Shown here: piece after piece, positions 1 to 24,270 of the stretch | Position numbering within the stretch: position 1 is the stretch's first letter | Layout of the letters: each line of letters begins with the position of its first letter | Virus record (IMG/VR): IMGVR_UViG_2541047718_000009 | Length of the DNA: 24,270 nucleotides | Strand: one strand, 5' to 3' | DNA from: a virus | Taxonomy: Duplodnaviria; Heunggongvirae; Uroviricota; Caudoviricetes | Notes under the pieces: model-generated | The model's input: only the letters and a program-made list of their open reading frames with translations | Told to the model about the DNA's origin: nothing | The model's database searches: none | Made by a program: the position numbers and the translations under genes

Positions 1-174
1 GAGGTAATACACCGTAAGAGCTGGAAAAACCGTGCAGAAGTGGAACTGGCCACACTCACGTGGGTGGACTGGTATAACAATCGACGATTGCTGGAAAGGC
101 TGGGCCATACTCCTCCGGCAGAAGCAGAAAAAGCTTATTATGCTTCCATCGGAAACGATGATCTGGCAGCCTGA
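1..174 (+). mobile_element. 3' end of an rve-type DDE transposase gene (IS3-family-like); partial at window edge, IS right end lies shortly downstream
   Basis: Frame-1 translation from position 1 reads ...KSWKNRAEVELATLTWVDWYNNRRLLERLGHTPPAEAEKAYYASIGNDDLAA and stops at TGA 172-174. The W-x-WYN-x-R ... P-x-E pattern is the characteristic C-terminus of retroviral-integrase-type (rve) transposases. The specific IS was not identified and the terminal inverted repeat could not be delimited. Confidence 0.6.
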
Positions 175-175
175 G

Positions 176-1045
176 TTCACAGATAAAACACTCTCCAGGA
201 AACCCGGGGCGGTTCAGCTTGGTACGCTGTCCAACCTGTGGGAGGCAATGACGGGGACCGCAACTAACGGCCTTGCGGCTATTGGCGGCGCATTTTCTGG
301 TGACGCCAAAAATATCACGCAATGGCTGGGGGAGTTGGGGGAAAAATTCACGAAGTTTGCGGATGAAAATCCCCGGGTTATTCGCGGCGTCGTCGGGCTT
401 GCTGCCGGTCTTGCGATTCTGAAACTGGGATTGATGGGCGTTGGCAGTGCCATCAGTATTGTCAGCAGGCTCATGTCGATGACGCCGATTGGCATGATTG
501 CGACGGCGATAGCCCTGGCTGCGGGATTAATTATCACTAACTGGGATGTTGTCGGACCTTATTTTAAGAAACTCTGGGAAACCATTGGTCCTTATTTTGA
601 GACTGGCTGGGAACTCCTTAAGAAAGTTTTTGCCTGGTCGCCGCTGGGGATGGTGATCAATAACTGGGGGCCGGTTGTTAAGTGGTTTCAGGATATGTGG
701 GACAAGCTGAAGCCAATTATTGAGTGGTTTACCGACAGTTCCGGTGACACGGTCGATGCCATTAACTCGGTGCAGTGGGGGGCGGGTGCTTATGATGCTT
801 ATGGGACGGGAATACCGGCACGGGGATACACACCTTATCCGGCGGTAGATCCGGCTCAGTCAAACAACGCCTCCGATGCCACAGGCCCGAATCCCTTCAT
901 GATTAACAAAGCTTCTGCGCCAAAAGTTGATGGTGAGATCAAGGTCTCTTTTGTGAATTCGCCTCCGGGTATGCGGGTTATGGAAACGCGATCCAGCGGT
1001 TTTGATGTCAGCCATGATGTTGGCTATACGCGCTTTGGCAGGTAA
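176..1045 (+). pseudogene. phage tail tape measure protein, C-terminal segment only (5' part displaced or truncated by the IS)
   Basis: The frame-2 ORF ending at 1045 encodes a Gly/Ala-rich hydrophobic stretch (GLAAGLAILKLGLMGVGSAISIVSRLMSMTPIGMIATAIALAAGLIITNW) and W-rich repeats typical of tape measure C-termini, directly upstream of baseplate genes. The first roughly 50 codons of the ORF-track entry (32..) overlap IS-derived sequence and are not tape measure. The 5' boundary is approximate. Confidence 0.6.
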
Positions 1046-1105
1046 TGAAAAATTAATCTGTTAATGAGTCCCACTCCGGTGGGATTTTTTATGTACGGAG
1101 TTTAT

Positions 1106-2434
1106 ATGACGTGGAAAGACAGACTTCAGGACGCGTCATTTCGCGGTGTGCCGTTTAAGGTTGAAGAAGAAAGTGCGGGAACCGGTCGTCGTGTGGAAAC
1201 GCACGAATACCCGAACCGCGACAAACCCTATACCGAAGACCTGGGGAAAATCACTTTCCGCCCGTCCATCACAGCTTATGTGGTGGGAGATGACTGCTTT
1301 GACCAGCGCGATCGCCTGATTGACGCGCTGAATAAACCCGGTCCCGGCACGCTTGTCCATCCGACTTACGGTGAGCTGAAAGTCTGTGTTGACGGGGAAG
1401 TTCGGGTCAGCACATCGAAGAGTGAAGGGCGTATTGTCCGCTTTGACCTGAAGTTTGTCGAAGCGGGAGAACTCTCTTACCCCACTTCAGGTGCGGCGAC
1501 GGCGCAGACGCTGATGTCATCCTGCTCTGCACTGGATGACTGCATCAGTGACAGCTTCAGTGGTTTCAGTATCGATGGCGTGGCGGATTTTGTGCAGAAC
1601 GACGTCGTCGGTAATGCCGGCACAATGCTGGGGTATGTTTCTGATGCGATGAAAGTGGTGGATTCTGCCGTATCGGATGCCGCCAGGCTGTTGCAGGGGG
1701 ATATCTCGGTACTTCTGCCGCCGCCATCGTCAGGCAAAAATTTCGTTGAGCAGGTGCAGAAAATGTGGCGTACCGGGAAACGCCTTTATGGTAACGCCAG
1801 CGACCTGGTCACCATGATCAAAACGCTTTCCGGTGTCAGCCTCGGCAGCGATCTGCAACCGCGCGGTGTCTGGAAAACGGACAGTAAAACCACCGCCACG
1901 GCGACGCAGCAGCGTAACGTGGTTGCCAGCATCCTTCGTACGACCGCAATCAGCGAAGCGGCGTATGCCGTCACCCGATTGCCTGCGCCAACAACTTCCG
2001 CGGTGATGCAGAATGCCGCAGTGGGGCAGGCAACAACACCCGCGCAGAGCACTGGCTGGCCTTCCGTCACGCATCCGGCACTGAACAATGCTCCGGCGGT
2101 GAAAAGCACGGTTGACCTGCCGACGTGGGAAGAACTGACTGACATTCGCGACACACTGAATACGGCAATTGATAAGGAGTTGTCCCGTACAACCAGTGAT
2201 GCGCTGTTTCTGGCGCTGCGCCGGGTGAAAGCAGATCTGAATGCGGATATCAACACGCGCCTTGAACAGTCTGCACGGATCATTCAGCGCACGCCGGATG
2301 AGGTTTTACCCGCGCTGGTGCTGGCGGCGACCTGGTTTGATAACGCGGCGCGTGACGTGGACATTATCCGGCGTAATGCCATTACGCATCCCGGCTTTGT
2401 GCCGGTGATCCCTCTGAAGGTGCCAGTGCAATGA
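1106..2434 (+). CDS. DNA circulation protein (Mu gp43/N-like), tail-associated
   Basis: The translation MTWKDRLQDASFRGVPFKVEEESAGTGRRVETHEYPNRDKPYTEDLGK... matches the N-terminal domain family of Mu N-type DNA circulation proteins. It sits between the tape measure and gp44-like genes. Start chosen at ATG 1106 because GGAG lies 5 nt upstream; the ORF track starts at 1064. Confidence 0.75.
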   Translation: MTWKDRLQDASFRGVPFKVEEESAGTGRRVETHEYPNRDKPYTEDLGKITFRPSITAYVVGDDCFDQRDRLIDALNKPGPGTLVHPTYGELKVCVDGEVRVSTSKSEGRIVRFDLKFVEAGELSYPTSGAATAQTLMSSCSALDDCISDSFSGFSIDGVADFVQNDVVGNAGTMLGYVSDAMKVVDSAVSDAARLLQGDISVLLPPPSSGKNFVEQVQKMWRTGKRLYGNASDLVTMIKTLSGVSLGSDLQPRGVWKTDSKTTATATQQRNVVASILRTTAISEAAYAVTRLPAPTTSAVMQNAAVGQATTPAQSTGWPSVTHPALNNAPAVKSTVDLPTWEELTDIRDTLNTAIDKELSRTTSDALFLALRRVKADLNADINTRLEQSARIIQRTPDEVLPALVLAATWFDNAARDVDIIRRNAITHPGFVPVIPLKVPVQ

Positions 2435-3510
2435 ACGATAACGTCACGCTACGGGTAAATGACCGGGAGTGGAATGGCTGGACATCGGTGCGCATCGGTG
2501 CCGGTGTTGAACGACTGGCGCGGGATTTCAGTGTGGAGATCACCCGCCAGTGGCCGGGAAATGAGGGTATTACCACGCTTCAGCCGCGCATTAAAAACGG
2601 TTCAAAAGTGGAAGTGCTGATTGGTGATGAGCTGGTGATCACCGGCTGGGTGGAGGCGACGCCCGTTCGTTACGATGCCCGTTCGGTCAGCACCGGTATT
2701 GCCGGACGTAGTCTGACCGCTGACCTGATTGACTGTGCAGCCGAACCGACACAGTTTAACGGACGATCGCTGGTACAGATTGCGCAGGCGCTTGCTGCGC
2801 CTTTCGGCATTGAGGTGGTGAACAGCGGTGCGCCGTCGGGTGTTATTCCTGATGTCCAGCCTGATCACGGTGAAACGGTGATTGAGGTGATCAACAAAAT
2901 ACTCGGTCAGCAGCAGGCGCTGGCTTACGACGACCCGCACGGCAGGCTGGTGATTGGCGGTATTGGCTCAACGCGTGCACATACCGCGCTGGTACTTGGG
3001 GAAAACATCCTTTCCTGTGATACGGAGAAGAGTATCCGGGAGCGGTTTTCTGTTTACCAGGTAGCGGGGCAGCGTGCCGGAAACGACGATGATTTCGGTG
3101 AGGCCACTACCACCGCGCTGCGGGCACGCACAGAGGACGCATTTATTGCCCGTTACCGTCCGATGTATATCAGGCAGACAGGGCAGGCCACGGGGGCTGG
3201 CTGTATTGCGCGTGCTGACTTTGAAGCCCGGCAACGGGCGGCGCGGACGGATGAAACCACCTATGTGGTGCAGGGCTGGCGACAGGGTAACGGTACGCTG
3301 TGGCAGCCCAACCAGCGGGTGATTGTCTTCGATCCGGTCTGTGGTTTCGACAATACCGAACTGCTTGTTTCGGAAGTCACGTTTACTCAGGACCAGAACG
3401 GCACCCTGACGGAAATCCGTGTCGGCCCGCCTGATGCTTATCTGCCTGAACCCGAAGCTCCCGGCGCGCGGAAAAAGAAAAAAGCCAGAGTACAGGAGGA
3501 CCCGTTCTGA
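2431..3510 (+). CDS. tail/baseplate hub protein (Mu gp44/P, phage late control D family)
   Basis: 359-aa product in the conserved position after the DNA circulation gene. Its start overlaps the upstream stop (ATGA), indicating translational coupling. Sequence is family-like by recall (NDNVTLRVNDREWNGWTSVRIG...). Confidence 0.7.
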   Translation: MNDNVTLRVNDREWNGWTSVRIGAGVERLARDFSVEITRQWPGNEGITTLQPRIKNGSKVEVLIGDELVITGWVEATPVRYDARSVSTGIAGRSLTADLIDCAAEPTQFNGRSLVQIAQALAAPFGIEVVNSGAPSGVIPDVQPDHGETVIEVINKILGQQQALAYDDPHGRLVIGGIGSTRAHTALVLGENILSCDTEKSIRERFSVYQVAGQRAGNDDDFGEATTTALRARTEDAFIARYRPMYIRQTGQATGAGCIARADFEARQRAARTDETTYVVQGWRQGNGTLWQPNQRVIVFDPVCGFDNTELLVSEVTFTQDQNGTLTEIRVGPPDAYLPEPEAPGARKKKKARVQEDPF

Positions 3511-4058
3511 TGAGGGCGATTGAAGCCATGCAGCGACAACTCCTCGGCCTGATTGGGCGGGCCGTGGTGAAAAGCATCAGTGCCGCCACGAAATGTCAGA
3601 CCGTGGATGTGTCCCTGATTGCCGGTGAACCCAAAGCCGGGGTTGAACATCTTGAACCCTACGGTTTTACCGCAAGGGCAAACAGCGGTGCGGAAGCGGT
3701 GGTGTTGTTTCCGGATGGCGACCGTTCTCATGCGGTGGTTGTTACGGTGTCGGACCGGCGCTACCGCCTGAAAGGGCTGCAGACGGGTGAGGTGGCTGTC
3801 TATGACGATCAGGGGCAGTCTGTGATGCTGACCCGGGAGGGGATCGTGGTGGACGGTGCAGGTAAAACGATCACGTTTCGCAATGCGCCCAGAGCACGTT
3901 TTGAAATGGACCTTGAAGTGACCGGACAGGTGAAAGACCTGTGCGACTCCGGCGGCACTACCATGTCAGCGATGCGGCTTGCCTATAACGGGCATCGTCA
4001 CAGAGAGAACGGTCAGGGCAGTAACACCGACAAACCTGATAAAGCGATGGAGGCATGA
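3510..4058 (+). CDS. baseplate assembly protein V (spike; Mu gp45-like)
   Basis: 182-aa product of gpV-like size and sequence style (MRAIEAMQRQLLGLIGRAVV...). Overlapping TGATG start-stop with the upstream gene. Confidence 0.75.
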   Translation: MRAIEAMQRQLLGLIGRAVVKSISAATKCQTVDVSLIAGEPKAGVEHLEPYGFTARANSGAEAVVLFPDGDRSHAVVVTVSDRRYRLKGLQTGEVAVYDDQGQSVMLTREGIVVDGAGKTITFRNAPRARFEMDLEVTGQVKDLCDSGGTTMSAMRLAYNGHRHRENGQGSNTDKPDKAMEA

Positions 4059-4483
4059 TGGAACTGTGGCTGACGGTGAACGGTAAACGCACCTGCGCCA
4101 GCGCACCGCTGGATCCGCTGACCCGCGCCGTGGTGATTTCCCTGTTTACCTGGCGGCGGGCGGAGCCTGATGACAACGCCGACGTCCCGATGGGATGGTG
4201 GGGGGATACCTGGCCTGCGGTACAGAATGACCGTTACGGCTCCCGACTGTGGCTGCTTCAGCGCAGCAAACTGACCAATCAGCTGGTGCAGACGGTAAGG
4301 GGGTATATCCGCGAATGCCTGCAATGGATGATTGATGACGGCGTGGTGTCCCGTATTGATCTGGATATCCGCCGCACCGGGATTAATGAACTGGGTAACA
4401 GTATCACTCTCTGGCGTCGTGACGGACCGGTAATGATTTCTTTTGATGATCTGTGGAGTGCGATAACGCATGGCGGACAGTGA
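4055..4483 (+). CDS. baseplate protein (Mu gp46 / GP25-W-like)
   Basis: 142-aa product in the conserved position between V-like and J-like genes. The start may be ATG 4058, which has better spacing to GGAGG at 4049-4053. Confidence 0.7.
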   Translation: MMELWLTVNGKRTCASAPLDPLTRAVVISLFTWRRAEPDDNADVPMGWWGDTWPAVQNDRYGSRLWLLQRSKLTNQLVQTVRGYIRECLQWMIDDGVVSRIDLDIRRTGINELGNSITLWRRDGPVMISFDDLWSAITHGGQ

Positions 4484-5528
4484 ATTTCAGCGCCCGACGC
4501 TGGCAGAAAATATCAGTATGCTCCGTAACGATTTATTCGCCAGGCTGGACGTCAGCGACACGCTCCGGCGCATGGATGAAGACGTGCGGGCAAAGGTGTA
4601 TGCGGCAGCGCTGCATACGGTTTACGGGTACATCGATTATCTGGCAATGAATATGCTGCCTGACCTGTGCGATGAGTCCTGGCTGGCGCGACATGCTGCG
4701 ATGAAACGGTGTCCGCGCAAGGGGGCCACGGCTGCCAGCGGGTATATGCGCTGGGAAGGTGTCAGCGATGGCCTGAAGGTGACTGCCGGGAGCGTGATTC
4801 AGCGCGATGACCTGGTTCAGTACACGGCAACTGCCGATGCAACCAGCGCCGGTGGTGTCCTGCGTGTGCCGATCACTTGCTCAACTACAGGCGCGGTCGG
4901 TAACGCTGACGACGGTACGGCATTAATCCTGGTCACGCCGGTGAATGGTCTGCCGTCTTCCGGTGTTGCAGATACCCTGACTGGCGGATTCGATACTGAA
5001 GATCTGGAAACGTGGCGCGCCCGCGTCATTGAGCGGTATTACTGGACGCCGCAGGGCGGGGCTGACGGGGACTATGTCGTCTGGGCTAAAGAAGTGCCCG
5101 GCATTACCCGCGCATGGACATACCGTCACTGGATGGGAACGGGAACTGTCGGTGTGATGATTGCCAGCAGTGACCTGATTAATCCCATTCCGGAAGAATC
5201 AACGGAAACGGCGGCAAGACAACATATCGAGCCACTGGCCCCGGTGGCAGGCTCTGATTTGTATGTGTTCAGGCCGGTGGCACATACGGTGGATTTTCAT
5301 ATCCGTGTGACGCCGGACACACCGGAAATACGGGCTGCCATCACCGCCGAGTTGCGTTCGTTCCTGCTGCGTGATGGTTATCCGCAGGGAGAACTGAAGG
5401 TGTCGCGTATCAGTGAAGCGATTTCCGGTGCGAACGGGGAATACAGCCATCAGTTGCTTGCACCAGCGGACAATATCTCCATTGCAAAAAATGAGCTGGC
5501 AGTTCTGGGGACGATTTCATGGACGTGA
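4470..5528 (+). CDS. baseplate J-like protein (Mu gp47-like)
   Basis: 352-aa product in the conserved order; overlaps the upstream gene by 14 nt. Confidence 0.75.
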
Positions 5529-6103
5529 CAAACGATGATTACATCCGTCTGTTGTCGGCGCTGCTGCCGCCCGGTCCGGCGTGGTCAGCCAGCGATCCGG
5601 CGATTGCCGGTGCGGCACCGTCATTAACTCGTGTTCATCAGCGTGCGGATGCCCTGATGCGGGAGCTGGATCCGCGCACCACCACCGAACTGATAAATCG
5701 CTGGGAGCGTCTGTGCGGCCTGCCGGATGAATGTATTCCCGCAGGGACACAGACCCTTCGCCAGCGTCAGCAACGGCTGGATGCGAAGGTTAACCTGGCG
5801 GGTGGCATCAACGAGGATTTTTATCTTGCACAGCTTGCTGCCCTGGGCAGACCAGATGCCACCATCACGCGATACGACAAAAGCACGTTCACCTGCTCAT
5901 CGGCCTGTACTGACGCGGTGAATGCGCCGGAATGGCGGTATTACTGGCAGGTCAACATGCCAACCACCACCAACACCACCTGGATGACATGTGGCGATCC
6001 CTGTGATTCCGCACTGCGTATCTGGGGTGACACCGTTGTCGAGTGTGTGCTTAACAAACTCTGCCCGTCGCATACCTACGTAATTTTTAAATATCCGGAG
6101 TAA
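5519..6103 (+). CDS. tail protein, DUF2313 / YmfQ / Mu gp48-like
   Basis: 194-aa product ([27 protein letters not shown]...) in the position directly upstream of the tail fiber gene; overlaps the J-like gene end. Confidence 0.7.
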
Positions 6104-6106
6104 TCC

Positions 6107-7057
6107 ATGCATCGTATAGACACGAAAACCGCGCAGAAGGATAAGTTCGGCGCGGGTAAGAACGGTTTTACCCGTGGTAACCCCCAGACCGGCACACCTG
6201 CCACCGATTTGGATGATGACTACTTTGACATGTTGCAGGAAGAACTTTGCAGCGTGGTGGAGGCCTCCGGTGCCAGCCTGGAGAAGGAGCGGCACGACCA
6301 GTTGCTTACCGCGCTTCGTGCGCTGCTGTTAAGCCGCAAGAATCCGTTTGGTGATATCAAATCGGACGGCACGGTGAAAACGGCTCTCGAAAATCTTGGT
6401 TTGGGAGATGGCTCCGGGAGGCTTATACAGTGTCAGGTGTTTAAAAGCTCAGGTACATACACTCCGACAAAAGGCACAAGATTTATTATTGTTGAAATTG
6501 TTGGTGGTGGTGGGGCCGGTGGTGGTTGTCAGGTCGGTTATCCCAATAATGCTGCTTGTGGTGGCGGGGGGATGTCTGGGGAGTATGTTAAAGCTCGCGT
6601 GGATAATCCAACCGTAACTACTGTGACAATAGGATATGGTGGCACTGGTGCAAGTGCGTCGGTTGGTGCTCCCGGGGGAGCAACCTCTTTCGGCAATACC
6701 ATAATTGCCAAAGGTGGTCTTGGTGGGAATGTTCTTGCTGAAGGCACTGCTCCTGGGGTTGTTGGTCCGTATGGAGCATATACTGAGCCGGGATTTACAG
6801 GTGCCAATATTATCGGGTCTGGAAGCGGTTATAGCTCACCAGGCGTTCGGTATTCCGGCAGTCTGGCGATGGGGGGGCCTGGCGGCGATTCAATCCTTGG
6901 TGCGGGGGCTGGGTCACAAGCCATTGTAGGCGAAGGTATTAATGCTAATGGCCATGGTGGTGGAGGCGGTGGTGCCTGTGTCTACGGTGGAGCGACGCAG
7001 CAGCGTGCCGGAGGTAGCGGAATGGCTGGTATTGCAATCATTTGGGAGTATGCGTGA
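6107..7057 (+). CDS. tail fiber protein: conserved N-terminal anchor region plus glycine-rich C-terminal distal domain
   Basis: ATG 6107 with GGAG 6 nt upstream. The N-terminal ~95 aa ([40 protein letters not shown]...) resemble prophage side-tail-fiber N-termini. The C-terminal two thirds are Gly-rich (GGGGAGGG..., HGGGGGGA) and the coding DNA becomes visibly more AT-rich from about 6400. Confidence 0.8.
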
Positions 7058-7452
7058 TGAACTATGCCGTTATAGAAAATGGTGTTGTTACCAATATTGC
7101 TGTATGGGATGGTGAGAGTGCCTGGCAACCAACTAATGCGTTAGTTATACCTGTATCCGATAATGTAAGAATTGGTTGGTTCTATGATAAGGGAAAGCTT
7201 TCGTCACCTACGCAGCCGCCAAAAACACATGATGAATTACTTCGTGAGGCAGAGAATGAAAGACAGTGTCTGCTGGATAGTGCTAATAGTTTAATTATGA
7301 ACTGGCAGTCAGATTTGTTACTCGGTATTATAAGTGAAAATAACAAGGGCAATCTTTTATTATGGAAGGAATATGTTAATAGTTTAATGTCAGTGGATTT
7401 ATCTTTAGTGCCAGAAATAACCTGGCCTGAAAGGCCAGAGATAATACGTTGA
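7057..7452 (+). CDS. tail fiber assembly chaperone (Tfa)
   Basis: ATGA overlap with the fiber stop at 7055-7057. The product [25 protein letters not shown]... has the typical Tfa N-terminus and size. The ORF track begins 5 codons earlier at 7042. Confidence 0.75.
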   Translation: MNYAVIENGVVTNIAVWDGESAWQPTNALVIPVSDNVRIGWFYDKGKLSSPTQPPKTHDELLREAENERQCLLDSANSLIMNWQSDLLLGIISENNKGNLLLWKEYVNSLMSVDLSLVPEITWPERPEIIR

Positions 7453-7469
7453 AATTATGTGGTGTATTA

Positions 7470-7489
7470 TTAGGGGGAGGCCCCCCTAA
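7470..7489. terminator. GC-rich hairpin between convergent tfa and acyltransferase genes (putative bidirectional terminator)
   Basis: TTAGGGGG (7470-7477), loop AGGC, CCCCCTAA (7482-7489): a perfect 8-bp stem. No clean U-tract on either side. Confidence 0.4.
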
Positions 7490-7493
7490 TAAA

Positions 7494-8519
7494 TTAGGAT
7501 GTGATTATTTTTCTGATTTTATCGTTCTTCTCCAGAAAGTGATAAGATAATGATGCCATTGCAGTATTAATAACAAAAAGTACAAGCCAGCTAAAAAGAC
7601 CATAGTTAAGAACAAATGAATTTTTATTATGATCAAGGTAATATAATATAGGTAATTGCATCAAATAAAACGAATAACTTATATCTCCAAAGTAAATGAT
7701 CGCTCTGTTTACAATATTGTTTTTGATGTTGATTTTTGCCAGGTGCAATAACATAATTGATATCGCAGGAATTGTGAGATAGTTCACCCCCATGGAGTTA
7801 TTGTTTTGCTGGGTGGTAGCATACAGAAATAATAAAATGCTTAATAGCCATGTATAATGGTTAACACGATAGCCATTTAAAAAAAGTATTGCGATACAGA
7901 CGCCCACCACAAATTCTGGTAACCTGTATATTGGAGTTGCGTAATATACGGACCAAACTACAGGTCCCTGAATTATATCAGATAATGGGATTAATAATGC
8001 TGAAGATAAATATGAAAAAAGTAAAACATAAATTACATTGTTTTTGTTGATGTTTTTTATCAAAAATGGAAATAGGGCATAAAAAAACAATTCCACTGAT
8101 ATTGACCAGGTACCGCTAAAATTCCAAAAATCGAAGGTCTGATAAATCCATGATTGCATTCCAGTAACAAACAAGAATATGCTTGCAATCATTTTTAAAA
8201 AGTTTGCATCGCTGGATAACAAAAATGGGAGGGTTAAAAGCCCACAAAATAAATAGGCTGGAAATATTCTTGCTATTCGCTTCCTGAAGTAATTGTTTGA
8301 CAAGGAACCATAGTAATTATAAGTCAAAACAAAACCAGAAAGCATGAAGAAAATACTCATGCCAATGACGCCATTGCTAATGGTTTTATTAATAAGCTCT
8401 CCAAAATTAACGGGGACTCTCATGTTAATGTGAAAAATAAACACATAAAAAGCAGCTATAAATCTTAAGATTGTTACTCCATCCATTTTTTTTCTTGTTA
8501 TGTTATTGGTACTAGTCAT
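7494..8519 (-). CDS. acyltransferase family 3 integral membrane protein (putative O-antigen / surface polysaccharide O-acetyltransferase)
   Basis: 341-aa very hydrophobic product with the family signatures: N-terminal R..H (GVTILRFIAAFYVFIFH), FFMLSGF and W-S-I-S-V-E-L-F-F-Y. The gene is strongly AT-rich relative to the flanking tail genes. Confidence 0.8.
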   Translation of the reverse strand: MTSTNNITRKKMDGVTILRFIAAFYVFIFHINMRVPVNFGELINKTISNGVIGMSIFFMLSGFVLTYNYYGSLSNNYFRKRIARIFPAYLFCGLLTLPFLLSSDANFLKMIASIFLFVTGMQSWIYQTFDFWNFSGTWSISVELFFYALFPFLIKNINKNNVIYVLLFSYLSSALLIPLSDIIQGPVVWSVYYATPIYRLPEFVVGVCIAILFLNGYRVNHYTWLLSILLFLYATTQQNNNSMGVNYLTIPAISIMLLHLAKINIKNNIVNRAIIYFGDISYSFYLMQLPILYYLDHNKNSFVLNYGLFSWLVLFVINTAMASLSYHFLEKNDKIRKIITS

Positions 8520-8715
8520 TTGAGGCTTCTCATGATTAAAAGGTTCGTTATTAAAACCATTAATAATACTCTACTTACTTATCAAGTATCAACGTTTTTA
8601 TGTGTGGTTTTAATTAACAGAATGCAAGAATAAATAATAATATTCTGTTTGCGATTTTTTAAATAATTGCACTTACTACTCCTCAGTGCGAGGGAGAATT
8701 GAGGATGGAATTGGG

Positions 8716-8858
8716 GGCTCCGTCCAAAATTTACCCCTGAATAATGGGTGTAGGCCAGGCGATTAATTGCATCAGGCGTTCCTCGCCAGAAGGTGGCGAT
8801 CATCTATGATGTTGGTATATCGACACTGTATAAGAAGTTTCCGGTCGGAGATAAATGA
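8716..8858 (+). pseudogene. remnant of a Gin/Pin/Hin-family serine DNA invertase (C-terminal HTH only; frameshifted, catalytic domain absent)
   Basis: The frame ending at TGA 8856-8858 reads ARRLIASGVPRQKVAIIYDVGISTLYKKFPVGDK, closely matching the C-terminal DNA-binding end of Gin/Pin-type invertases as I recall them (...QVALIYDVALSTLYKK...). An upstream GG-rich stretch (about 8730-8750) is recognisable only across frameshifts, and no N-terminal catalytic domain is encoded in 8520-8715. Confidence 0.65.
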
Positions 8859-8918
8859 AACCGTAGCACGTCGTATGCAAGAAGATCGTGCTGCGGTTTA
8901 TGCTTATCACTTAAAGAC

Positions 8919-9788
<870 letters not shown>

Positions 9789-10094
9789 CTAATCCTTTGA
9801 ATTTACATAGTAAAAAAAGATACTTTTCCTCATAGTGTGAATTAATTTTATGTTTCGTTTGATGATTGGACCGGTCTCGAAAACCGTAGGCACGTAGTAT
9901 GCGTTAATTTATGAGCAAACTACTTGTCTGCTGTTTTTCTGTCATTAGTCGTATATAGAATGATTCTCTATGCCTAACAAAGCATCACTAGTGCTAGATT
10001 ACGTTGTAGTCACTGTTTAAATATCCAGACAAAACATTTCCTTCTGGGTTGAATGAGTGATAGAGTTTCACCCATTAGACCCCTTGGAGGAATT

Positions 10095-11528
10095 ATGTCT
10101 GAATTTGAAGTGTTGGCACAGCATCTGCTGAAGGAAGCCGAGGCGGAAGAAAAGCTGCGACAGGAAAATGATAAAAAGCTTATCGAGAAAGTGCTGGAAA
10201 TCTATGATCAGAAGTATGTGGCTGAATTACTGAGAAAAGTCGGAAAAAATGAGTGGAGCCGTGAAACCATTAACCGCTGGATTAATGGCAAGTGTTTACC
10301 AAAATCGTTGACGTCAGTAGAAGAGTCTCTTCTGCGTAAGATGCTACCAGAACCACCTGCAAACCATCCGGAATATGCTTTCCGCTTCATTGACTTATTT
10401 GCTGGAATTGGAGGGATACGAAAAGGTTTTGAGGCTATTGGAGGCCAGTGTGTTTTTACCAGTGAATGGAATAAAGATGCTGTGCGTACATACAAGGCCA
10501 ACTGGTTTAACGATGAACAGGTGCATAAATTCAATCTCGATATTCGGGAAGTCACGTTGAGTGATAAAACCGATGTATTGGAAACGGATGCTTATGCATA
10601 TATTGATGAGCATGTGCCGGATCATGATGTGCTTCTTGCGGGGTTCCCGTGCCAGCCATTTAGTCTTGCTGGTGTTAGTAAGAAAAACTCACTTGGCCGT
10701 GCGCATGGTTTTGAATGTGAAGCACAAGGAACACTTTTTTTTGACGTGGCACGTATTATACGAGCAAAAAAACCGGCAATTTTTGTGCTGGAAAATGTCA
10801 AAAATCTGAAGAGCCATGATAAGGGTAAAACTTTCAAAGTCATTATGGAGACCCTTGACGAGCTGGGCTACGAAGTTGCCGATGCTGCAGAAATGGGAAA
10901 AAACGATCCAAAGATTATCGATGGGAAGCATTTTTTGCCTCAGCATCGTGAACGCATTGTTCTGGTCGGATTTAGACGAGATCTGAATATTCACAAGGGG
11001 TTTACCTTGCGTGATATCAGTCGTTTTTATCCGGAACACCGCCCATCATTTGGTGAATTGCTGGAGCCTGTAGTCGACAGTAAATATATACTTACGCCAA
11101 AACTATGGGAGTACCTTTATAACTACGCCAAAAAGCATGCAGCCAAGGGGAATGGTTTTGGCTTTGGGTTGGTCAATCCTGAGAATAAGGAAAGCATTGC
11201 ACGCACACTTTCTGCCAGATATCACAAAGACGGATCAGAAATTCTTATTGATCGTGGTTGGGATATGGCAACGGGAGAGGCTGACTTTATGAATGAGAGT
11301 AATCAGGCTCGTCGACCACGCAGGCTGACTCCCCGAGAGTGCGCACGCCTTATGGGATTTGAAAAACCTGGAGGGAAACCATTCCGTATTCCGGTTTCAG
11401 ATACTCAGTCATATCGGCAGTTCGGTAACTCAGTTGTGGTGCCAGTATTTGAAGCTGTTGCCAGACTTCTGGAACCCTATATCCTCAAAGCTGTTTCTGC
11501 TGATGCTGGTAAGACTGGGCAGCCTTGA
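10095..11528 (+). CDS. DNA (cytosine-5) methyltransferase, Dcm / M.EcoRII-like
   Basis: C5-MTase motifs are present: [12 protein letters not shown] (motif I), [11 protein letters not shown] (motif IV, catalytic Cys), ENVKNL (motif VI), [10 protein letters not shown] (motif X). ATG 10095 is preceded by GGAGG at 10086-10090, giving a 477-aa product; the ORF track start at 10053 lacks an RBS. Confidence 0.9.
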
Positions 11529-11534
11529 GAACAC

Positions 11535-11557
11535 CTCCCGGCCTTTTAAGCCGGGAG
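11535..11557. terminator. hairpin between convergent methyltransferase and restriction genes
   Basis: CTCCCGGC (11535-11542), loop CTTTTAA, GCCGGGAG (11550-11557). Confidence 0.4.
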
Positions 11558-11562
11558 TCAGC

Positions 11563-12777
11563 CTATGATAGTTCAGCGTAAAGCTCTATCAGCTCAGTAA
11601 TGAATGCTCCGAGCGTTATTAATTCTTCTCTAACTGCTTCTGGGTATTTTTTATGTAAAGTTGATGGTACAACGAGTCTGACACCCGCATCTTTCATTTC
11701 TCGGTATTGTGCTGAAGAAACACCTTCTTGCAGTGTAAATAAATGTACCTGATGGATTTTATCTGCTTCATTCAGTATCTGACGCCAGCGATCTTTGCAG
11801 GTGGTCTTTACTGCCAGCATACGTAAGTTTTCTACAGGAAATTCAACGTTATGATATGCCTCTGCTGAAGGAAACAGGAAATCTGGTTTTTTATTACCTT
11901 CAGTAACTGCCTGAGTGGAGAAATGCCGTAGTCCGTGCTCGATAAAAAGCTTCTCTAGGTGAAGTTCAAGTGATTTGCCTGCCCTTGATTTACGTCGATT
12001 ACTGACAGAGTTGGCTAATGCAATAAACTCATCTACAGAATCGAATCCTTTCTTAATAATATCAAGAACATGTAATTCCTCGACGAGTAGAAAAATATCA
12101 TACTCGACACGCCGACGGTCAATCAGTTGCTCATCTGGATCCTTGGAGTTTTTAGCATAATGGCCAGCAGCATATTGAATAATTTCGTTTCCAGAAGGAA
12201 AACGCTTCTTCCAGTCTTCAGGAATAACATATTTATGATTTACTGGAGTTTGCTGAAGAGATAATCCGCCCAAAATTTGTCCGGCAGGGCCGGAAATTAG
12301 GGTTCCAGGTATGATTTCGCCAATAGCAGACTCGATGATATCCTCTTCATCGGGATTGACGCAGACCCATATATCTACCTCGGAACAGTCAGTGTTCTGT
12401 TCGTTTAACCTGAAAGCAAGAATTGTGAGAGCTCCTGTATTTTCAGGGTTCTGTAATGGACTTCCTCTCCCCCAGCGCGTAATTCTTTTTTCGTTTCGGG
12501 TCTTACCAAAATAACGGTTGTTGTAATAAATTGCGCGTGCTTGGGTATCAGGGCAATCATGGGATGATACATGCGCAGTAAGGAAGACTGAAGGGTTCAG
12601 TTCGCGAGTATGATTGATAGATGGAAAAAGCTTTTCAACGATATTTGAGGGGATATAAAGTCCGACCTGATGGCCACCTGTTGCGCCAGTGTCGTTTGCA
12701 GAAAGGCGTTTGATGTAGATAAAGTAATTCCCGCTTGCGATATCAAGCAGCCAGTTATGAAAAACCGACATATACAT
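11563..12777 (-). CDS. type II restriction endonuclease, EcoRII family (CCWGG-type)
   Basis: 404-aa product whose N-terminus (MSVFHNWLL..YIKRLSANDTGATGGHQVGLYIPS) matches my recollection of R.EcoRII. It is convergent with a Dcm/M.EcoRII-like methylase. Family assignment is by recall, not a search. Confidence 0.7.
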   Translation of the reverse strand: MYMSVFHNWLLDIASGNYFIYIKRLSANDTGATGGHQVGLYIPSNIVEKLFPSINHTRELNPSVFLTAHVSSHDCPDTQARAIYYNNRYFGKTRNEKRITRWGRGSPLQNPENTGALTILAFRLNEQNTDCSEVDIWVCVNPDEEDIIESAIGEIIPGTLISGPAGQILGGLSLQQTPVNHKYVIPEDWKKRFPSGNEIIQYAAGHYAKNSKDPDEQLIDRRRVEYDIFLLVEELHVLDIIKKGFDSVDEFIALANSVSNRRKSRAGKSLELHLEKLFIEHGLRHFSTQAVTEGNKKPDFLFPSAEAYHNVEFPVENLRMLAVKTTCKDRWRQILNEADKIHQVHLFTLQEGVSSAQYREMKDAGVRLVVPSTLHKKYPEAVREELITLGAFITELIELYAELS

Positions 12778-12858
12778 CCCTTTGTTAGCATACAGTCAGG
12801 GTTAACATTTTTCCATAGTTATAGATAAGCGGCTAGGAACTTAAGGGAAAAACAAAAA

Positions 12859-12880
12859 GCCCGCATAAGCGGGCTTTTGT
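12859..12880. terminator. bidirectional rho-independent terminator candidate
   Basis: GCCCGC (12859-12864), loop ATAA, GCGGGC (12869-12874), followed by TTTTGTG on the + strand and preceded by AAAAA (a U-tract on the - strand). A second perfect 14-nt palindrome GGAGCCGCGGCTCC follows at about 12889-12902. Confidence 0.5.
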
Positions 12881-13005
12881 GTCACTCGGGAGCCGCGGCT
12901 CCTTTGCGTATCCTTTTTTGTCTCCTCACCGTCTGGTCGGTGTCCTGCTGAGACTGCTAACTTCCTGTTTTTGTTGGTGTTGTCCTTACACCGTCCAATC
13001 ATGAT

Positions 13006-13028
13006 TGGTGGAGCTGGCGGAGTTTGAA
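13006..13028. repeat. distal att site of the P4-like element (direct repeat of the ssrA 3' end)
   Basis: TGGTGGAGCTGGCGG at 13006-13020 is identical to 23869-23883 (complement of the tmRNA 3' terminus ...CCGCCAGCUCCACCA), with AGTTTGAA versus GAGTTGAA continuing the similarity. A 14-nt perfect palindrome CCAATCATGATTGG overlaps its left edge (12995-13008). Confidence 0.7.
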
Positions 13029-13162
13029 TAAATATTGTATTGCTTTGATTTTTAATGATTTTATTTAATTTAGTTTTTGTGCGTATACTTAATCGTATAC
13101 CAATGGCTGTAAGTTAATGTGAAATGAAAGCGCATTTTTACTTGGATTGATGCTATATCGTA

Positions 13163-13468
13163 CAGGAAAAAAATTTTTTTTCGAAAGAACTGTTCACACT
13201 GTTCACCTTTCTTTTTTCTCCTTTTATTTCAGAGTGATAGGTGGTGAATAATGGGTGAAGGGTGAACATTCGATTCTTCACCTCCGGCATTCTGCCGGTG
13301 TGACTCATACCGGTGATTAATCCCCCGTACTGAAATCACTCAGGAAGAAAAAAGTTTTTTTTGATTTGATTGTTCACACTGTTCACCTTTCGTTTTTCTC
13401 TTTTAATTTCAGTATGATAACGGGTGAATATACGGTGAAGGGTGAACACTGGATTGTTCACCTTCGGG
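13163..13468. repeat. crr-like cis replication region: two ~125-bp direct repeats carrying TGTTCACC / GGTGAACA iterons
   Basis: Unit 1 is about 13163-13286 and unit 2 about 13343-13468, period 180 bp. Exact octamers TGTTCACC occur at 13200-13207, 13380-13387 and 13455-13462, and GGTGAACA at 13261-13268 and 13441-13448, with further one-mismatch variants. Located immediately 3' of the alpha gene, as in P4. Confidence 0.75.
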
Positions 13469-13480
13469 GGATGTCGGGAT

Positions 13481-13506
13481 AAAAAAAAGACCGGCAGATG
13501 CCGGTC
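13481..13506 (-). terminator. rho-independent terminator after alpha
   Basis: On the minus strand: hairpin GACCGGCATCTGCCGGTC (13489-13506) followed by eight U (13481-13488), 8 nt after the alpha stop codon. Confidence 0.7.
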
Positions 13507-13513
13507 AGGTGGG

Positions 13514-15847
13514 TCAGGTTGTTGCAGGGGCGTCACATTTTGGCAGCCAGTCGCCGTAGCTTTCCTCTTTCAGCGTCAGGTTGGTCTGTATCCCCTGTTT
13601 GGTATGGCGCTTCTCGTAATTCAGCCCGTATTCTTTCAGCATCACCGGTAGCCCCAGTCCGAACATTTTCAGACTGAGTACATTCCGGTAGCCGTTTGCC
13701 TCCATGTAGGCCAGATAGGCGTGATAGAGGTATTTACGGTAATTACGCGGGATGATACTGGCGTTCCCCATATACATGCCGCTGGTCTGCGGCAGGGTTT
13801 CCAGATAGCCGATAAAATCAAACGTCGGGTCGGCATCCCGTTTGATGTTCAGTGCCTCGTCTGAGTTCTGCTGGGACTGAAGCAGTGACCGGGCGAGCAT
13901 CGGGTCGCTGAACTTCTGCATCAGGTGACGCACGATGACCGCCAGCTCGCGGGTGATTTTGTCCTTAAGCTGCGGGTCGCGCTCCTGCGGGGCTATCTGT
14001 TCCGGGAAGTGAATAATCACCCGCCGGCGTGACACGCCGCCGCTGCGGTCGGTGAAGCGCATCGGGTTATTGTTCACGGCCAGAATCACCGCCGGGATGT
14101 GCGTGGAGTACGCATCCCGGTATTTCGGGTCAACGGACACTGCATCGCCGCCGGTGATGGCCTTGAGTCCGGCTCCGTCGCCGCTCCATTTTTCCTGGTC
14201 CGGCAGGCGTATCAGTGAGAAGCCAGTTAACGCGGCACGTTCACGCGGGGATTCCAGCGTCTCAATGGTGGCCGACGTGGCGTTATCCTCACCGGCCAGC
14301 AGGGTGGCTATTTCGGCCATGATACTTTTGCCGCTGCCGCCGGGACCGGTCACCTCCAGAAAGAGCTGCCAGTCGTAGCGGTTTGCCAGCACCATAAACA
14401 GTGCGGCCAGAATCACGTCGCGTTTTTCCGCACGACCACCGGCAGCACGGTCAAGCCAGCGCCAGAACGCGGGAGCGTGGGTTTCCAGCGTTTCACCGTC
14501 CACCGGCGGGGTGAAATCCACATCACACAGGGTACGCATCCAGTGTGACGGACTGTGCGGGTGGAACGTACCGTTCTGCGTGTCGAGCACGCCGTTACGA
14601 AAGCCAATCAGGCGGCGGGAGGGGGCTTCCTGCTGCGGAATAATCAGCTTCAGGGTGTCCACCACGGAGGCCACCTTCCCGGAGGAGAACGGCGCGCGCA
14701 GACGCTGAAACAGCCCGGCCACATCCCGGGCAAAGTCCTGTGGCGGCAGCACCTTCCAGACACCATTTTCATAGCGGGACAGAAGCTGGCCGTTGGCATC
14801 GACCGCGAGCGCCTCGCCGTAATGCTCATAGATACGCATGGCCTTTTCGCTGGTACTCATGGCGGAAAACTCCGCTTCGCTCATGGTGTCGAACGGGCTT
14901 TCAGCCGGTGGCCGGATGGCATCATAAATGGCCTTACGGGTGGCTTCCCCGCCGTACTGCGTGAAGGCATCATTCCAGTCACCGAAGACCGGCGGCAGGG
15001 CAACAACACCTTCACACGCATCTGCGGCTGCGGCGGCTTTTTTCTGGCCGTCACCGCTGAGGTCACGGTCAGCAGCAAGGACAATCTGACAGGCCGGATG
15101 CTTCTGCCGGGCAAGGCTGGACAGAGAAAGGAGATTCACGGAAGAAAGCGCCACCATCACCGTTTCACCGGTCAGGTGATGCACGGTAAGTGCGGTCGCG
15201 TATCCCTCCGCTATCCACAGACGTTTTCCGGCCTGATTCTGTCCTTCAAGGGTGTGACAGGTGCCCCTGACCTGTCCGCCTTTCAGGGTGCGCTTACGGC
15301 CGTCAGCACTGATTAACTGAAGGTTAACCAGTTCGCCGCTGTCGTCATACAGTGGCACCACAAGGTCACCAGCACGCCAGCTCACGCCACCGGCTCTGTG
15401 TGTGCCGGTCAGCATCCGGCATTCCCGGCCGGGAAAGCCCTTGCGGGTCAGGTAGGCGTTACCGGTTCCGGGACGGGTTTTCGCTATCAGGGTTTGTGCC
15501 AGTGCGGCGGCGTTCTTCCGGGCAGCGTCTGTTTCAGCACCGGCGGCGGCCGTCACTGCCGGGTCAGCCGGGGGCAGGCTGCCGGTCACGGCAGCCACCT
15601 TTGCGGCCGCGTCGGACGGGGAGACACCAAACACCTTTTCAACCAGTTTCAGGCCGTCACCGGCACCACACTGATTGCAGTACCAGGTGCCGCGCCCCTC
15701 CCTGTCATCAAAACGGAAGCGGTCACTCCCGCCACAGACCGGACAGGGCTGATGACGGTTTTTCAGCACCTGAATCCCCAGCGCCGGGAGAATACGCGGC
15801 CAGTGGCCGAGCGCATGGCTGACGGTGGCGGTTACGTTCATTTTCAT
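13514..15847 (-). CDS. alpha: P4 alpha-type primase-helicase (replication initiator)
   Basis: 777-aa product with an N-terminal zinc-binding CPVCGG...CNQCG motif and a primase/D5-type helicase arrangement; I recall P4 alpha as about the same length. AAGGAG lies 9 nt upstream of ATG 15847. Flanked by iteron regions. Confidence 0.85.
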   Translation of the reverse strand: MKMNVTATVSHALGHWPRILPALGIQVLKNRHQPCPVCGGSDRFRFDDREGRGTWYCNQCGAGDGLKLVEKVFGVSPSDAAAKVAAVTGSLPPADPAVTAAAGAETDAARKNAAALAQTLIAKTRPGTGNAYLTRKGFPGRECRMLTGTHRAGGVSWRAGDLVVPLYDDSGELVNLQLISADGRKRTLKGGQVRGTCHTLEGQNQAGKRLWIAEGYATALTVHHLTGETVMVALSSVNLLSLSSLARQKHPACQIVLAADRDLSGDGQKKAAAAADACEGVVALPPVFGDWNDAFTQYGGEATRKAIYDAIRPPAESPFDTMSEAEFSAMSTSEKAMRIYEHYGEALAVDANGQLLSRYENGVWKVLPPQDFARDVAGLFQRLRAPFSSGKVASVVDTLKLIIPQQEAPSRRLIGFRNGVLDTQNGTFHPHSPSHWMRTLCDVDFTPPVDGETLETHAPAFWRWLDRAAGGRAEKRDVILAALFMVLANRYDWQLFLEVTGPGGSGKSIMAEIATLLAGEDNATSATIETLESPRERAALTGFSLIRLPDQEKWSGDGAGLKAITGGDAVSVDPKYRDAYSTHIPAVILAVNNNPMRFTDRSGGVSRRRVIIHFPEQIAPQERDPQLKDKITRELAVIVRHLMQKFSDPMLARSLLQSQQNSDEALNIKRDADPTFDFIGYLETLPQTSGMYMGNASIIPRNYRKYLYHAYLAYMEANGYRNVLSLKMFGLGLPVMLKEYGLNYEKRHTKQGIQTNLTLKEESYGDWLPKCDAPATT

Positions 15848-15861
15848 GGTGTTGTTCTCCT

Positions 15862-16182
15862 TCAGTGCAGTACCGGCGCTTTTATGTGACGGGCACAGAG
15901 TTCATCCATCACAACCAGCCCGAGAAAGGACAGCGACGGCGCGGCCTTCAGGGGGCCGGATTCCATTAAATCTTCCAGCAGGGCACAGGCTATCTGACGC
16001 CCTTTTTCCTCACCGTGCTGGCGCAGATAAAAGCCTTCCAGCTCAGCGGCGATGGCCGCCTCCAGTGATTCAAGGGTGAGATGCGGGTAGCGGTGCTGAC
16101 GTTCGCACACGGTCAGCCAGGCACAGGCGACAGCACGACGGTAAAGGGCTGCGCGTAAGACGGGCGGTAAGGGTGTTTTCAT
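15862..16182 (-). CDS. hypothetical protein of the P4-like left operon (106 aa)
   Basis: GGAGG 6 nt upstream of ATG 16182; stop lies 14 nt before the alpha start. Function unknown. Confidence 0.6.
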
Positions 16183-16317
16183 TTGCTTTCCTCCCTGTGA
16201 CAGATGACTGCATTCCGTGCCGGTTGCATTAACTGATAAGGCATATCTGCGTCTCCTGAAGACGTGCGTATCCCTGCGCGAATACGCACATTTAATTTTT
16301 CGGGTGTCGTTTTTTAA

Positions 16318-16773
16318 TTACAGATAATTGCGGTAACTGTTATCCGGGGTGGTTTCCGGGTCAGGCTCCGTGCGGGGAATTTCCCGCCATTCCCGCGCCA
16401 CCGGTGCCGCCCGGCTGACCGGAACAGGGGCCTGCGGGTAAATATCCAGATATTTCTCCCGCCATTTCTGTAATTCCGGGTCTCCGGCCATTTCTTTCAG
16501 TACCGCATGCCGGTTTACGGGGCTGCGTTTAAACAGGTCAGGACGGTCACAGGTAAATTCCCGCAGAAAACGCCCCAGCGGGATGTCTGTGGTGCGCCCG
16601 TCAGCGAGGATACGCACAAGGATACTGAATTTACGGCGGTACGGGTTCCAGACAATGTCCGGGCAGCGGTACGGCATTTCCCACGGAATACCGTCTTCCA
16701 GAATGCCGACCACGGCCACATCGGGAAAACCGGCAGAACGGTAAATCTCACCGGGCTGGGGAAAATCAAACAT
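16318..16773 (-). CDS. hypothetical protein of the P4-like left operon (151 aa; P4 orf151-like by position and size)
   Basis: GGGGAG RBS upstream of ATG 16773; overlaps the stop of the upstream small gene. Confidence 0.6.
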   Translation of the reverse strand: MFDFPQPGEIYRSAGFPDVAVVGILEDGIPWEMPYRCPDIVWNPYRRKFSILVRILADGRTTDIPLGRFLREFTCDRPDLFKRSPVNRHAVLKEMAGDPELQKWREKYLDIYPQAPVPVSRAAPVAREWREIPRTEPDPETTPDNSYRNYL

Positions 16774-17053
16774 GCGTCCTGTCTCCCCGGTCTTTCTGCT
16801 GGGCGAGAAAATCGCGGCACAGGCCTTTGGCTTTCAGCTCATTCAGCACAAAATCAATATCTTCATTCAGGTAGCTGAAAATATGCGGAATGTAGAGCTG
16901 ATGCAGGCCGGAGAGTTCACGGTGAATCAAATCCCCCCCAACAAACTGGGATACGGCGCTGGCGCGGTTGAGCTTATGGTAAGCCTCAATGCTGAGGTGT
17001 TCACGGGCGTCATGACGTGCTGAGACGGTCTGAGGGGCTTTTTTATTACGCAC
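16766..17053 (-). CDS. small left-operon protein (95 aa), possible epsilon-like derepressor (assigned by position only)
   Basis: GTG 17053 is preceded by GGAGG with 6-nt spacing. The longer ORF-track version (to 17209) adds a Cys/Pro-rich N-terminus without an RBS and is judged spurious. Confidence 0.4.
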
Positions 17054-17243
17054 GGGACACCTCCACCACCGGCAGACGGGCAGCAAGGGAGAGCACATAG
17101 TCACGGACAAGGGAACGGCGGGCACTGCGTTCATCACCGGCGACGGTGCGAAGCATACAGATACGGGGATGACGGTCTGCGCGACGGACAGCCGCAAACA
17201 CAAAGACAAATTCAGGGTGTGAAGGGGTAAGGGTTGTAGCCAT
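17046..17243 (-). CDS. small protein (65 aa), unknown function
   Basis: ATG 17243 is preceded by GGAGG at 8-nt spacing; its stop overlaps the start of the 95-aa gene, suggesting coupling. It is the C-terminal part of ORF-track entry 17046..17690, whose upstream portion lacks support. Confidence 0.4.
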
Positions 17244-17641
17244 GATGGCAGCCTCCGTTAGATAGCAGGTTACGCTATCGCCGGAGTTTCCACGCTCGAT
17301 GGCGATAGCCCAGACGGGGGTGGAAATACCGGCTCTAACGGATACCGGCCAGCCCGGAGGCTGCCCCGCCTGAGCTACCATTGACTCTGCGGCATAATGA
17401 GCGGACGCGGGCAGGATGCACGGAGTGCCATCTGCTCGACTGACCACACACCACACCATAATCTGGCGCTCTGTGGCGTTGATTGCGACACAAAAAAAGA
17501 CGCATGGCGCGTCATATGTCGCCGTTAGATTGCTCGGGTTTCCACGCCCGGCTGCCGATTTTGCGACAGCGGAAAAACTATATCCGCAAATGCCGGAAAA
17601 AGGCAAGCCAGAAAAAGGGACTTTTTGCAGAACAGGCATCA

Positions 17642-17908
17642 TCATGCGTCGTACCCCCGTTTGCGTCCGGCAATGCGTCCGGCCATCCATGCGGTGACTT
17701 CAGAGTGCAGCCAGGCCACATTTTTACCGCCAAGACTCACCTGCGGCGGAAATTCCCCCTTACGGATGAGTTCGTAGATGGTCGAGCGTGACAGGCCGCA
17801 CAGGTGCATCACTTCCGGCAGACGTAAAAAACGCTCCTGCGTGATGTCCGGCAGCGGCATCAGTGGCGTCACAGGGGCGGGAGACGGGGAAGAAAAAACA
17901 GCTTGCAT
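17642..17908 (-). CDS. vis: AlpA / P4 Vis-family small HTH regulator (excision and transcription control)
   Basis: 88-aa product with the AlpA-type signature [54 protein letters not shown] 7 nt upstream. First gene of the leftward operon next to ori. Confidence 0.75.
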
Positions 17909-18188
17909 CGGGCTACCTCGTTAATGTCCATACAGCACCGGATAAGTCCGTCCGGCTTCGGGTAGCGCTTTATTTTGTGAATATTTTCAGCAGACGCAAC
18001 AGGGGGGATTTGTTCCGGCAGCCTTACAATGGCTGTGCATTTTTTTGTACATCAGCGCCAGATAGCTTTAAAACGCTCTGGAAGGAGCTGGAAAAAATTA
18101 TAGTGAAATACAAATTGTTTTTTCTTATTTATTTCAGTGAATTAATAAAAATAAAAAGTAATAAACAGCACAAAAAGCCCATCAACGG

Positions 18189-18291
18189 GTGAACAGTGGT
18201 GAACAGACGGTGAACAGTCATTACTGCGATTGTTCACCCTTTAACTTACTGTATTACTTATCTTTTTTATTAAGGTGAACAGAGGTGAACA
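18189..18291. promoter_or_regulatory. P4-type origin of replication (ori): iteron cluster around an AT-rich spacer
   Basis: GGTGAACA at 18189-18196, 18198-18205, 18209-18216, 18274-18281 and 18284-18291; TGTTCACC at 18231-18238; AT-rich stretch at 18240-18273. About 4.9 kb from the crr repeats, consistent with my recollection of P4 ori-crr spacing of about 4.5 kb. Confidence 0.75.
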
Positions 18292-18370
18292 GTAAAATAT
18301 AAAAAAACAAACAGTAAGCCGGTTTTTCCTGCGACCTTTTCCTGGCTTGCCGGTCTGAGGATGAGTCTCC

Positions 18371-18388
18371 TGTGTCAGGGCTGGCACA
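18371..18388 (+). promoter_or_regulatory. late-promoter activator site (TGT-N12-ACA dyad) upstream of sid
   Basis: TGT (18371-18373), 12 nt, ACA (18386-18388), centred about 80 nt upstream of the sid ATG. This matches the Ogr/Delta-dependent late promoter architecture of P2/P4. Confidence 0.55.
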
Positions 18389-18460
18389 TCTGCAATGCGT
18401 CGTGTTGTTGTCCGGTGTACGTCACAATTTTCTTAACCTGAAGTGACGAGGAGCCGGAAA

Positions 18461-19195
18461 ATGTCTGACAACACCATCCCTGAATATCTGCAACCCGCAC
18501 TGGCACAACTGGAAAAGGCCAGAGTCGCTCATCTTGAGAACGCCCGCCTGATGGATGAGACCGTCACGGCCATTGAACGGGCAGAGCAGGAAAAAAATGC
18601 GCTGGCGCAGGCCGACGGAAACGACGCTGACGACTGGCGCACGGCCTTTCGTGCAGCCGGTGGTGTCCTGAGCGACGAGCTGAAACAGCGCCACATTGAG
18701 CGCGTGGCACGCCGGGAGCTGGTACAGGAATATGACAATCTGGCCGTGGTGCTGAATTTTGAACGCGAACGCCTGAAAGGGGCGTGTGACAGCACGGCCA
18801 CCGCCTACCGGAAGGCACATCATCACCTTCTGAGTCTGTATGCAGAGCATGAGCTGGAACACGCCCTGAATGAAACCTGTGAGGCGCTTGTCCGGGCAAT
18901 GCATCTGAGCATCCTGGTACAGGAAAATCCGCTCGCCAACACCACCGGCCATCAGGGCTACGTCGCGCCGGAAAAGGCTGTCATGCAGCAGGTGAAATCA
19001 TCGCTGGAACAGAAAATAAAACAGATGCAAATCAGCCTCACCGGCGAGCCGGTTCTCCGGCTGACCGGACTGTCAGCGGCAACACTCCCGCACATGGATT
19101 ATGAGGTGGCAGGCACACCGGCACAGCGCAAGGTGTGGCAGGACAAAATAGACCAGCAGGGAGCAGAGCTTAAGGCCAGAGGGCTGCTGTCATGA
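18461..19195 (+). CDS. sid: Sid, capsid size-determination external scaffold protein
   Basis: 244-aa product from ATG 18461 (GAGGAG 7 nt upstream), MSDNTIPEYLQPALAQLEKA..., which I recognise as P4 Sid. The ORF track begins 6 codons earlier. Confidence 0.85.
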   Translation: MSDNTIPEYLQPALAQLEKARVAHLENARLMDETVTAIERAEQEKNALAQADGNDADDWRTAFRAAGGVLSDELKQRHIERVARRELVQEYDNLAVVLNFERERLKGACDSTATAYRKAHHHLLSLYAEHELEHALNETCEALVRAMHLSILVQENPLANTTGHQGYVAPEKAVMQQVKSSLEQKIKQMQISLTGEPVLRLTGLSAATLPHMDYEVAGTPAQRKVWQDKIDQQGAELKARGLLS

Positions 19196-19692
19196 TTTAC
19201 TGTCCGTCGTGTGGACATGTTGCTCACACCCGTCGCGCACATTTCATGGACGATGGCACCAAGATAATGATTGCACAGTGCCGGAATATTTATTGCTCTG
19301 CGACATTTGAAGCGAGTGAAAGCTTTTTCTCTGACTGTAAAGATTCAGGAATGGAATACATTTCAGGCAAACAGAGATACCGCGATTCACTGACGTCAGC
19401 CTCCGGCAGTATGAAACGCCCGAAAAGAATGCTTGTTACCGGATATTGTTGTCGGAGATGTAAAGGCCTTGCACTGTCAAGAACATCGCGGCGTCTGTCT
19501 CAGGAAGTCACCGAGCGTTTTTATGTGTGCACGGATCCGGGCTGTGGTCTGGTGTTTAAAACGCTTCAGACCATCAACCGCTTCATTGTCCGCCCGGTCA
19601 CGCCGGACGAACTGGCAGAACGCCTGCATGAAAAACAGGAACTGCCGCCAGTACGCTTAAAAACACAATCATATTCGCTGCGTCTGGAATGA
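19192..19692 (+). CDS. delta: Delta, Ogr-family zinc-finger late transcription activator (tandem Ogr-like halves)
   Basis: 166-aa product with two CxxC...C...C units (MIYCPSCGHVAHTRR...CRNIYCSATF and ...CRRCKG...CTDPGCGLVF). ATGA overlap with the sid stop. Confidence 0.85.
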   Translation: MIYCPSCGHVAHTRRAHFMDDGTKIMIAQCRNIYCSATFEASESFFSDCKDSGMEYISGKQRYRDSLTSASGSMKRPKRMLVTGYCCRRCKGLALSRTSRRLSQEVTERFYVCTDPGCGLVFKTLQTINRFIVRPVTPDELAERLHEKQELPPVRLKTQSYSLRLE

Positions 19693-19765
19693 GGGCTGCC
19701 GGTTAACACCGGCCGTCGCCGCACACCGTATTTTTATTCTTCAGCATGATGAGAAAGAGATAACG

Positions 19766-20338
19766 ATGGAAAGCACAGCCTTACAGCAGGCCTTTGACAC
19801 CTGTCAGAATAACAAAGCGGCATGGCTGCAACGCAAAAATGAGCTGGCAGCGGCCGAACAGGAATATCTGCGGCTTCTGTCAGGAGAAGGCAGAAACGTC
19901 AGTCGCCTGGACGAATTACGCAATATTATCGAAGTCAGAAAATGGCAGGTGAATCAGGCCGCCGGTCGTTATATTCGTTCGCATGAAGCCGTTCAGCACA
20001 TCAGCATCCGCGACCGGCTGAATGATTTTATGCAGCAGCACGGCACAGCACTGGCGGCGGCACTGGCACCGGAGCTGATGGGCTACAGTGAGCTGACGGC
20101 CATTGCCCGAAACTGTGCCATACAGCGTGCCACAGATGCCCTGCGTGAAGCCCTTCTGTCCTGGCTTGCGAAGGGGGAAAAAATTAATTATTCCGCACAG
20201 GATAGCGACATTTTAACGACCATCGGATTCAGGCCTGACGCGGCTTCGGTGGATGACAGCCGTGAAAAATTCACTCCTGCGCAGAACATGATTTTTTCGC
20301 GTAAAAGTGCACAACTGGCATCACGTCAGTCTGTGTAA
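19766..20338 (+). CDS. psu: Psu, polarity suppression / capsid decoration protein
   Basis: 190-aa product in the third position of the sid-delta-psu operon, with size and sequence style of P4 Psu. Confidence 0.8.
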   Translation: MESTALQQAFDTCQNNKAAWLQRKNELAAAEQEYLRLLSGEGRNVSRLDELRNIIEVRKWQVNQAAGRYIRSHEAVQHISIRDRLNDFMQQHGTALAAALAPELMGYSELTAIARNCAIQRATDALREALLSWLAKGEKINYSAQDSDILTTIGFRPDAASVDDSREKFTPAQNMIFSRKSAQLASRQSV

Positions 20339-20374
20339 AATTCCCCGAAAATCCGCCCGTTTTTACTGAAAAAA

Positions 20375-20402
20375 GCCATGCATCGATAAGGTGCATGGCT
20401 TT
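20375..20402 (+). terminator. terminator hairpin after psu
   Basis: GCCATGCA (20375-20382), 9-nt loop, TGCATGGC (20392-20399), then TTT; lies 37 nt after the psu stop. Confidence 0.55.
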
Positions 20403-20502
20403 GCATGCGTTTTCCTGCCTCATTTTCTGCAGACCGCACCATTCCCGGCGCGGTCTGAGCGTGTCAGTGCAACTGCATTAAAACCGCCCCGCAAAGCGGG
20501 CG

Positions 20503-20521
20503 GGCGAGGCGGGGAAAGCAC
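20503..20521. other. cos site (P2/P4-type 19-nt cohesive-end sequence)
   Basis: GGCGAGGCGGGGAAAGCAC at 20503-20521 matches the P2/P4 cohesive-end sequence as I recall it, and lies between psu and the int-proximal cargo as in P4. Confidence 0.7.
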
Positions 20522-20558
20522 TGCGCGCTGACATGATAATTATTATTTTACAGCGCGC

Positions 20559-20588
20559 TTGATTTGCACTTTATGGTACACATATGAT
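20559..20588 (+). promoter_or_regulatory. candidate sigma70 promoter for the hotspot helicase gene
   Basis: TTGATT (20559-20564), 18-nt spacer, TATGAT (20583-20588); AGGA RBS at 20646-20649, 7 nt before ATG 20657. Confidence 0.45.
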
Positions 20589-20656
20589 TGTGTTGAGAAT
20601 TCAGATGTTGTTCAACGTGAACGCAGTTTGTACTTTATTTAAAAAAGGATGTTTAC

Positions 20657-22465
20657 ATGGAAAATTGTTTTAATTTTAAGCCTAATTTAGCAAACCTAAG
20701 AGATTGCCAGAAAGAGGCGTATTTAACGGTTAGAGATTACTTTGCAGATCCCGCTAATACAGAAAATCATATTTTAGTACAGTTGCCTACGGGGACAGGA
20801 AAGTCAGCGGTAATTGCTATATCGCCTTATGAAGTAGCTAAAGGTAAAGTTTTGGTTCTAACACCAAACTTGACACTTGCAAATCAAATTGAGCAAGATA
20901 TTGATATATTCGAAAATCCCACTAGTAATATATATAAGAAATTAGGGATTTTTTCTGAAGACTTTTATACAGAAAGCGAGGCTTATCCTCTGCGGTTAAA
21001 TGATAGTGTTAGTTCGAATGATATAGATGAGCATCAAATAATTATAGCTAACTATCAACAGTTAAATGACGTTGAAAAATGGTTTAAGGGTAAAGAAGAA
21101 CAGGTTGATTTAATAATTATAGACGAGGCTCATCACCAAAAAGCTAAAACTTATCAGGAAGTCATTGGCTTTTTCCCTCAGGCTAAAATTTTAAGCCTTA
21201 CTGCAACTCCTTTTCGTTCTGATGGTAAGCCTCTAGATGGCAAGGTTGTTTATACTTATCATTTTTCAGACGCCATAAGAAATGGATACATTAGGAATAT
21301 TAAGGTCTGTGATATAGCCCCAGAGTCTATTTCGTTAGTAGGTTTGTTTAATGATAAGGATGGTAAAGAATACTCTCTCGAAGATATTCTTGAGTTAAAA
21401 GAAGAAGCATGGTTTAGACGTGGAATCGCCTTATCACAAGATTGTTGCGACAGCATAGCAAGTAAATCTTTTGAAAAGCTTTTGGAGCTAAGAAATTCAA
21501 ATCCAAATGATACTCACCAAATTATTGCAGCAGCAATATCAAAACGACATGCTAGAGAATTTGTTAAGCCAGCATTTGAACGTCTGGGCTTGAAAGTCGG
21601 CTTGGTTAGCACTGATGAGAAAAATAATGAACATACTATACAGAAGTTAAAGCAAGGAAAAATCGATGTGATAGTCAATATTGGTATGCTTGGTGAGGGA
21701 TTTGACCATAAGCCTTTAGGTGTGGCAGCTATTTTCAGACCTTTTGCTTCTTTGAATCCATATATCCAATTTTTAGGAAGAGTTATTAGAGAAAATGGTA
21801 GTACAAAAAATTGCTGGGTTGTTTCTCATTTAGGGTTGAACCAAATATCTAGATTCAATGAGTTTAAATTGTTTGATGCTGATGATAAGGAGATTCTTGA
21901 AAAGCTTTTGTCTGGAAAGAATACTGAAGGGGTAGGTGGTGAATCTTCTTTTGTCGATATACAAGACAGAAACCCAATTGAAGTTACAATTAAAGAAATT
22001 GGTGATAGTCTTGTGGAGTTTAACGAAGATTATGTAGATCTTTCAAAAGTGGATAAAGTTGAAAGAGCGATTAAAAGGCTTAATGAGGGCGAGGCTAGAG
22101 AATTATTGACTAGACTCGGTCTTGATGCAAATTCAATAAATGCTGTTACGACCCGCAAAAAAAGAGTTAAACCTATAAATAAGAAAAAAGCTGCGCAATC
22201 TAGTTTAAATGAAGCGTCTAAATCTATTGCTGTGGATATACTCTCCGAATTAAATTTGAAGATGTACGATAGAAACTTTAACCCATTGAAAACGAATTTT
22301 GTCTGGGTTAAATCAAAAATTGATAAAGAAATAAACAAGAAGCTAGGGATTAAGCAAGCCGAAAGAAAAAAAGTGACAAATGCTCAGTATGATGAATTTT
22401 CTAAAAGTGGTGAATTGAATTTAATAAGAGAAAACTGCTTGGAGTATTTTAAAAGCAAGGTTTGA
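20657..22465 (+). CDS. SF2 DEAH-box helicase-domain protein (ResIII/HsdR-like motor) with lysine-rich C-terminal extension; candidate anti-phage defense protein
   Basis: Helicase motifs in order: Q-like DCQKEA, motif I LPTGTGKS, Ia LVLTPNL, II IIIDEAHH (DEAH at about 21123-21134), III SLTATP, V MLGEGFD, VI QFLGRVIR. The C-terminal ~200 aa are unrecognised and K-rich. The gene is strongly AT-rich against a GC-richer P4 backbone. Confidence 0.75.
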   Translation: MENCFNFKPNLANLRDCQKEAYLTVRDYFADPANTENHILVQLPTGTGKSAVIAISPYEVAKGKVLVLTPNLTLANQIEQDIDIFENPTSNIYKKLGIFSEDFYTESEAYPLRLNDSVSSNDIDEHQIIIANYQQLNDVEKWFKGKEEQVDLIIIDEAHHQKAKTYQEVIGFFPQAKILSLTATPFRSDGKPLDGKVVYTYHFSDAIRNGYIRNIKVCDIAPESISLVGLFNDKDGKEYSLEDILELKEEAWFRRGIALSQDCCDSIASKSFEKLLELRNSNPNDTHQIIAAAISKRHAREFVKPAFERLGLKVGLVSTDEKNNEHTIQKLKQGKIDVIVNIGMLGEGFDHKPLGVAAIFRPFASLNPYIQFLGRVIRENGSTKNCWVVSHLGLNQISRFNEFKLFDADDKEILEKLLSGKNTEGVGGESSFVDIQDRNPIEVTIKEIGDSLVEFNEDYVDLSKVDKVERAIKRLNEGEARELLTRLGLDANSINAVTTRKKRVKPINKKKAAQSSLNEASKSIAVDILSELNLKMYDRNFNPLKTNFVWVKSKIDKEINKKLGIKQAERKKVTNAQYDEFSKSGELNLIRENCLEYFKSKV

Positions 22466-22496
22466 GTTTCGGGCCTCTTTAATGGGGCCCTTCGGC

Positions 22497-23729
22497 TTAA
22501 CTGTGTACTTTATTACCCCACCATTGCATGAGTTCTTCTCTTTGTTTTATATAGGTCGAGCGATTGTAAGCTCGCCTAATTTCATTTTTATCAACATGGG
22601 CTAAAGCAGCTTCAATGGCGTCCGCGTTGAAACCGGCTTCATTCATTGCTGTACTCGCAATAGAACGGAGGCCATGAGCGACTAGTTTTCCGCCAAAACC
22701 AATTCGTTTTAAAGCAGCATTCGCAGTTTGGCTATTCATTGGCTGTTTAGGGTCATTTCTACTAGGAAATATATGTTCACGATGTGCACTAATAGGTTTC
22801 ATTACTTCTAAAATATCTAACGCCTGAGACGATAAAGGAACTATATGTTCTCTTTTGGCCTTCATTCTTTCTGCTGGAATAACCCATATTTTTGCATCAA
22901 GATCAATCTCAGCCCAACGAGCTCCTGAGGCCTCCGATGGACGTACAAGGGTGAGGAGTTGCCACTCGATAAGACAGCGAGTCGGAATAGACAAATTTGA
23001 CATAACGAGAGAACGCATTAGCTTAGGTAATTCTTCTGGCCGCAGTGTCGGCATGTTTTGCTTTTTGGGCTTCTCAAAGGCCATTCCAACCCCGGAAGCT
23101 GGATTGGCATCGATCAGCCCTGTATTTACAGCGAAGATCATTATCTCGTTAATGCGTTGCGCCAGTCGACGTACAGTCTCTAGCGCCCCACGAGCTTTGA
23201 CTGGCTCAAGCGCTTCAACCAATGTTCGGGCTTTGATTTGCTGAATGGGGAGCTCACCGACGGCAGGGAATACATCTTTCTCCAATGAGCGCCAAATGTC
23301 TTTTGCGTAATCAGGGGTAACGCTTTTGCTTTTGAGCTGAAACCAATTAGTGGCAACCGTTGAGAAAATACTGCTCTGAGCGATTTGCTGTTGTTCCTCT
23401 GCAACTTTGGCCTGAATTTGAGGGTCGATTCCATTAGCCAATAAAGCAAGATAATCCGCTCTTAACCTCCGGGCATCTGCAAGTGAAAGAGCGGGGAAAG
23501 CTCCTAGCCCCATCATTGTCCGCTGCTTTGTCGTTGGGCGTTGATAACGGAAACGCCAGAGTTTTTTCCCGTTTGTTTTCACTATCAGGAAAAGCCCCTC
23601 GCCATCATGCAGTGTTAGATCTTTCTCTAACGCTTTAGCTCGCAGAATTTCAGTGTTGGTCAGGGGGCGTGTCGTTCTTGCCACTGTGGCCGCTCCTTCA
23701 TTAATTGGTATACGCGTTTGGGTAAACAT
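22497..23729 (-). CDS. int: tyrosine site-specific integrase (P4 / CP4-57 IntA type)
   Basis: 410-aa product with the catalytic signature near the C-terminus (HGLRSIAST ... RRAYNRSTYIKQR, the H-x-x-R and catalytic Y). Directly adjacent to, and co-oriented with, the ssrA 3' end. Confidence 0.9.
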   Translation of the reverse strand: MFTQTRIPINEGAATVARTTRPLTNTEILRAKALEKDLTLHDGEGLFLIVKTNGKKLWRFRYQRPTTKQRTMMGLGAFPALSLADARRLRADYLALLANGIDPQIQAKVAEEQQQIAQSSIFSTVATNWFQLKSKSVTPDYAKDIWRSLEKDVFPAVGELPIQQIKARTLVEALEPVKARGALETVRRLAQRINEIMIFAVNTGLIDANPASGVGMAFEKPKKQNMPTLRPEELPKLMRSLVMSNLSIPTRCLIEWQLLTLVRPSEASGARWAEIDLDAKIWVIPAERMKAKREHIVPLSSQALDILEVMKPISAHREHIFPSRNDPKQPMNSQTANAALKRIGFGGKLVAHGLRSIASTAMNEAGFNADAIEAALAHVDKNEIRRAYNRSTYIKQREELMQWWGNKVHS

Positions 23730-23798
23730 CCTACCGTATACCTAAACGTATACCAATAATCACTGGATTTAGCTGGATATCCTCGGACAACGGTAGAC

Positions 23799-23833
23799 AC
23801 AAAAAAGCCCGCAGAGCTTGTGCCATGCGGGCT
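23799..23833 (-). terminator. rho-independent terminator downstream of ssrA
   Basis: On the minus strand: stem AGCCCGCA / TGCGGGCT (23806-23813 / 23826-23833) followed by a U-run (complement of 23799-23806), about 36 nt after the tmRNA 3' end. Confidence 0.6.
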
Positions 23834-23868
23834 TTCAGGATTTCTCCGGACGTATCCGGAAGAGCAAG

Positions 23869-24231
23869 TGGTGGAGCTGGCGGGAGTTGAACCCGCGTCC
23901 GAAATTCCTACATCCTCGGTACTACATGCTTAGTCAGTCTTTACATTCGCTTGCCAGCTGCGGACGGACACGCCACTAACAAACTAGCCTGATTAAGTTT
24001 TAACGCTTCAACCCCAGGCAGGGCTTCCACGCGATCTCTTTTGGGTTTGACCTCTCTTGATCCCCGTCCTAAGAGCGGAGGCTAGGGAGAGAGGGCTCTA
24101 AGCAGGTTATTAAGCTGCTAAAGCGTAGTTTTCGTCGTTTGCGACTATTTTTTGCGGCTTTTTACGAGGCCAACCGCCCCTCGGCATGCACCTTGGGTTT
24201 CGCAAATCCCGTCGAATCCAGAATCAGCCCC
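23869..24231 (-). ncRNA. ssrA: tmRNA (SsrA), complete
   Basis: The reverse complement of 23869-24231 reads GGGGCTGATTCTGGATTCGACGGG ... GCAAACGACGAAAACTACGCTTTAGCAGCTTAA (tag ANDENYALAA) ... GGTTCAACTCCCGCCAGCTCCACCA. It is 363 nt and matches E. coli ssrA as I recall it. A TATACT -10 element sits upstream at 24246-24251 on the minus strand. Confidence 0.95.
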
Positions 24232-24270
24232 AATGTGTAACGGTAAGTATACCAGATTCATGAGTGCCAT

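Follow-up and report, generated by a model that had tools for sequence, protein, structure and literature searches.

Introduction

IS629, IS1203 and IS3411 are isoforms of one insertion sequence, and the published sub-types of IS629 are 4-5% apart (PMC3271280). A high proportion of the IS629 copies of E. coli O157, 62%, lie in prophages or prophage-like elements (PMC3271280). The decay of prophages driven by IS629 is well documented. Two known phage systems resemble the locus described here. In the Shigella phage SfV, gtrABV is found between the tail fibre assembly gene and int/attP, and the tape measure gene is orf14. The cryptic prophage e14 of E. coli K-12 belongs to the same phage family and is defective; it keeps baseplate and tail fibre genes, the pin invertase and a restriction gene (ymfQ, stfP, tfaE, pinE and mcrA), sits at icd and has retained its integrase.

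In this study, we analysed a stretch of viral DNA of 24,270 nucleotides (the window) that begins within an insertion sequence (IS) followed by part of a phage tail tape measure gene. Entries for the IS and for the tape measure pseudogene are present in the existing RefSeq annotation. Using megablast, we compared window positions 1-1100 with 5426 complete E. coli genomes and obtained a 100% full-length match in five of them (IAI39, CE10, N32, AR_0013 and AF57). The context to the left of the window was inferred from these five public genomes, none of which is strictly identical to it; where they overlap the window they are 99.94-99.99% identical. AR_0013 matched at 99.99% over 24,270 bases, with one mismatch and one 1-bp indel, and AF57 showed two mismatches and one gap over the 21.1 kb available. 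Our results indicate that positions 1-216 are very probably the right end of an IS629-type element of the IS3 family standing at a deletion junction in an SfV-like prophage.

An IS629-type element opens the window

The following features were located at the start of the window:

1-216, + strand: right end of an IS629-type insertion sequence of the IS3 family (element positions 1095-1310; identical to L001:12001-12216 in IAI39)
1-174, + strand: C-terminal end of transposase OrfB (rve integrase core), last 57 codons plus TGA, from the translation and Pfam rve_2 and rve_3
192-216, no strand assigned: right terminal inverted repeat TCTCCAGGAAACCCGGGGCGGTTCA with the terminal CA of the IS3 family, pairing with the left repeat at L001:10907-10931

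The first-pass annotation of the window had proposed that it opens in an rve-type transposase frame stopping at 172-174, and the translation and the Pfam matches agreed with this. Frame 1 is open from base 1, reaches TGA at 172-174 and encodes 57 residues (EVIHRKSWKNRAEVELATLTWVDWYNNRRLLERLGHTPPAEAEKAYYASIGNDDLAA*). The Pfam models rve_2 and rve_3 cover the C-terminal part of the integrase core, and the 57-residue peptide alone matched rve_2 (E 9.5e-5, 22.9 bits against a cut-off of 22) as well as rve_3. The same annotation had called the element a fragment. This description stems from the window edge, which cuts an element that is complete in IAI39, CE10 and N32.

We then used IAI39 to describe the whole element. 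It is 1310 bp long (L001:10907-12216), inside the range of ~1.2-1.55 kb for the IS3 family, and window positions 1-216 are its identical right end. Its 25-nt terminal inverted repeats, TGAACCGCCCCGGGAATCCTGGAGA and TCTCCAGGAAACCCGGGGCGGTTCA, are 92% complementary and 1260 nt apart, and only the right one falls in the window. The element runs from TGAACCGCC to GGCGGTTCA, which gives the TG...CA ends of the IS3 family. It has the two overlapping frames of that family, orfA and orfB, with a programmed -1 frameshift. OrfA matched Pfam HTH_Tnp_1, and OrfB matched HTH_21, rve (E 8e-28) and rve_3. The frameshift-stimulating ALIL pseudoknot was detected by Rfam with 120 bits against a gathering score of 50. 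PGAP also noted the programmed frameshift and named the element IS3 family or, in two genomes, IS3-like element IS629 family transposase. The element is like IS629, IS1203 and IS3411 of E. coli O157:H7 and Shigella in its length of 1310 bp, its 25-nt repeats, its -1 frameshift with ALIL and its rve DDE domain. Compared with the IS629 copies of strain 2015C-3163, it shows ~95% identity along its whole length and 97% in the last 216 bp, and a divergence of this size falls inside the published spread of IS629 sub-types (PMC3271280).

The element is also present in many copies. In the five strains, 30-39 places per chromosome matched the 1-1100 query, nearly all of them to its IS part, and the query found matches in 4373 of the 5426 genomes.

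Only the 3' part of the tape measure gene follows the element

Two features were assigned downstream of the IS:

217-1045, + strand: 3' remnant of a phage tail tape measure gene, codons 336-611 of 611 plus the stop, a pseudogene, by alignment to the intact 611-residue gene of APEC O78 and 2015C-3163
1066-1087, + strand: terminator-like hairpin with a T-run just past the tape measure stop, from a consensus scan whose count was not above shuffle expectation (a pattern match only)

The intact gene measures 1836 bp (611 residues) in SfV (orf14) and in the prophages of APEC O78 and 2015C-3163. Alignment to it begins at gene nucleotide 1008, so the break lies after nucleotide 1007. In the window, the similarity starts at position 215 (211 in a few records) and runs in frame 2 to the stop at 1043-1045. 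The tape measure frame thus restarts 40 bases past the transposase stop, just downstream and in another frame, as had been proposed. Codon 336 (CAG) takes its first two bases from the CA at 215-216 with which the IS ends; that the canonical IS3 terminus also fits the codon is a coincidence.

The surviving part consists of 276 codons, or 45% of the gene, with no frameshift and no internal stop. The first-pass annotation had suggested comparing the length with intact relatives, and this comparison left codons 336-611 of 611; in relation to SfV orf14, PhageMin_Tail is missing. This domain occupies residues 88-296 of the intact protein and is wholly gone, and Pfam gave no match on the remnant. A full-length tape measure gene, with ~611 codons, PhageMin_Tail and a place between chaperone and baseplate genes, was not found here, and the chaperone, tube and sheath genes that should precede it are absent. 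PGAP labels the remnant 'incomplete; missing N-terminus'. The 276-codon remnant is a dead pseudogene which, on its sequence, belongs to the SfV orf14-type family by descent and not as a functional member.

Besides the five full-length matches, ~526 further records matched positions 215-1100 only, at up to 99.9%, and all of these are annotated as phage tail tape measure protein. With five 100% matches over 1100 bases and these ~526 records, the observation of an IS joined to a tape measure gene is far above chance.

We considered and rejected two readings of this region. The 337-codon open reading frame at 32-1045 is the tape measure frame continued mechanically into the IS end, out of the transposase frame. 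Expression of the remnant from the IS end was rejected because the consensus scan detected no sigma-70-like promoter within window 1-1300.

Independent insertions of IS629/IS1203 were seen at other tape measure positions in two unrelated strains, in the O121 strain WL1277 (H104, NZ_CP193494.1 1292604-1293542) and in APEC 102026 (H105, NZ_CP087290.1 3490898-3491390). These suggest that the homologous tape measure gene has been hit repeatedly by IS629/IS1203.

The left flank of the element is ypjA

The first-pass annotation had read the locus as an IS truncating the tape measure gene by insertion. We examined the sequence to the left of the IS in the five genomes and found that in all of them it is the first 1469 bp of ypjA, which encodes the chromosomal adhesin-like autotransporter YpjA/EhaD, and not the tape measure gene. 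In IAI39, this fragment (L001:9438-10906) holds 1469 of 4557 bp, with the C-terminal two thirds lost; the residual frame reads 16 codons into the IS before it stops. PGAP describes the truncated gene as 'AIDA repeat-containing protein, missing C-terminus'. Up to the last base before the IS, the flank is 100% identical to the intact 4557-bp gene of strain GF131.

The order across the junctions is ypjA ending in ...GAACTGACGGT, then IS629, then the tape measure gene beginning with GCTTGGTACGCTG... At the corresponding points, intact ypjA reads GACGGT followed by AGTGGC, and the intact tape measure gene has GGCCCA before GCTTGG. The bases bordering the IS are GGT on the left and GCT on the right, from different genes; neither target-site duplication nor microhomology is seen at the junctions. 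A search for the IS ends to the left of the window had been advised, and it returned the inverted repeats and not the duplication. In this the element is unlike the usual IS629, which has a 3-bp target duplication. A copy at a deletion or recombination junction is expected to lack the duplication, and its absence counts against simple insertion and not against the identity of the IS. The two junctions were shared by the same five of the 5426 complete genomes and were absent from all others, a distribution that suggests one event in a single clone. The 5' part of ypjA and the 3' part of the tape measure gene keep their native relative orientation.

To search for a reciprocal junction, we used two synthetic queries, in which the 303 bp of the tape measure gene up to the break were followed by 300 bp from one or the other end of the IS. 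No tape-measure-5'/IS629 junction was found at this site in the 5426 genomes. The tape measure N-terminus had been described as missing or displaced. It is missing, by 335 codons. A displaced 5' half was rejected on the flank geometry and the missing reciprocal junctions at the site, and an inversion was rejected because the flanks are in native orientation and reciprocal junctions are lacking.

These results bear directly on a simple insertion, in which IS629 would have transposed into the tape measure gene and the 5' half would adjoin the left end of the IS. Taken by itself, the right junction (window 1-240) has just this appearance, and homologous tape measure genes carry independent IS629/IS1203 insertions in two other genomes. 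With ypjA as the left flank in 5/5 junction genomes, no 3-bp duplication, and neither synthetic junction at the site in all 5426 genomes, simple insertion is refuted for the five public genomes and is hardly conceivable for the window.

An empty site and a full-length prophage at the same position

Strain GF131 represents the empty site. Here an intact ypjA of 4557 bp stops at a distance of 160 bp from the ssrA 3' end, and the 5' region of the gene is 100% identical to that of the five carriers. On the right side of the prophage, similarity to this strain resumes from window 12851-12854, ~10 bp past the point where ypjA stops. Identity to the empty-site strain is 92-93% in the native spacer of 155 bp downstream of ssrA and 99.5% in ssrA itself (window 12851-13028). 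Since similarity in the spacer resumes at 12851-12854, the SfV-like prophage and its cargo lie between ypjA and the spacer and not within ssrA, unlike the P4-like element described below.

A full-length prophage at the same ssrA-adjacent position was found in strain 2015C-3163, with the same cargo of GIY-YIG, methyltransferase and endonuclease genes. Its gene order is integrase, early genes, lysis, P27-type terminase, HK97-type head and Mu-type contractile tail, followed by the 611-residue tape measure, baseplate, invertible tail fibres, pinE, GIY-YIG, Dcm-type methyltransferase, type II endonuclease and then ssrA. It is collinear with window 215-6415 and 8708-13028, at 98.6-98.7%. To the left of this prophage lies a different island, not ypjA. 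A search for a left att site in 2015C-3163 returned only a 10-bp repeat (E 0.3), and a 32-bp fragment of the ssrA 3' end was part of the neighbouring island.

The 2015C-3163 prophage is itself starting to decay, as seen at L008:1-916 and 16854-18067. An IS629 splits its DUF968 gene, there are frameshifts in several tail-fibre genes, and a further IS629 sits just beyond the integrase end.

Probable deletion at the element

The identity and completeness of the IS, both of its flanks, the missing target duplication, and the empty-site and full-length states were all observed. One IS copy whose heterologous flanks keep their native relative orientation, as seen here, is the mark of an IS-associated deletion. 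In the proposed history, the ancestor of the IAI39/CE10/N32/AR_0013/AF57 clone would have carried an SfV-like temperate myovirus prophage between ypjA and ssrA, with GIY-YIG and restriction-modification genes in its lysogenic-conversion slot. An IS629-associated deletion would then have taken the ~3.09 kb of ypjA from nucleotide 1470 to its end, any sequence that separated the gene from the prophage, and ~29.5 kb of the prophage, as judged from the full-length relative, starting at the integrase end and reaching tape measure nucleotide 1007. One IS copy between unrelated flanks would have been left, for a total loss of ~33 kb. The feature is an ordinary IS629-bounded deletion scar, part of the routine decay of an SfV-like prophage, and it resembles known IS629 in favouring prophages as targets and in accompanying deletions (PMC3271280, PMC9943667). 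The local picture is thereby corrected from an insertion into the tape measure gene to a marker of a ~33 kb deletion, and this deletion serves as a clone marker common to the five extraintestinal isolates. The same event would have inactivated the YpjA/EhaD autotransporter gene, leaving ypjA without its C-terminal two thirds.

Most likely, the deletion arose when an IS629 copy in ypjA underwent homologous recombination with a second, directly oriented copy in the tape measure gene. We infer this route from the 30-39 query matches per chromosome and from the published location of 62% of O157 IS629 copies in prophages or prophage-like elements (PMC3271280). The intermediate, with IS629 at these sites in an otherwise intact ypjA or tape measure gene, was found in none of the 5426 complete genomes.

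A deletion starting from a single IS copy could have given the same end product, one IS without duplication. It would have proceeded through transposase cleavage with end joining of the IEE (IS-excision enhancer) type, or through an IR-IR junction attacking a nearby target. IEE-dependent deletions beside IS629 range from a few nucleotides to >40 kb (PMC9943667, citing Kusumoto 2011), and neither a second IS copy nor an intermediate is preserved here. The iee gene was found in strain Sakai at L009:43954-46314. IAI39 and CE10 presumably belong to phylogroup F. Most of the genomes carrying IEE, however, are of phylogroups B1 and E (PMC9943667), and with 30-40 copies per genome, recombination between two copies needs no special machinery. 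We regard the single-copy route as possible, though unlikely, and recombination between two copies as the favoured one.

It was also considered that the lineage never held a complete prophage and imported a pre-truncated segment, from IS629 and the tape measure remnant to the cargo, by homologous recombination anchored in IS629 and in ssrA/smpB. In favour of this, prophages of the cargo-bearing family occur widely at the locus, relatives in other phylogroups match the segment at 98.6% identity, and IS629 copies offer portable homology. Such an import requires a donor with IS629 at tape measure nucleotide 1008, found in none of the 5426 genomes, and a recipient with IS629 at ypjA nucleotide 1469, found in none outside the five; it is also less parsimonious than a deletion in place. 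An import is thus very improbable, and deletion in place remains our preferred reading.

Gene content of the remnant prophage

Downstream of the tape measure remnant, the following genes were found:

1106-6103, + strand: six intact Mu-type baseplate genes (DNA circularization protein, baseplate hub, assembly protein V, gp46, baseplate J/gp47 and YmfQ/gp48), with lengths as in intact prophages
6107-12850, no strand assigned: truncated stfP tail fibre gene, tail fibre assembly gene, acyltransferase gene, 152-bp pinE 3' fragment, and GIY-YIG, Dcm-type methyltransferase and type II restriction endonuclease genes, from the annotation

The prophage left in the lineage amounts to ~12.6 kb (window 217 to ~12850). 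Its baseplate region aligned without gaps to intact prophages over 6.2 kb, at 98.5-98.7%. In the Shigella phages SfI, SfII and SfV, the tape measure remnant and the six baseplate genes have counterparts in the same gene order with 97-98% DNA identity. The slot that holds gtrABV in SfV contains the acyltransferase, GIY-YIG and restriction-modification genes in the remnant.

The genes expected of an intact SfV-like prophage, namely integrase/excisionase, repressor, replication, lysis, terminase, portal, capsid, sheath and tube genes, were all missing. This holds for the ypjA-ssrA interval in IAI39, CE10, N32, AR_0013 and AF57, apart from the separate P4-like satellite of AR_0013 and AF57, whereas the relative 2015C-3163 has them all. 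The remnant prophage is certainly defective, and neither heads nor tails can be made. The first-pass annotation had anticipated a defective prophage with a decayed invertase, and both points were borne out: the locus of every junction carrier lacks integrase, regulatory, lysis, terminase, portal, capsid, sheath and tube genes, and pinE is reduced to its last 152 bp (window 8708-8859). The remnant and e14 share the names ymfQ, stfP, tfaE and pinE in annotation. In contrast to e14, the remnant has lost its integrase end, is bounded by IS629 and has its pin gene cut to 152 bp.

In comparison with the full-length prophage, window 6416-8707 is a 2.3-kb module that replaces the invertible tail-fibre segment and the first 403 bp of pinE. 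The module consists of a tail-fibre C-terminus, a tail fibre assembly gene and a 341-residue acyltransferase gene, and 66 of the 5426 genomes contained it at >=80% coverage. In CE10, the acyltransferase gene is broken into two open reading frames.

The retained cargo had been put forward as the selected part of the prophage. Selection is not demonstrated by its retention, because the six baseplate genes, which have no obvious stand-alone use, are equally intact. In this region, identity of the five carriers is 99.94-99.99%, with differences of ~0.03-0.06% or a handful of positions in 13 kb, so neutral decay has had too short a time to act. It is conceivable that the end points of the deletion are not accidental and that the pruning by IS629 was kept by selection, with the lethal inducible part stripped away and the defence cargo by ssrA kept. 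If true, this would offer a snapshot of a prophage becoming a defence island, with a GIY-YIG nuclease, a Dcm-type methyltransferase with its type II endonuclease, and an acyltransferase as cargo, and the restriction-modification pair would resist loss through post-segregational killing. With baseplate genes just as intact as the cargo and strains that have barely diverged, we consider selection for the pruned state doubtful. A restriction-modification pair next to a locus of essential function could bias which deletions survive. The locus is a caution against inferring selection from which prophage genes survive.

A satellite prophage and a group II intron at the locus

Window 13029-23868 holds a P4-like satellite prophage of 10.8 kb that is inserted in the ssrA 3' end. 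Its products are a primase-helicase of 777 residues, Icd-like, Sid, ogr/Delta and Psu proteins, a DEAD-box helicase and, from a gene adjoining ssrA, an integrase. On both sides it is bordered by a duplicated 23-bp stretch of the 3' end of ssrA (13006-13028 and 23869-23891). AR_0013 and AF57 have the satellite, and IAI39, CE10 and N32 lack it. Being found in only two of the five junction carriers, it arrived after the IS629 deletion.

In AR_0013 (L003:8861-11130) and at the same place in AF57 (L006), the junction IS629 is split by a 2270-bp group II intron with ltrA, which encodes a reverse transcriptase/maturase. Rfam Intron_gpII scored 64.9 bits on the intron. The insertion point follows element position 795, and the 3' end of the intron is 299 bases left of window position 1. 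The intron occurs only in the two genomes with the P4-like satellite, and the IS copy is unoccupied in IAI39, CE10 and N32. The group II intron E.c.I4 has 15 copies in IAI39, all within IS629, IS911, ISEc16 or ISEc31 (PMC3522654). The intron of AR_0013 and AF57 is putatively E.c.I4 and fits the homing of E.c.I4 into IS3-like transposase genes (PMC3522654); unlike the features listed above, it sits outside the window. Judging from the intron in these two genomes, the transposase gene is probably dead in the window's own genome.

Follow-up and report, generated by a model that had tools for sequence, protein, structure and literature searches.

The closest described counterpart of the locus analysed here is the P-segment/PinE switch of prophage e14 in E. 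coli K-12, with the gene order ycfK/stfP-tfaP-tfaE-stfE-pinE. The G segment of phage Mu with its invertase Gin, the C segment of P1 with Cin, and Hin of Salmonella belong to the same class of switch, which combines a serine invertase bearing an HTH_7 C-terminus with 26-bp dyad sites. In gin, hin and cin, the 5' part of the invertase gene also holds a Fis-dependent recombinational enhancer. The serotype-converting Shigella phages SfV, SfI, SfII and SfIV form a further point of reference, and SfV-like phages carry LPS-modifying morons.

The window, i.e., the whole stretch of 24,270 nucleotides that was analysed, very probably contains what is left of an e14-type Pin/P-segment switch for tail-fibre inversion, located in a defective SfV/e14-like E. 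coli prophage next to ssrA. The locus is thus a decayed member of a known and well-understood system, with the following features:

6107-7057, plus strand: intact 316-aa tail-fibre ORF, chimeric, with a StfP-type N-terminal anchor joined to a glycine-rich tip (ORF list, translation, domains)
6107-6408, plus strand: constant (Sc-like) part of the fibre; its orthologs are e14 stfP/ycfK and the fibre N-termini of SfV-like phages (nucleotide identity)
6384-6409, plus strand: orphan pixL-type crossover site CTCTCGAAAATC-TT-GGTTTGGGAGAT, identical to e14 pixL at 24/26 positions
6409-8707, no strand assigned: 2299-bp block in place of the 2351 bp that hold the invertible segment, pixR and pin codons 1-134 of an intact relative (blastn)
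6409-7057, plus strand: fixed variable part, a glycine-rich fibre tip (Gly_rich_2, PF21722, E 2.2e-10)
7057-7452, plus strand: tfa, the tail-fibre assembly chaperone for the fixed tip (Caudo_TAP, PF02413, E 2.4e-23)
7470-7489, no strand assigned: GC-rich hairpin TTAGGGGG-AGGC-CCCCCTAA, read from the sequence
7494-8519, minus strand: 341-aa membrane acyltransferase (Acyl_transf_3), an O-acetyltransferase-like moron (Pfam, PHROG)
8520-8707, minus strand: AT-rich leader of the acyltransferase gene with promoter-like hexamers, ending at the pin deletion joint (sequence)
8708-8858, plus strand: pinE pseudogene remnant, codons ~135-184, HTH_7 DNA-binding domain only (alignment to pinE, Pfam, PGAP)

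In the fibre protein, PHROG tail-fibre families cover residues 1-105 and Pfam Gly_rich_2 covers residues 116-312. The ORF is also intact in other carriers, and the RefSeq call of a pseudogene ('StfP, missing C-terminus') is misleading for what is an intact chimeric fibre. The constant part is 96-97% identical to K-12 e14 and to the prophage of E. coli PigCaeca_1 up to 6408-6411 (96% at the nucleotide level for e14), and SfV, SfI, SfII and SfIV have the baseplate and fibre N-terminal module in common with the window at about 96% nucleotide identity up to 6408-6414. The fibre tips of the SfV-like phages, however, differ from that of the window, and the tip of PigCaeca_1, a Gp53-like_C domain, is unrelated to it. 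In contrast to e14, the variable part consists of an unrelated Gly-rich tip followed by the acyltransferase gene. Directly downstream of the fibre gene, and overlapping its stop codon at 7057, lies the Caudo_TAP gene, which PGAP annotates as 'tail fiber assembly protein'. A preliminary description of this DNA had placed a turn to AT-rich composition at 6384-6409. This was not borne out: GC content stays at 0.51-0.57 until ~7050 and then falls to 0.40 and to 0.30 in the tfa and acyltransferase genes, while the features that change at 6400 are homology and GC skew (Gly codons). A real junction does lie at 6400, even though base composition is no argument for it.

The acyltransferase gene has a GC content of 30-34%. 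Residues 14-316 of its product match the full-length Acyl_transf_3 membrane domain (PF01757, E 2.6e-26), and PHROG 3333, 'O-acetyltransferase', is matched at E 1.7e-40; a role in O-acetylation and lysogenic conversion is predicted. A promoter-like TTGATA-18-TATTAT occurs in the leader at 8592-8563 on the minus strand. The hairpin at 7470-7489 lies between the convergent stop codons of tfa and the acyltransferase gene, and was not called in the terminator scan.

Positions 6384-6409, which read CTCTCGAAAATCTTGGTTTGGGAGAT, encode ...LENLGLGD... in the fibre reading frame, where the constant part meets the variable one. This is the position expected of a crossover site in e14- and Mu-type segments: in e14 the site falls at the same codon position, and in the Mu, P1 and Hin class, too, one of the sites is read through in frame as part of the fibre gene, at an 'NLGL' motif. 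Of the 26 bases, 24 are shared with e14 pixL, both in K-12 and in strain PigCaeca_1. The published e14 inverted repeat is TTGGTTTGGGAGAAGG (PMC12529663), and 15 of its 16 bases are present here. Position and sequence alike make this stretch the ortholog of pixL, the crossover site of e14. The gix/hix-like dyad of the preliminary description is therefore real and reads as it was given; its estimate of 8-9 matches in 12 per half came close to the 8/12 and 7/12 that we obtained with gixL read from the Mu sequence. The pattern of the site is present once in the window where none is expected (1 observed vs 0 expected). There is no second, inverted site beside the invertase gene, as this was the single match in the window at ≤3 mismatches or ≤6 substitutions, and no counterpart of pixR of PigCaeca_1 and K-12 was found in the window.

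The 3' end of an invertase gene is also preserved. K-12 pinE aligns to 8708-8859 with 79% nucleotide identity (E 2e-32), and a tblastn search with PinE recovered residues 138-184 alone, at 77% identity (E 8e-20). The pinE genes of other E. coli are up to 92.9% identical to this 3' end; the invertases of Mu, P1 and Hin are more distant homologs, with about 73-79% nucleotide identity over part of the HTH region. Once its stops are repaired, the peptide matches HTH_7 (PF02796, E 1.2e-10), the C-terminal domain characteristic of the Din family, and its final 32 residues are identical to PinE of PigCaeca_1. The frame is interrupted by a 1-nt deletion near 8717/8718 and by in-frame stops at 8742-8744 (TAA) and 8751-8753 (TAG), and PGAP calls a pseudogene ('HTH domain-containing protein, internal stop, missing N-terminus'). 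The claims that a Gin/Pin-type HTH is encoded at 8754-8858, that the frame is broken just upstream and that the catalytic domain is lacking thus all held, the first of them for exactly the open stretch described. The N-terminal resolvase catalytic domain (PF00239) with its active-site serine is absent: no Resolvase-domain similarity was found across the window, and none to the pin N-terminus in 6300-8900. Since the whole 5' 400 bp of pin are missing, the Fis-dependent enhancer would, by its location in gin, hin and cin, be missing too. A 190-aa ORF in the adjacent island (19766-20338), considered as a trans-acting invertase, is Psu and not a recombinase.

A related prophage with an intact invertible segment, which the preliminary description had proposed to look for, is present in E. 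coli PigCaeca_1 (NZ_CP039298.1, locus L008). It shares the prophage backbone and the downstream GIY-YIG and restriction-modification genes with the window; the baseplate genes, ymfQ, the fibre constant part, GIY-YIG, the C5-methyltransferase and the type II endonuclease match at 97.5-98.9% nucleotide identity, and the GIY-YIG protein WP_000355484.1 is identical in both. Its switch is intact, comprising tip, tfa, inverted tfa', inverted tip', pixR and a full-length pinE (184 aa, PF00239 at residues 3-135). With blastn, 2760-6408 and 8708-13024 of the window align to this relative, and nothing aligns between them. The breakpoints, at 6408/6409 and 8707/8708, coincide with the crossover site and with the start of the remnant, which indicates that an ancestral Pin-type switch, as previously proposed, was replaced by the acyltransferase-bearing block. 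PigCaeca_1 keeps a 2.35-kb stretch that comprises the invertible segment, pixR and pinE codons 1-134; the window has a 2.3-kb cassette there. The tfa' and Sv' genes of PigCaeca_1 had no tblastn match in the window, and an alternative tip and chaperone in opposite orientation are absent, the minus-strand gene there being that of the Acyl_transf_3 protein.

The same cassette, consisting of the Gly-rich tip, tfa, the Acyl_transf_3 gene and the truncated pin, was found in 66 of 5426 complete E. coli genomes (megablast), always with the acyltransferase and the remnant. Complete genomes contain five full-length matches, all of them collinear with the window. It is ~98% identical across unrelated prophage backbones, including ones at other chromosomal sites, and is joined inside the crossover site to at least two unrelated fibre anchors, a 96-aa StfP-type one and a 149-aa one of the DUF2612-backbone type. 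The leader sequence is identical up to the joint in all copies. One and the same pin deletion joint is found in every copy, which suggests that the cassette arose once; in IMG/VR, 9/9 close matches carry the same truncated pin. An intact ancestor of the tip (Gly-rich tip and tfa followed by tfa', tip' and invertase) was not found among the 5426 E. coli genomes by megablast. Neither the cassette or its ancestor nor the pin remnant had a match in deposited phage genomes (blastn, tblastn), and among GTDB species representatives the tip had no match and tfa a single irrelevant one. Phage vB_EcoM-689R6, which has the fibre constant part and an invertase, was set aside as uninformative, being a partial genome with an odd layout. 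We also rejected a 13-nt perfect inverted repeat (6422-6434/8822-8834) as a trace of aberrant inversion: a 13-mer inverted repeat turned up in 95 of 300 block shuffles of this region, and cassette copies in other backbones lack the right arm.

These comparisons suggest the following course of events. The ancestral order would be the one still present in PigCaeca_1, namely fibre constant part, pixL, tip A, tfaA, inverted tfaB, inverted tip B, pixR and pinE, in which Pin would invert the pixL-pixR segment and thereby join one tip or the other in frame to the constant part. The stretch from the right half of pixL through pin codon ~134 would then have been replaced by a non-invertible cassette of glycine-rich tip, chaperone and a convergent, AT-rich Acyl_transf_3 gene with its own promoter region. 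This would have cost the prophage its second crossover site, the alternative tip with its chaperone and the invertase catalytic domain, as well as, by inference, the Fis-dependent enhancer. With these gone, the switch should be unable to work, unlike those of Mu and P1, which are functional, and the fibre would be locked as one in-frame fusion. The direction from switch to cassette is inferred from the pseudogene state of pin.

How the replacement came about can be judged from the pin remnant, which is a mosaic: 8708-8757 is of the cassette type, with 11 differences from PigCaeca_1, and 8758-8858 is identical to the resident-type pinE of that strain, the identity extending to 8978. If acyltransferase DNA had inserted into the prophage's own invertible segment, deleting pixR, the alternative tip and the pin N-terminus and leaving the Gly-rich tip and tfa as the original 'A' orientation genes, the net architecture would be the same, and both flanks, to 6408 on the left and from 8758 on the right, are indeed native to the backbone. 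Such decay in place is nonetheless unlikely, given that an identical deletion joint and a ~98% identical block recur at other chromosomal sites and behind unrelated fibre anchors, and given the recombination joint within pin. Judging from these comparisons, the block is a pre-formed cassette in which pin was already truncated. Its entry here seems to have been by recombination inside pixL on the left and inside the pin 3' end on the right, where the window changes from cassette-type to PigCaeca_1-type variants between 8757 and 8777. Of the earlier proposal that the switch was destroyed when cargo was inserted, the loss of the switch and the presence of the acyltransferase block in its place stand; the loss was probably not by insertion into this prophage's own switch. 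Spread of the cassette may likewise have used the crossover-site/'LGLG' region and the pin 3' end, and sequence alone fits import by either homologous recombination or invertase-mediated exchange at the site.

Two further readings concern the site itself. The dyad might be a chance resemblance in a native, contiguous fibre gene, with the invertase fragment as the only real relic; the fibre ORF is uninterrupted, and the motif could persist for protein reasons, since it encodes a conserved LGLG peptide. This is refuted by its orthology, in position and sequence, to an experimentally defined e14 crossover site and by the homology breakpoints to e14, PigCaeca_1, SfV-like phages and other backbones, every one of which lies within 6384-6409. 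Alternatively, the orphan site may still be used, with Pin-family invertases elsewhere in the genome acting in trans on it and on a pix site of another prophage, causing large inversions or tip exchange, so that the locus would not be fully dead. In K-12, PinQ, PinR and PinE each invert the e14 P segment in trans (PMC12529663), and the site differs from pixL at only 2/26 positions. However, the 24 kb contain no partner site, no invertase and no enhancer-bearing pin 5' region, IAI39 has a single place matching 5500-9900 of the window (megablast level), and the C-to-T change at 6394, specific to this lineage, adjoins the site core. Continued use in trans is accordingly very improbable, and we favour a dead switch whose middle was exchanged for a cassette.

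The locus leaves knowledge of Pin/Gin-type inversion unchanged; it shows, base by base, the death of a phage host-range switch. The remaining crossover site has been kept because it codes for a piece of the fibre; of the invertase, the HTH persists as a pseudogene, and a fixed tip and a moron have overwritten the middle. The Din crossover site and the invertase 3' end also mark the exchange boundaries of fibre-tip cassettes between unrelated prophages of E. coli, those of the laboratory strains B, BL21 and C among them. Tentatively, and with the odds rather against it, the 2.4-kb block (right half of pixL, Gly-rich tip, tfa, O-acetyltransferase-like gene, truncated pin) could be a self-contained module that is exchanged between unrelated prophages via two conserved flanks and links a receptor-binding tip to an envelope-modifying enzyme, with the crossover site and the pin 3' end retained as recombination 'handles'. 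A single unit of inheritance would then combine host-range specificity with superinfection exclusion or serotype conversion.

The fibre locus of this prophage is a decayed member of the Din family (Pin/Gin/Cin/Hin) of fibre-inversion systems; it is homologous to a working switch, yet does not itself classify as one. It belongs to the final portion of a defective SfV/e14-like prophage whose baseplate genes are of the Mu type. Positions 1-13028 are collinear with Escherichia coli IAI39, and over 5500-9900 this strain and four other complete genomes are 99.9-100% identical to the window. An IS3 element cuts the tape-measure gene short: in IAI39, this IS3-family element sits directly upstream of the tape-measure fragment (window 1-1045), so that everything 5' of the baseplate module is gone from the prophage. 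From ymfQ, which precedes the fibre ORF, onwards, the genes follow in the order listed.

32-1045: ORF, C-terminal fragment of the tape-measure gene
6107-7057: fibre ORF, 316 aa
6384-6409: dyad CTCTCGAAAATC-TT-GGTTTGGGAGAT
7057-7452: tfa
7470-7489: GC-rich hairpin with an 8-bp stem amid AT-rich DNA, in the gap separating tfa from the convergent acyltransferase gene
7494-8519, minus strand: Acyl_transf_3 gene
8708-8858: invertase fragment
8919-9743, minus strand: LEM-3-like GIY-YIG protein
10053-11528: DNA cytosine (C5-) methyltransferase
11563-12777, minus strand: type II restriction endonuclease

The preliminary description placed the C-terminal HTH of an invertase at 8754-8858, and alignment to pin bore this out. 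In blastn, K-12 pinE, the serine invertase gene of e14, gave a single match in the window (8708-8859, 79% identity, E 2e-32), and tblastn aligned PinE residues 138-184 (36/47 identical, E 8e-20). With its two in-frame stops (TAA 8742-8744 and TAG 8751-8753) read as Gln, the 47-aa remnant peptide matches Pfam HTH_7 (E 1.2e-10). The frameshift proposed just upstream corresponds to a 1-nt deletion ahead of the PinE-aligned stretch in tblastn, and the catalytic domain is absent as described, with no resolvase-domain similarity anywhere in the window. RefSeq already labels the remnant a pseudogene ('HTH domain-containing protein, internal stop, missing N-terminus').

Around the K-12 e14 P segment, the sole long inverted repeat is AAACCTTGGTTTGGGAGAAGG / CCTTCTCCCAAACCAACGTTT, whose arms are separated by 1797 nt. 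It is at these repeats, TTGGTTTGGGAGAAGG, that PinQ, PinR and PinE invert the segment in experiments (PMC12529663). The dyad at 6384-6409 is identical to pixL, the left e14 crossover site, at 24 of 26 positions and occupies the equal codon position in the orthologous gene; its pattern occurs once in the window, against none expected by chance. The dyad is therefore real and, by orthology and beyond mere resemblance, a Pin-type crossover site. The likeness to gix/hix sites claimed earlier, 8-9 of 12 positions per half, is close to the 8/12 and 7/12 per half counted against gixL from the Mu genome, with the GGTTT inner motif in common. The proposed switch to AT-rich DNA at about 6384-6409 is incorrect: a GC content of 0.51-0.57 persists until about 7050, and the AT-rich DNA (GC 0.30-0.40) is that of the tfa gene and the acyltransferase gene with its leader. 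Within the site, a C-to-T change at 6394 is peculiar to the lineage of IAI39. A 13-nt perfect inverted repeat (6422-6434 / 8822-8834, CTTATACAGTGTC / GACACTGTATAAG), with arms just past the crossover site and in the pin HTH, was taken as chance, as 95 of 300 block shuffles yield such a repeat.

An intact relative was found in E. coli PigCaeca_1 (locus L008, NZ_CP039298.1), which shares the prophage backbone and is ordered as baseplate genes, ymfQ, fibre, tfa, inverted tfa', inverted tip', pinE, GIY-YIG, methyltransferase and endonuclease. Its PinE is intact (184 aa, with both Resolvase, residues 3-135, and HTH_7), whereas the window retains a fragment; the cargo at the prophage end (8919-12777) is common to both, and the GIY-YIG protein (WP_000355484.1) is identical. 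L008 aligns to window 2760-6408 at 97.5% and to 8708-13024 at 98.9%, with no alignment over 6409-8707. The junction near 6400 is real, and 2299 bp of the window thus take the place of 2351 bp of L008 comprising tip A, tfaA, tfaB', tip B', pixR (the right crossover site) and pin codons 1-134. When these lost parts were used as queries at the protein and nucleotide level, no remnant of them turned up in 6300-8900, except that pixR matches the window's lone site in inverted orientation. The window switch therefore lacks partner site, alternative cassette and enzyme. By analogy with gin, hin and cin, the enhancer located towards the 5' end of the invertase gene is probably missing as well.

The replacement is a pre-formed cassette of Gly-rich fibre tip, tfa, Acyl_transf_3 gene and truncated pin. 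Of 5426 complete E. coli genomes, 66 contain the block 6385-8819 at ~98% identity, accompanied in every one by the acyltransferase and truncated pin. It is found on window-type backbones at different attachment sites (L005 near tRNA-Pro/yejM, L006 near bioA) as well as on an unrelated baseplate backbone of the DUF2612 type, where the fibre has another N-terminus of 149 aa (L003, L009). The fibre ORF is intact on both anchor types (316 or 369 aa) with a common 220-aa C-part, and the sole sequence common across anchors is the crossover site, TCTCG.A.A.CTTGGTTTGGGAGA. In strains C, B and BL21 the cassette is left-truncated: it starts at ~6539 window-equivalent and has lost the crossover site together with the first part of the tip. 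The leader/pin joint (8707/8708), the 1-nt deletion and the stops are the same in all copies, which implies a single origin of the pin deletion. The window remnant differs from L008 at 11 positions clustered in 8717-8757, then at none until 8979, and other cassette copies carry different variants at 8777-8779 and 8801; the remnant is therefore chimeric. We suggest that the cassette recombined into the prophage, with the left crossover inside pixL and the right one between 8757 and 8777, within the 3' end of pin. Among other cassette carriers (L003 8410-9867, L004 8374-9711, L006 9411-10748), an insertion at window-equivalent 8819 interrupts the pin remnant once more. It consists of a 445-485-aa ORF without assigned function and, after it, another acyltransferase gene, so that morons have accreted in one more layer at the same spot.

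The present fibre is locked in the form of a StfP-anchor::Gly_rich_2 fusion and has a cognate Caudo_TAP chaperone. In IAI39, the RefSeq annotation of the fibre gene covers just its first 307 nt (ECIAI39_RS25065, 6107-6413), named a 'StfP, missing C-terminus' pseudogene, with no annotation beyond them. Contrary to this label, the 316-aa ORF is uninterrupted and conserved in other carriers. The acyltransferase (Acyl_transf_3 family, O-acetyltransferase PHROG) is preceded by an AT-rich leader of its own that contains promoter-like hexamers; this fits a putative lysogenic-conversion moron. The 7470-7489 hairpin may be a bidirectional terminator; a simple terminator scan made no call there.

In IAI39, ssrA follows directly after the endonuclease. 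The window has a 10.8-kb island (13029-23868) between the prophage remnant and ssrA that this strain lacks. By its gene content, it looks like a P4-like satellite.

about 12997-13024 and 23869-23896: ssrA 3'-end repeat
13514-15847, minus strand: primase/D5 helicase
17046-17690, minus strand: Ash
19192-19692: Ogr/Delta
19766-20338: Psu
20657-22465: ResIII/DEAD-box helicase ORF, 602 aa, AT-rich (31-37% GC), between psu and int
22497-23729, minus strand: integrase
23869-24231, minus strand: ssrA, tmRNA

The psu-int interval of P4-like satellites is a common place for anti-phage cargo, and the 602-aa helicase may be a defence gene.

E. coli commonly carries inactive invertase fragments next to fibre genes. 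Crossover-site regions as exchange points for fibre modules are an established idea from work on P1, p15B and P2 fibres. Neither the annotation nor the literature searched makes explicit that the pixL is an orphan or that a cassette has replaced the switch. With head and tape-measure genes lost from the prophage, host-range switching would be moot anyway.

Follow-up and report, generated by a model that had tools for sequence, protein, structure and literature searches.

An acyltransferase-3 gene in place of half of an invertible tail-fiber segment: a putative O-antigen-modifying moron linked to Escherichia coli serogroup O7

Modification of the O-antigen by phage-encoded membrane acyltransferases of the AT3 family is a well-known phenomenon: these enzymes acetylate the O-antigen and thereby hinder the tailspike or fiber of their own phage (PMC9558356). 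The family as a whole acts on many classes of substrates (PMC9558356). AT3-only enzymes are thought to bind acyl-CoA on the cytoplasmic side of the membrane through an Arg/His pair in TMH1, and to deliver its acyl moiety to a sugar acceptor in the periplasm (PMC9558356, PMC7448272). The defining motifs, namely, R/K-X10-H in TMH1, FFXISG in TMH2 and RXXR after TMH2 (PMC7448272), are essential, as demonstrated by mutagenesis of OafA and Oac, for example, of R14 and H25 in OafA (PMC7448272). The oac gene of phage Sf6, which encodes the archetype of these O-antigen acetylases, is a lysogenic-conversion gene that is responsible for seroconversion and for exclusion of Sf6 (PMC9558356), whereas OafA and OafB (family II GtrC, encoded by the Salmonella prophage BTP1) are AT3 O-antigen acetylases carried by phages or islands that protect against the cognate phage (PMC9558356). 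E. coli 4s that has lost O-acetylation of its O-antigen shows an altered sensitivity to several phages (PMC4728585), and in Klebsiella, prophage acetyltransferases are linked to the capsule type (PMC13123978). The presence of an AT3 gene among tail genes has already been noted as well: PhiBZS1_p24 of the temperate Serratia phage vB_SspM_BZS1 lies among the tail and structural genes, in the opposite orientation, and was interpreted by its authors as an Oac-like O-antigen acetylase (PMC7556043).

The other described systems that are pertinent to the locus analyzed here are the invertible tail-fiber segments, Mu G/Gin, e14 P/Pin and P1 C/Cin. In e14, the pix site within stf has an inverted partner beside pinE, and between the two sites lie tfaP and the inverted tfaE and stfE. 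A further parallel, in logic, is provided by llp of T5 and cor of lambdoid phages, where the gene for receptor recognition has, as its neighbor, a gene that puts this receptor of the phage out of action. The products of llp and cor (for lambdoid cor, see PMC12373910) differ from the protein described here in that they are small lipoproteins or proteins that block a protein receptor, FhuA, rather than enzymes that modify a glycan.

The window, that is, the entire 24,270-base stretch of DNA that was analyzed, has 100% identical counterparts in the E. coli AR_0013 chromosome and in one further human isolate. It maps to ssrA, the tmRNA gene, which is an integration hot spot, and its gene order, read from the left, is as follows: a tape-measure gene cut short by an IS3 element; a Mu/e14-type baseplate block; a tail-fiber gene and its chaperone; the acyltransferase gene, on the minus strand; an invertase stub; a PD-T4-3 GIY-YIG defense gene; an EcoRII-type restriction-modification pair; a P4-like satellite inserted into ssrA; and ssrA itself. 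The same arrangement, without the P4-like satellite, is found in strain IAI39. The prophage that carries the acyltransferase gene is a remnant that lacks head genes and has its tape-measure gene truncated by IS3. Because such a remnant is unable to make virions, the proposal of the initial annotation that the gene alters the receptor for "this phage" has to be understood as referring to intact relatives.

The acyltransferase gene (7494-8519, minus strand) is an intact open reading frame (ORF) of 341 codons, from ATG to stop. Residues 14-316 of the protein align with positions 3-314 of the 326 in the Pfam profile Acyl_transf_3 (PF01757; E=2.6e-26, 92.9 bits, against a curated cut-off of 31 bits), and the protein also matches PHROG 3333, 'O-acetyltransferase' (1.7e-40). 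In RefSeq, it is already annotated as 'acyltransferase family protein' (WP_000204788.1). The GC content is 31.6% in the gene and 31.7% in the entire insert (7453-8714), compared with 57% in the tail genes (1064-7057). All the AT3 motifs are intact, R19-X10-H30, FFMLSG (residues 57-62) and RIAR (residues 81-84), and in an alignment of 24 homologs, with identity down to 33%, the residues R19, H30, F57, F58, S61, G62, R81 and R84 are invariant. The initial description of an AT-rich acyltransferase-3 gene on the opposite strand, with the family motifs preserved, is borne out by these observations.

An AlphaFold2 model of the protein, built from the 24-homolog alignment, is all-helical (mean pLDDT 89.9, pTM 0.89), in keeping with the polytopic membrane fold of ~10 TM helices that characterizes the family. 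Both this model and the Pfam search indicate an AT3-only architecture, with no second Pfam domain and no SGNH domain. A search of the PDB sequences with the AT3 family profile found no AT3 structure. In a Foldseek search of the PDB, the highest-probability matches were GWT1 and HGSNAT, both weak (TM 0.42-0.44, E>0.1; no match at E<=0.001). GWT1 and HGSNAT are acyl-CoA-dependent transmembrane acyltransferases, and the matches to the model are consistent with, but no proof of, membership of the window protein in the transmembrane acyltransferase superfamily.

No match to positions 7400-8900 was found by megablast among 50,697 phage genomes, and tblastn against these genomes retrieved distant AT3 genes alone (25-29% identity); Sf6 is absent from the tblastn matches at E<=1e-5. 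The NCBIfam search yielded no match and no equivalog, and a literature search by protein accessions and locus tags found no paper naming the gene. In a scan of species-representative genomes, almost all of the matches listed were distant AT3 genes from unrelated phyla, with a single close one, in Buttiauxella.

Sf6 Oac (~335 aa) resembles the window protein in its AT3-only architecture and in the FFxxSG and RxxR motifs. The gene layout is the same, too: oac follows directly, and is convergent to, the tailspike gene, with an annotated terminator between the two genes, and has its own promoter. However, the similarity between the two proteins is limited to a local match of 50 residues, in the motif block (40% identity, E=2e-6), so that the window protein is not an ortholog of Oac. 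The phages themselves differ, too, Sf6 being a P22-like podovirus with a tailspike, whereas the window encodes a Mu/e14-type tail with a fiber and a chaperone. With only the local Oac match and no match in NCBIfam, orthology to Oac, OacB-D or OafB was not detected. OafA and OafB share the R/K-X10-H and RXXR motifs with the window protein (PMC7448272) but are AT3-SGNH fusions that have an additional, 11th helix and, in the periplasm, an SGNH domain, unlike the 341-aa, AT3-only window protein. PhiBZS1_p24, which resembles the window gene in its placement, comes from a different host genus, and neither a serogroup link nor cassette exchange has been described for it.

The genes to the left of the acyltransferase gene are those of an e14-type tail-fiber region. 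The last conserved backbone gene before the fiber (5519-6103, plus strand) encodes a YmfQ/Mu gp48-like baseplate protein (Pfam Phage_Mu_Gp48, 1e-26) that is 98.5% identical to YmfQ of e14. The intact tail-fiber gene stf (6107-7057, plus strand; 316 aa) consists of a constant N-terminal part (6107-6415) and a variable glycine-rich tip (6416-7057). Residues 1-103 of Stf are 96% identical to StfP of e14, and the similarity ends abruptly at this point, coinciding with a pix-type crossover site (pixL; 6386-6407, plus strand). This site, CTCGAAAATCTTGGTTTGGGAG, differs from that of e14 at a single base, a match for which the chance expectation is 0, and marks the constant/variable junction of stf. 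Residues 37-104 weakly match the tail fiber protein S of phage Mu, residues 116-312 correspond to the Pfam family Gly_rich_2, and PHROG tail-fiber families match Stf as well. PGAP calls just the N-terminal part of stf, as a 'StfP pseudogene', yet the ORF is open throughout. The next gene, tfa, encodes the tail-fiber assembly chaperone (7042-7452, plus strand, PGAP start at 7057; WP_001104983.1; Pfam Caudo_TAP, 2.5e-23; PHROG 188).

On the other side of the acyltransferase gene, at 8715-8855 on the plus strand, lies a remnant of a Pin/Gin-family invertase that was detected by tblastn with PinE (76.6% identity over 47 aa, E=7e-20) and comprises the C-terminal HTH, PinE residues 138-184, with an internal stop. 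PGAP treats it as a pseudogene ('HTH domain protein, internal stop, missing N-terminus'). A 73-aa ORF (8582-8803, minus strand) that overlaps this remnant in antisense has no family match and was treated as spurious.

In its backbone (YmfQ and the constant part of Stf), the pix site at the junction and the downstream pin, the window resembles the invertible segments of Mu, e14 and P1; in contrast to these, it lacks the second pix site, the inverted gene pair and Pin residues 1-137, and contains the acyltransferase segment instead. The canonical order is retained in the sister prophage of strain E10, at the same ssrA locus, where stf and tfaE are followed by inverted tfa' and stf', and then by pin, the inverted pair occupying exactly the position of the acyltransferase gene. 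Both e14 and E10 have two pix sites, in inverted orientation, whereas the window has one, within stf; a search of the window for a second site with up to 5 mismatches found none, nor was one found in the loci of strains T309.Ta3 and NRZ14408. The tblastn searches of the window with TfaE and StfE yielded no match. This comparison indicates that an AT-rich segment of ~1.26 kb replaced the inverted tfa'-stf' pair, the second pix site (pixR) and about two-thirds of pin, of which the last 47 codons are retained. The fiber region of the window accordingly can no longer invert, with the fiber frozen in one orientation. The initial annotation placed the gene in the slot of the inverted alternative tail-fiber genes, an assignment that is corroborated by the gene order in E10, the PinE remnant beyond the gene, the one pix site against two, and the e14-type YmfQ and StfP. 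We also looked for traces of how the insert arrived, such as flanking repeats or IS ends. Apart from one perfect inverted repeat of 13 nt, the significance of which is doubtful, this search yielded nothing but short matches of the kind that is typical in AT-rich sequence.

The pix site, the fiber tip, tfa, the acyltransferase gene and the pin remnant comprise a single cassette, bordered by the pix site on the left and the pin remnant on the right. This cassette is common to three unrelated prophage backbones that reside at three chromosomal sites, ssrA, att-lambda and tRNA-Pro, with 96-98% identity. In E. coli B REL606, a different prophage remnant, located at att-lambda, shares positions 6539-8819 of the window with 98.4% identity; the shared stretch comprises tfa and the acyltransferase gene, with the distal half of the fiber gene on one side and part of the pin stub on the other. 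In strain NRZ14408, the cassette lies at att-lambda, too, where it forms the end of a myovirus prophage of a different type that seems to be complete and has DUF3383 and DUF3277 tail genes. In strain T309.Ta3, an apparently complete prophage at tRNA-Pro/yejM, with an HK97-type head and a Mu-type tail, has a 96% identical cassette allele at its end. One IMG/VR locus (L016) becomes homologous to the window at the pix site, from position 6385 onward, and the right-hand end of the homology, at 8819, inside the pin stub, is common to five loci. Among 5,426 complete E. coli genomes, the fiber tip and tfa were detected in 69 and the acyltransferase gene in 66, and the fiber tip and the acyltransferase gene were almost never found apart. 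Every copy of the cassette that was examined has the same truncated pin and lacks the second pix site, which indicates that the replacement happened once and that the block then spread between prophages, we infer, by recombination in the conserved flanks.

A more specific, tentative proposal, which we consider possible rather than probable, is that the fiber tip, the chaperone and the acyltransferase form a portable, O7-specific 'recognize-and-mask' module that is bounded by the pix site and the pin stub, and is swapped through its flanks into prophages with Pin-type fiber regions. Such swapping would explain the high identity of the cassette across the three backbones and integration sites. 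The acyltransferase clade, the reconstructed displacement of half of an invertible fiber segment, and the movement of the block nearly confined to one serogroup appear to be new.

Placement convergent to receptor-binding genes recurs among homologs of the acyltransferase with 40-69% identity. Homologs with 43-69% identity are located directly after, and convergent to, fiber, chaperone or tailspike genes of P2-like, other myoviral and lambdoid tails: a P2-type fiber and chaperone, the chaperone of a different myovirus, and lambdoid side-fiber genes in prophages of Enterobacter and Citrobacter. Among 20 non-redundant IMG/VR contigs encoding homologs with 35-57% identity, the next gene is a convergent fiber, chaperone or tailspike gene in 11 (8 of the 10 assessed with PHROGs, and 3 of the 10 assessed with Pfam, which is less sensitive here). 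There are exceptions: the Pectobacterium homolog adjoins only a tail-tube fragment, the Photobacterium homolog is chromosomal, and the Buttiauxella homolog adjoins another AT3 gene and an IS3 transposase, with no fiber.

The acyltransferase gene is oriented opposite to the late operon, with a promoter match of its own and a hairpin that it shares with tfa. The predicted sigma-70 promoter (8563-8592, minus strand), which is a consensus match (TTGATA, an 18-nt spacer and TATTAT), scores 10/12, the best match within 7300-9000, and lies within the AT-rich insert, ~45 nt ahead of the start codon. The GC-rich hairpin (7467-7492), with an 11-bp stem, occupies the gap where tfa and the acyltransferase gene converge, flanked by their stop codons. 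Its predicted RNA folding energy is -17 kcal/mol for either strand (z-scores, -2.4 and -3.6 for the two strands), and it is a likely bidirectional terminator for the two genes, though it lacks a clear U-tract. The acyltransferase gene is under purifying selection: dN/dS is ~0.11 between the window and the 96% identical allele of T309.Ta3 (26 synonymous and 11 non-synonymous changes), and 0.16-0.20 between the window and the att-lambda alleles. The ORF is full length in 65 of the 66 carrier genomes; in the remaining one, CE10, it is split by a 1-bp insertion that causes a frameshift.

Carriage of the acyltransferase gene is linked to serogroup O7. The O7 wzy gene was detected in 97 of the 5,426 complete E. 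coli genomes. The cross-check covered 61 of the 66 carriers and 95 of the 97 genomes with O7 wzy, and at least 57 of these 61 carriers have O7 wzy. At most two of the four other checked carriers, CP031215, CP135658, CP182191 and OZ465017, can be O7, so that at least two carriers are non-O7. Thus, the link between the gene and O7 is strong but not absolute. The naive Fisher p of 1e-103 overstates independence because many of the carriers, about half, are clonal laboratory derivatives of E. coli B. The diversity of the carriers is a better guide to the independence of the link: three insertion sites and prophage backbones are represented, as are two alleles each of wzy and the acyltransferase gene, and the sources comprise humans, mice, poultry, a horse and seawater. 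IAI39, CE10 and the database entry for a close homolog are all labelled O7. In E. coli B, the O7-type O-antigen cluster is disrupted by IS1; this strain makes no O-antigen, yet its acyltransferase ORF stays intact.

Given that the fiber tip and the enzyme are almost never separated, the data cannot tell which of the two drives the restriction to O7, and the host range of the fiber alone could yield it. The simplest reading is that the fiber recognizes the O7 antigen and the enzyme modifies it. A literature search found no report of an O-acetylated O7 antigen. To our knowledge, the published O7 repeat contains no O-acetyl group. The absence of a known O-acetylated O7 structure can be taken either as a counterpoint to O7 acetylation or as a prediction that follows from it.

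The most likely role of the gene, which we favor with modest confidence, is that of a moron encoding an O-acetylase of the O7 O-antigen that would cause seroconversion and superinfection exclusion, given the analogy with the phage AT3 enzymes and the link to O7. The initial annotation had proposed a likely lysogenic-conversion moron and, as far as the sequence goes, this proposal is supported by the opposite strand, the promoter match, the hairpin, the low GC content, the Sf6-like layout, the purifying selection and the near-restriction to O7. The main competing explanation is that the enzyme acts on another envelope glycan, such as the LPS core, enterobacterial common antigen, capsule, colanic acid, osmoregulated glucans or peptidoglycan, and that the O7 link stems solely from the host range of the co-inherited fiber. 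We regard this as the less likely possibility, but one that deserves serious consideration: AT3 enzymes act on all these classes of substrates (PMC9558356), the window protein has no close characterized relative by either the NCBIfam search or the comparison with Oac, the contributions of the tightly linked fiber tip and enzyme to the O7 association are inseparable, and an intact copy is kept by E. coli B in the absence of O-antigen. The last point carries little weight because the loss of the O-antigen in E. coli B is a recent event that occurred in the laboratory. Moreover, the characterized phage-borne AT3 enzymes covered in PMC9558356 all modify the O-antigen, and the capsule types of the carriers differ, IAI39 and CE10 being K1, whereas E. 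coli B is not. Furthermore, placement convergent to a receptor-binding gene recurs across phage types and matches that of Sf6 oac, an arrangement that makes sense if the enzyme masks what the fiber binds.

That the gene is an inert hitchhiker, carried along with the fiber genes in decaying prophage remnants and either unexpressed or useless, appears improbable. The state of the window prophage, a headless remnant with a truncated tape-measure gene, would fit this explanation, as would the dead neighboring pin, the frameshifted copy in CE10 and a promoter that is a consensus match only. The gene is, however, also present in the apparently complete prophages of strains T309.Ta3 and NRZ14408, and the intact ORF in 65 of 66 genomes, the dN/dS of 0.11-0.20 and the invariance of the catalytic residues in homologs with identity down to 33% all argue for function; an open frame of 341 codons in DNA with 32% GC would not persist without selection. 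Still less credible is a role of the gene in the adjacent anti-phage defense island, as a partner of PD-T4-3 and EcoRII instead of the tail fiber. The ends of prophages are known defense hot spots, and the PD-T4-3 GIY-YIG gene is 400 bp away from the acyltransferase gene, which also neighbors the EcoRII restriction-modification pair. However, a PADLOC-DB search gave no match for the acyltransferase, whereas its neighbors matched the PD-T4-3 and type II restriction-modification models, and the constant partners of the gene are the fiber tip and tfa. In T309.Ta3 and NRZ14408, the cassette has other neighbors, without PD-T4-3 or EcoRII, and on this ground, membership in the defense island was rejected.

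In the scheme that follows from the favored role, O-acetylation of the O7 antigen, we infer both the acyl donor and its acceptor, as well as the expression of the gene in the lysogen and the exclusion phenotype. The entry of the AT-rich segment, which cost the region its inverted tfa'-stf' pair, one of its two pix sites and ~137 codons from the start of pin, would have locked the fiber in one orientation. In the lysogen, cytoplasmic acyl-CoA would then serve the enzyme as the donor of an acyl group, probably acetyl, which would be taken up with the help of the Arg/His pair in TMH1 and of RXXR. The group would next cross the membrane and be attached to a sugar in the periplasm, the most likely acceptor being the repeat unit of the O7 O-antigen, which the linked fiber tip would recognize. 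O-acetylated O7 would be bound less well by the linked fiber or by related phages, resulting in superinfection exclusion, and its epitope would be changed, resulting in seroconversion.

If this scheme is correct, most wild O7 strains make an O-acetylated O7 variant that has so far not been described. Most wild O7 E. coli, including O7:K1 extra-intestinal pathogens such as IAI39 and CE10, would then display a modified O-antigen that is missed by standard serotyping and by the published structure, with a bearing on the prediction of host range in phage therapy, on glycoconjugate vaccine design, and on phage work with O7-restored derivatives of E. coli B and K-12. The locus itself offers what appears to be a clean natural example of host-range switching, through an invertible fiber segment, being traded for a receptor-modifying gene, and of the joint transfer of a fiber tip and its presumed masking enzyme, as a block, from prophage to prophage. 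Should the 'recognize-and-mask' interpretation prove true, receptor-binding and receptor-masking specificities would co-evolve as one transferable unit.

In the fibre gene of the window (6107-7057), whose tip belongs to the acyltransferase-bearing cassette, PGAP marks just the first ~100 codons, classing them as a pseudogene of 'StfP' (the fibre protein of prophage e14) that is incomplete, and the remainder carries no annotation. The reading frame is nevertheless open across 316 codons, with a Gly_rich_2 domain at its end. The gene looks intact and is probably mis-annotated in E. coli AR_0013, IAI39 and T309.Ta3; in some other records, the product is named 'glycine-rich domain-containing protein'.

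The borders of the cassette contain a perfect 13-nt inverted repeat. The left arm (CTTATACAGTGTC, 6422-6434) lies just inside the pix site, and the right arm (GACACTGTATAAG, 8822-8834) is located in the pin stub, 3 nt past the common right-hand end of homology (8819). The chance expectation for such 13-nt inverted pairs in the cassette stretch is ~0.05. The repeat may be a coincidence or may be connected with the mode of cassette recombination.

Immediately past the pin stub, the window encodes a GIY-YIG nuclease on the minus strand (8919-9743; Pfam LEM-3_GIY-YIG), identified as the single-gene anti-phage defence system PD-T4-3 (PADLOC, 2.7e-140), in the position that is occupied by mcrA in e14. 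Activity of PD-T4-3 against T-even phages has been demonstrated in a native host (bioRxiv 10.1101/2024.12.20.629700). The DNA that separates the prophage remnant from the old ssrA junction encodes an EcoRII-type restriction-modification pair. Its C5 methyltransferase (10053-11528, plus strand) is Dcm-like and has a DNA_meth_N domain, and its endonuclease (11563-12777, minus strand) has the domains EcoRII-N and EcoRII-C. A P4-like satellite is inserted in ssrA (13006-23868); the 15 nt at 13006-13020 copy the 3' end of ssrA and repeat 23869-23883. The satellite has genes for a primase-helicase and an integrase, an icd-like gene, and sid, delta and psu. Between psu and int, the satellite carries an AT-rich (35% GC) cargo gene for a ResIII/DEAD helicase (20657-22465), whose PADLOC matches, to PbeA and to type IV restriction enzymes, are weak. 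The entire satellite is absent from IAI39.

In the att-lambda prophages of the O7 strains NRZ14408 and REL606, a 445-aa ORF, for which no match was found in Pfam, comes after the cassette, together with a second AT3 acyltransferase gene (15417-17937 of the NRZ14408 locus, L094, and 16511-19031 of the REL606 locus, L004). The product of the latter gene (381 aa, WP_000603805, PF01757 at 9e-31) matches the window acyltransferase at the motif level only, and thus each of these prophages carries two different, unrelated AT3 genes.

The acyltransferase gene is intact in IAI39 and AR_0013, close relatives of strain CE10 (O7:K1). The CE10 copy (NC_017646.1, 3123494-3124520) has 1 bp more and appears in the annotation as two CDS, indicating that the gene is frameshifted in this strain. 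Within the E. coli B lineage, BL21, REL606 and other non-DE3 strains are present among the 61 of the 66 carriers of this gene that were listed, whereas none of the BL21(DE3)-type genomes (DE3 lysogens) seen among the O7 genomes appears in that set. Provisionally, given that the other five carriers fall outside the listing, this distribution suggests that, upon DE3 integration, the prophage remnant resident at att-lambda was lost or replaced, or that this happened at least to the acyltransferase gene.

Follow-up and report, generated by a model that had tools for sequence, protein, structure and literature searches.

A predicted CCWGG-specific restriction-modification pair of the EcoRII type carried by a remnant ssrA-integrating myovirus in Escherichia coli

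Introduction

The plasmid EcoRII system (PDB 1NA6, 3HQF and 3HQG; M.EcoRII) is the described system to which the locus treated here should be compared, and in its prototype form it is located on IncN and other conjugative plasmids, with 1662 plasmids in PLSDB carrying it at 99% amino acid identity or more. Autorepression by M.EcoRII has been described (PMC12707154), and plasmid-borne EcoRII causes post-segregational killing (PMC3874152). According to Takahashi 2002, as cited in PMC3874152, this killing is cancelled by chromosomal Dcm, and EcoRII restricts conjugation only when the donors are dcm- (PMC11602122). M.EcoRII and the Dcm protein of E. coli K-12 are 66% identical and both read CCWGG. 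A second group of relatives consists of Ecl18kI, SsoII and PspGI, which recognize CCNGG or CCWGG and have a homologous catalytic domain; EcoRII-C, PspGI and Ecl18kI share one fold and flip bases, and the discrimination between W and S is subtle (PMC2770665).

The window analysed here is the whole stretch of 24,270 nucleotides in the IMG/VR virus record IMGVR_UViG_2541047718_000009, found in the genome of E. coli AR_0013. It contains a methyltransferase gene and an endonuclease gene, here called M and R, and the locus is ordinary biology in the sense that the pair is already annotated in hundreds of genomes.

Results

Carrier prophage and neighbourhood

The carrier of the pair is an IS-truncated remnant of an e14/SfV-like myovirus that integrates at ssrA, and it makes up the left part of the window. 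According to the RefSeq annotation of the source genome, the tail module remains at 32–7452 on the plus strand with a tape measure gene that IS elements have cut down to its 3' part, and genes for a DNA circularization protein, baseplate, YmfQ, tail fibre and tail fibre assembly; the phage is dead in the AR_0013 genome. The complete phage NZ_CP081704.1, a circular genome of 43.7 kb with head, tail, lysis, regulation and int functions, is collinear with the window at 97–98% overall, and shows 97.4% identity to window positions 215–6409. In its pair M is identical and R differs at 2 residues; the pair sits between the tail fibre assembly gene and attP/int. CCWGG occurs 93 times in the carrier phage, with 84 sites expected from composition and 136 from a Markov model, and no clear avoidance of CCWGG was found when the site counts were set against these expectations.

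The tail fibre genes on one side and attP on the other bound a variable cargo region of low G+C that contains the pair. An acyltransferase-3 family moron with 31% G+C is located at 7494–8519 on the minus strand (Pfam Acyl_transf_3, composition), and beside the pair, at 8919–9692 on the minus strand, is a gene for the GIY-YIG Type IV restriction enzyme CMoRE/PD-T4-3 (PADLOC PD-T4-3, E = 2e-140; PDB 9U75, E = 4e-172, about 98% identity), which acts on DNA with 5hmC or glucosyl-hmC (PMC12923530). The GIY-YIG gene had been considered as a Vsr substitute, and this was dropped when the gene proved to be CMoRE/PD-T4-3. In related prophages retron Ec67 or other genes are present downstream of the same CMoRE gene (two alternative occupants inspected), a comparison that rests on the CMoRE side, so that the right-hand boundary may differ from the attP arm. 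Defence cargo is likewise found in P2/P4 hotspots and among attP-side morons, and here the pair adjoins a second defence gene, but the carrier is the ssrA-integrating myovirus and not P2 or P4.

To the right of the pair are the phage attP arm, the ssrA terminator (12855–12878) and a displaced 15-nt 3' end of ssrA (13006–13020), together spanning 12851–13020 on the minus strand; there is homology here to attP of phage LLS and its surroundings. The displaced ssrA end is the left direct repeat of a P4-like satellite prophage (13021–23868) with crr, alpha primase, C4/isrK RNAs, delta, psu, a hotspot helicase and int. The satellite is delimited by 15-bp direct repeats at 13006–13020 and 23869–23883, with the pair outside, and was inserted later, between the pair and the integration target, the ssrA (tmRNA) gene at 23869–24231 on the minus strand (Rfam RF00023, 295.8 bits). 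In IAI39 the same cargo directly adjoins ssrA and there is no satellite. The preliminary description had taken the pair as prophage cargo; this stands, with the carrier now pinned to the myovirus remnant at the left and not to the intact P4-like satellite at the right. In the usual arrangement R is located 234 bp downstream of ssrA on the same strand. The ssrA gene is highly transcribed, and read-through from it might set the levels of R, in which case the satellite insertion would have altered them here.

The methyltransferase gene

M (10095–11528, plus strand; RefSeq WP_001288444.1) encodes a C5 cytosine methyltransferase of the M.EcoRII/Dcm family with 477 aa. The ATG at 10095 is preceded by GGAGG 4 bases upstream, and the gene ends with TGA at 11528. 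The protein matches the Pfam domains DNA_methylase (PF00145, E = 5e-78) and DNA_meth_N (PF18284, E = 7e-27) and the NCBIfam model NF007772 "DNA cytosine methylase" with 927 bits (cut-off 710), and all catalytic motifs of C5 methyltransferases are present (FxGxG, PCQ, ENV, QxRxR and GNSV, the last read as GNSVVVPV). The prototype pair for comparison was taken from an IncN plasmid, after a tblastn search of plasmids with the 1NA6 sequence as query. M shows 431 of 477 residues identical to M.EcoRII of this plasmid (90.4%) without gaps, and only 2 substitutions are found in the stretch between motifs VIII and IX, which is involved in target recognition. By analogy, M should target the inner C of CCWGG. 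It is of the same subfamily as K-12 Dcm (NF007772), with 66% identity, the same DNA_meth_N domain and the same presumptive CCWGG target; unlike K-12 dcm-vsr, it has no overlapping or nearby vsr and is paired with an endonuclease, and the pair is horizontally mobile and low in G+C (43% versus about 51%).

The N-terminus of M is the DNA_meth_N domain, a DNA-binding domain of the autorepressor type. Upstream of the gene is a conserved leader of 82 bp (10013–10094, plus strand), recognized by aligning four modules with an overall identity of about 80%, where near-invariance begins exactly at 10013. It contains an inverted repeat, CCAGA-N13-TCTGG (10025–10047), and may be the promoter/operator on which the N-terminal domain acts in autorepression.

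The endonuclease gene

R (11563–12771, minus strand; WP_000110239.1) encodes a Type IIE restriction endonuclease of 402 aa that is orthologous to EcoRII. The stop codon is at 11563–11565, and the longest open reading frame starts at 12777 and would give 404 aa, but the RefSeq start at 12771 has a better Shine-Dalgarno spacing. The protein has two domains, a B3-like effector domain at the N-terminus and a catalytic domain of the PD-(D/E)XK type at the C-terminus, and EcoRII-N (PF09217, residues 18–165, E = 4e-61) and EcoRII-C (PF09019, residues 229–393, E = 2e-71) are both matched over their full length. It matches EcoRII in PDB 1NA6 with E = 3e-243 over residues 1–403, and 348 of 404 residues are identical to R.EcoRII of the IncN plasmid (86.1%), again without gaps. 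The similarity to Ecl18kI, SsoII and PspGI is marginal (E about 1e-4), and these enzymes do not have the EcoRII-N effector domain that is present in R. Residue 88 is A in 1NA6 but R in the plasmid protein and also in the endonuclease of the window.

All 27 catalytic and CCWGG-recognition residues published for EcoRII (Golovenko et al. 2009, PMC2770665) are identical in R. These include the active site (E271, D299, K324 and E337), the residues that read CC:GG (K328-D329-R330 and N260), the pocket for the flipped base (R222, E225, Y226, F229, R265 and A266) and the base contacts of the effector domain (N28, H36, Q37, Y85, R94, E96 and R98), among which N28, Q37, Y85 and R98 read the central T:A pair. 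The N-arm, residues 27–42, is identical at 16 of 16 positions, in agreement with the preliminary description, which had noticed a resemblance of the N-terminus to R.EcoRII; disrupting mutations in R were sought by alignment and none were found. The 27 identical residues, together with the nearly identical target-recognition region of M, strongly imply that the pair is specific for CCWGG, as had been proposed.

The dN/dS ratio against the IncN prototype is 0.053 for R and 0.033 for M, with dS about 1.6–1.8 across the pair, and both genes are therefore under strong purifying selection. The conserved leader of R (12772–12832, minus strand; four-way alignment) has a Shine-Dalgarno AAGGGA and a -10-like TATAAC at 12823–12818, where the IncN prototype has TATAAT. 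A promoter/terminator scan called no consensus σ70 promoter for either M or R. In view of the TATAAC, R may be weakly expressed.

Spacer hairpin, module layout and distribution

M and R are convergent, with their stop codons separated by a spacer of 34 bp. The spacer contains a hairpin (11535–11557) with an 8-bp G+C stem and a 7-nt loop, formed by the arms CTCCCGGC (11535–11542) and GCCGGGAG (11550–11557), and divergent EcoRII modules have kept the sequence of this stem. Folding gives -16.3 kcal/mol on the plus strand (z = -2.6) and -20.2 kcal/mol on the minus strand (z = -2.4). The hairpin has no T-run, and the promoter/terminator scan did not call a terminator in it. A Dcm-family methylase and an EcoRII-family endonuclease in convergent arrangement with a hairpin between them had been described from the outset, and this is confirmed.

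The module is a self-contained cassette of about 10013–12832, and its boundaries, leaders and hairpin are conserved in four contexts, namely the prophage and IncN, IncF and Morganella plasmids. The gene order, convergence and protein lengths (477 aa; 402/404 aa) are as in plasmid EcoRII, which also shares the spacer of about 33–34 bp, the hairpin stem, both leaders and the absence of vsr. At the nucleotide level the prophage pair has diverged from it by about 20%, synonymous sites being saturated, and its carrier is a temperate phage or prophage at ssrA and not a plasmid. Of 5426 complete E. coli genomes, 261 contain the locus over at least 80% of its length, and each of the two proteins is present in identical form on at least 1000 contigs. 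A broad protein search and a cluster look-up of the pair returned generic names only.

Absence of vsr and the Dcm of the host

With K-12 Vsr as the tblastn query no vsr was found in all six frames of the window (best E = 2.2), in the complete phage NZ_CP081704.1 (best E = 0.79) or beside the IncN EcoRII module (best E = 2.8). The preliminary description was thus right about the absence of vsr but not in treating it as a peculiarity: a missing vsr is the normal state of EcoRII modules, and the apt comparison is EcoRII and not chromosomal dcm.

The dcm-vsr genes are present in 5359–5368 of the 5426 complete E. coli genomes (99%). In AR_0013 the number of matching places rose from 1 to 2 once K-12 dcm-vsr was appended to the query, and the presence of chromosomal dcm-vsr in this host is shown only indirectly, by this count; it supports the earlier suggestion that deaminated 5mC would be repaired by the host Vsr. 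A look-up of dcm in AR_0013 by coordinates led to a rearranged region with phoPQ/icd and an unrelated island. Host Dcm had also been proposed as a redundant protective methylase, which agrees with the host dcm-vsr and with published work (PMC3874152, PMC11602122), but this redundancy with EcoRII is a textbook case shown experimentally before and no new inference.

Discussion

Judged from its sequence, the locus is very probably a functional Type IIE restriction-modification system and an isospecific allele of EcoRII. By analogy with the EcoRII literature, R would be autoinhibited until its N-terminal domain binds a second unmethylated CCWGG, and unmethylated sites would then be cut, while M would shut down its own promoter after the sites have become methylated, and the conserved spacer hairpin, as a putative terminator, would prevent collision of the convergent transcripts. 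The pair would form a barrier of the lysogen against incoming DNA. Since nearly all E. coli, this host probably included, have Dcm and Vsr, the host genome should be protected beforehand, so that gain or loss of the prophage would be harmless, T:G mismatches from 5mC deamination would be left to the host Vsr, and restriction would hit only DNA that arrives unmethylated or under-methylated at CCWGG.

Maintenance of the pair through post-segregational killing would fit the behaviour of plasmid-borne EcoRII and the compactness of the mobile cassette, which occurs on both plasmids and phages, but is distinctly unlikely, as Dcm, reported to abolish the killing, is present in 99% of E. coli and, by the matching-place count, in AR_0013, and the carrier prophage has decayed through IS truncation with the pair still intact. 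It is very improbable that R is inactive or unexpressed and that M acts as a de facto orphan, for instance by shielding phage progeny from plasmid EcoRII. The 1662 plasmids with EcoRII are a real hazard to under-methylated phage DNA, and R has an imperfect -10-like element and is cut off here from its usual upstream neighbour ssrA, but the gene is full length and ungapped, with all 27 functional residues and a dN/dS of 0.05, and identical R proteins on at least 1000 contigs indicate retention by selection.

There is hardly any chance that the pair has a related but different specificity, such as CCNGG (Ecl18kI/SsoII) or CCSGG, in which case the host Dcm would not be redundant. The subtle W versus S discrimination within the shared fold and the weak matches of R to Ecl18kI and PspGI could be taken in its favour, but R has the same residues as EcoRII at all N-domain positions that read T:A and throughout the flipped-base pocket, M differs from M.EcoRII at just 2 positions between motifs VIII and IX, and at 90% identity it is far closer to M.EcoRII than is K-12 Dcm, which reads CCWGG at 66%. 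P4-like satellites are known to carry defence genes, and just about 390 bp separate the pair from the P4 crr region. That it belongs to the defence hotspot of the satellite is nevertheless already refuted by its position outside the 15-bp repeats, by its presence beside ssrA, without any satellite, in IAI39 and by its presence within a complete myovirus genome; the psu-int slot of the satellite is, moreover, occupied by a helicase gene.

Returning to the functional EcoRII allele, a further proposal, which we regard as rather unlikely, is that the phage keeps such a pair because its hosts are near-universally Dcm+, and uses it as a DNA filter or as a device that methylates its progeny. If so, new lysogens would be protected in advance, R would need no delayed-expression control and loss would be harmless. 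As a filter, the pair would block DNA that is replicated too fast or comes from dcm- sources, complementing the hmC-specific CMoRE; as a progeny device, it would mainly serve to bring the DNA of the phage progeny to full methylation, as a protection from the EcoRII systems that are so common on plasmids.

The apt label for the locus is an EcoRII isoschizomer pair with predicted CCWGG specificity, and not a generic "type II restriction endonuclease", with little further import. It illustrates how temperate phages stack complementary defences by attP, Type II against unmodified DNA and Type IV against hmC DNA, and how the core genes dcm-vsr cancel killing by EcoRII-type systems and also most of their effect as a barrier. 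The redundant pair and dcm-vsr occur together in about 4.5–5% of complete E. coli genomes, which could inform studies of the 5mC methylome and of the host range of plasmids and phages.

Gene organization of the window

The window matches the chromosome of E. coli AR_0013 (NZ_CP032204.1) with 100% identity and opens with a myovirus tail module reduced to its 3' two-thirds (32–7452), which encodes a truncated tape measure, a DNA circularization protein, baseplate, YmfQ, tail fibre and tail fibre assembly proteins. It is followed by a block of four cargo genes with a low G+C content (31–46%), encoding an acyltransferase (7494–8519, minus strand), a GIY-YIG protein (8919–9692, minus strand), the C5 cytosine methyltransferase M (10095–11528, plus strand) and the endonuclease R (11563–12771, minus strand). 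A phage attP arm of 155 bp with the ssrA terminator (12851–13005) and a 15 nt copy of the ssrA 3' end (13006–13020) precede a complete P4-like satellite (13021–23868) with crr, alpha primase (777 residues), the C4 and isrK RNAs, delta, psu, a helicase gene and int, and the ssrA gene itself is found at 23869–24231 on the minus strand. The satellite crr is 97.7% identical to that of P4.

The methyltransferase and the endonuclease

The preliminary description of a convergent EcoRII-like pair with an intervening hairpin and CCWGG specificity agrees with the database comparisons, the specificity being predicted from the alignments. Both reading frames lie at the positions given for them, and the R gene is undisrupted. 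M matches the Pfam families DNA_methylase and DNA_meth_N and scores 927 bits against the NCBIfam Dcm subfamily model (cut-off 710), and a GGAGG lies four bases in front of its ATG at 10095. R matches EcoRII-N and EcoRII-C, both over their full length, and aligns without a gap to residues 1–403 of the EcoRII crystal-structure sequence 1NA6 (E=3e-243). The longest reading frame of R starts at 12777, and a second ATG at 12771, which is the RefSeq start, has a better Shine-Dalgarno spacing.

A search of plasmids with 1NA6 gave the prototype module, with the pair of the IncN plasmid pKPC-349c taken as reference; a protein at least 99% identical to 1NA6 is present in 1662 PLSDB plasmids, mostly conjugative plasmids of Klebsiella, Escherichia and Enterobacter. 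M is identical to the IncN M.EcoRII in 431 of 477 residues (90.4%) and R to R.EcoRII in 348 of 404 (86.1%), both ungapped, and the pair is a divergent allele of EcoRII, the best-studied Type IIE system. Only two positions differ from the IncN enzyme in the motif VIII–IX region of M, which contains the target-recognition domain, and M is intact, with catalytic motifs and repressor domain. M and M.EcoRII are each 66% identical to K-12 Dcm, and CCWGG is recognized by both K-12 Dcm and M.EcoRII.

R is likewise an intact two-domain protein. All 27 functional residues of EcoRII described by Golovenko et al. 2009 (PMC2770665) are identical in it, namely those of the active site (E271, D299, K324, E337), of the CC:GG read-out (K328, D329, R330, N260) and of the flipped-base pocket (R222, E225, Y226, F229, R265, A266), and those making base contacts in the effector domain (N28, H36, Q37, Y85, R94, E96, R98) and phosphate contacts (Y41, R81, K92, T93, T100, R101). 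Compared with the IncN genes the dN/dS (Nei-Gojobori) is 0.033 for M and 0.053 for R, at a dS of 1.6–1.8 that is near saturation, and purifying selection has therefore acted on both genes for as long as they have been diverging. Proteins identical to M and to R are each found on at least 1000 contigs in a large protein collection.

From the biochemistry of EcoRII, M should methylate the inner C of CCWGG and turn off its own promoter when the sites are saturated. R should be autoinhibited by its N-domain until this domain has bound a second unmethylated site, upon which the C-domain dimer would flip the central base pair and then cut.

Control regions and limits of the cassette

The stop codons of M and R are separated by 34 bp, and the spacer contains a hairpin with a perfect G+C-rich stem of 8 bp (11535–11542 and 11550–11557) and a loop of 7 nt, with a folding energy of -16 to -20 kcal/mol and a z of about -2.5 on both strands. 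It has no T-run and was not called by the terminator scan. DNA homology to the IncN module extends over 10013–12780 (79.6%), and the window was aligned with the IncN copy and with copies from an IncF plasmid (Enterobacter ludwigii) and a Morganella plasmid. In this four-way alignment the stem of the hairpin is conserved and the loop and flanks are variable. The 82 bp leader of M is near-invariant, starting exactly at 10013, and contains the inverted repeat CCAGA-N13-TCTGG (10025–10047), which is invariant in the four modules that are about 80% identical overall. The repeat may be the operator to which the repressor domain at the N-terminus of M binds; M.EcoRII with its fused repressor domain represses its own gene, and not R, once the substrate sites are methylated (2025 EcoSal review, PMC12707154). 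Upstream of R about 55 nt are conserved, to about 12832, with a -10-like T(A/C)TAAY, TATAAC in the window, followed by ATGRAAAAATG, and no consensus promoter was called for R by the scan. The conserved leaders around M and R therefore delimit a cassette of about 2.8 kb with its own control regions.

The carrier is a myovirus integrated at ssrA

The pair could be cargo either of the myovirus or of the P4-like satellite beside it. NZ_CP081704.1, a circular E. coli record of 43.7 kb deposited as a plasmid, is actually a complete phage genome, with genes for portal, HK97 protease and capsid, sheath, tube, tape measure, baseplate, lysis, Q, CI/Cro and integrase. It is 97.4% identical to the window at 215–6409 and 98.4% at 8856–13011. 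Its genes between tail fibre assembly and attP/DinI/int encode an acyltransferase, GIY-YIG and M proteins identical to those in the window, and R with two residue differences. In E. coli IAI39 the same four cargo proteins are encoded directly beside ssrA and the satellite is absent; the R start follows the ssrA 3' end at a distance of 234 bp, both genes being on one strand and only the ssrA terminator lying between them (locus L011, 10028–10263), and read-through from ssrA may add to the expression of R in this arrangement. In the window, the 15 bp direct repeat TGGTGGAGCTGGCGG (13006–13020 and 23869–23883), which corresponds to the ssrA 3' end, flanks the satellite of 10.85 kb and leaves the pair outside. 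The two genomes and the repeat positions together assign the pair to the temperate myovirus and rule out the satellite as carrier, as expected from its earlier reading as prophage cargo. They therefore also give the order of integration: the myovirus integrated at ssrA with the cargo end toward the gene, and the satellite later into the regenerated ssrA 3' end, so that the region is a tandem array with the satellite inserted beside an older prophage.

IS3/IS629 elements and a group II intron (ltrA) account for the loss, in AR_0013, of all myovirus sequence upstream of the tape measure. The carrier is not a viable phage in this strain because the tape measure gene is itself truncated (window 1–1045; L001, 1–4431). 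Of 5426 complete E. coli genomes, 261 contain at least 80% of the stretch made up of the R-M pair and the attP arm.

Through the satellite insertion crr and the alpha terminator, instead of ssrA, are now located upstream of R (12772–13005), which may affect its expression. The satellite (13028–23860) has 8 CCWGG sites against about 21–23 expected from composition or a Markov model, and CCSGG shows a smaller deficit (33 against 48 expected), all of these being small counts. Its helicase gene (20657–22465, plus strand, 602 residues, DEAD/DEAH, 35% G+C) lies between psu and int, where P4 has its defence hotspot, and gives only weak matches to PbeA, Type IV restriction helicase and RadD models; it is a candidate for an uncharacterised single-gene defence. 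Outside the window, the AR_0013 genome, which appears rearranged relative to K-12, also has a PICI/satellite-like island beside phoQ (3,440,000–3,453,500) with genes for integrase, Icd-like proteins, primase, capsid, protease, portal and the small and large terminase.

The cargo region

The acyltransferase, of the acyltransferase-3 family with 31% G+C, is encoded between tail fibre assembly and a pinE remnant and is probably an O-antigen or surface-modifying moron; NZ_CP081704.1 has a different acyltransferase at the same place. The GIY-YIG protein corresponds to PD-T4-3 (PADLOC, E=2e-140) and is about 98% identical to the CMoRE structure 9U75 of E. coli O157:H7, and is named in RefSeq only as 'LEM-3-like GIY-YIG domain-containing protein'. 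CMoRE belongs to the Type IV enzymes; it breaks down T-even phage DNA containing 5hmC or glucosyl-hmC, and its binding to 5mC DNA is only weak (PMC12923530). Both CMoRE and the R-M pair are present in 244 E. coli genomes, and roughly 600 others have CMoRE but lack the pair. In two of the latter the homology to the window stops at 9889–9902 (L007 from 6046, L008 from 6035), and the pinE-CMoRE block is followed in strain EP91B by the retron Ec67 reverse transcriptase/endonuclease and in an O157:H7 strain by an AraC regulator, IS fragments and an ABC-three-component system. With different genes past CMoRE, the downstream stretch therefore behaves as a variable cargo slot and, judged from the left-hand boundary in these two genomes, looks like a variable defence slot.

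The pair is already annotated in RefSeq, if generically, and present in hundreds of genomes. No description of this phage-borne allele was found among the papers on EcoRII and prophages that were consulted. Other phages and satellites are well known to carry defence cargo next to attP, and the gap is one of description, not of concept.

Relation to host Dcm and Vsr

The absence of an accompanying vsr had been pointed out, and K-12 Vsr has no match in any frame of the window (tblastn, best E=2.2), in the NZ_CP081704.1 phage (best E=0.79) or in the IncN module (best E=2.8). The absence is thus the ancestral state of EcoRII and no peculiarity of this copy. K-12 dcm-vsr DNA is matched in 5368 of 5426 complete E. 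coli genomes, in 5359 over at least 80% of its length. AR_0013 gave one matching place with the R-M region alone and two when dcm-vsr was appended to the query, and the host therefore has a dcm-vsr homologue. This fits the proposals that the host Vsr would deal with the T:G mismatches left when 5mC in methylated sites is deaminated, and that the host Dcm is redundant with the pair.

According to Takahashi et al. 2002, as cited in PMC3874152 and PMC3424554, Dcm protects cells against killing upon EcoRII loss, hence M is redundant for self-protection in this host, and by analogy the pair cannot be expected to be effective as an addiction module here. An EcoRII recipient restricts conjugating plasmids from dcm- donors only (PMC11602122). 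The least ordinary reading is that the phage exploits the universal host Dcm, either carrying the R-M pair at no establishment cost or using mainly M as counter-defence against plasmid EcoRII, and we consider it improbable. As a restriction barrier, the pair should by the same analogy be limited to DNA arriving un- or under-methylated at CCWGG. Since the pair, directed at unmodified DNA, adjoins CMoRE, directed at hypermodified DNA, the prophage stacks both barriers.

Follow-up and report, generated by a model that had tools for sequence, protein, structure and literature searches.

A second copy of the 3′ end of ssrA, the tmRNA gene, lies in the middle of the 24,270-nt stretch of DNA analysed here (the window), and it raises the question of whether one integrated element or two occupy this locus. 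The original prediction took the copy for an att boundary between a P4-like element and a second, older element sharing the ssrA site, and drew attention to a palindrome that overlaps it. The gene itself is encoded on the minus strand at 23869-24231 (ARAGORN; Rfam RF00023, 295.8 bits), and on the plus strand its 3′ end reads TGGTGGAGCTGGCGGGAGTTGAACC from position 23869. The sequence TGGTGGAGCTGGCGG at 13006-13020, seen within the window letters 12990-13029 (...ACCGTCCAATCATGATTGGTGGAGCTGGCGGAGTTTGAAT...), is a copy of the ssrA 3′ end at 23869-23883; it agrees at 15 of 15 bases and in orientation, and the exact 15-mer occurs in the window at 13006 and 23869 alone, where it had been predicted. 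The accompanying argument that an exact 15-mer is too long to arise by chance in 24 kb fails as a general rule: the window has five further families of exact repeats at least 15 nt long, three of which are isolated pairs (1901/6992, 4848/18656 and 5487/19835), and simulated windows contain a mean of 0.38 repeated 15-mers. The repeat is nevertheless significant because its sequence, the tmRNA 3′ terminus, was specified in advance. For this 15-mer with up to two mismatches, 0.04 matches are expected, and two matches were reached in 0 of 100 shuffles. Past the 15-mer, a gapped likeness continues (AGTT-TGAA versus GAGTT-GAA), by which the satellite arm imitates the tmRNA T-loop.

Genomes that lack one of the two neighbours establish what the repeat separates. 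The strains IAI39, CE10, and N32 carry positions 1-13005 joined straight to ssrA, as two pieces with 99.9-100% identity, and the P4-like genes are absent; across this unoccupied site IAI39 reads ...CCAATCATGATTGGTGGAGCTGGCGGGAGTTGAACC..., which equals the predicted attB. In ECC-1470, the P4-like element starts exactly at 13006 going right, and its left neighbour is a different integrase island. In strain H7, the order is satellite, then a 155-nt block discussed below, then ypjA. The same junction, with the 15-mer intact, was found in MCJCHV-1 and at least 40 further genomes. The predicted boundary at the distal ssrA copy is thus exact to the base, and the restriction-modification (R-M) system, GIY-YIG gene, acyltransferase, and tail module do lie outside the P4-like element, as satellite-free strains carry 1-13005 alone. 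Since each occurs without the other, the R-M/tail region and the P4-like genes come and go independently, the opposite of excision as a single unit. The whole 24-kb arrangement is found in five genomes, which could be taken to mean that it is one composite element with the 15-mer as an internal or chance repeat; this candidate is refuted by the comparative genomes, in which either part is seen alone with junctions exact to the base, and it also sits badly with the expected count of 0.04 and with a left part that has no integrase and is cut by an insertion sequence (IS). We give it practically no credence.

A further ssrA 3′-end repeat had been anticipated to the left, beyond the window, and one does exist in degenerate form 5.6 kb away; past this third att remnant, adjoining ypjB, is a candidate ancestral ssrA terminator. 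The locus has at least three recognisable layers and a degenerate outermost remnant, and the window very probably shows two of the several layers in which integrative elements are stacked at the E. coli tmRNA 3′ end, namely, a decayed older prophage and a later P4-like satellite. Tandem arrays at tRNA and tmRNA genes, which are built by successive integrations, carry displaced 3′-end fragments, and have the newest element beside the gene, have been described before (Williams 2003, as cited in PMC10107115; for the general mechanism, bioRxiv 10.1101/2020.11.02.365908). The tandem arrangement at ssrA does not differ from them in kind and is nothing new in that respect; the structured trailer block is the only item that is possibly new.

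The element between the two att junctions is an intact P4-like satellite at 13021-23868, as judged from Pfam and Rfam matches, an exact cos match, iterons, and empty-site strains. Its distal att junction is the displaced former ssrA 3′ end (13006-13020, minus strand), and the identity block of its proximal junction (23869-23883) is inside ssrA. From left to right, it contains crr-like alpha iterons (13200-13462), the alpha primase-helicase (13514-15847, minus), the C4 (CI) RNA (17298-17385, minus) and isrK (17493-17570, minus), both found with Rfam, an AlpA-type HTH protein (17642-17908, minus), ori-like iterons (18188-18291), a sid-like gene (18443-19195), delta (19192-19692), psu (19766-20338), cos (20503-20521, an exact 19-mer match), a DEAD/ResIII helicase as cargo (20657-22465), and a 410 aa IntA-type integrase (22497-23729, minus) with Arm-DNA-bind_3, Phage_int_M, and Phage_integrase domains. 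A DUF5375 protein, an epsilon/Derepression protein, and an Icd/Ash protein are also encoded. The sid-like gene has no Pfam match and is named by its position and by the RefSeq label “glycoprotein 3” in strain H7. The motif TGTTCACC is present in 11 copies in two clusters, five at 13200-13462 and six at 18188-18291, with 0.94 copies expected per window. The integrase ORF lies 139 nt from the ssrA 3′ end. In between, at 23805-23868 (minus strand), a terminator-like hairpin and a T-run mark the trailer and terminator that ssrA now takes from the satellite; IAI39 does not have this stretch after ssrA.

By Pfam and Rfam, alpha, epsilon, the CI (C4) RNA, sid, delta, psu, and the integrase follow the P4 order, and the arrangement int, cargo hotspot, cos, psu-delta-sid, CI RNA, epsilon, alpha, crr is shared with P4 and the P4-like satellites of Enterobacterales. 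The exact P2/P4 cos 19-mer, the TGTTCACC iterons, and a variable defence cargo beside int are shared with P4-like satellites, and in MCJCHV-1 the cargo slot adjoining int holds a different gene. P4 itself integrates in a leucine tRNA gene; unlike P4, the satellite described here uses ssrA with an IntA-type integrase. In target gene and identity block it is the same as the cryptic prophage CP4-57 of K-12, which likewise has an AlpA-type regulator and whose integrase, IntA, is 61% identical. The distal junction of CP4-57 consists of TGGTGG(A)GCTGGCGG and an AGTYTGAAT arm, adjoining the same 155-nt block and palindrome as in our window. The gene sets differ, with a complete P4-like satellite here that has alpha, sid, delta, psu, and cos.

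For an excised satellite, the predicted attP junction is ...GAAGAGCAAG-TGGTGGAGCTGGCGG-AGTTTGAATAAAT..., and the predicted restored attB is ...CCAATCATGAT-TGGTGGAGCTGGCGGGAGTTGAACC.... The circular attP junction was not found among viral contigs with an exact 30-mer or among metagenomes with a 29-mer, and a synthetic 265-nt satellite attP retrieved no circular form from all complete E. coli replicons; matches at ~86% coverage were tandem arrays like that of ECC-1470. Absence from these collections is weak evidence. Because no circular attP was found, the present mobility of the satellite is judged from the occupied/empty-site polymorphism and the intact gene set, and on these grounds the satellite is probably mobile.

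To the left of the boundary, 215-13005 is the right end of an SfV-like prophage truncated by an IS3-family element. The end of that insertion sequence (1-214) interrupts the prophage in its tape-measure gene, as RefSeq annotates it in AR_0013 and IAI39, where the stretch is identical, and strains without the IS match the window from position 215 onward only. A tail module on the plus strand follows at 215-7452, assigned with Pfam: a tape-measure C-terminal fragment, a DNA-circularisation protein, a Mu gp44/45/46/47/48-type baseplate, a tail fibre, and a tail-fibre assembly protein. Positions 215-6400 have 97-98% DNA identity to the serotype-converting Shigella phages SfI, SfII, SfV, and SfIV across tail and baseplate. 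These Shigella phages have gtr genes, and their integration site is a tRNA gene. Both they and the remnant place cargo between tail fibres and att; unlike the Sf phages, the remnant has as its cargo an acyltransferase, a GIY-YIG protein, and an R-M pair of EcoRII type, and it uses an ssrA att module. The acyltransferase (7494-8519, minus; Acyl_transf_3, Pfam PF01757, 2.6e-26), a moron, would by its position occupy the slot of the O-antigen-modification genes in SfV-type phages. Next is a decayed C-terminal fragment of a Pin-type DNA invertase (8715-8858, plus), a pseudogene in RefSeq whose translation ends ...RRLIASGVPRQKVAIIYDVGISTLYKKFPVGDK and which has in-frame stops upstream; strain 2015C-3163 has an intact pinE at this position. 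The GIY-YIG protein (8919-9743, minus; Pfam LEM-3_GIY-YIG; PADLOC PD-T4-3, 2.7e-140) is defence cargo, and the R-M pair consists of a C5 cytosine methyltransferase (10053-11528, plus; Pfam; PADLOC MTase_II) and an EcoRII-like endonuclease (11563-12777, minus; Pfam; PADLOC REase_II).

Among O103-type strains there are near-complete relatives of this prophage, with ssrA at one end and a 32-nt ssrA copy at the distal end. In 2015C-3163, the order is ssrA, 235 nt, R-M, GIY-YIG, pinE, tail, head, early genes, integrase, ParA, and the 32-nt ssrA copy, which has one phage-type mismatch. These relatives keep both the integrase and the distal att copy that are lost here; there is no integrase left of 13005 and no second copy of the ~155-nt block. 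The remnant is immobile because its LLS-type integrase and distal att went with the IS3-associated truncation, and it is older than the satellite because it lies distal to it and because the IS3 truncation is already present in satellite-free strains. A second, older element that shares ssrA, as originally proposed, is borne out by the SfV-like right end, by the relatives spanning ssrA to the distal 32-nt copy, and by an attP of this family that is contiguous in a circular 44.6-kb phage and in phage LLS. For annotation, the probably mobile satellite is thereby delimited at 13021-23868 and set apart from the prophage remnant, which is immobile and in which the R-M, GIY-YIG, and acyltransferase genes have become fixed cargo.

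The stretch between the R-M pair and the repeat is where the two elements and the host gene meet. On the minus strand, 12851-13005 forms the P′ arm of the older phage’s attP and a phage-supplied ssrA trailer, with five hairpins and, at its end, an intrinsic terminator (12855-12878, by terminator scan). In the circular 44.6-kb replicon pZ1323HEC0010-3, which carries the same integrase as the 2015C-3163 relative, and in the free phage LLS (PQ299149), terminator, ~155-nt block, palindrome, and 29-32 nt of ssrA are contiguous, and window positions 12851-13020 align with both attP sequences. The LLS record has an annotated tmRNA pseudogene and attP, and its integrase shares 85% identity with that of the complete relatives of the older prophage. 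Phage LLS is expected to integrate at the ssrA 3′ end (PMC12315714). LLS is lambdoid with lambda-like siphovirus head and tail genes, whereas the remnant has an SfV/Mu-type contractile-tail module, so that only the integration module is common to the two, a case of mosaicism.

Of 5426 E. coli genomes, 4170 (77%) have the block, which, taken alone, could hint at native chromosome, and in K-12 and H7 it lies between the pseudo-ssrA end and the core-like ypjA, with the R-M/tail genes absent. This position beside ypjA prompted a model in which 12851-13005, palindrome included, is the chromosomal ssrA trailer and terminator and the R-M/tail prophage inserted separately just downstream without sharing the ssrA att. 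The model was dropped on the evidence of the circular phage and LLS, where the block continues without a break into 29-32 nt of the ssrA 3′ end and an integrase-side arm, and of the 32-nt ssrA copy with its phage-type mismatch in which the near-complete prophage of 2015C-3163 ends distally. The logic of a tandem array would moreover put the native trailer at the distal end of the stack, away from ssrA, where the terminator adjoining ypjB past the third att remnant is the better ancestral candidate, and the K-12 order of block, ypjA, and pinH fits a still older phage of the same family with ypjA in its cargo slot. We consider a native origin of the block very improbable.

As a phage-supplied sequence, the block behaves like a structured RNA. 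Its fold has a z-score of -3.7, and across 70 distinct variants 95.6% of cells are paired versus 35-47% in slid controls; double-change cells number 84 versus 30 in shuffles, and G.U pairs are confined to the ssrA-sense (minus) strand. As a trailer with structure and covariation, the P′ arm took the place of the trailer and terminator of ssrA. Parts of the block recur with other att modules: in the prfC-type phage Ayreon and at a further locus, L215. An Rfam search of 12700-13500 at a permissive E-value returned sub-threshold, terminator-driven matches only, and no family fits the block. In a GTDB scan with a 17-mer from the block, nearly all of the matches listed are chance matches in high-GC genomes, and the relevant ones among those listed are only Klebsiella indica, a Raoultella MAG, E. 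albertii, and two others.

The history that very probably lies behind the two layers is as follows. An SfV-like temperate phage with an LLS-type tyrosine integrase, whose N-terminal domain is Arm-DNA-bind_2, entered ssrA by means of an attP containing 29-32 nt of the ssrA 3′ end, flanked on one side by the ~155-nt structured, terminator-ended block. Given such an attP, integration exchanged the final ~30 nt of the gene, along with trailer and terminator, for phage copies, and it set the cargo end of the phage (R-M, GIY-YIG, pin, acyltransferase, and tail fibres) beside ssrA. The prophage then decayed, and all that lay left of the tape-measure gene, the integrase and distal att among it, was lost to an IS3-family element. 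Later, a P4-like satellite with an IntA/P4-type integrase recombined with ssrA within the 15-bp identity block, moving the former ssrA 3′ end (13006-13020) and the older arm 10.8 kb away and giving ssrA its own 15 nt, trailer, and terminator. At such a locus, an important host RNA gene gets its final 15-30 nt, its trailer, and its terminator from whichever element came last.

In the lysogen, the block would terminate ssrA transcription, and in the free phage it lies across attP from the int operon, the position of sib/tI in lambda. There, too, a structured, terminator-ended RNA lies across attP from the int operon and is parted from int by integration, and RNase III processes it in read-through transcripts; the likeness is positional only, the two have no sequence similarity, and the block additionally becomes the trailer of a host RNA gene. 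It is possible, though we hold it somewhat unlikely, that the block is a functional phage-borne RNA module, which after integration would provide the host tmRNA precursor with its 3′ trailer and terminator and in the free phage would act downstream of the int operon as a sib-like retroregulator, with the palindrome pairing the tmRNA CCA end into the first hairpin.

The palindrome itself, CCAATCATGATTGG, is a perfect 14-nt palindrome at 12995-13008, exact and unique in the window, and overlaps the repeat as described in the original prediction. On the ssrA strand, its first half is made up of the CCA end of tmRNA and AUCA, and its second half is UGAUUGG, the 7 nt with which the conserved block begins. 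Its length is not statistically unusual: the window has four perfect palindromes of at least 14 nt against 1.65 ± 1.27 expected, and 9% of simulations reach four. Three of the four fall within 12889-13180. The whole stretch 12885-13008 is at least 90% conserved, and the palindrome is no more conserved than the surrounding ~120 nt. It is invariant in ~100 attP and att variants, some of which have divergent host ssrA ends. In two contexts away from ssrA, the block keeps one palindrome half only, UGAUUGG. Since the attP of the circular phage and of LLS is contiguous through the palindrome, it lies in the P′ arm of the older phage, and the suggestion that it is part of the older element’s own att holds for its location. 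The alternative suggestion of an integrase arm or host-factor site does not hold for the P4-like element, because the palindrome is on the bacterial side of that element’s junction and is absent from the ECC-1470 junction; it joins a CCA end and AUCA to UGAUUGG and has no part in satellite recombination.

For the role of the palindrome in the older phage, our best guess, offered tentatively and with less than even confidence, is the first hairpin of the trailer RNA that the phage supplies; because it is nearly invariant, this hairpin is without covariation support. That same want of compensatory change in the helix would be expected of a functionless by-product, formed when the tmRNA CCA end and four bases were joined to a block starting with UGAUUGG and kept by descent. 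Palindromes of this length are common (four in the window versus 1.65 expected), the four extra bases AUCA suffice to complete it, and the variants sampled are closely related; on the other hand, AUCA is invariant although the adjacent hairpin 2 and the host ssrA end vary, and three of the window’s four long palindromes cluster near the junction. We think such a by-product somewhat improbable. An accessory site at the DNA level, at which the older attP would bind dimeric Xis, IHF, Fis, or integrase about two helical turns from the T-loop crossover, seems to us slightly more doubtful. The palindrome is in the P′ arm beside the core, where lambda has H′, its dyad is perfect and invariant in the ~100 variants, and the LLS-type integrase has an arm-binding domain. 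The attP of pZ1323 moreover contains a 12-nt direct repeat, CGTATCCTTTTT, in both arms, which may point to arm-type sites in the block; the LLS attP repeats a different segment, and no arm-type repeats common to the LLS and pZ1323 attP were found. In contrast, the palindrome fits the IHF consensus WATCAANNNNTTR poorly by inspection, its conservation is no higher than that of the whole 120-nt block, half of it is retained in blocks on other att modules, and the parts of the block next to it covary as RNA does and have G.U pairs on one strand only, unlike DNA half-sites.

One base in the displaced copy bears on what excision of the satellite would do to the host. Position 13012 is A, the complement of tmRNA U357, and is intact in the window, so that the distal copy of the satellite keeps U357, unlike psaA of K-12 (the CP4-57 attR). 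The U357-deleted allele, TGGTGGGCTGGCGG, is present in K-12 psaA (see also PMC10107115), AR_0013, and H7, and in K-12 the distal copy without U357 means that CP4-57 excision inactivates tmRNA (PMC10107115). CP4-57 excision carries the U357 deletion over from attR into ssrA, and on this basis the crossover of the satellite can be placed, by homology with CP4-57, probably in GCTGGCGG (13013-13020). Excision here would be predicted to restore a wild-type ssrA 3′ end. A single base thus sets the outcome of excision: with 13012 intact, a functional tmRNA would result, and with the base deleted, as in the K-12-type copy, AR_0013, and H7, a defective one.

The 15-mer at 13006-13020, an exact copy of the ssrA 3' end, was originally predicted to mark the boundary of two tandem elements, and this finding is correct, well localised and already known in kind. 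From 12990 the window reads ACCGTCCAATCATGATTGGTGGAGCTGGCGGAGTTTGAAT; ssrA itself lies on the minus strand at 23869-24231 (ARAGORN and Rfam), and the plus-strand reading of its 3' end from 23869 is TGGTGGAGCTGGCGGGAGTTGAACC. The copy is confirmed, and the window holds exactly two exact copies, at 13006 and 23869 and in the same orientation, where 0.04 matches with at most two mismatches would be expected. The accompanying argument that 15 nt is far too long for chance in 24 kb does not hold in general, as there are five other exact repeat families of at least 15 nt in the window (mean in simulated windows, 0.38), but it does hold for this repeat, which is significant because its sequence is the tmRNA terminus, specified beforehand. 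Three isolated direct repeats of 15-16 nt between unrelated genes (1901/6992, 4848/18656 and 5487/19835) are probably chance matches, given that simulated mean per window. All components of the locus are of known kinds. Tandem islands at ssrA have been described (Williams 2003, as cited in PMC10107115), and so have CP4-57 and psaA, P4-like satellites whose defence cargo varies, the attP of LLS, and SfV-type phages.

By sequence comparison, the window's two halves are independent units, since each was found without the other. In IAI39, CE10 and N32, positions 1-13005 are fused straight to ssrA (...CCAATCATGATTGGTGGAGCTGGCGGGAGTTGAACC...) at 99.9-100% identity and the P4-like genes are absent. 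In ECC-1470, the P4-like element begins exactly at 13006 and follows another island, which carries a P4-type integrase of its own. These junctions bear out a boundary at 13006, and the separation of the halves among related ssrA loci is the opposite of the R-M and tail region excising jointly with the P4-like genes. The distal junction also occurs with other left flanks in MCJCHV-1 and at least 40 other genomes; strain H7 has the P4-like element, then 12851-13005, then full-length ypjA; and the full length of the window is matched by E. coli AR_0013, with a one-base difference inside the repeat. In about 30 complete genomes, e.g., ECC-1470 (retrieved locus L004:7800-8060), the satellite's distal junction adjoins the integrase-proximal trailer of another P4-type-integrase island, about 86% identical to the satellite's own trailer. 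In these genomes, IntA-type islands form true tandem arrays.

The distal element (215-13005), per Pfam, encodes a tape-measure fragment, a DNA-circularisation protein, a Mu gp44-48-type baseplate, a tail fibre and a tail-fibre assembly protein, along with an acyltransferase, a GIY-YIG protein (PD-T4-3 by PADLOC) and an EcoRII-type R-M pair. Shigella phages SfI, SfII, SfV and SfIV match its tail module at 97-98% identity, and at 8715-8858 there is a remnant of a Pin invertase, which has in-frame stops. An IS3-family element cuts the prophage at 214/215, and no integrase was found in 215-13005. The att-proximal cargo (7494-12777) comprises the acyltransferase, in the O-antigen-modification slot, the Pin remnant, the GIY-YIG gene and the R-M pair; O103-type relatives have an intact pinE and an invertible tail-fibre segment where the acyltransferase stands here.

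The conserved block at 12851-13005 is found in 77% of E. coli genomes and adjoins ypjA in K-12 and H7, and it therefore first looked like the native ssrA trailer. That reading is overturned by a prophage in 2015C-3163, the circular 44.6-kb replicon pZ1323HEC0010-3 and phage LLS. The 2015C-3163 prophage is a near-complete relative of the distal element, running ssrA, 235 nt, R-M, GIY-YIG, pinE, tail, head, lysis, early genes, integrase and ParA; its far end is a 32-nt ssrA copy with one phage-type mismatch, adjoining another island's integrase. The replicon pZ1323HEC0010-3 has the same integrase and left arm, and because terminator, block, CCAATCATGAT, TGGTGGAGCTGGCGGGAGTTGAACCAGCGTCC and P arm are contiguous in this circle, they constitute an attP. 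In LLS, whose integrase is 85% identical, the same block runs directly into what is annotated as a tmRNA pseudogene and attP, and the LLS authors infer that the phage integrates at the 3' end of ssrA (PMC12315714). Together these relatives identify the block, on sequence grounds, as the P' arm of the phage, and the window's left half as what remains of an ssrA-integrating prophage. Two facts make this prophage the older element: it is distal to the satellite, and strains that have no satellite already show its IS3 truncation. The predicted assignment of the R-M and tail region to a second, older element at ssrA thus gains support. The LLS-type integrase (Arm-DNA-bind_2) shares 24% local identity with the satellite integrase, and their subfamilies are unrelated. 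A 12-nt direct repeat, CGTATCCTTTTT, in both arms of the pZ1323HEC0010-3 attP (L009:8887-8898 and 9082-9093; the first is window 12908-12919) is a candidate arm-type integrase site; LLS repeats a different segment, GTCCTGCTGAGAC, with one mismatch.

The block is the sole element that might deserve follow-up. By folding (z-score -3.7) and a terminator scan, the ssrA-sense transcript of 12840-13020 is predicted to form five hairpins and a terminator. Across 70 distinct variants, 95.6% of cells had a standard pair (slid-partner control, 35-47%) and 84 cells were changed on both sides (shuffle control, 30). Hairpin 2 shows GC/AU and AU/UA/CG exchanges, while hairpins 3 and 5 and the terminator have G.U pairs valid on the ssrA-sense strand only. 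No Rfam family matches the block. Our best guess is that the phage supplies ssrA with this block as a putative trailer and terminator. In the free phage, the block lies across attP from the int operon, a putative, positional likeness to lambda sib/tI that is likewise a best guess.

The palindrome CCAATCATGATTGG at 12995-13008, for which the original prediction offered three roles, is exact and unique in the window. Nevertheless, a 14-nt perfect palindrome is ordinary in such a window (four of at least 14 nt vs 1.65 expected). The palindrome is not part of the satellite's att site, because it falls on the bacterial side of that element's junction and the junction in ECC-1470 lacks it. Read on the ssrA strand, it joins CCA+AUCA, the tmRNA CCA end plus four bases, to UGAUUGG, the conserved block's first seven bases; Ayreon, with a prfC-type att, and the retrieved locus L215 have the UGAUUGG half only. 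It shows essentially no variation across about 100 att variants, among them some whose host ssrA ends differ, as would suit a protein-binding site, a live alternative; the whole 12885-13008 stretch is equally conserved, and a palindrome without any role is a live alternative as well. Its helix shows zero variation among the 70 distinct variants, so pairing is neither supported nor contradicted. Between these readings, we would take the palindrome, as a best guess, for the first hairpin of the putative phage-supplied trailer. Three of the four long palindromes (12889-12902, 12995-13008 and 13167-13180) fall inside a 300-nt stretch around the att junction; of these, GGAGCCGCGGCTCC corresponds to hairpin 4 in the trailer, with compensatory UA and G.U variants, and AAAAAAATTTTTTT is located in the satellite arm. 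About 120 nt of the block also occur in non-ssrA contexts, namely the prfC-type attP of Ayreon (L010:4001-4107) and directly upstream of an ORF in L215 (3130-3270), so the block is a mosaic module that travels independently of the ssrA core; both copies end inside the palindrome.

The proximal element (13021-23868) is a complete P4-like satellite, and it supplies the trailer and terminator now serving ssrA. Its integrase (Arm-DNA-bind_3, Phage_int_M and catalytic domains) is 61% identical to K-12 IntA, and it carries psu, a delta/ogr zinc-finger protein, an ORF at the sid position, an AlpA-type regulator, isrK and C4 (CI) RNAs, Icd/Ash, epsilon ("Derepression") and DUF5375 proteins, and an alpha primase-helicase. 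An exact P2/P4 cos 19-mer lies at 20503-20521 and the alpha-binding octamer TGTTCACC forms two clusters (13200-13462 and 18188-18291), both identified against P2/P4 consensus sequences. Exact direct repeats of 21 nt (13191-13211/13371-13391) and 15 nt (13254-13268/13434-13448), spaced 180 nt apart, hold the octamer and thus form a crr-like region; the iteron cluster at 18188-18291 is ori-like. A DEAD/ResIII helicase (20657-22465), with weak PADLOC matches to PbeA and type IV restriction enzymes, fills the cargo slot between cos and int, which in MCJCHV-1 (L131:21678-24419) is occupied by a 2.7-kb "restriction endonuclease"; such differing cargo fits the known P4 defence hotspot. Exactly 15 bp are common to attB, attL and attR, and the satellite arm right of the distal copy (AGTTTGAAT) is an imperfect mimic of the T-loop. 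In K-12, CP4-57 excision transfers the U357 deletion from attR to ssrA (PMC10107115), and by homology the satellite probably crosses over within GCTGGCGG (13013-13020), to the gene-body side of U357.

The complement of U357, window position 13012, is present in the window and deleted in AR_0013, H7 and K-12 psaA. The K-12 deletion makes CP4-57 excision inactivate tmRNA (PMC10107115); satellite excision from this window would give back a wild-type ssrA end. The 70-nt junction had no match at 100% among complete RefSeq E. coli genomes. In IMG/VR loci L011-L130, displaced ssrA ends beside IntA-type arms have 1-, 3-, 4- or 5-nt deletions within TGGTGGAGC, which suggests either that mutations concentrate there or that defective distal copies are selected for.

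In K-12, CP4-57 is followed by psaA (TGGTGGGCTGGCGG), by the same block with its palindrome, and then by ypjA and a remnant of pinH. This order would fit an even older phage of the distal element's family that had ypjA as its cargo. The third ssrA repeat that had been suggested further left is present, in decayed form, beyond pinH, between ypjB/ypjCB and the pinH remnant. The K-12 (L005:30469-30482, minus) and H7 (L003:2660-2673) copies read TGGTGGGCTGGCAG, and the one in AR_0013 (L001:6413-6426), 5.59 kb to the left of where the window starts, reads TGATGAGTTTGCGG. On the right, the remnant is flanked by sequence about 65-70% identical to the CP4-57 arm (by eye, about 60 aligned nt), and the hairpin and T-run on its left are a good candidate for the ancestral ssrA terminator.

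Follow-up and report, generated by a model that had tools for sequence, protein, structure and literature searches.

A P4-family satellite, intact-looking by sequence, integrated at the 3′ end of ssrA

Does the segment that abuts ssrA in this viral record make up a complete P4-like satellite, and does it keep the parts that a P2-type helper would need to mobilize it? Phage P4 itself integrates into the tRNA-Leu gene leuX. We analyzed a window of 24,270 nucleotides (the whole stretch of DNA, to which all positions below refer), in which a sequence-only reading had placed a complete P4-like satellite at ssrA rather than at a tRNA-Leu gene. We concluded that positions 13021 to 23883 very probably represent an integrated satellite of the P4 family that looks intact by sequence.

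The insertion site carries the first part of this argument. We found that ssrA (23869 to 24231, minus strand) is intact: it was called by ARAGORN and matched Rfam RF00023 over its full length with 295.8 bits, and it is 100% identical to the ssrA gene of Escherichia coli IAI39. Its last 15 nt (23869 to 23883) form the proximal att core, and a 15-bp copy of the same 3′ end forms the distal att core at 13006 to 13020. These two exact copies of TGGTGGAGCTGGCGG, the only ones in the window, bound an element of 10,863 bp. With up to two mismatches allowed, the expected number of matches to the repeat is 0.04, and none of 100 shuffles gave as many as two. Imperfect similarity lengthens the repeat to 23 nt (13006 to 13028 and 23869 to 23891). 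The K-12 counterpart of the distal copy is the pseudo-ssrA (psaA) at the far end of CP4-57.

We then joined window positions 12854 to 13020 to 23884 to 24100 as the predicted empty site and found this sequence unbroken and at 100% identity in numerous E. coli genomes; of 5,426 genomes, 2,569 hold a single stretch that spans at least 80% of the joined sequence. In IAI39, both flanks are joined directly at a single copy of the repeat, and for this reason we take TGGTGGAGCTGGCGG to be the recombination junction, as had been proposed. Window positions 1 to 13028 align with 99.97% identity to positions 1148 to 14175 of the IAI39 locus (L004), and positions 23869 to 24270 align with 100% identity to positions 14153 to 14554. 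These alignments share nothing but the 23-nt att stretch; the insertion is therefore 10,863 bp long, and its boundaries stand as first given. The core was duplicated and the gene was restored, as with integrases of the IntA/CP4-57 type, so that the claim of an ssrA 3′ end target in place of tRNA-Leu was borne out. Just downstream of the ssrA 3′ end, the element carries a terminator-like hairpin (23805 to 23838, minus strand). A terminator scan gave the stem from 23819 to 23805, and we read the extension to 23838 from the sequence. A homologous hairpin occupies the same place in CP4-57.

The left flank bears on how much of the window belongs to the element. There, an IS3 element interrupts a tape-measure gene, and everything upstream of that gene has been lost. 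This neighbor had been described as a co-resident prophage with a Mu/e14-like rather than a P2-type tail. Its baseplate is indeed of the Mu/e14 type and it would be unable to act as a helper, but it is a truncated remnant and not a co-resident prophage. Next to the distal att copy lies an open reading frame (11563 to 12777) that is paired with a Dcm-type methyltransferase. We considered it as a second integrase, which would have made a tandem ssrA element, and rejected this: it is R.EcoRII, with 810 bits to PDB 1NA6. Since these regions are adjacent, and since ssrA is a known hotspot where multiple elements accumulate (PMC3603311), it could be argued that the 13006 to 13020 repeat is not the junction and that the P4-like genes sit within a larger composite ssrA island together with the tail genes and the restriction system. 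We give this reading almost no chance of being correct. IAI39 has the whole left region, with the same remnant, beside an ssrA without an insertion, and the alignment breaks precisely at the repeat; we rejected the composite island on the strength of this empty site. Moreover, positions 12854 to 13005 are backbone sequence, which K-12 shares and carries beyond CP4-57, the presumed second integrase is a restriction enzyme, and sister elements are flanked at this side by ypjA or glaH.

Between these junctions, the core of the element is that of P4. We aligned positions 13168 to 20502 (crr to cos) with phage P4 over 7,336 positions (about 7.3 kb) and found 97.8% identity, with only three indels, each of a single base and none inside a gene. 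The homology begins at 13168, which corresponds to P4 position 4291, where crr begins in the P4 annotation. The genes alpha, cnr, orf151, epsilon, vis, sid, delta, and psu each keep their full length and differ from P4 by 0 to 9 amino acid changes. Together these eight genes have 78 nucleotide changes and only 19 amino acid changes, which is the pattern expected under purifying selection. A point substitution could disable a protein and yet leave no obvious lesion. In the alignment to P4, we found no inactivating lesion in alpha, sid, delta, psu, epsilon, vis, or cnr. The features follow the order previously described, namely, att, crr, alpha, the left-operon genes, vis, ori, sid-delta-psu, cos, cargo, int, and att. 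All seven components of the Type A class of Moura de Sousa and Rocha (int, psu, delta, sid, alpA, epsilon/ash, and alpha) are present at full length, and their canonical order of int, (cargo), psu-delta-sid, alpA, epsilon, alpha, and att is kept, collinear with P4 opened at att. Thus, the proposal of a complete P4-type satellite held, including for sid, delta, psu, and alpha, the genes in which lesions would have told against it.

The replication functions are those of an alpha-dependent replicon. The cis replication region, crr (13168 to 13467, plus strand), was assigned by its repeat family and P4 homology and contains two 120-bp direct repeats (13168 to 13287 and 13348 to 13467) with type 1 iterons (TGTTCACC). 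alpha (13514 to 15847, minus strand) encodes a primase-helicase of 777 amino acids, 768 of which are identical in P4; it has no internal stop and matches Pfam Zn_Ribbon_Prim, Toprim_3, D5_N, DUF5906, and Pox_D5. The copy number control gene cnr, or ORF106 (15862 to 16182, minus strand; Pfam DUF5375), encodes a product identical to that of P4 at 106 of 106 residues. In ori, the type 1 iterons, which are copies of GGTGAACAG at 18188 to 18292, are identical to P4 positions 9310 to 9413; the type 2 repeat patch (18016 to 18135) is strongly diverged from P4, and it alone has diverged.

The remaining genes of the minus strand are ORF151 (16318 to 16773; 149 of 151 residues identical to P4), epsilon (16766 to 17053), and vis (17642 to 17908). 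epsilon encodes the 95-amino-acid helper derepression protein, labeled "derepression protein" in RefSeq, with 94 residues identical to P4. vis encodes an 88-amino-acid AlpA-family regulator and excision factor that matches P4 ORF88/Vis at 87 residues and Pfam Phage_AlpA at 7.3e-21. On the plus strand, sid (18461 to 19195) encodes the 244-amino-acid capsid size-determination scaffold (242 residues identical to P4 Sid), delta (19192 to 19692) the 166-amino-acid late-gene transactivator (163 identical), and psu (19766 to 20338) the 190-amino-acid polarity suppression and capsid decoration protein (189 identical; Pfam Psu, 1.3e-88). Delta has two stretches that match Pfam Ogr_Delta, and the three changes, read from the sequence, all lie outside the CxxC pairs. 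cos was present as had been claimed: the 19-nt cohesive end GGCGAGGCGGGGAAAGCAC (20503 to 20521, plus strand) matches, base for base, the 19 nt with which the linear P4 record opens, and its left flank runs on continuously from the right end of P4. This is a P2-type cos; positions 20464 to 20530 are 95.5% identical to P2 DNA.

The immunity region is also of the P4 type. An Ash/Icd-like open reading frame (17046 to 17645, minus strand), identified by Pfam Phage_ASH (1.6e-28), NCBIfam phage_ICD_like, and RefSeq, overlaps it. The cI immunity RNA, which includes seqB (17298 to 17385, minus strand), matched the Rfam C4 antisense RNA with 76.2 bits, and the PLE transcript leader, which contains seqA, the target of cI RNA (17493 to 17570, minus strand), matched Rfam isrK with 72.5 bits. 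We found that seqA, seqB, and seqC differ from those of P4 by changes that compensate each other, those in seqA being complementary to those in seqB, so that the complementarity of cI RNA to seqA and seqC is kept. The predicted energy of the seqA duplex was about −50 kcal/mol for cognate pairs and −37 and −39 kcal/mol for P4-by-window pairs; the duplex prediction for seqC discriminated more weakly. The compensated changes imply continued selection on regulation. They also suggest that the element would be heteroimmune to P4.

From cos to att, the DNA is not that of P4 but a different, swapped module, with a one-gene cargo and an IntA-type integrase with its own arm sites. int (22497 to 23684, minus strand) encodes 395 amino acids from the GTG start in RefSeq, and the frame stays open to 23729. 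By Pfam, NCBIfam, and alignment, the product is an IntA/CP4-57-type tyrosine integrase: it contains Arm-DNA-bind_3, Phage_int_M, and Phage_integrase, scored 593.9 bits against NCBIfam PRK09692 (cutoff, 434), is 61% identical to IntA of CP4-57 and 35.5% identical to P4 Int, and keeps the R, H-x-x-R, H, and Y positions of tyrosine recombinases. It is predicted to catalyze integration and excision at the ssrA 3′ end. On the alpha side, the presumed arm sites for Int are two tandem 12-bp repeats, CGTATACTTAAT and CGTATACCAATG (13082 to 13104, plus strand), recognized as repeats and by the P4 layout. On the int side (23704 to 23757), an inverted copy at 23704 to 23714 is accompanied by two tandem copies at 23735 to 23757. 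The 11-mer CGTATACCAAT occurs exactly three times, each time in the att arms. The attP arm repeats annotated in P4 are laid out in the same way but have another sequence. Int would probably bind at the repeats found here. The int-side arrangement is common to P4, K-12 CP4-57, and an element of Pantoea ananatis, with GGATTT and CGGAC boxes downstream. That Vis is of the P4 type and Int and att are not counts against an active element. The conserved boxes beside the arm sites suggest that Vis could cooperate with this Int and att, and excision by Int and Vis may follow.

Taken with what is established for P4, these parts suggest the following cycle. The circle was probably inserted by recombination of the attP core, which corresponds to the final 15 nt of ssrA, with the 3′ end of that gene. 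The ssrA 3′ end was thereby rebuilt unchanged, an element-borne terminator came to lie behind it, and the far junction was left with the 15-bp copy. cI RNA acting on its seqA and seqC targets would provide immunity, and alpha acting with the iterons at ori and crr would provide replication. Epsilon would derepress a P2-type helper and delta would switch on its late genes; Sid would shrink the helper capsid, Psu would decorate it, and the P2/P4 cos would permit packaging by the helper terminase. Mobilization by a P2-type helper is thus predicted from the intact parts.

The element could instead be a cryptic, immobile remnant like CP4-57, kept for its cargo or by chance, with excision, replication, and packaging all lost. 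The diverged type 2 patch of ori would fit this, as would the decay of the neighboring prophage. We consider such a remnant improbable. The core genes are without frameshift, stop, or deletion and their substitutions are mostly synonymous, cos and the iterons are intact, and both att copies are perfect. The compensated changes in the immunity region speak for regulation that is still under selection, and unrelated strains carry nearly identical copies whose flanks differ. An intact satellite remains by far the better account of the locus.

What the cargo does is a separate question. The variable hotspot between cos and int (20531 to 22505, with limits set by comparison with loci L014 and L015) contains one gene (20657 to 22465, plus strand), which encodes a 602-amino-acid SF2 helicase (WP_021513175; Pfam ResIII, DEAD, and Helicase_C). 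Rousset et al. 2022 list this protein in Table S1 as a "ResIII/Helicase_C" locus; it is not among the systems that they tested. We searched for it as a known defense system with PADLOC, NCBIfam, and PDB sequences and obtained only generic helicase-module matches. In PADLOC, these were partial matches (E values of about 1e-16) to the helicase modules of PbeA and of a SauUSI-type type IV enzyme, in which the N-terminal part of the profiles is missing. No PADLOC-DB 2.0 system model was matched at full length, and partner genes are absent. Foldseek searches with the AlphaFold model (pLDDT, 76.7) returned only SF2 motors, and the fold resembles the RadD, XPB, and HsdR motors. For residues 460 to 602, a conserved helical C-terminal domain, Foldseek found no match among solved structures. 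Neither Pfam nor PADLOC revealed a nuclease or other effector domain. The family keeps 45 to 60% identity across distant phyla, and the gene accompanies the ssrA integrase in P4-like satellites of both E. coli and Pantoea.

We tentatively suggest, at somewhat less than even odds, that the cargo is an undescribed stand-alone defense or counterdefense module built on a RadD/XPB-like SF2 helicase. It sits in the P4 hotspot, where the cargo tested so far is mostly anti-phage (PMC9122126), and the same place holds PARIS or a restriction enzyme in sister elements. Two distant homologues, from two other phyla, belong to restriction-modification operons or neighbor them. These observations, together with the ability of P4 to replicate without such a helicase, argue against a cargo that works for the satellite, whether in replication, in recombination, or in counterdefense against host restriction, rather than in host anti-phage defense. 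A satellite-serving role would agree with the likeness to the DNA repair helicases RadD and XPB and the lack of a detectable nuclease or effector domain, and family members in other phyla are found on mobile elements, with methyltransferases (one of them fused to ParB) next to them and serine recombinases nearby. We find such a role rather unlikely.

Nothing about this arrangement is unusual. At least 80% of the element, both junctions included, was found in 294 of 5,426 complete E. coli genomes, and in two carriers that we inspected, it lies at ssrA with PARIS or an Mrr-type nuclease replacing the helicase. It is thus frequent in E. coli, and it is already catalogued. Earlier papers describe P4-like satellites in which integrases are exchanged and a hotspot lies between psu and int (PMC9122126, PMC8628076, PMC13586616). 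Such satellites are well known and a published table already lists this locus, which therefore carries little weight as a discovery: the satellite itself is not novel, and the finding is correct but ordinary. Its use is as a clean worked example, a near-P4 core with a natural isogenic empty site in IAI39. The pair suits questions about Vis with a swapped integrase, cI RNA heteroimmunity to P4, and the role of the helicase cargo.

Compared with P4 (NC_001609/X51522; 11,624 bp against 10,863 bp here), the element shares gene order from crr to cos, near-identical proteins, type 1 iterons, cos, and the attP architecture, with tandem arm repeats on both sides and an inverted one at the start of int. 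It differs in Int, in an att core that is the ssrA 3′ end, in a single helicase gene in place of the nonessential gop-beta-cII region, in the compensated seqA, seqB, and seqC, and in the type 2 repeat patch of ori. CP4-57 (E. coli K-12; IntA and AlpA) shares the ssrA 3′ end target, the pseudo-ssrA at the far junction, the related integrase, an AlpA/Vis-family regulator, the terminator after ssrA, and a similar arm site layout. In contrast, it is 22 kb long, lacks sid, delta, psu, and alpha in the K-12 annotation, and is unrelated to the element outside int, att, and alpA. In P. ananatis (L008), a P4-like element beside smpB and the ssrA 3′ end has the same helicase-int-ssrA module (76.5% nucleotide identity over 3.6 kb; helicase, 82%, and int, 84% at the amino acid level). 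Its alpha, cnr, ash, and alpA are present in a core of about 65 to 71% nucleotide identity, but its hijack genes, in the arrangement psu-delta-(274-amino-acid open reading frame), are much more distant from P4. Set against the E. coli P4-like satellites with a psu-int defense hotspot (Rousset et al. 2022; Moura de Sousa and Rocha 2022), the element shows nothing different in kind: it has the same seven components, in the same order, with its cargo, the variable part, directly after cos.

We found a full-length ssrA gene (tmRNA) on the minus strand at 23869-24231 (ARAGORN; Rfam tmRNA, 295.8 bits). The reverse complement of its last 15 nt, TGGTGGAGCTGGCGG, has two exact copies in the window, at 13006-13020 and 23869-23883. 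When up to two mismatches were allowed, 0.04 matches were expected, and no shuffle out of 100 reached two. With imperfect similarity, the repeat reaches 23 nt. We fused positions 12854-13020 to 23884-24100 as the predicted empty site and searched for it in complete E. coli genomes. Many strains carry it in one piece at 100% identity, and at least 80% of the query was covered in one place in 2,569 of 5,426 genomes. E. coli IAI39 matches the window at 99.97% identity over 1-13028 and at 100% over 23869-24270, and these two alignments share only the 23-nt att stretch. The element is therefore a clean insertion of 10,863 bp whose ends are those proposed by the sequence-only reading. That reading had taken the 13006-13020 repeat as the recombination junction; the IAI39 alignments meet there, and the fused site is common in E. 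coli, so the repeat is the junction. The observation of a P4-like satellite at ssrA is confirmed. IAI39 is a natural isogenic control for the empty ssrA. Positions 12854-13029 match K-12 at the far end of CP4-57, and the match takes in the annotated pseudo-ssrA psaA.

Inside the element, a terminator-like hairpin follows ssrA at a distance of about 30 nt, as in CP4-57 (minus strand; stem at 23819-23805 from a terminator scan, extension to 23838 read from the sequence). It displaces the native ssrA terminator in the backbone (12878-12855, minus strand), which is about 130 nt downstream of ssrA in the empty site.

From crr to cos, the element is essentially P4. Window 13168-20502 is 97.8% identical to P4 (NC_001609, positions 4291-11624) over 7,336 aligned positions, with three single-base indels, none inside a gene. 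Identical residues number 768/777 for alpha, 106/106 for cnr, 149/151 for ORF151, 94/95 for epsilon, 87/88 for vis, 242/244 for sid, 163/166 for delta, and 189/190 for psu. All eight are free of internal stops. Taken together, they differ from P4 at 78 nucleotides yet at only 19 amino acids, as would be expected under purifying selection, and the three changes in delta all fall outside the CxxC pairs. Both 120-bp crr repeats are there, as are the type-1 iterons of ori. The 19-nt cohesive end of cos, GGCGAGGCGGGGAAAGCAC (20503-20521), is continuous with the P4 right end, and the cos flank is 95.5% identical to P2. These data support the interpretation of a complete P4-like satellite; an inactivating lesion in sid, delta, psu, or alpha would have refuted it, and none was found.

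Identity to P4 falls to about 60% in the ori type-2 repeat patch at 18016-18135, against about 99% in its flanks. Of the roughly 160 differences across the shared 7.3 kb, about 41 fall in this patch, and the adjoining type-1 iterons are unchanged.

The immunity region encodes a cI RNA (C4 family, Rfam) at 17298-17385, with seqA at 17543-17520, seqB at 17345-17320, and seqC at 17293-17255. We found that two blocks of seqB are altered relative to P4, CCUGUGAA to CCGUUAGA and UUCUCAC to UUUCCAC, and that seqA and seqC carry exactly complementary changes. With seqA, cognate pairs are predicted to form duplexes of about -50 kcal/mol, against -37 and -39 for mixed window/P4 pairs; seqC discriminates more weakly. 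Because the changes are compensated and the predicted energies favor cognate pairs, the sequence suggests that the immunity specificity differs from that of P4. Strain 100181 has the same seqB allele as the element, and strain 2547 has neither this allele nor that of P4.

The leader of the P4 PLE transcript (17493-17570, minus strand) matches Rfam isrK at 72.5 bits. isrK, a Salmonella island sRNA family, may represent the seqA leader found in immunity regions of the P4 type.

P4 homology ends about 27 bp past cos and restarts only at crr. The stretch between contains the cargo gene, the integrase, and the att arms. The tyrosine integrase (int, 22497-23684) has arm-binding, central, and catalytic domains, and its R, H-x-x-R, H, and Y positions are conserved when it is aligned with P4 Int, IntA, and the Pantoea enzyme. 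Its identity is 61% with K-12 IntA against 35.5% with P4 Int, and it scores 593.9 bits on NCBIfam PRK09692 (cutoff, 434). The 11-mer CGTATACCAAT has three exact copies in the window, all within the att arms. Tandem 12-bp pairs occupy 13082-13104 and 23735-23757, and a copy in inverted orientation lies at 23704-23714, immediately upstream of int. P4 attP has the same annotated arm-repeat layout but a different repeat sequence. Downstream of the tandem pair, GGATTT and CGGAC boxes are common to P4, the element, the Pantoea relative, and CP4-57; they are candidate sites for an AlpA/Vis-family excision factor.

The cargo gene (20657-22465) encodes a 602-residue SF2 helicase, WP_021513175. Rousset et al. 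2022 list this protein in Table S1 as a P4 hotspot locus, "ResIII/Helicase_C," and it is absent from the systems tested there. PADLOC matches were only partial and fell on helicase modules, those of PbeA and of a SauUSI-type type IV enzyme. The top PDB sequence match was SauUSI (7clg), and the NCBIfam match to RadD was subthreshold. The family is large, with members of about 600 residues sharing 45 to 60% full-length identity in very distant taxa. In Pantoea ananatis, a P4-like element adjoining smpB and the ssrA 3' end carries a helicase 82% identical and an integrase 84% identical to ours, and the helicase-int-ssrA module is 76.5% identical in nucleotides over 3.6 kb. Since this module is common to Pantoea and the integrase region (22506-24270) is only about 87% identical in nucleotides to E. 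coli sister elements at ssrA (L014 and L015), the helicase and this integrase allele appear to travel together and to be exchanged as one block.

Homologues in other phyla, 53 to 54% identical, lie directly after a DNA methyltransferase-HinP1I fusion or are flanked by hsdS and hsdR within a type I restriction operon (distant loci L005, 6246-9830, and L006, 5223-12934). Three further loci (L010, L011, and L013) place homologues in mobile-element contexts near methyltransferases and serine recombinases. An AlphaFold model (pLDDT, 76.7) resembles the RadD, XPB, and HsdR motors; a structure search with it returned no match for the helical C-terminal domain and revealed no nuclease domain. Position and neighbors make a defense role plausible, and the helicase could also serve counterdefense or DNA metabolism.

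To the left (1-12853), an IS3 fragment is followed by a tape-measure gene whose N terminus is missing (215-1045), then by Mu/e14-type baseplate and tail-fiber genes, and finally by accessory genes. An identical remnant adjoins the empty ssrA in IAI39. The tail type given by the sequence-only reading thus holds, but its coresident prophage is a remnant, which, judged from its genes, could not serve as a helper. Its distal end (7494-12777) is a predicted small defense cluster of an acyltransferase (7494-8519), a PD-T4-3 GIY-YIG protein (8919-9743; PADLOC, 2.7e-140), a Dcm-type methyltransferase (10053-11528), and R.EcoRII (11563-12777; 810 bits to PDB 1NA6).

The life cycle established for P4 can be carried over by homology; we observed the parts and their intactness and infer every activity. 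Int would recombine attP with the ssrA 3' end. In lysogeny, the cI RNA would keep the replication operon silent by pairing with seqA and seqC in the PLE transcript. With a P2-type helper present, epsilon would derepress the helper, delta would switch on its late genes, Sid would impose a small capsid, Psu would decorate it, and the helper terminase would package from cos. Vis and Int would jointly excise the element.

Previous work demonstrated that a large fraction of E. coli genomes contain P4-like satellites, that these carry a psu-int hotspot of antiviral systems and often exchange integrases, and that P2 and P4 use about 30 chromosomal spots in E. coli (PMC9122126, PMC8628076, PMC13586616). 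ssrA is a known integration hotspot (PMC3603311). No paper in the literature collection searched was found to single out near-P4 cores at ssrA. Some part of the element was matched in 2,533 of 5,426 complete E. coli genomes, and in 294 the coverage was at least 80% and included both junctions. Strains 100181 and 2547 carry the same satellite at ssrA, 98.1% identical from 12854 to about 20530, with ypjA and glaH as far-side neighbors. In place of the helicase, they have PARIS-type genes (AAA ATPase and DUF4435) or an Mrr-type nuclease, and comparison with them set the variable hotspot at 20531-22505. Sister cores at ssrA are 98% identical despite the divergence of the integrase region. The arrangement is catalogued and frequent, and we therefore consider a near-P4 core at ssrA to be already known.

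Follow-up and report, generated by a model that had tools for sequence, protein, structure and literature searches.

The variable cargo slot of a P4-like satellite, contained in a window of 24,270 nt (the whole stretch of DNA that was analysed), was found to hold a single gene, designated X here, that encodes a stand-alone SF2 helicase. We propose that X is a self-sufficient, nuclease-free anti-phage DNA translocase that, as the sole cargo of the hotspot, would protect both its host and the satellite against other phages, a proposal that we regard as about evenly balanced between right and wrong. We infer the defence role of X itself from its position in the hotspot, its solo arrangement in three genera, its homology to the helicase of the Crouga defence system, the purifying selection acting on it, its conserved promoter and Shine–Dalgarno sequence, its retention in Cronobacter, the lack of a recurrent partner, the absence of full-length family members from phage genomes, the defence-island and plasmid settings of its relatives, and the fold of its motor.

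The P4 cargo slot and its single gene

The satellite measures ∼10.9 kb and is bounded by att repeats, with ssrA as its integration site (Table 1). The 19-mer at which the conserved backbone ends is, going by its sequence, presumably the P2/P4 cos site. X is the only gene between cos and int, and a mere 31 nt separate its stop codon from that of int. The RefSeq annotation (NZ_CP032204) gives the integrase as a 395-aa form ending at 23684, and lists the X product as WP_021513175.1 with the description 'DEAD/DEAH box helicase'. An antisense ORF at 22030–22338 (102 aa, TTG start) was dismissed as likely to have arisen by chance in AT-rich DNA.

A preliminary description of this DNA had placed X as the single cargo gene of the P4 psu–int hotspot, which the psu, cos and int flanks together with the att repeats confirm. 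This hotspot is variable and dispensable and houses anti-phage systems (Rousset 2022, PMC9122126), and the order psu/cos–X–int within att repeats identifies X as its cargo in the sense of that study. Anti-phage systems of the hotspot are also described in a preprint in which six of eight randomly picked unknown loci were protective (bioRxiv 10.64898/2026.02.27.708500). The ∼209 nt following psu are common to 2260 of 5426 complete E. coli genomes with other cargo genes, and genes annotated as HEPN, SIR2 or ATP-binding/ATPase occupy the same slot in other P4 elements; the slot is a variable, defence-type cargo position of the satellite. An EcoRII pair is also present in the window, at 10053–12777, outside the att boundaries.

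With a GC content of 35 %, the gene is compositionally foreign, and the earlier claim that it is more AT-rich than its P4 flanks was borne out: GC is 0.34–0.36 over 20501–22500, compared with 0.51–0.59 for sid/delta/psu and 0.42–0.50 for int. X was further said to have its own sigma70-like promoter and ribosome-binding site. By count, promoter-type matches are not above chance (5 sites found versus 7.2 expected); on the other hand, the −35 and −10 elements are kept at the loci of all three genera (E. coli, Enterobacter and Pantoea), even though ∼160 nt are inserted upstream in Pantoea, and the sequence AAGGATGTTT at the Shine–Dalgarno is invariant across them. The predicted promoter, from which X is probably transcribed, moves together with the gene.

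Table 1. Features of the satellite and of gene X, with positions numbered from the first letter of the window
Feature	Position	Strand	Basis or remark
P4 alpha primase-helicase	13514–15847		
Ogr/Delta	19192–19692		Pfam
psu, polarity suppression protein	19766–20338	+	Pfam Psu E=1.3e-88; left hotspot boundary
cos 19-mer (presumed), GGCGAGGCGGGGAAAGCAC	20503–20521	+	Exact match, 0 expected by chance; conserved P4 backbone ends here, with the cargo starting shortly after it
Sigma70-like promoter (predicted), TTGATT-18 nt-TATGAT	20559–20588	+	Consensus scan, 9/12 positions
Shine–Dalgarno AAGGA	20645–20649	+	7 nt before ATG
Gene X, stand-alone SF2 helicase, 602 aa	20657–22465	+	ORF, ATG start
X motor domain, residues 13–410	20693–21886	+	RecA1, beta insert, RecA2, conserved block 389–407
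X acidic linker, residues 411–505	21887–22171	+	Largely disordered; small low-confidence hairpin and two helices
X basic C-terminal five-helix bundle, residues 506–602	22172–22462	+	Specific to the X helicase clade
P4-type tyrosine integrase	22497–23729	−	Pfam Arm-DNA-bind_3, Phage_int_M, Phage_integrase; right hotspot boundary
att core	23869–23891	.	3′ end of ssrA; direct repeat with 13006–13028, 23 nt, 87 % identity
ssrA (tmRNA)	23869–24231		Satellite integration site

Domains of the X protein

Pfam recognised ResIII at residues 13–187 (E=1.6e-27) and Helicase_C at 273–378, and no domain past residue ∼400. All SF2 motifs are present (Q18, GTGKS 46–50, DEAH 156–159, TATP 182–185 and QFLGRVIR 371–378), with GTGKS (K49) and DEAH invariant in a family alignment of 65 sequences; the motor is thus complete and of the ResIII/HsdR DEAH type, in agreement with the preliminary description. 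Its predicted fold is nearest to the motors of type I HsdR and RadD, HsdR being the most similar. What had been described as a lysine-rich tail of ∼200 aa proved to be two different regions. The first is an acidic, disordered linker (pI 4.66 over residues 411–500) that is variable in the family alignment and has a pLDDT of <50 at residues 417–449 and 488–501 of the AF2 model. Only the bundle is basic and lysine-rich, residues 501–602 comprising 19.6 % Lys with a net charge of +12 and a pI of 9.9.

Pfam and structure prediction yielded no nuclease or known effector fold in X, which upholds the statement that the tail is not assignable to either. Scans against PADLOC, NCBIfam, Pfam and PHROGs returned generic motor matches only, with phrog_16, a broad 'DNA helicase' family of phages, as the PHROGs match (E=1.9e-57), and matches in a PDB sequence search were likewise confined to the motor. 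The profile-HMM check that had been suggested recognised the motor, in PADLOC and Pfam, and made no assignment from these libraries beyond it. Most short matches to the C-terminal domain are fragments of helicases from the same clade, so we rejected the notion that it occurs as a small protein by itself.

Distribution, neighbourhoods and candidate function

Of 5426 complete E. coli genomes, four contain the full gene, three at 100 % identity over the query and the fourth at 99.9 %. Orthologues with 82–88 % identity sit alone in the same slot of Enterobacter and Pantoea P4-like elements. Among P4-like elements in general, only a minority possess the gene. For these solo copies dN/dS is 0.073 overall (motor 0.04, linker 0.11, bundle 0.16), indicating purifying selection, and in Cronobacter an intact X lies beside a broken integrase and so has outlived the decay of its satellite. 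An all-against-all comparison of neighbouring ORFs at 17 X-family loci revealed no recurrent partner gene, and no full-length family member was found among 50,697 phage genomes. Distant relatives with 45–58 % identity occur in many phyla; such identity across very distant lineages argues for intense horizontal transfer, which is typical of immune genes. The X type is found mostly in uncultivated lineages and is rare in Enterobacterales, whereas the Crouga type is common in Proteobacteria.

The distant relatives reside in restriction–modification (R-M) operons, within islands that also contain Mrr/DndB-like genes, or next to serine recombinases, and plasmid-borne members of the clade lie beside a Shedu gene or form the cargo of a small plasmid (9.95 kb). 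A profile scan of genome contigs gave seven close loci, and for R-M neighbourhoods we pooled 13 independent non-enterobacterial loci, at six of which the X-family gene forms part of, or immediately adjoins, an R-M-like module, the modules being of differing types. The gene is located between hsdS and hsdR with overlapping stop and start codons (L006), 3–4 nt after a C5-MTase/REase (L005 and L012), directly upstream of Mod and Res (L013), downstream of an MTase and ResIII pair (L023), or beside a DUF1156 MTase and an SNF2/NOV_C helicase (L018). At two more loci an MTase is found within ∼2 kb.

In the mechanism that we propose, X would load onto invading DNA, the basic bundle would recognise DNA or the target, and the acidic linker might act as an autoinhibitory tether; ATP-driven translocation or unwinding would then derail phage replication, recombination or packaging without cleavage or, alternatively, expose phage DNA to resident nucleases. 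The roles given to linker and bundle are speculation, and the AF2 model places the domains relative to one another only tentatively. Several observations speak against a self-sufficient defence protein. Crouga, the sole tested relative, gives weak and narrow protection, is described only in a preprint and, if it works, does so as a two-gene unit; X is also rare in E. coli. The frequent operonic linkage to R-M genes elsewhere suggests that family members may usually depend on a nuclease partner. To our knowledge, moreover, in all well-understood helicase defences the motor is accompanied by a nuclease or another effector, of which X has none, and we know of no established case of an SF2 defence protein that acts alone and lacks a nuclease.

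The R-M linkage could also mean, unlikely as we consider it, that X works as an accessory motor in conjunction with R-M systems or other nucleases and does nothing decisive alone. It would then boost, guard or regulate resident R-M enzymes or nucleases of the host (RecBCD, for instance), perhaps through the processing of restricted DNA or the detection of anti-restriction proteins, and in P4 would use host nucleases. The neighbourhoods described above, the similarity of the motor to HsdR and the lack of a nuclease in X itself all favour such a role. Nevertheless, R-M genes are the commonest neighbours in defence islands, so that adjacency may reflect plain clustering; the partners are of types I, II and III, a diversity that speaks against any one dedicated physical partner; and a gene carried as cargo by a mobile satellite or a 9.95-kb plasmid should function in naive hosts. 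Moreover, no R-M gene lies within the P4 att boundaries, the EcoRII pair being outside them. It is improbable, in our view, that X is instead a helicase of the life cycle of satellites or mobile elements, acting in replication, recombination, establishment or anti-defence for the benefit of the element rather than host immunity. The family does ride on P4-like satellites, large-serine-recombinase elements and plasmids, X matches phrog_16, and RadD-like motors act in recombination. P4, however, is already equipped with the alpha primase-helicase, X is confined to a minority of P4-like elements and missing in full length from phage genomes, an intact copy was kept after satellite decay in Cronobacter, and an anti-restriction gene would be unexpected inside R-M operons. 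The psu–int interval is, in addition, variable and dispensable (Rousset 2022, PMC9122126).

Two further explanations carry even less weight. X could be an inactive orphan, i.e. the helicase half of a Crouga-type pair that lost its partner, as the DUF6156 gene conserved downstream of the Crouga helicase has no counterpart here, and the short interval between the X and int stop codons leaves no space for one. We judge this quite improbable, as a DUF6156-type partner was found in 0 of 17 X-family loci, X belongs to a separate clade at 34 % identity to Crouga and is no recent derivative, and its dN/dS of 0.07, intact motifs and promoter conserved across genera do not suggest inactivity. That X is a housekeeping DNA-repair helicase (RadD/XPB-like) present in the island by chance is very improbable indeed, and the match to a housekeeping helicase that would have overturned the preliminary description was not obtained: X scored 92.3 bits against a curated equivalog cut-off of 720 for RadD (YejH, NF053632), and the match was limited to the motor. 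The 60 listed matches of the C-terminal model do not include RadD, whose C-terminal domain is unrelated to that of X. X is accessory, horizontally mobile and AT-rich (GC 35 %), its full gene occurs in just four of the 5426 complete E. coli genomes, and it is located in a satellite hotspot.

Comparison with known systems

Type I HsdR shares the SF2 ResIII motor with X, and was rejected as its identity because the defining nuclease and hsdM/hsdS features are missing. HsdR (EcoR124I, PDB 2w00; fragment 3h1t) has an N-terminal PD-(D/E)xK nuclease, whereas the X motor starts at residue ∼13 and Pfam detects no HSDR_N domain; HsdR works with HsdM and HsdS partners, whereas this satellite encodes neither and has X as its sole cargo. 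No correspondence could be assigned between the C-terminal bundle and the helical domain of HsdR, and the NCBIfam EcoAI HsdR model gave 48.6 bits against a cut-off of 550. SauUSI-type enzymes (type IV, ATP-dependent; PDB 7clg, 953 aa compared with 602 aa for X) combine an N-terminal PLD nuclease with a C-terminal reader of modified DNA. X matches their motor only (positions 309–568 of 945 in the PADLOC mREase_IV model, chain residues 308–379 of 7clg), has no extra N-terminal domain and ends in a helical bundle, so SauUSI/mREase_IV was rejected too. A possible precedent for a solo, nuclease-free SF2 system is FS_HsdR_like, a single-gene HsdR-like system of PICI satellites (DefenseFinder). Rst_HelicaseDUF2290, a T7-specific, two-gene system (helicase and DUF2290), likewise places a helicase in the P4 hotspot (Rousset 2022, PMC9122126). 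It was rejected as the cargo here is a single gene lacking the DUF2290 partner; the 17 PADLOC families listed as matching X do not include this system, for which PADLOC may have no model.

The closest comparison is with Crouga (Unknown 3A/3B, pFD421), a two-gene P4-hotspot defence system that is reported to reduce plaquing modestly, about 10–80-fold on Bas01, Bas11 and Bas13, pFD421 being the only construct of this kind assayed there (bioRxiv 10.64898/2026.02.27.708500, 2026). BLASTP aligned X to the Crouga helicase (3B) with 34 % identity over residues 14–378 (E=4e-62) and gave no alignment for the C-terminal ∼220 residues, whilst hhalign (probability 100, E=1.3e-68) extended over 518 columns including the start of the C-terminal bundle. 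These alignments make X a member of a sister family, homologous over nearly its full length and not an orthologue. Both genes occupy the P4 int–cos hotspot, and both helicases, of ∼600–620 aa, consist of motor, linker and helical C-terminus and lack a nuclease Pfam domain. They belong to different clades and point in opposite directions within the hotspot, and the second Crouga gene, encoding DUF6156 (3A, 140 aa), overlaps the helicase stop codon, whereas X has neither a partner nor room for one. Within the Crouga family this partner is retained even in P. aeruginosa (E=1e-18), whilst phmmer with 3A found no match in any neighbouring ORF of the 17 X-family loci. A 14-nt string from the X start is absent from the supplementary files of the preprint, including its synthesised-sequence datasets, as are the accessions of the X-carrying E. 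coli strains from its supplementary tables, and nothing on X was found in the literature on DUF6156, FS_HsdR_like and the protein accessions or in a domain-centric screen (NAR 2026). The claim of an undescribed determinant therefore needs narrowing, as a homologue of the Crouga helicase has been reported; X is set apart by its lack of the DUF6156 partner, and what is new here would be a partner-less variant of a barely known kind of helicase rather than something wholly undescribed.

More broadly, though we give this rather little credence, X-type helicases might be widespread, mobile, nuclease-free immune motors whose range spans E. coli satellites, CPR bacteria and Nanoarchaeota; they would act through translocation only, or serve as a universal plug-in for unrelated nucleases, with the linker and bundle forming a new sensor or autoinhibition device. 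This would explain why such genes occur in type I, II and III R-M operons and yet are solo in P4 and on small plasmids. If X protects alone, it would be one of very few SF2-motor defences without a nuclease, toxin or signalling partner, and one would have to ask how translocation by itself can stop a phage; X may, alternatively, reveal a generic helper recruited by many R-M systems. As X and Crouga represent the same motor lineage without and with DUF6156, the role of the partner is directly testable.

Satellite setting of the helicase gene

The genes flanking the helicase gene place it in a P4-like satellite (Table), and E. coli AR_0013 has an identical locus whose RefSeq annotation is consistent with this layout. 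The cos site was located with the 19-nt P2/P4 cos sequence. As the 3′ end of ssrA recurs (23 nt) at 13006-13028, forming the other att site, the P4-like element measures ∼10.9 kb; within this att-delimited backbone the helicase stands alone between psu/cos and int, and the preliminary description had rightly recognized it as the single cargo of the psu-int hotspot. The marked AT-richness it had reported relative to the flanking P4 genes was also evident (34-36 % GC vs 51-59 % for sid/delta/psu and 42-50 % for int). Regarding the gene's own promoter and ribosome-binding site, a sigma70-like site and a Shine-Dalgarno sequence are present; although sigma70-like matches are no commoner in the window than in shuffled sequence (five seen, 7.2 expected), the hexamers and Shine-Dalgarno sequence are kept at the orthologous loci of Enterobacter and Pantoea, despite a ∼160-nt insertion between cos and promoter in Pantoea ananatis relative to E. 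coli and Enterobacter (locus L003, ∼7720-7880), making the site credible. A 102-aa antisense ORF (22030-22338, minus strand, TTG start) inside the 3′ part of the gene probably reflects no more than chance in AT-rich sequence.

Features of the window and their positions
Feature	Position	Strand	Remark
DNA circularisation protein N, gp44/GpP hub, Baseplate_J, glycine-rich fibre protein	within 1-7057		Mu-like
Acyltransferase	7494-8519		AT-rich island
LEM-3-like GIY-YIG protein	8919-9743		AT-rich island
C5 methylase	10053-11528		Complete EcoRII-type R-M pair, with EcoRII
EcoRII	11563-12777		Complete EcoRII-type R-M pair, with C5 methylase
sid-like ORF	18443-19195		
Ogr/Delta	19192-19692		
Psu	19766-20338		Pfam E = 1e-88
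P2/P4 cos	20503-20521		19 nt
sigma70-like site	20559-20588		TTGATT-18-TATGAT
Shine-Dalgarno			AAGGA, ends 7 nt before helicase ATG
Helicase	20657-22465	+	602-aa ORF
P4-type integrase	22497-23729	-	Right of helicase
ssrA (tmRNA)	23869-24231		

Two 120-nt direct repeats (13168-13287 and 13348-13467; 82 % identity, 180 nt start-to-start) occupy part of the stretch from attR to the alpha primase gene and fit the P4 cis replication region, crr, which has two 120-bp repeats 60 bp apart. Outside the att repeats, the AT-rich stretch at 7494-12777 seems to be another island, stacked at ssrA, with the satellite on one side and Mu-like tail genes on the other. The latter belong to the Mu-like prophage tail and baseplate genes of 1-7057 (GC ∼0.51-0.59), which are unrelated to the satellite.

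An intact motor with a two-part tail

Pfam models identified ResIII (residues 13-187, E = 1.6e-27), DEAD and Helicase_C (273-378), with no match in the last ∼200 residues. The complete ResIII/HsdR-type DEAH motor recognized earlier was borne out; K49 of Walker A (GTGKS) and the DEAH box (156-159) do not vary across an alignment of 65 family sequences. Profile searches against PADLOC, as had been proposed, and NCBIfam likewise found only the motor, with PbeA and mREase_IV as the best PADLOC matches (∼55 bits) and RadD from NCBIfam far under its cut-off (92 vs 720 bits); among PDB sequences, the SauUSI-type 7clg again matched the motor only. Because the motor begins at residue ∼13, there is no space for an N-terminal nuclease of the HsdR or SauUSI type.

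With 65 homologues as input, AlphaFold2 (mean pLDDT 77) gave a confident two-lobed motor (1-410), disorder at 417-449 and 488-501 and, in the region suggested for structure prediction (∼400-602), a bundle of five helices at 506-601 that was also predicted with confidence (pLDDT 82-92). The linker (∼411-505) is acidic (pI 4.7) and the bundle very basic (19.6 % Lys, net +12, pI 9.9), so that the tail previously called lysine-rich is really two modules of opposite charge. An exhaustive search of 1.84 billion representative proteins with the tail profile matched only 55; those inspected, and all with Pfam domains, were helicases of the same clade or C-terminal fragments of them. Across the wider clade, the nearly invariant tail positions correspond to R510, N547 and R570 of our helicase.

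Distribution, selection and neighbourhoods

The full gene occurs in four of 5426 complete E. coli genomes, and the ∼209-nt psu-to-cargo stretch in 2260 of them, with adjoining genes annotated HEPN, SIR2 or ATP-binding. Enterobacter asburiae and Pantoea ananatis have orthologues of 82-88 % identity, likewise at ssrA and in the same position between psu/delta and int. In Cronobacter (L029, GCA_045792455.1, 4983-8280) an intact copy (87 % identity) has outlasted the decay of its satellite: psu/delta genes are absent and the adjacent P4-type integrase is split (6841-7518 and 7811-8092). Between E. coli and Enterobacter dN/dS is 0.073 (motor 0.04, linker 0.11, bundle 0.16); in comparisons with Pantoea synonymous sites are saturated. 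Full-length relatives (45-58 % identity) occur in Neomarinimicrobiota, Patescibacteria, Nanoarchaeota, Melainabacteria, Elusimicrobia and Gordonia, a spread that indicates extensive horizontal transfer; no full-length family member was present in 50,697 phage genomes. Plasmid-borne clade relatives (32-36 % identity) include a 602-aa protein (32 % identity, 99 % coverage; L026, 655-2463) encoded by the largest cargo gene of the mobilizable A. baumannii plasmid pAC1633-3 (9950 bp, MOBQ), adjoining a HipA/HTH pair (HipAB), and one adjoining a Shedu nuclease gene in a Rhizobium plasmid island.

In six of 13 independent loci outside Enterobacterales, the family gene is inside or directly adjoins a module resembling R-M. 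In the type I operon of L006 it separates hsdS from hsdR, and its stop overlaps the start of hsdR. It begins 4 nt downstream of a C5-MTase/HinP1I-like fusion at L005, and 3 nt downstream of a C5-MTase with a weak EcoRII-C-like protein at L012. At L013 it directly precedes a Mod-like MTase and Res-like helicase, at L023 it lies downstream of an N6_N4 MTase and ResIII protein, and at L018 it is divergent from a DUF1156 MTase and SNF2/NOV_C helicase. An MTase lies within ∼2 kb at L010 and L021, and Mrr_cat, a DndB-like protein, DUF6119, HTH/M78 pairs and serine recombinases are found at other loci. The DUF6119 protein (622 aa) is directly downstream of the family gene (L017, 8912-10780), and HTH and M78-peptidase (ImmA/IrrE-like) genes are nearby in two unrelated loci (L008, 5776-6915; L017, 11503-12347).

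Proposed role and relation to Crouga

The SF2 motor, of the dsDNA-translocase type seen in HsdR and RadD, is intact and under selection. Together with the lack of a nuclease, the clade-specific basic bundle on its flexible acidic tether, the conserved promoter, the solitary position in a hotspot devoted to anti-phage cargo and homology to the Crouga helicase, this leads us to infer a self-sufficient anti-phage determinant working on invading DNA. A defensive role is probable. The helicase would translocate along or unwind invading DNA at the expense of ATP, with the bundle as putative recognition module and the linker possibly autoinhibitory, and would thereby disrupt phage replication, recombination or packaging, or lay the DNA open to host nucleases. 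We hold the non-nucleolytic mechanism less firmly than the defensive role, and give the proposal as a whole an even chance.

The main rival, a nuclease-coupled accessory motor, would account for the puzzling link to R-M operons and is unlikely, though worth weighing; that adjacency reflects either functional coupling or ordinary defence-island clustering, which 13 loci are too few to separate, and the protein itself has no room for an N-terminal nuclease. A helicase serving the mobile element's life cycle would suit the satellite location and is improbable, the Cronobacter copy having persisted beside a broken integrase. That the gene is inactive, orphaned from a two-gene system, as its missing partner might imply, is very improbable: decay is opposed by the low dN/dS, the orthologues in the same slot and the intact Cronobacter copy. 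The RadD match raises the thought of a housekeeping RadD-like helicase, which at that score we consider barely credible.

The helicase gene does have a precedent. Among eight unknown P4-hotspot loci picked at random and tested for phage protection was Unknown 3A/3B (plasmid pFD421), or Crouga, a ResIII/DEAD/Helicase_C helicase (3B) with a DUF6156 protein (3A), marked 'RM-like system?' (bioRxiv 10.64898/2026.02.27.708500). Its protection was modest, ∼10-80-fold on Bas01, Bas11 and Bas13 (raw data, bioRxiv 10.64898/2026.02.27.708500), and it is itself known only from this 2026 preprint. The Crouga DNA (Dataset E1 of the preprint) contains a 619-aa helicase ORF and an overlapping 140-aa ORF. Over residues 14-378 our helicase is 34 % identical to that of Crouga (E = 4e-62), a much closer match than to any database model, and profiles of the two families align at 100 % probability over 518 columns (E = 1.3e-68), including the first bundle helix ('KP.DKRKA' in ours vs 'KRP..ARK' in Crouga), which makes them sister families with the same general layout. 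The preliminary observation was correct and its reading largely reasonable, but 'undescribed' holds only in part. The partner is conserved in Crouga: a P. aeruginosa helicase of 60 % identity has downstream of it, and overlapping it, a 142-aa ORF matching 3A (E = 1e-18), whereas our helicase gene has no DUF6156 gene and stops 31 nt from the int stop. Neighbouring ORFs of 17 family loci included no DUF6156-like protein or other recurrent partner, the sole repeated neighbour being a large serine recombinase. The gene is a cheap, well-defined experimental target, and with Crouga it forms a natural contrast between related helicases without and with a DUF6156 partner.
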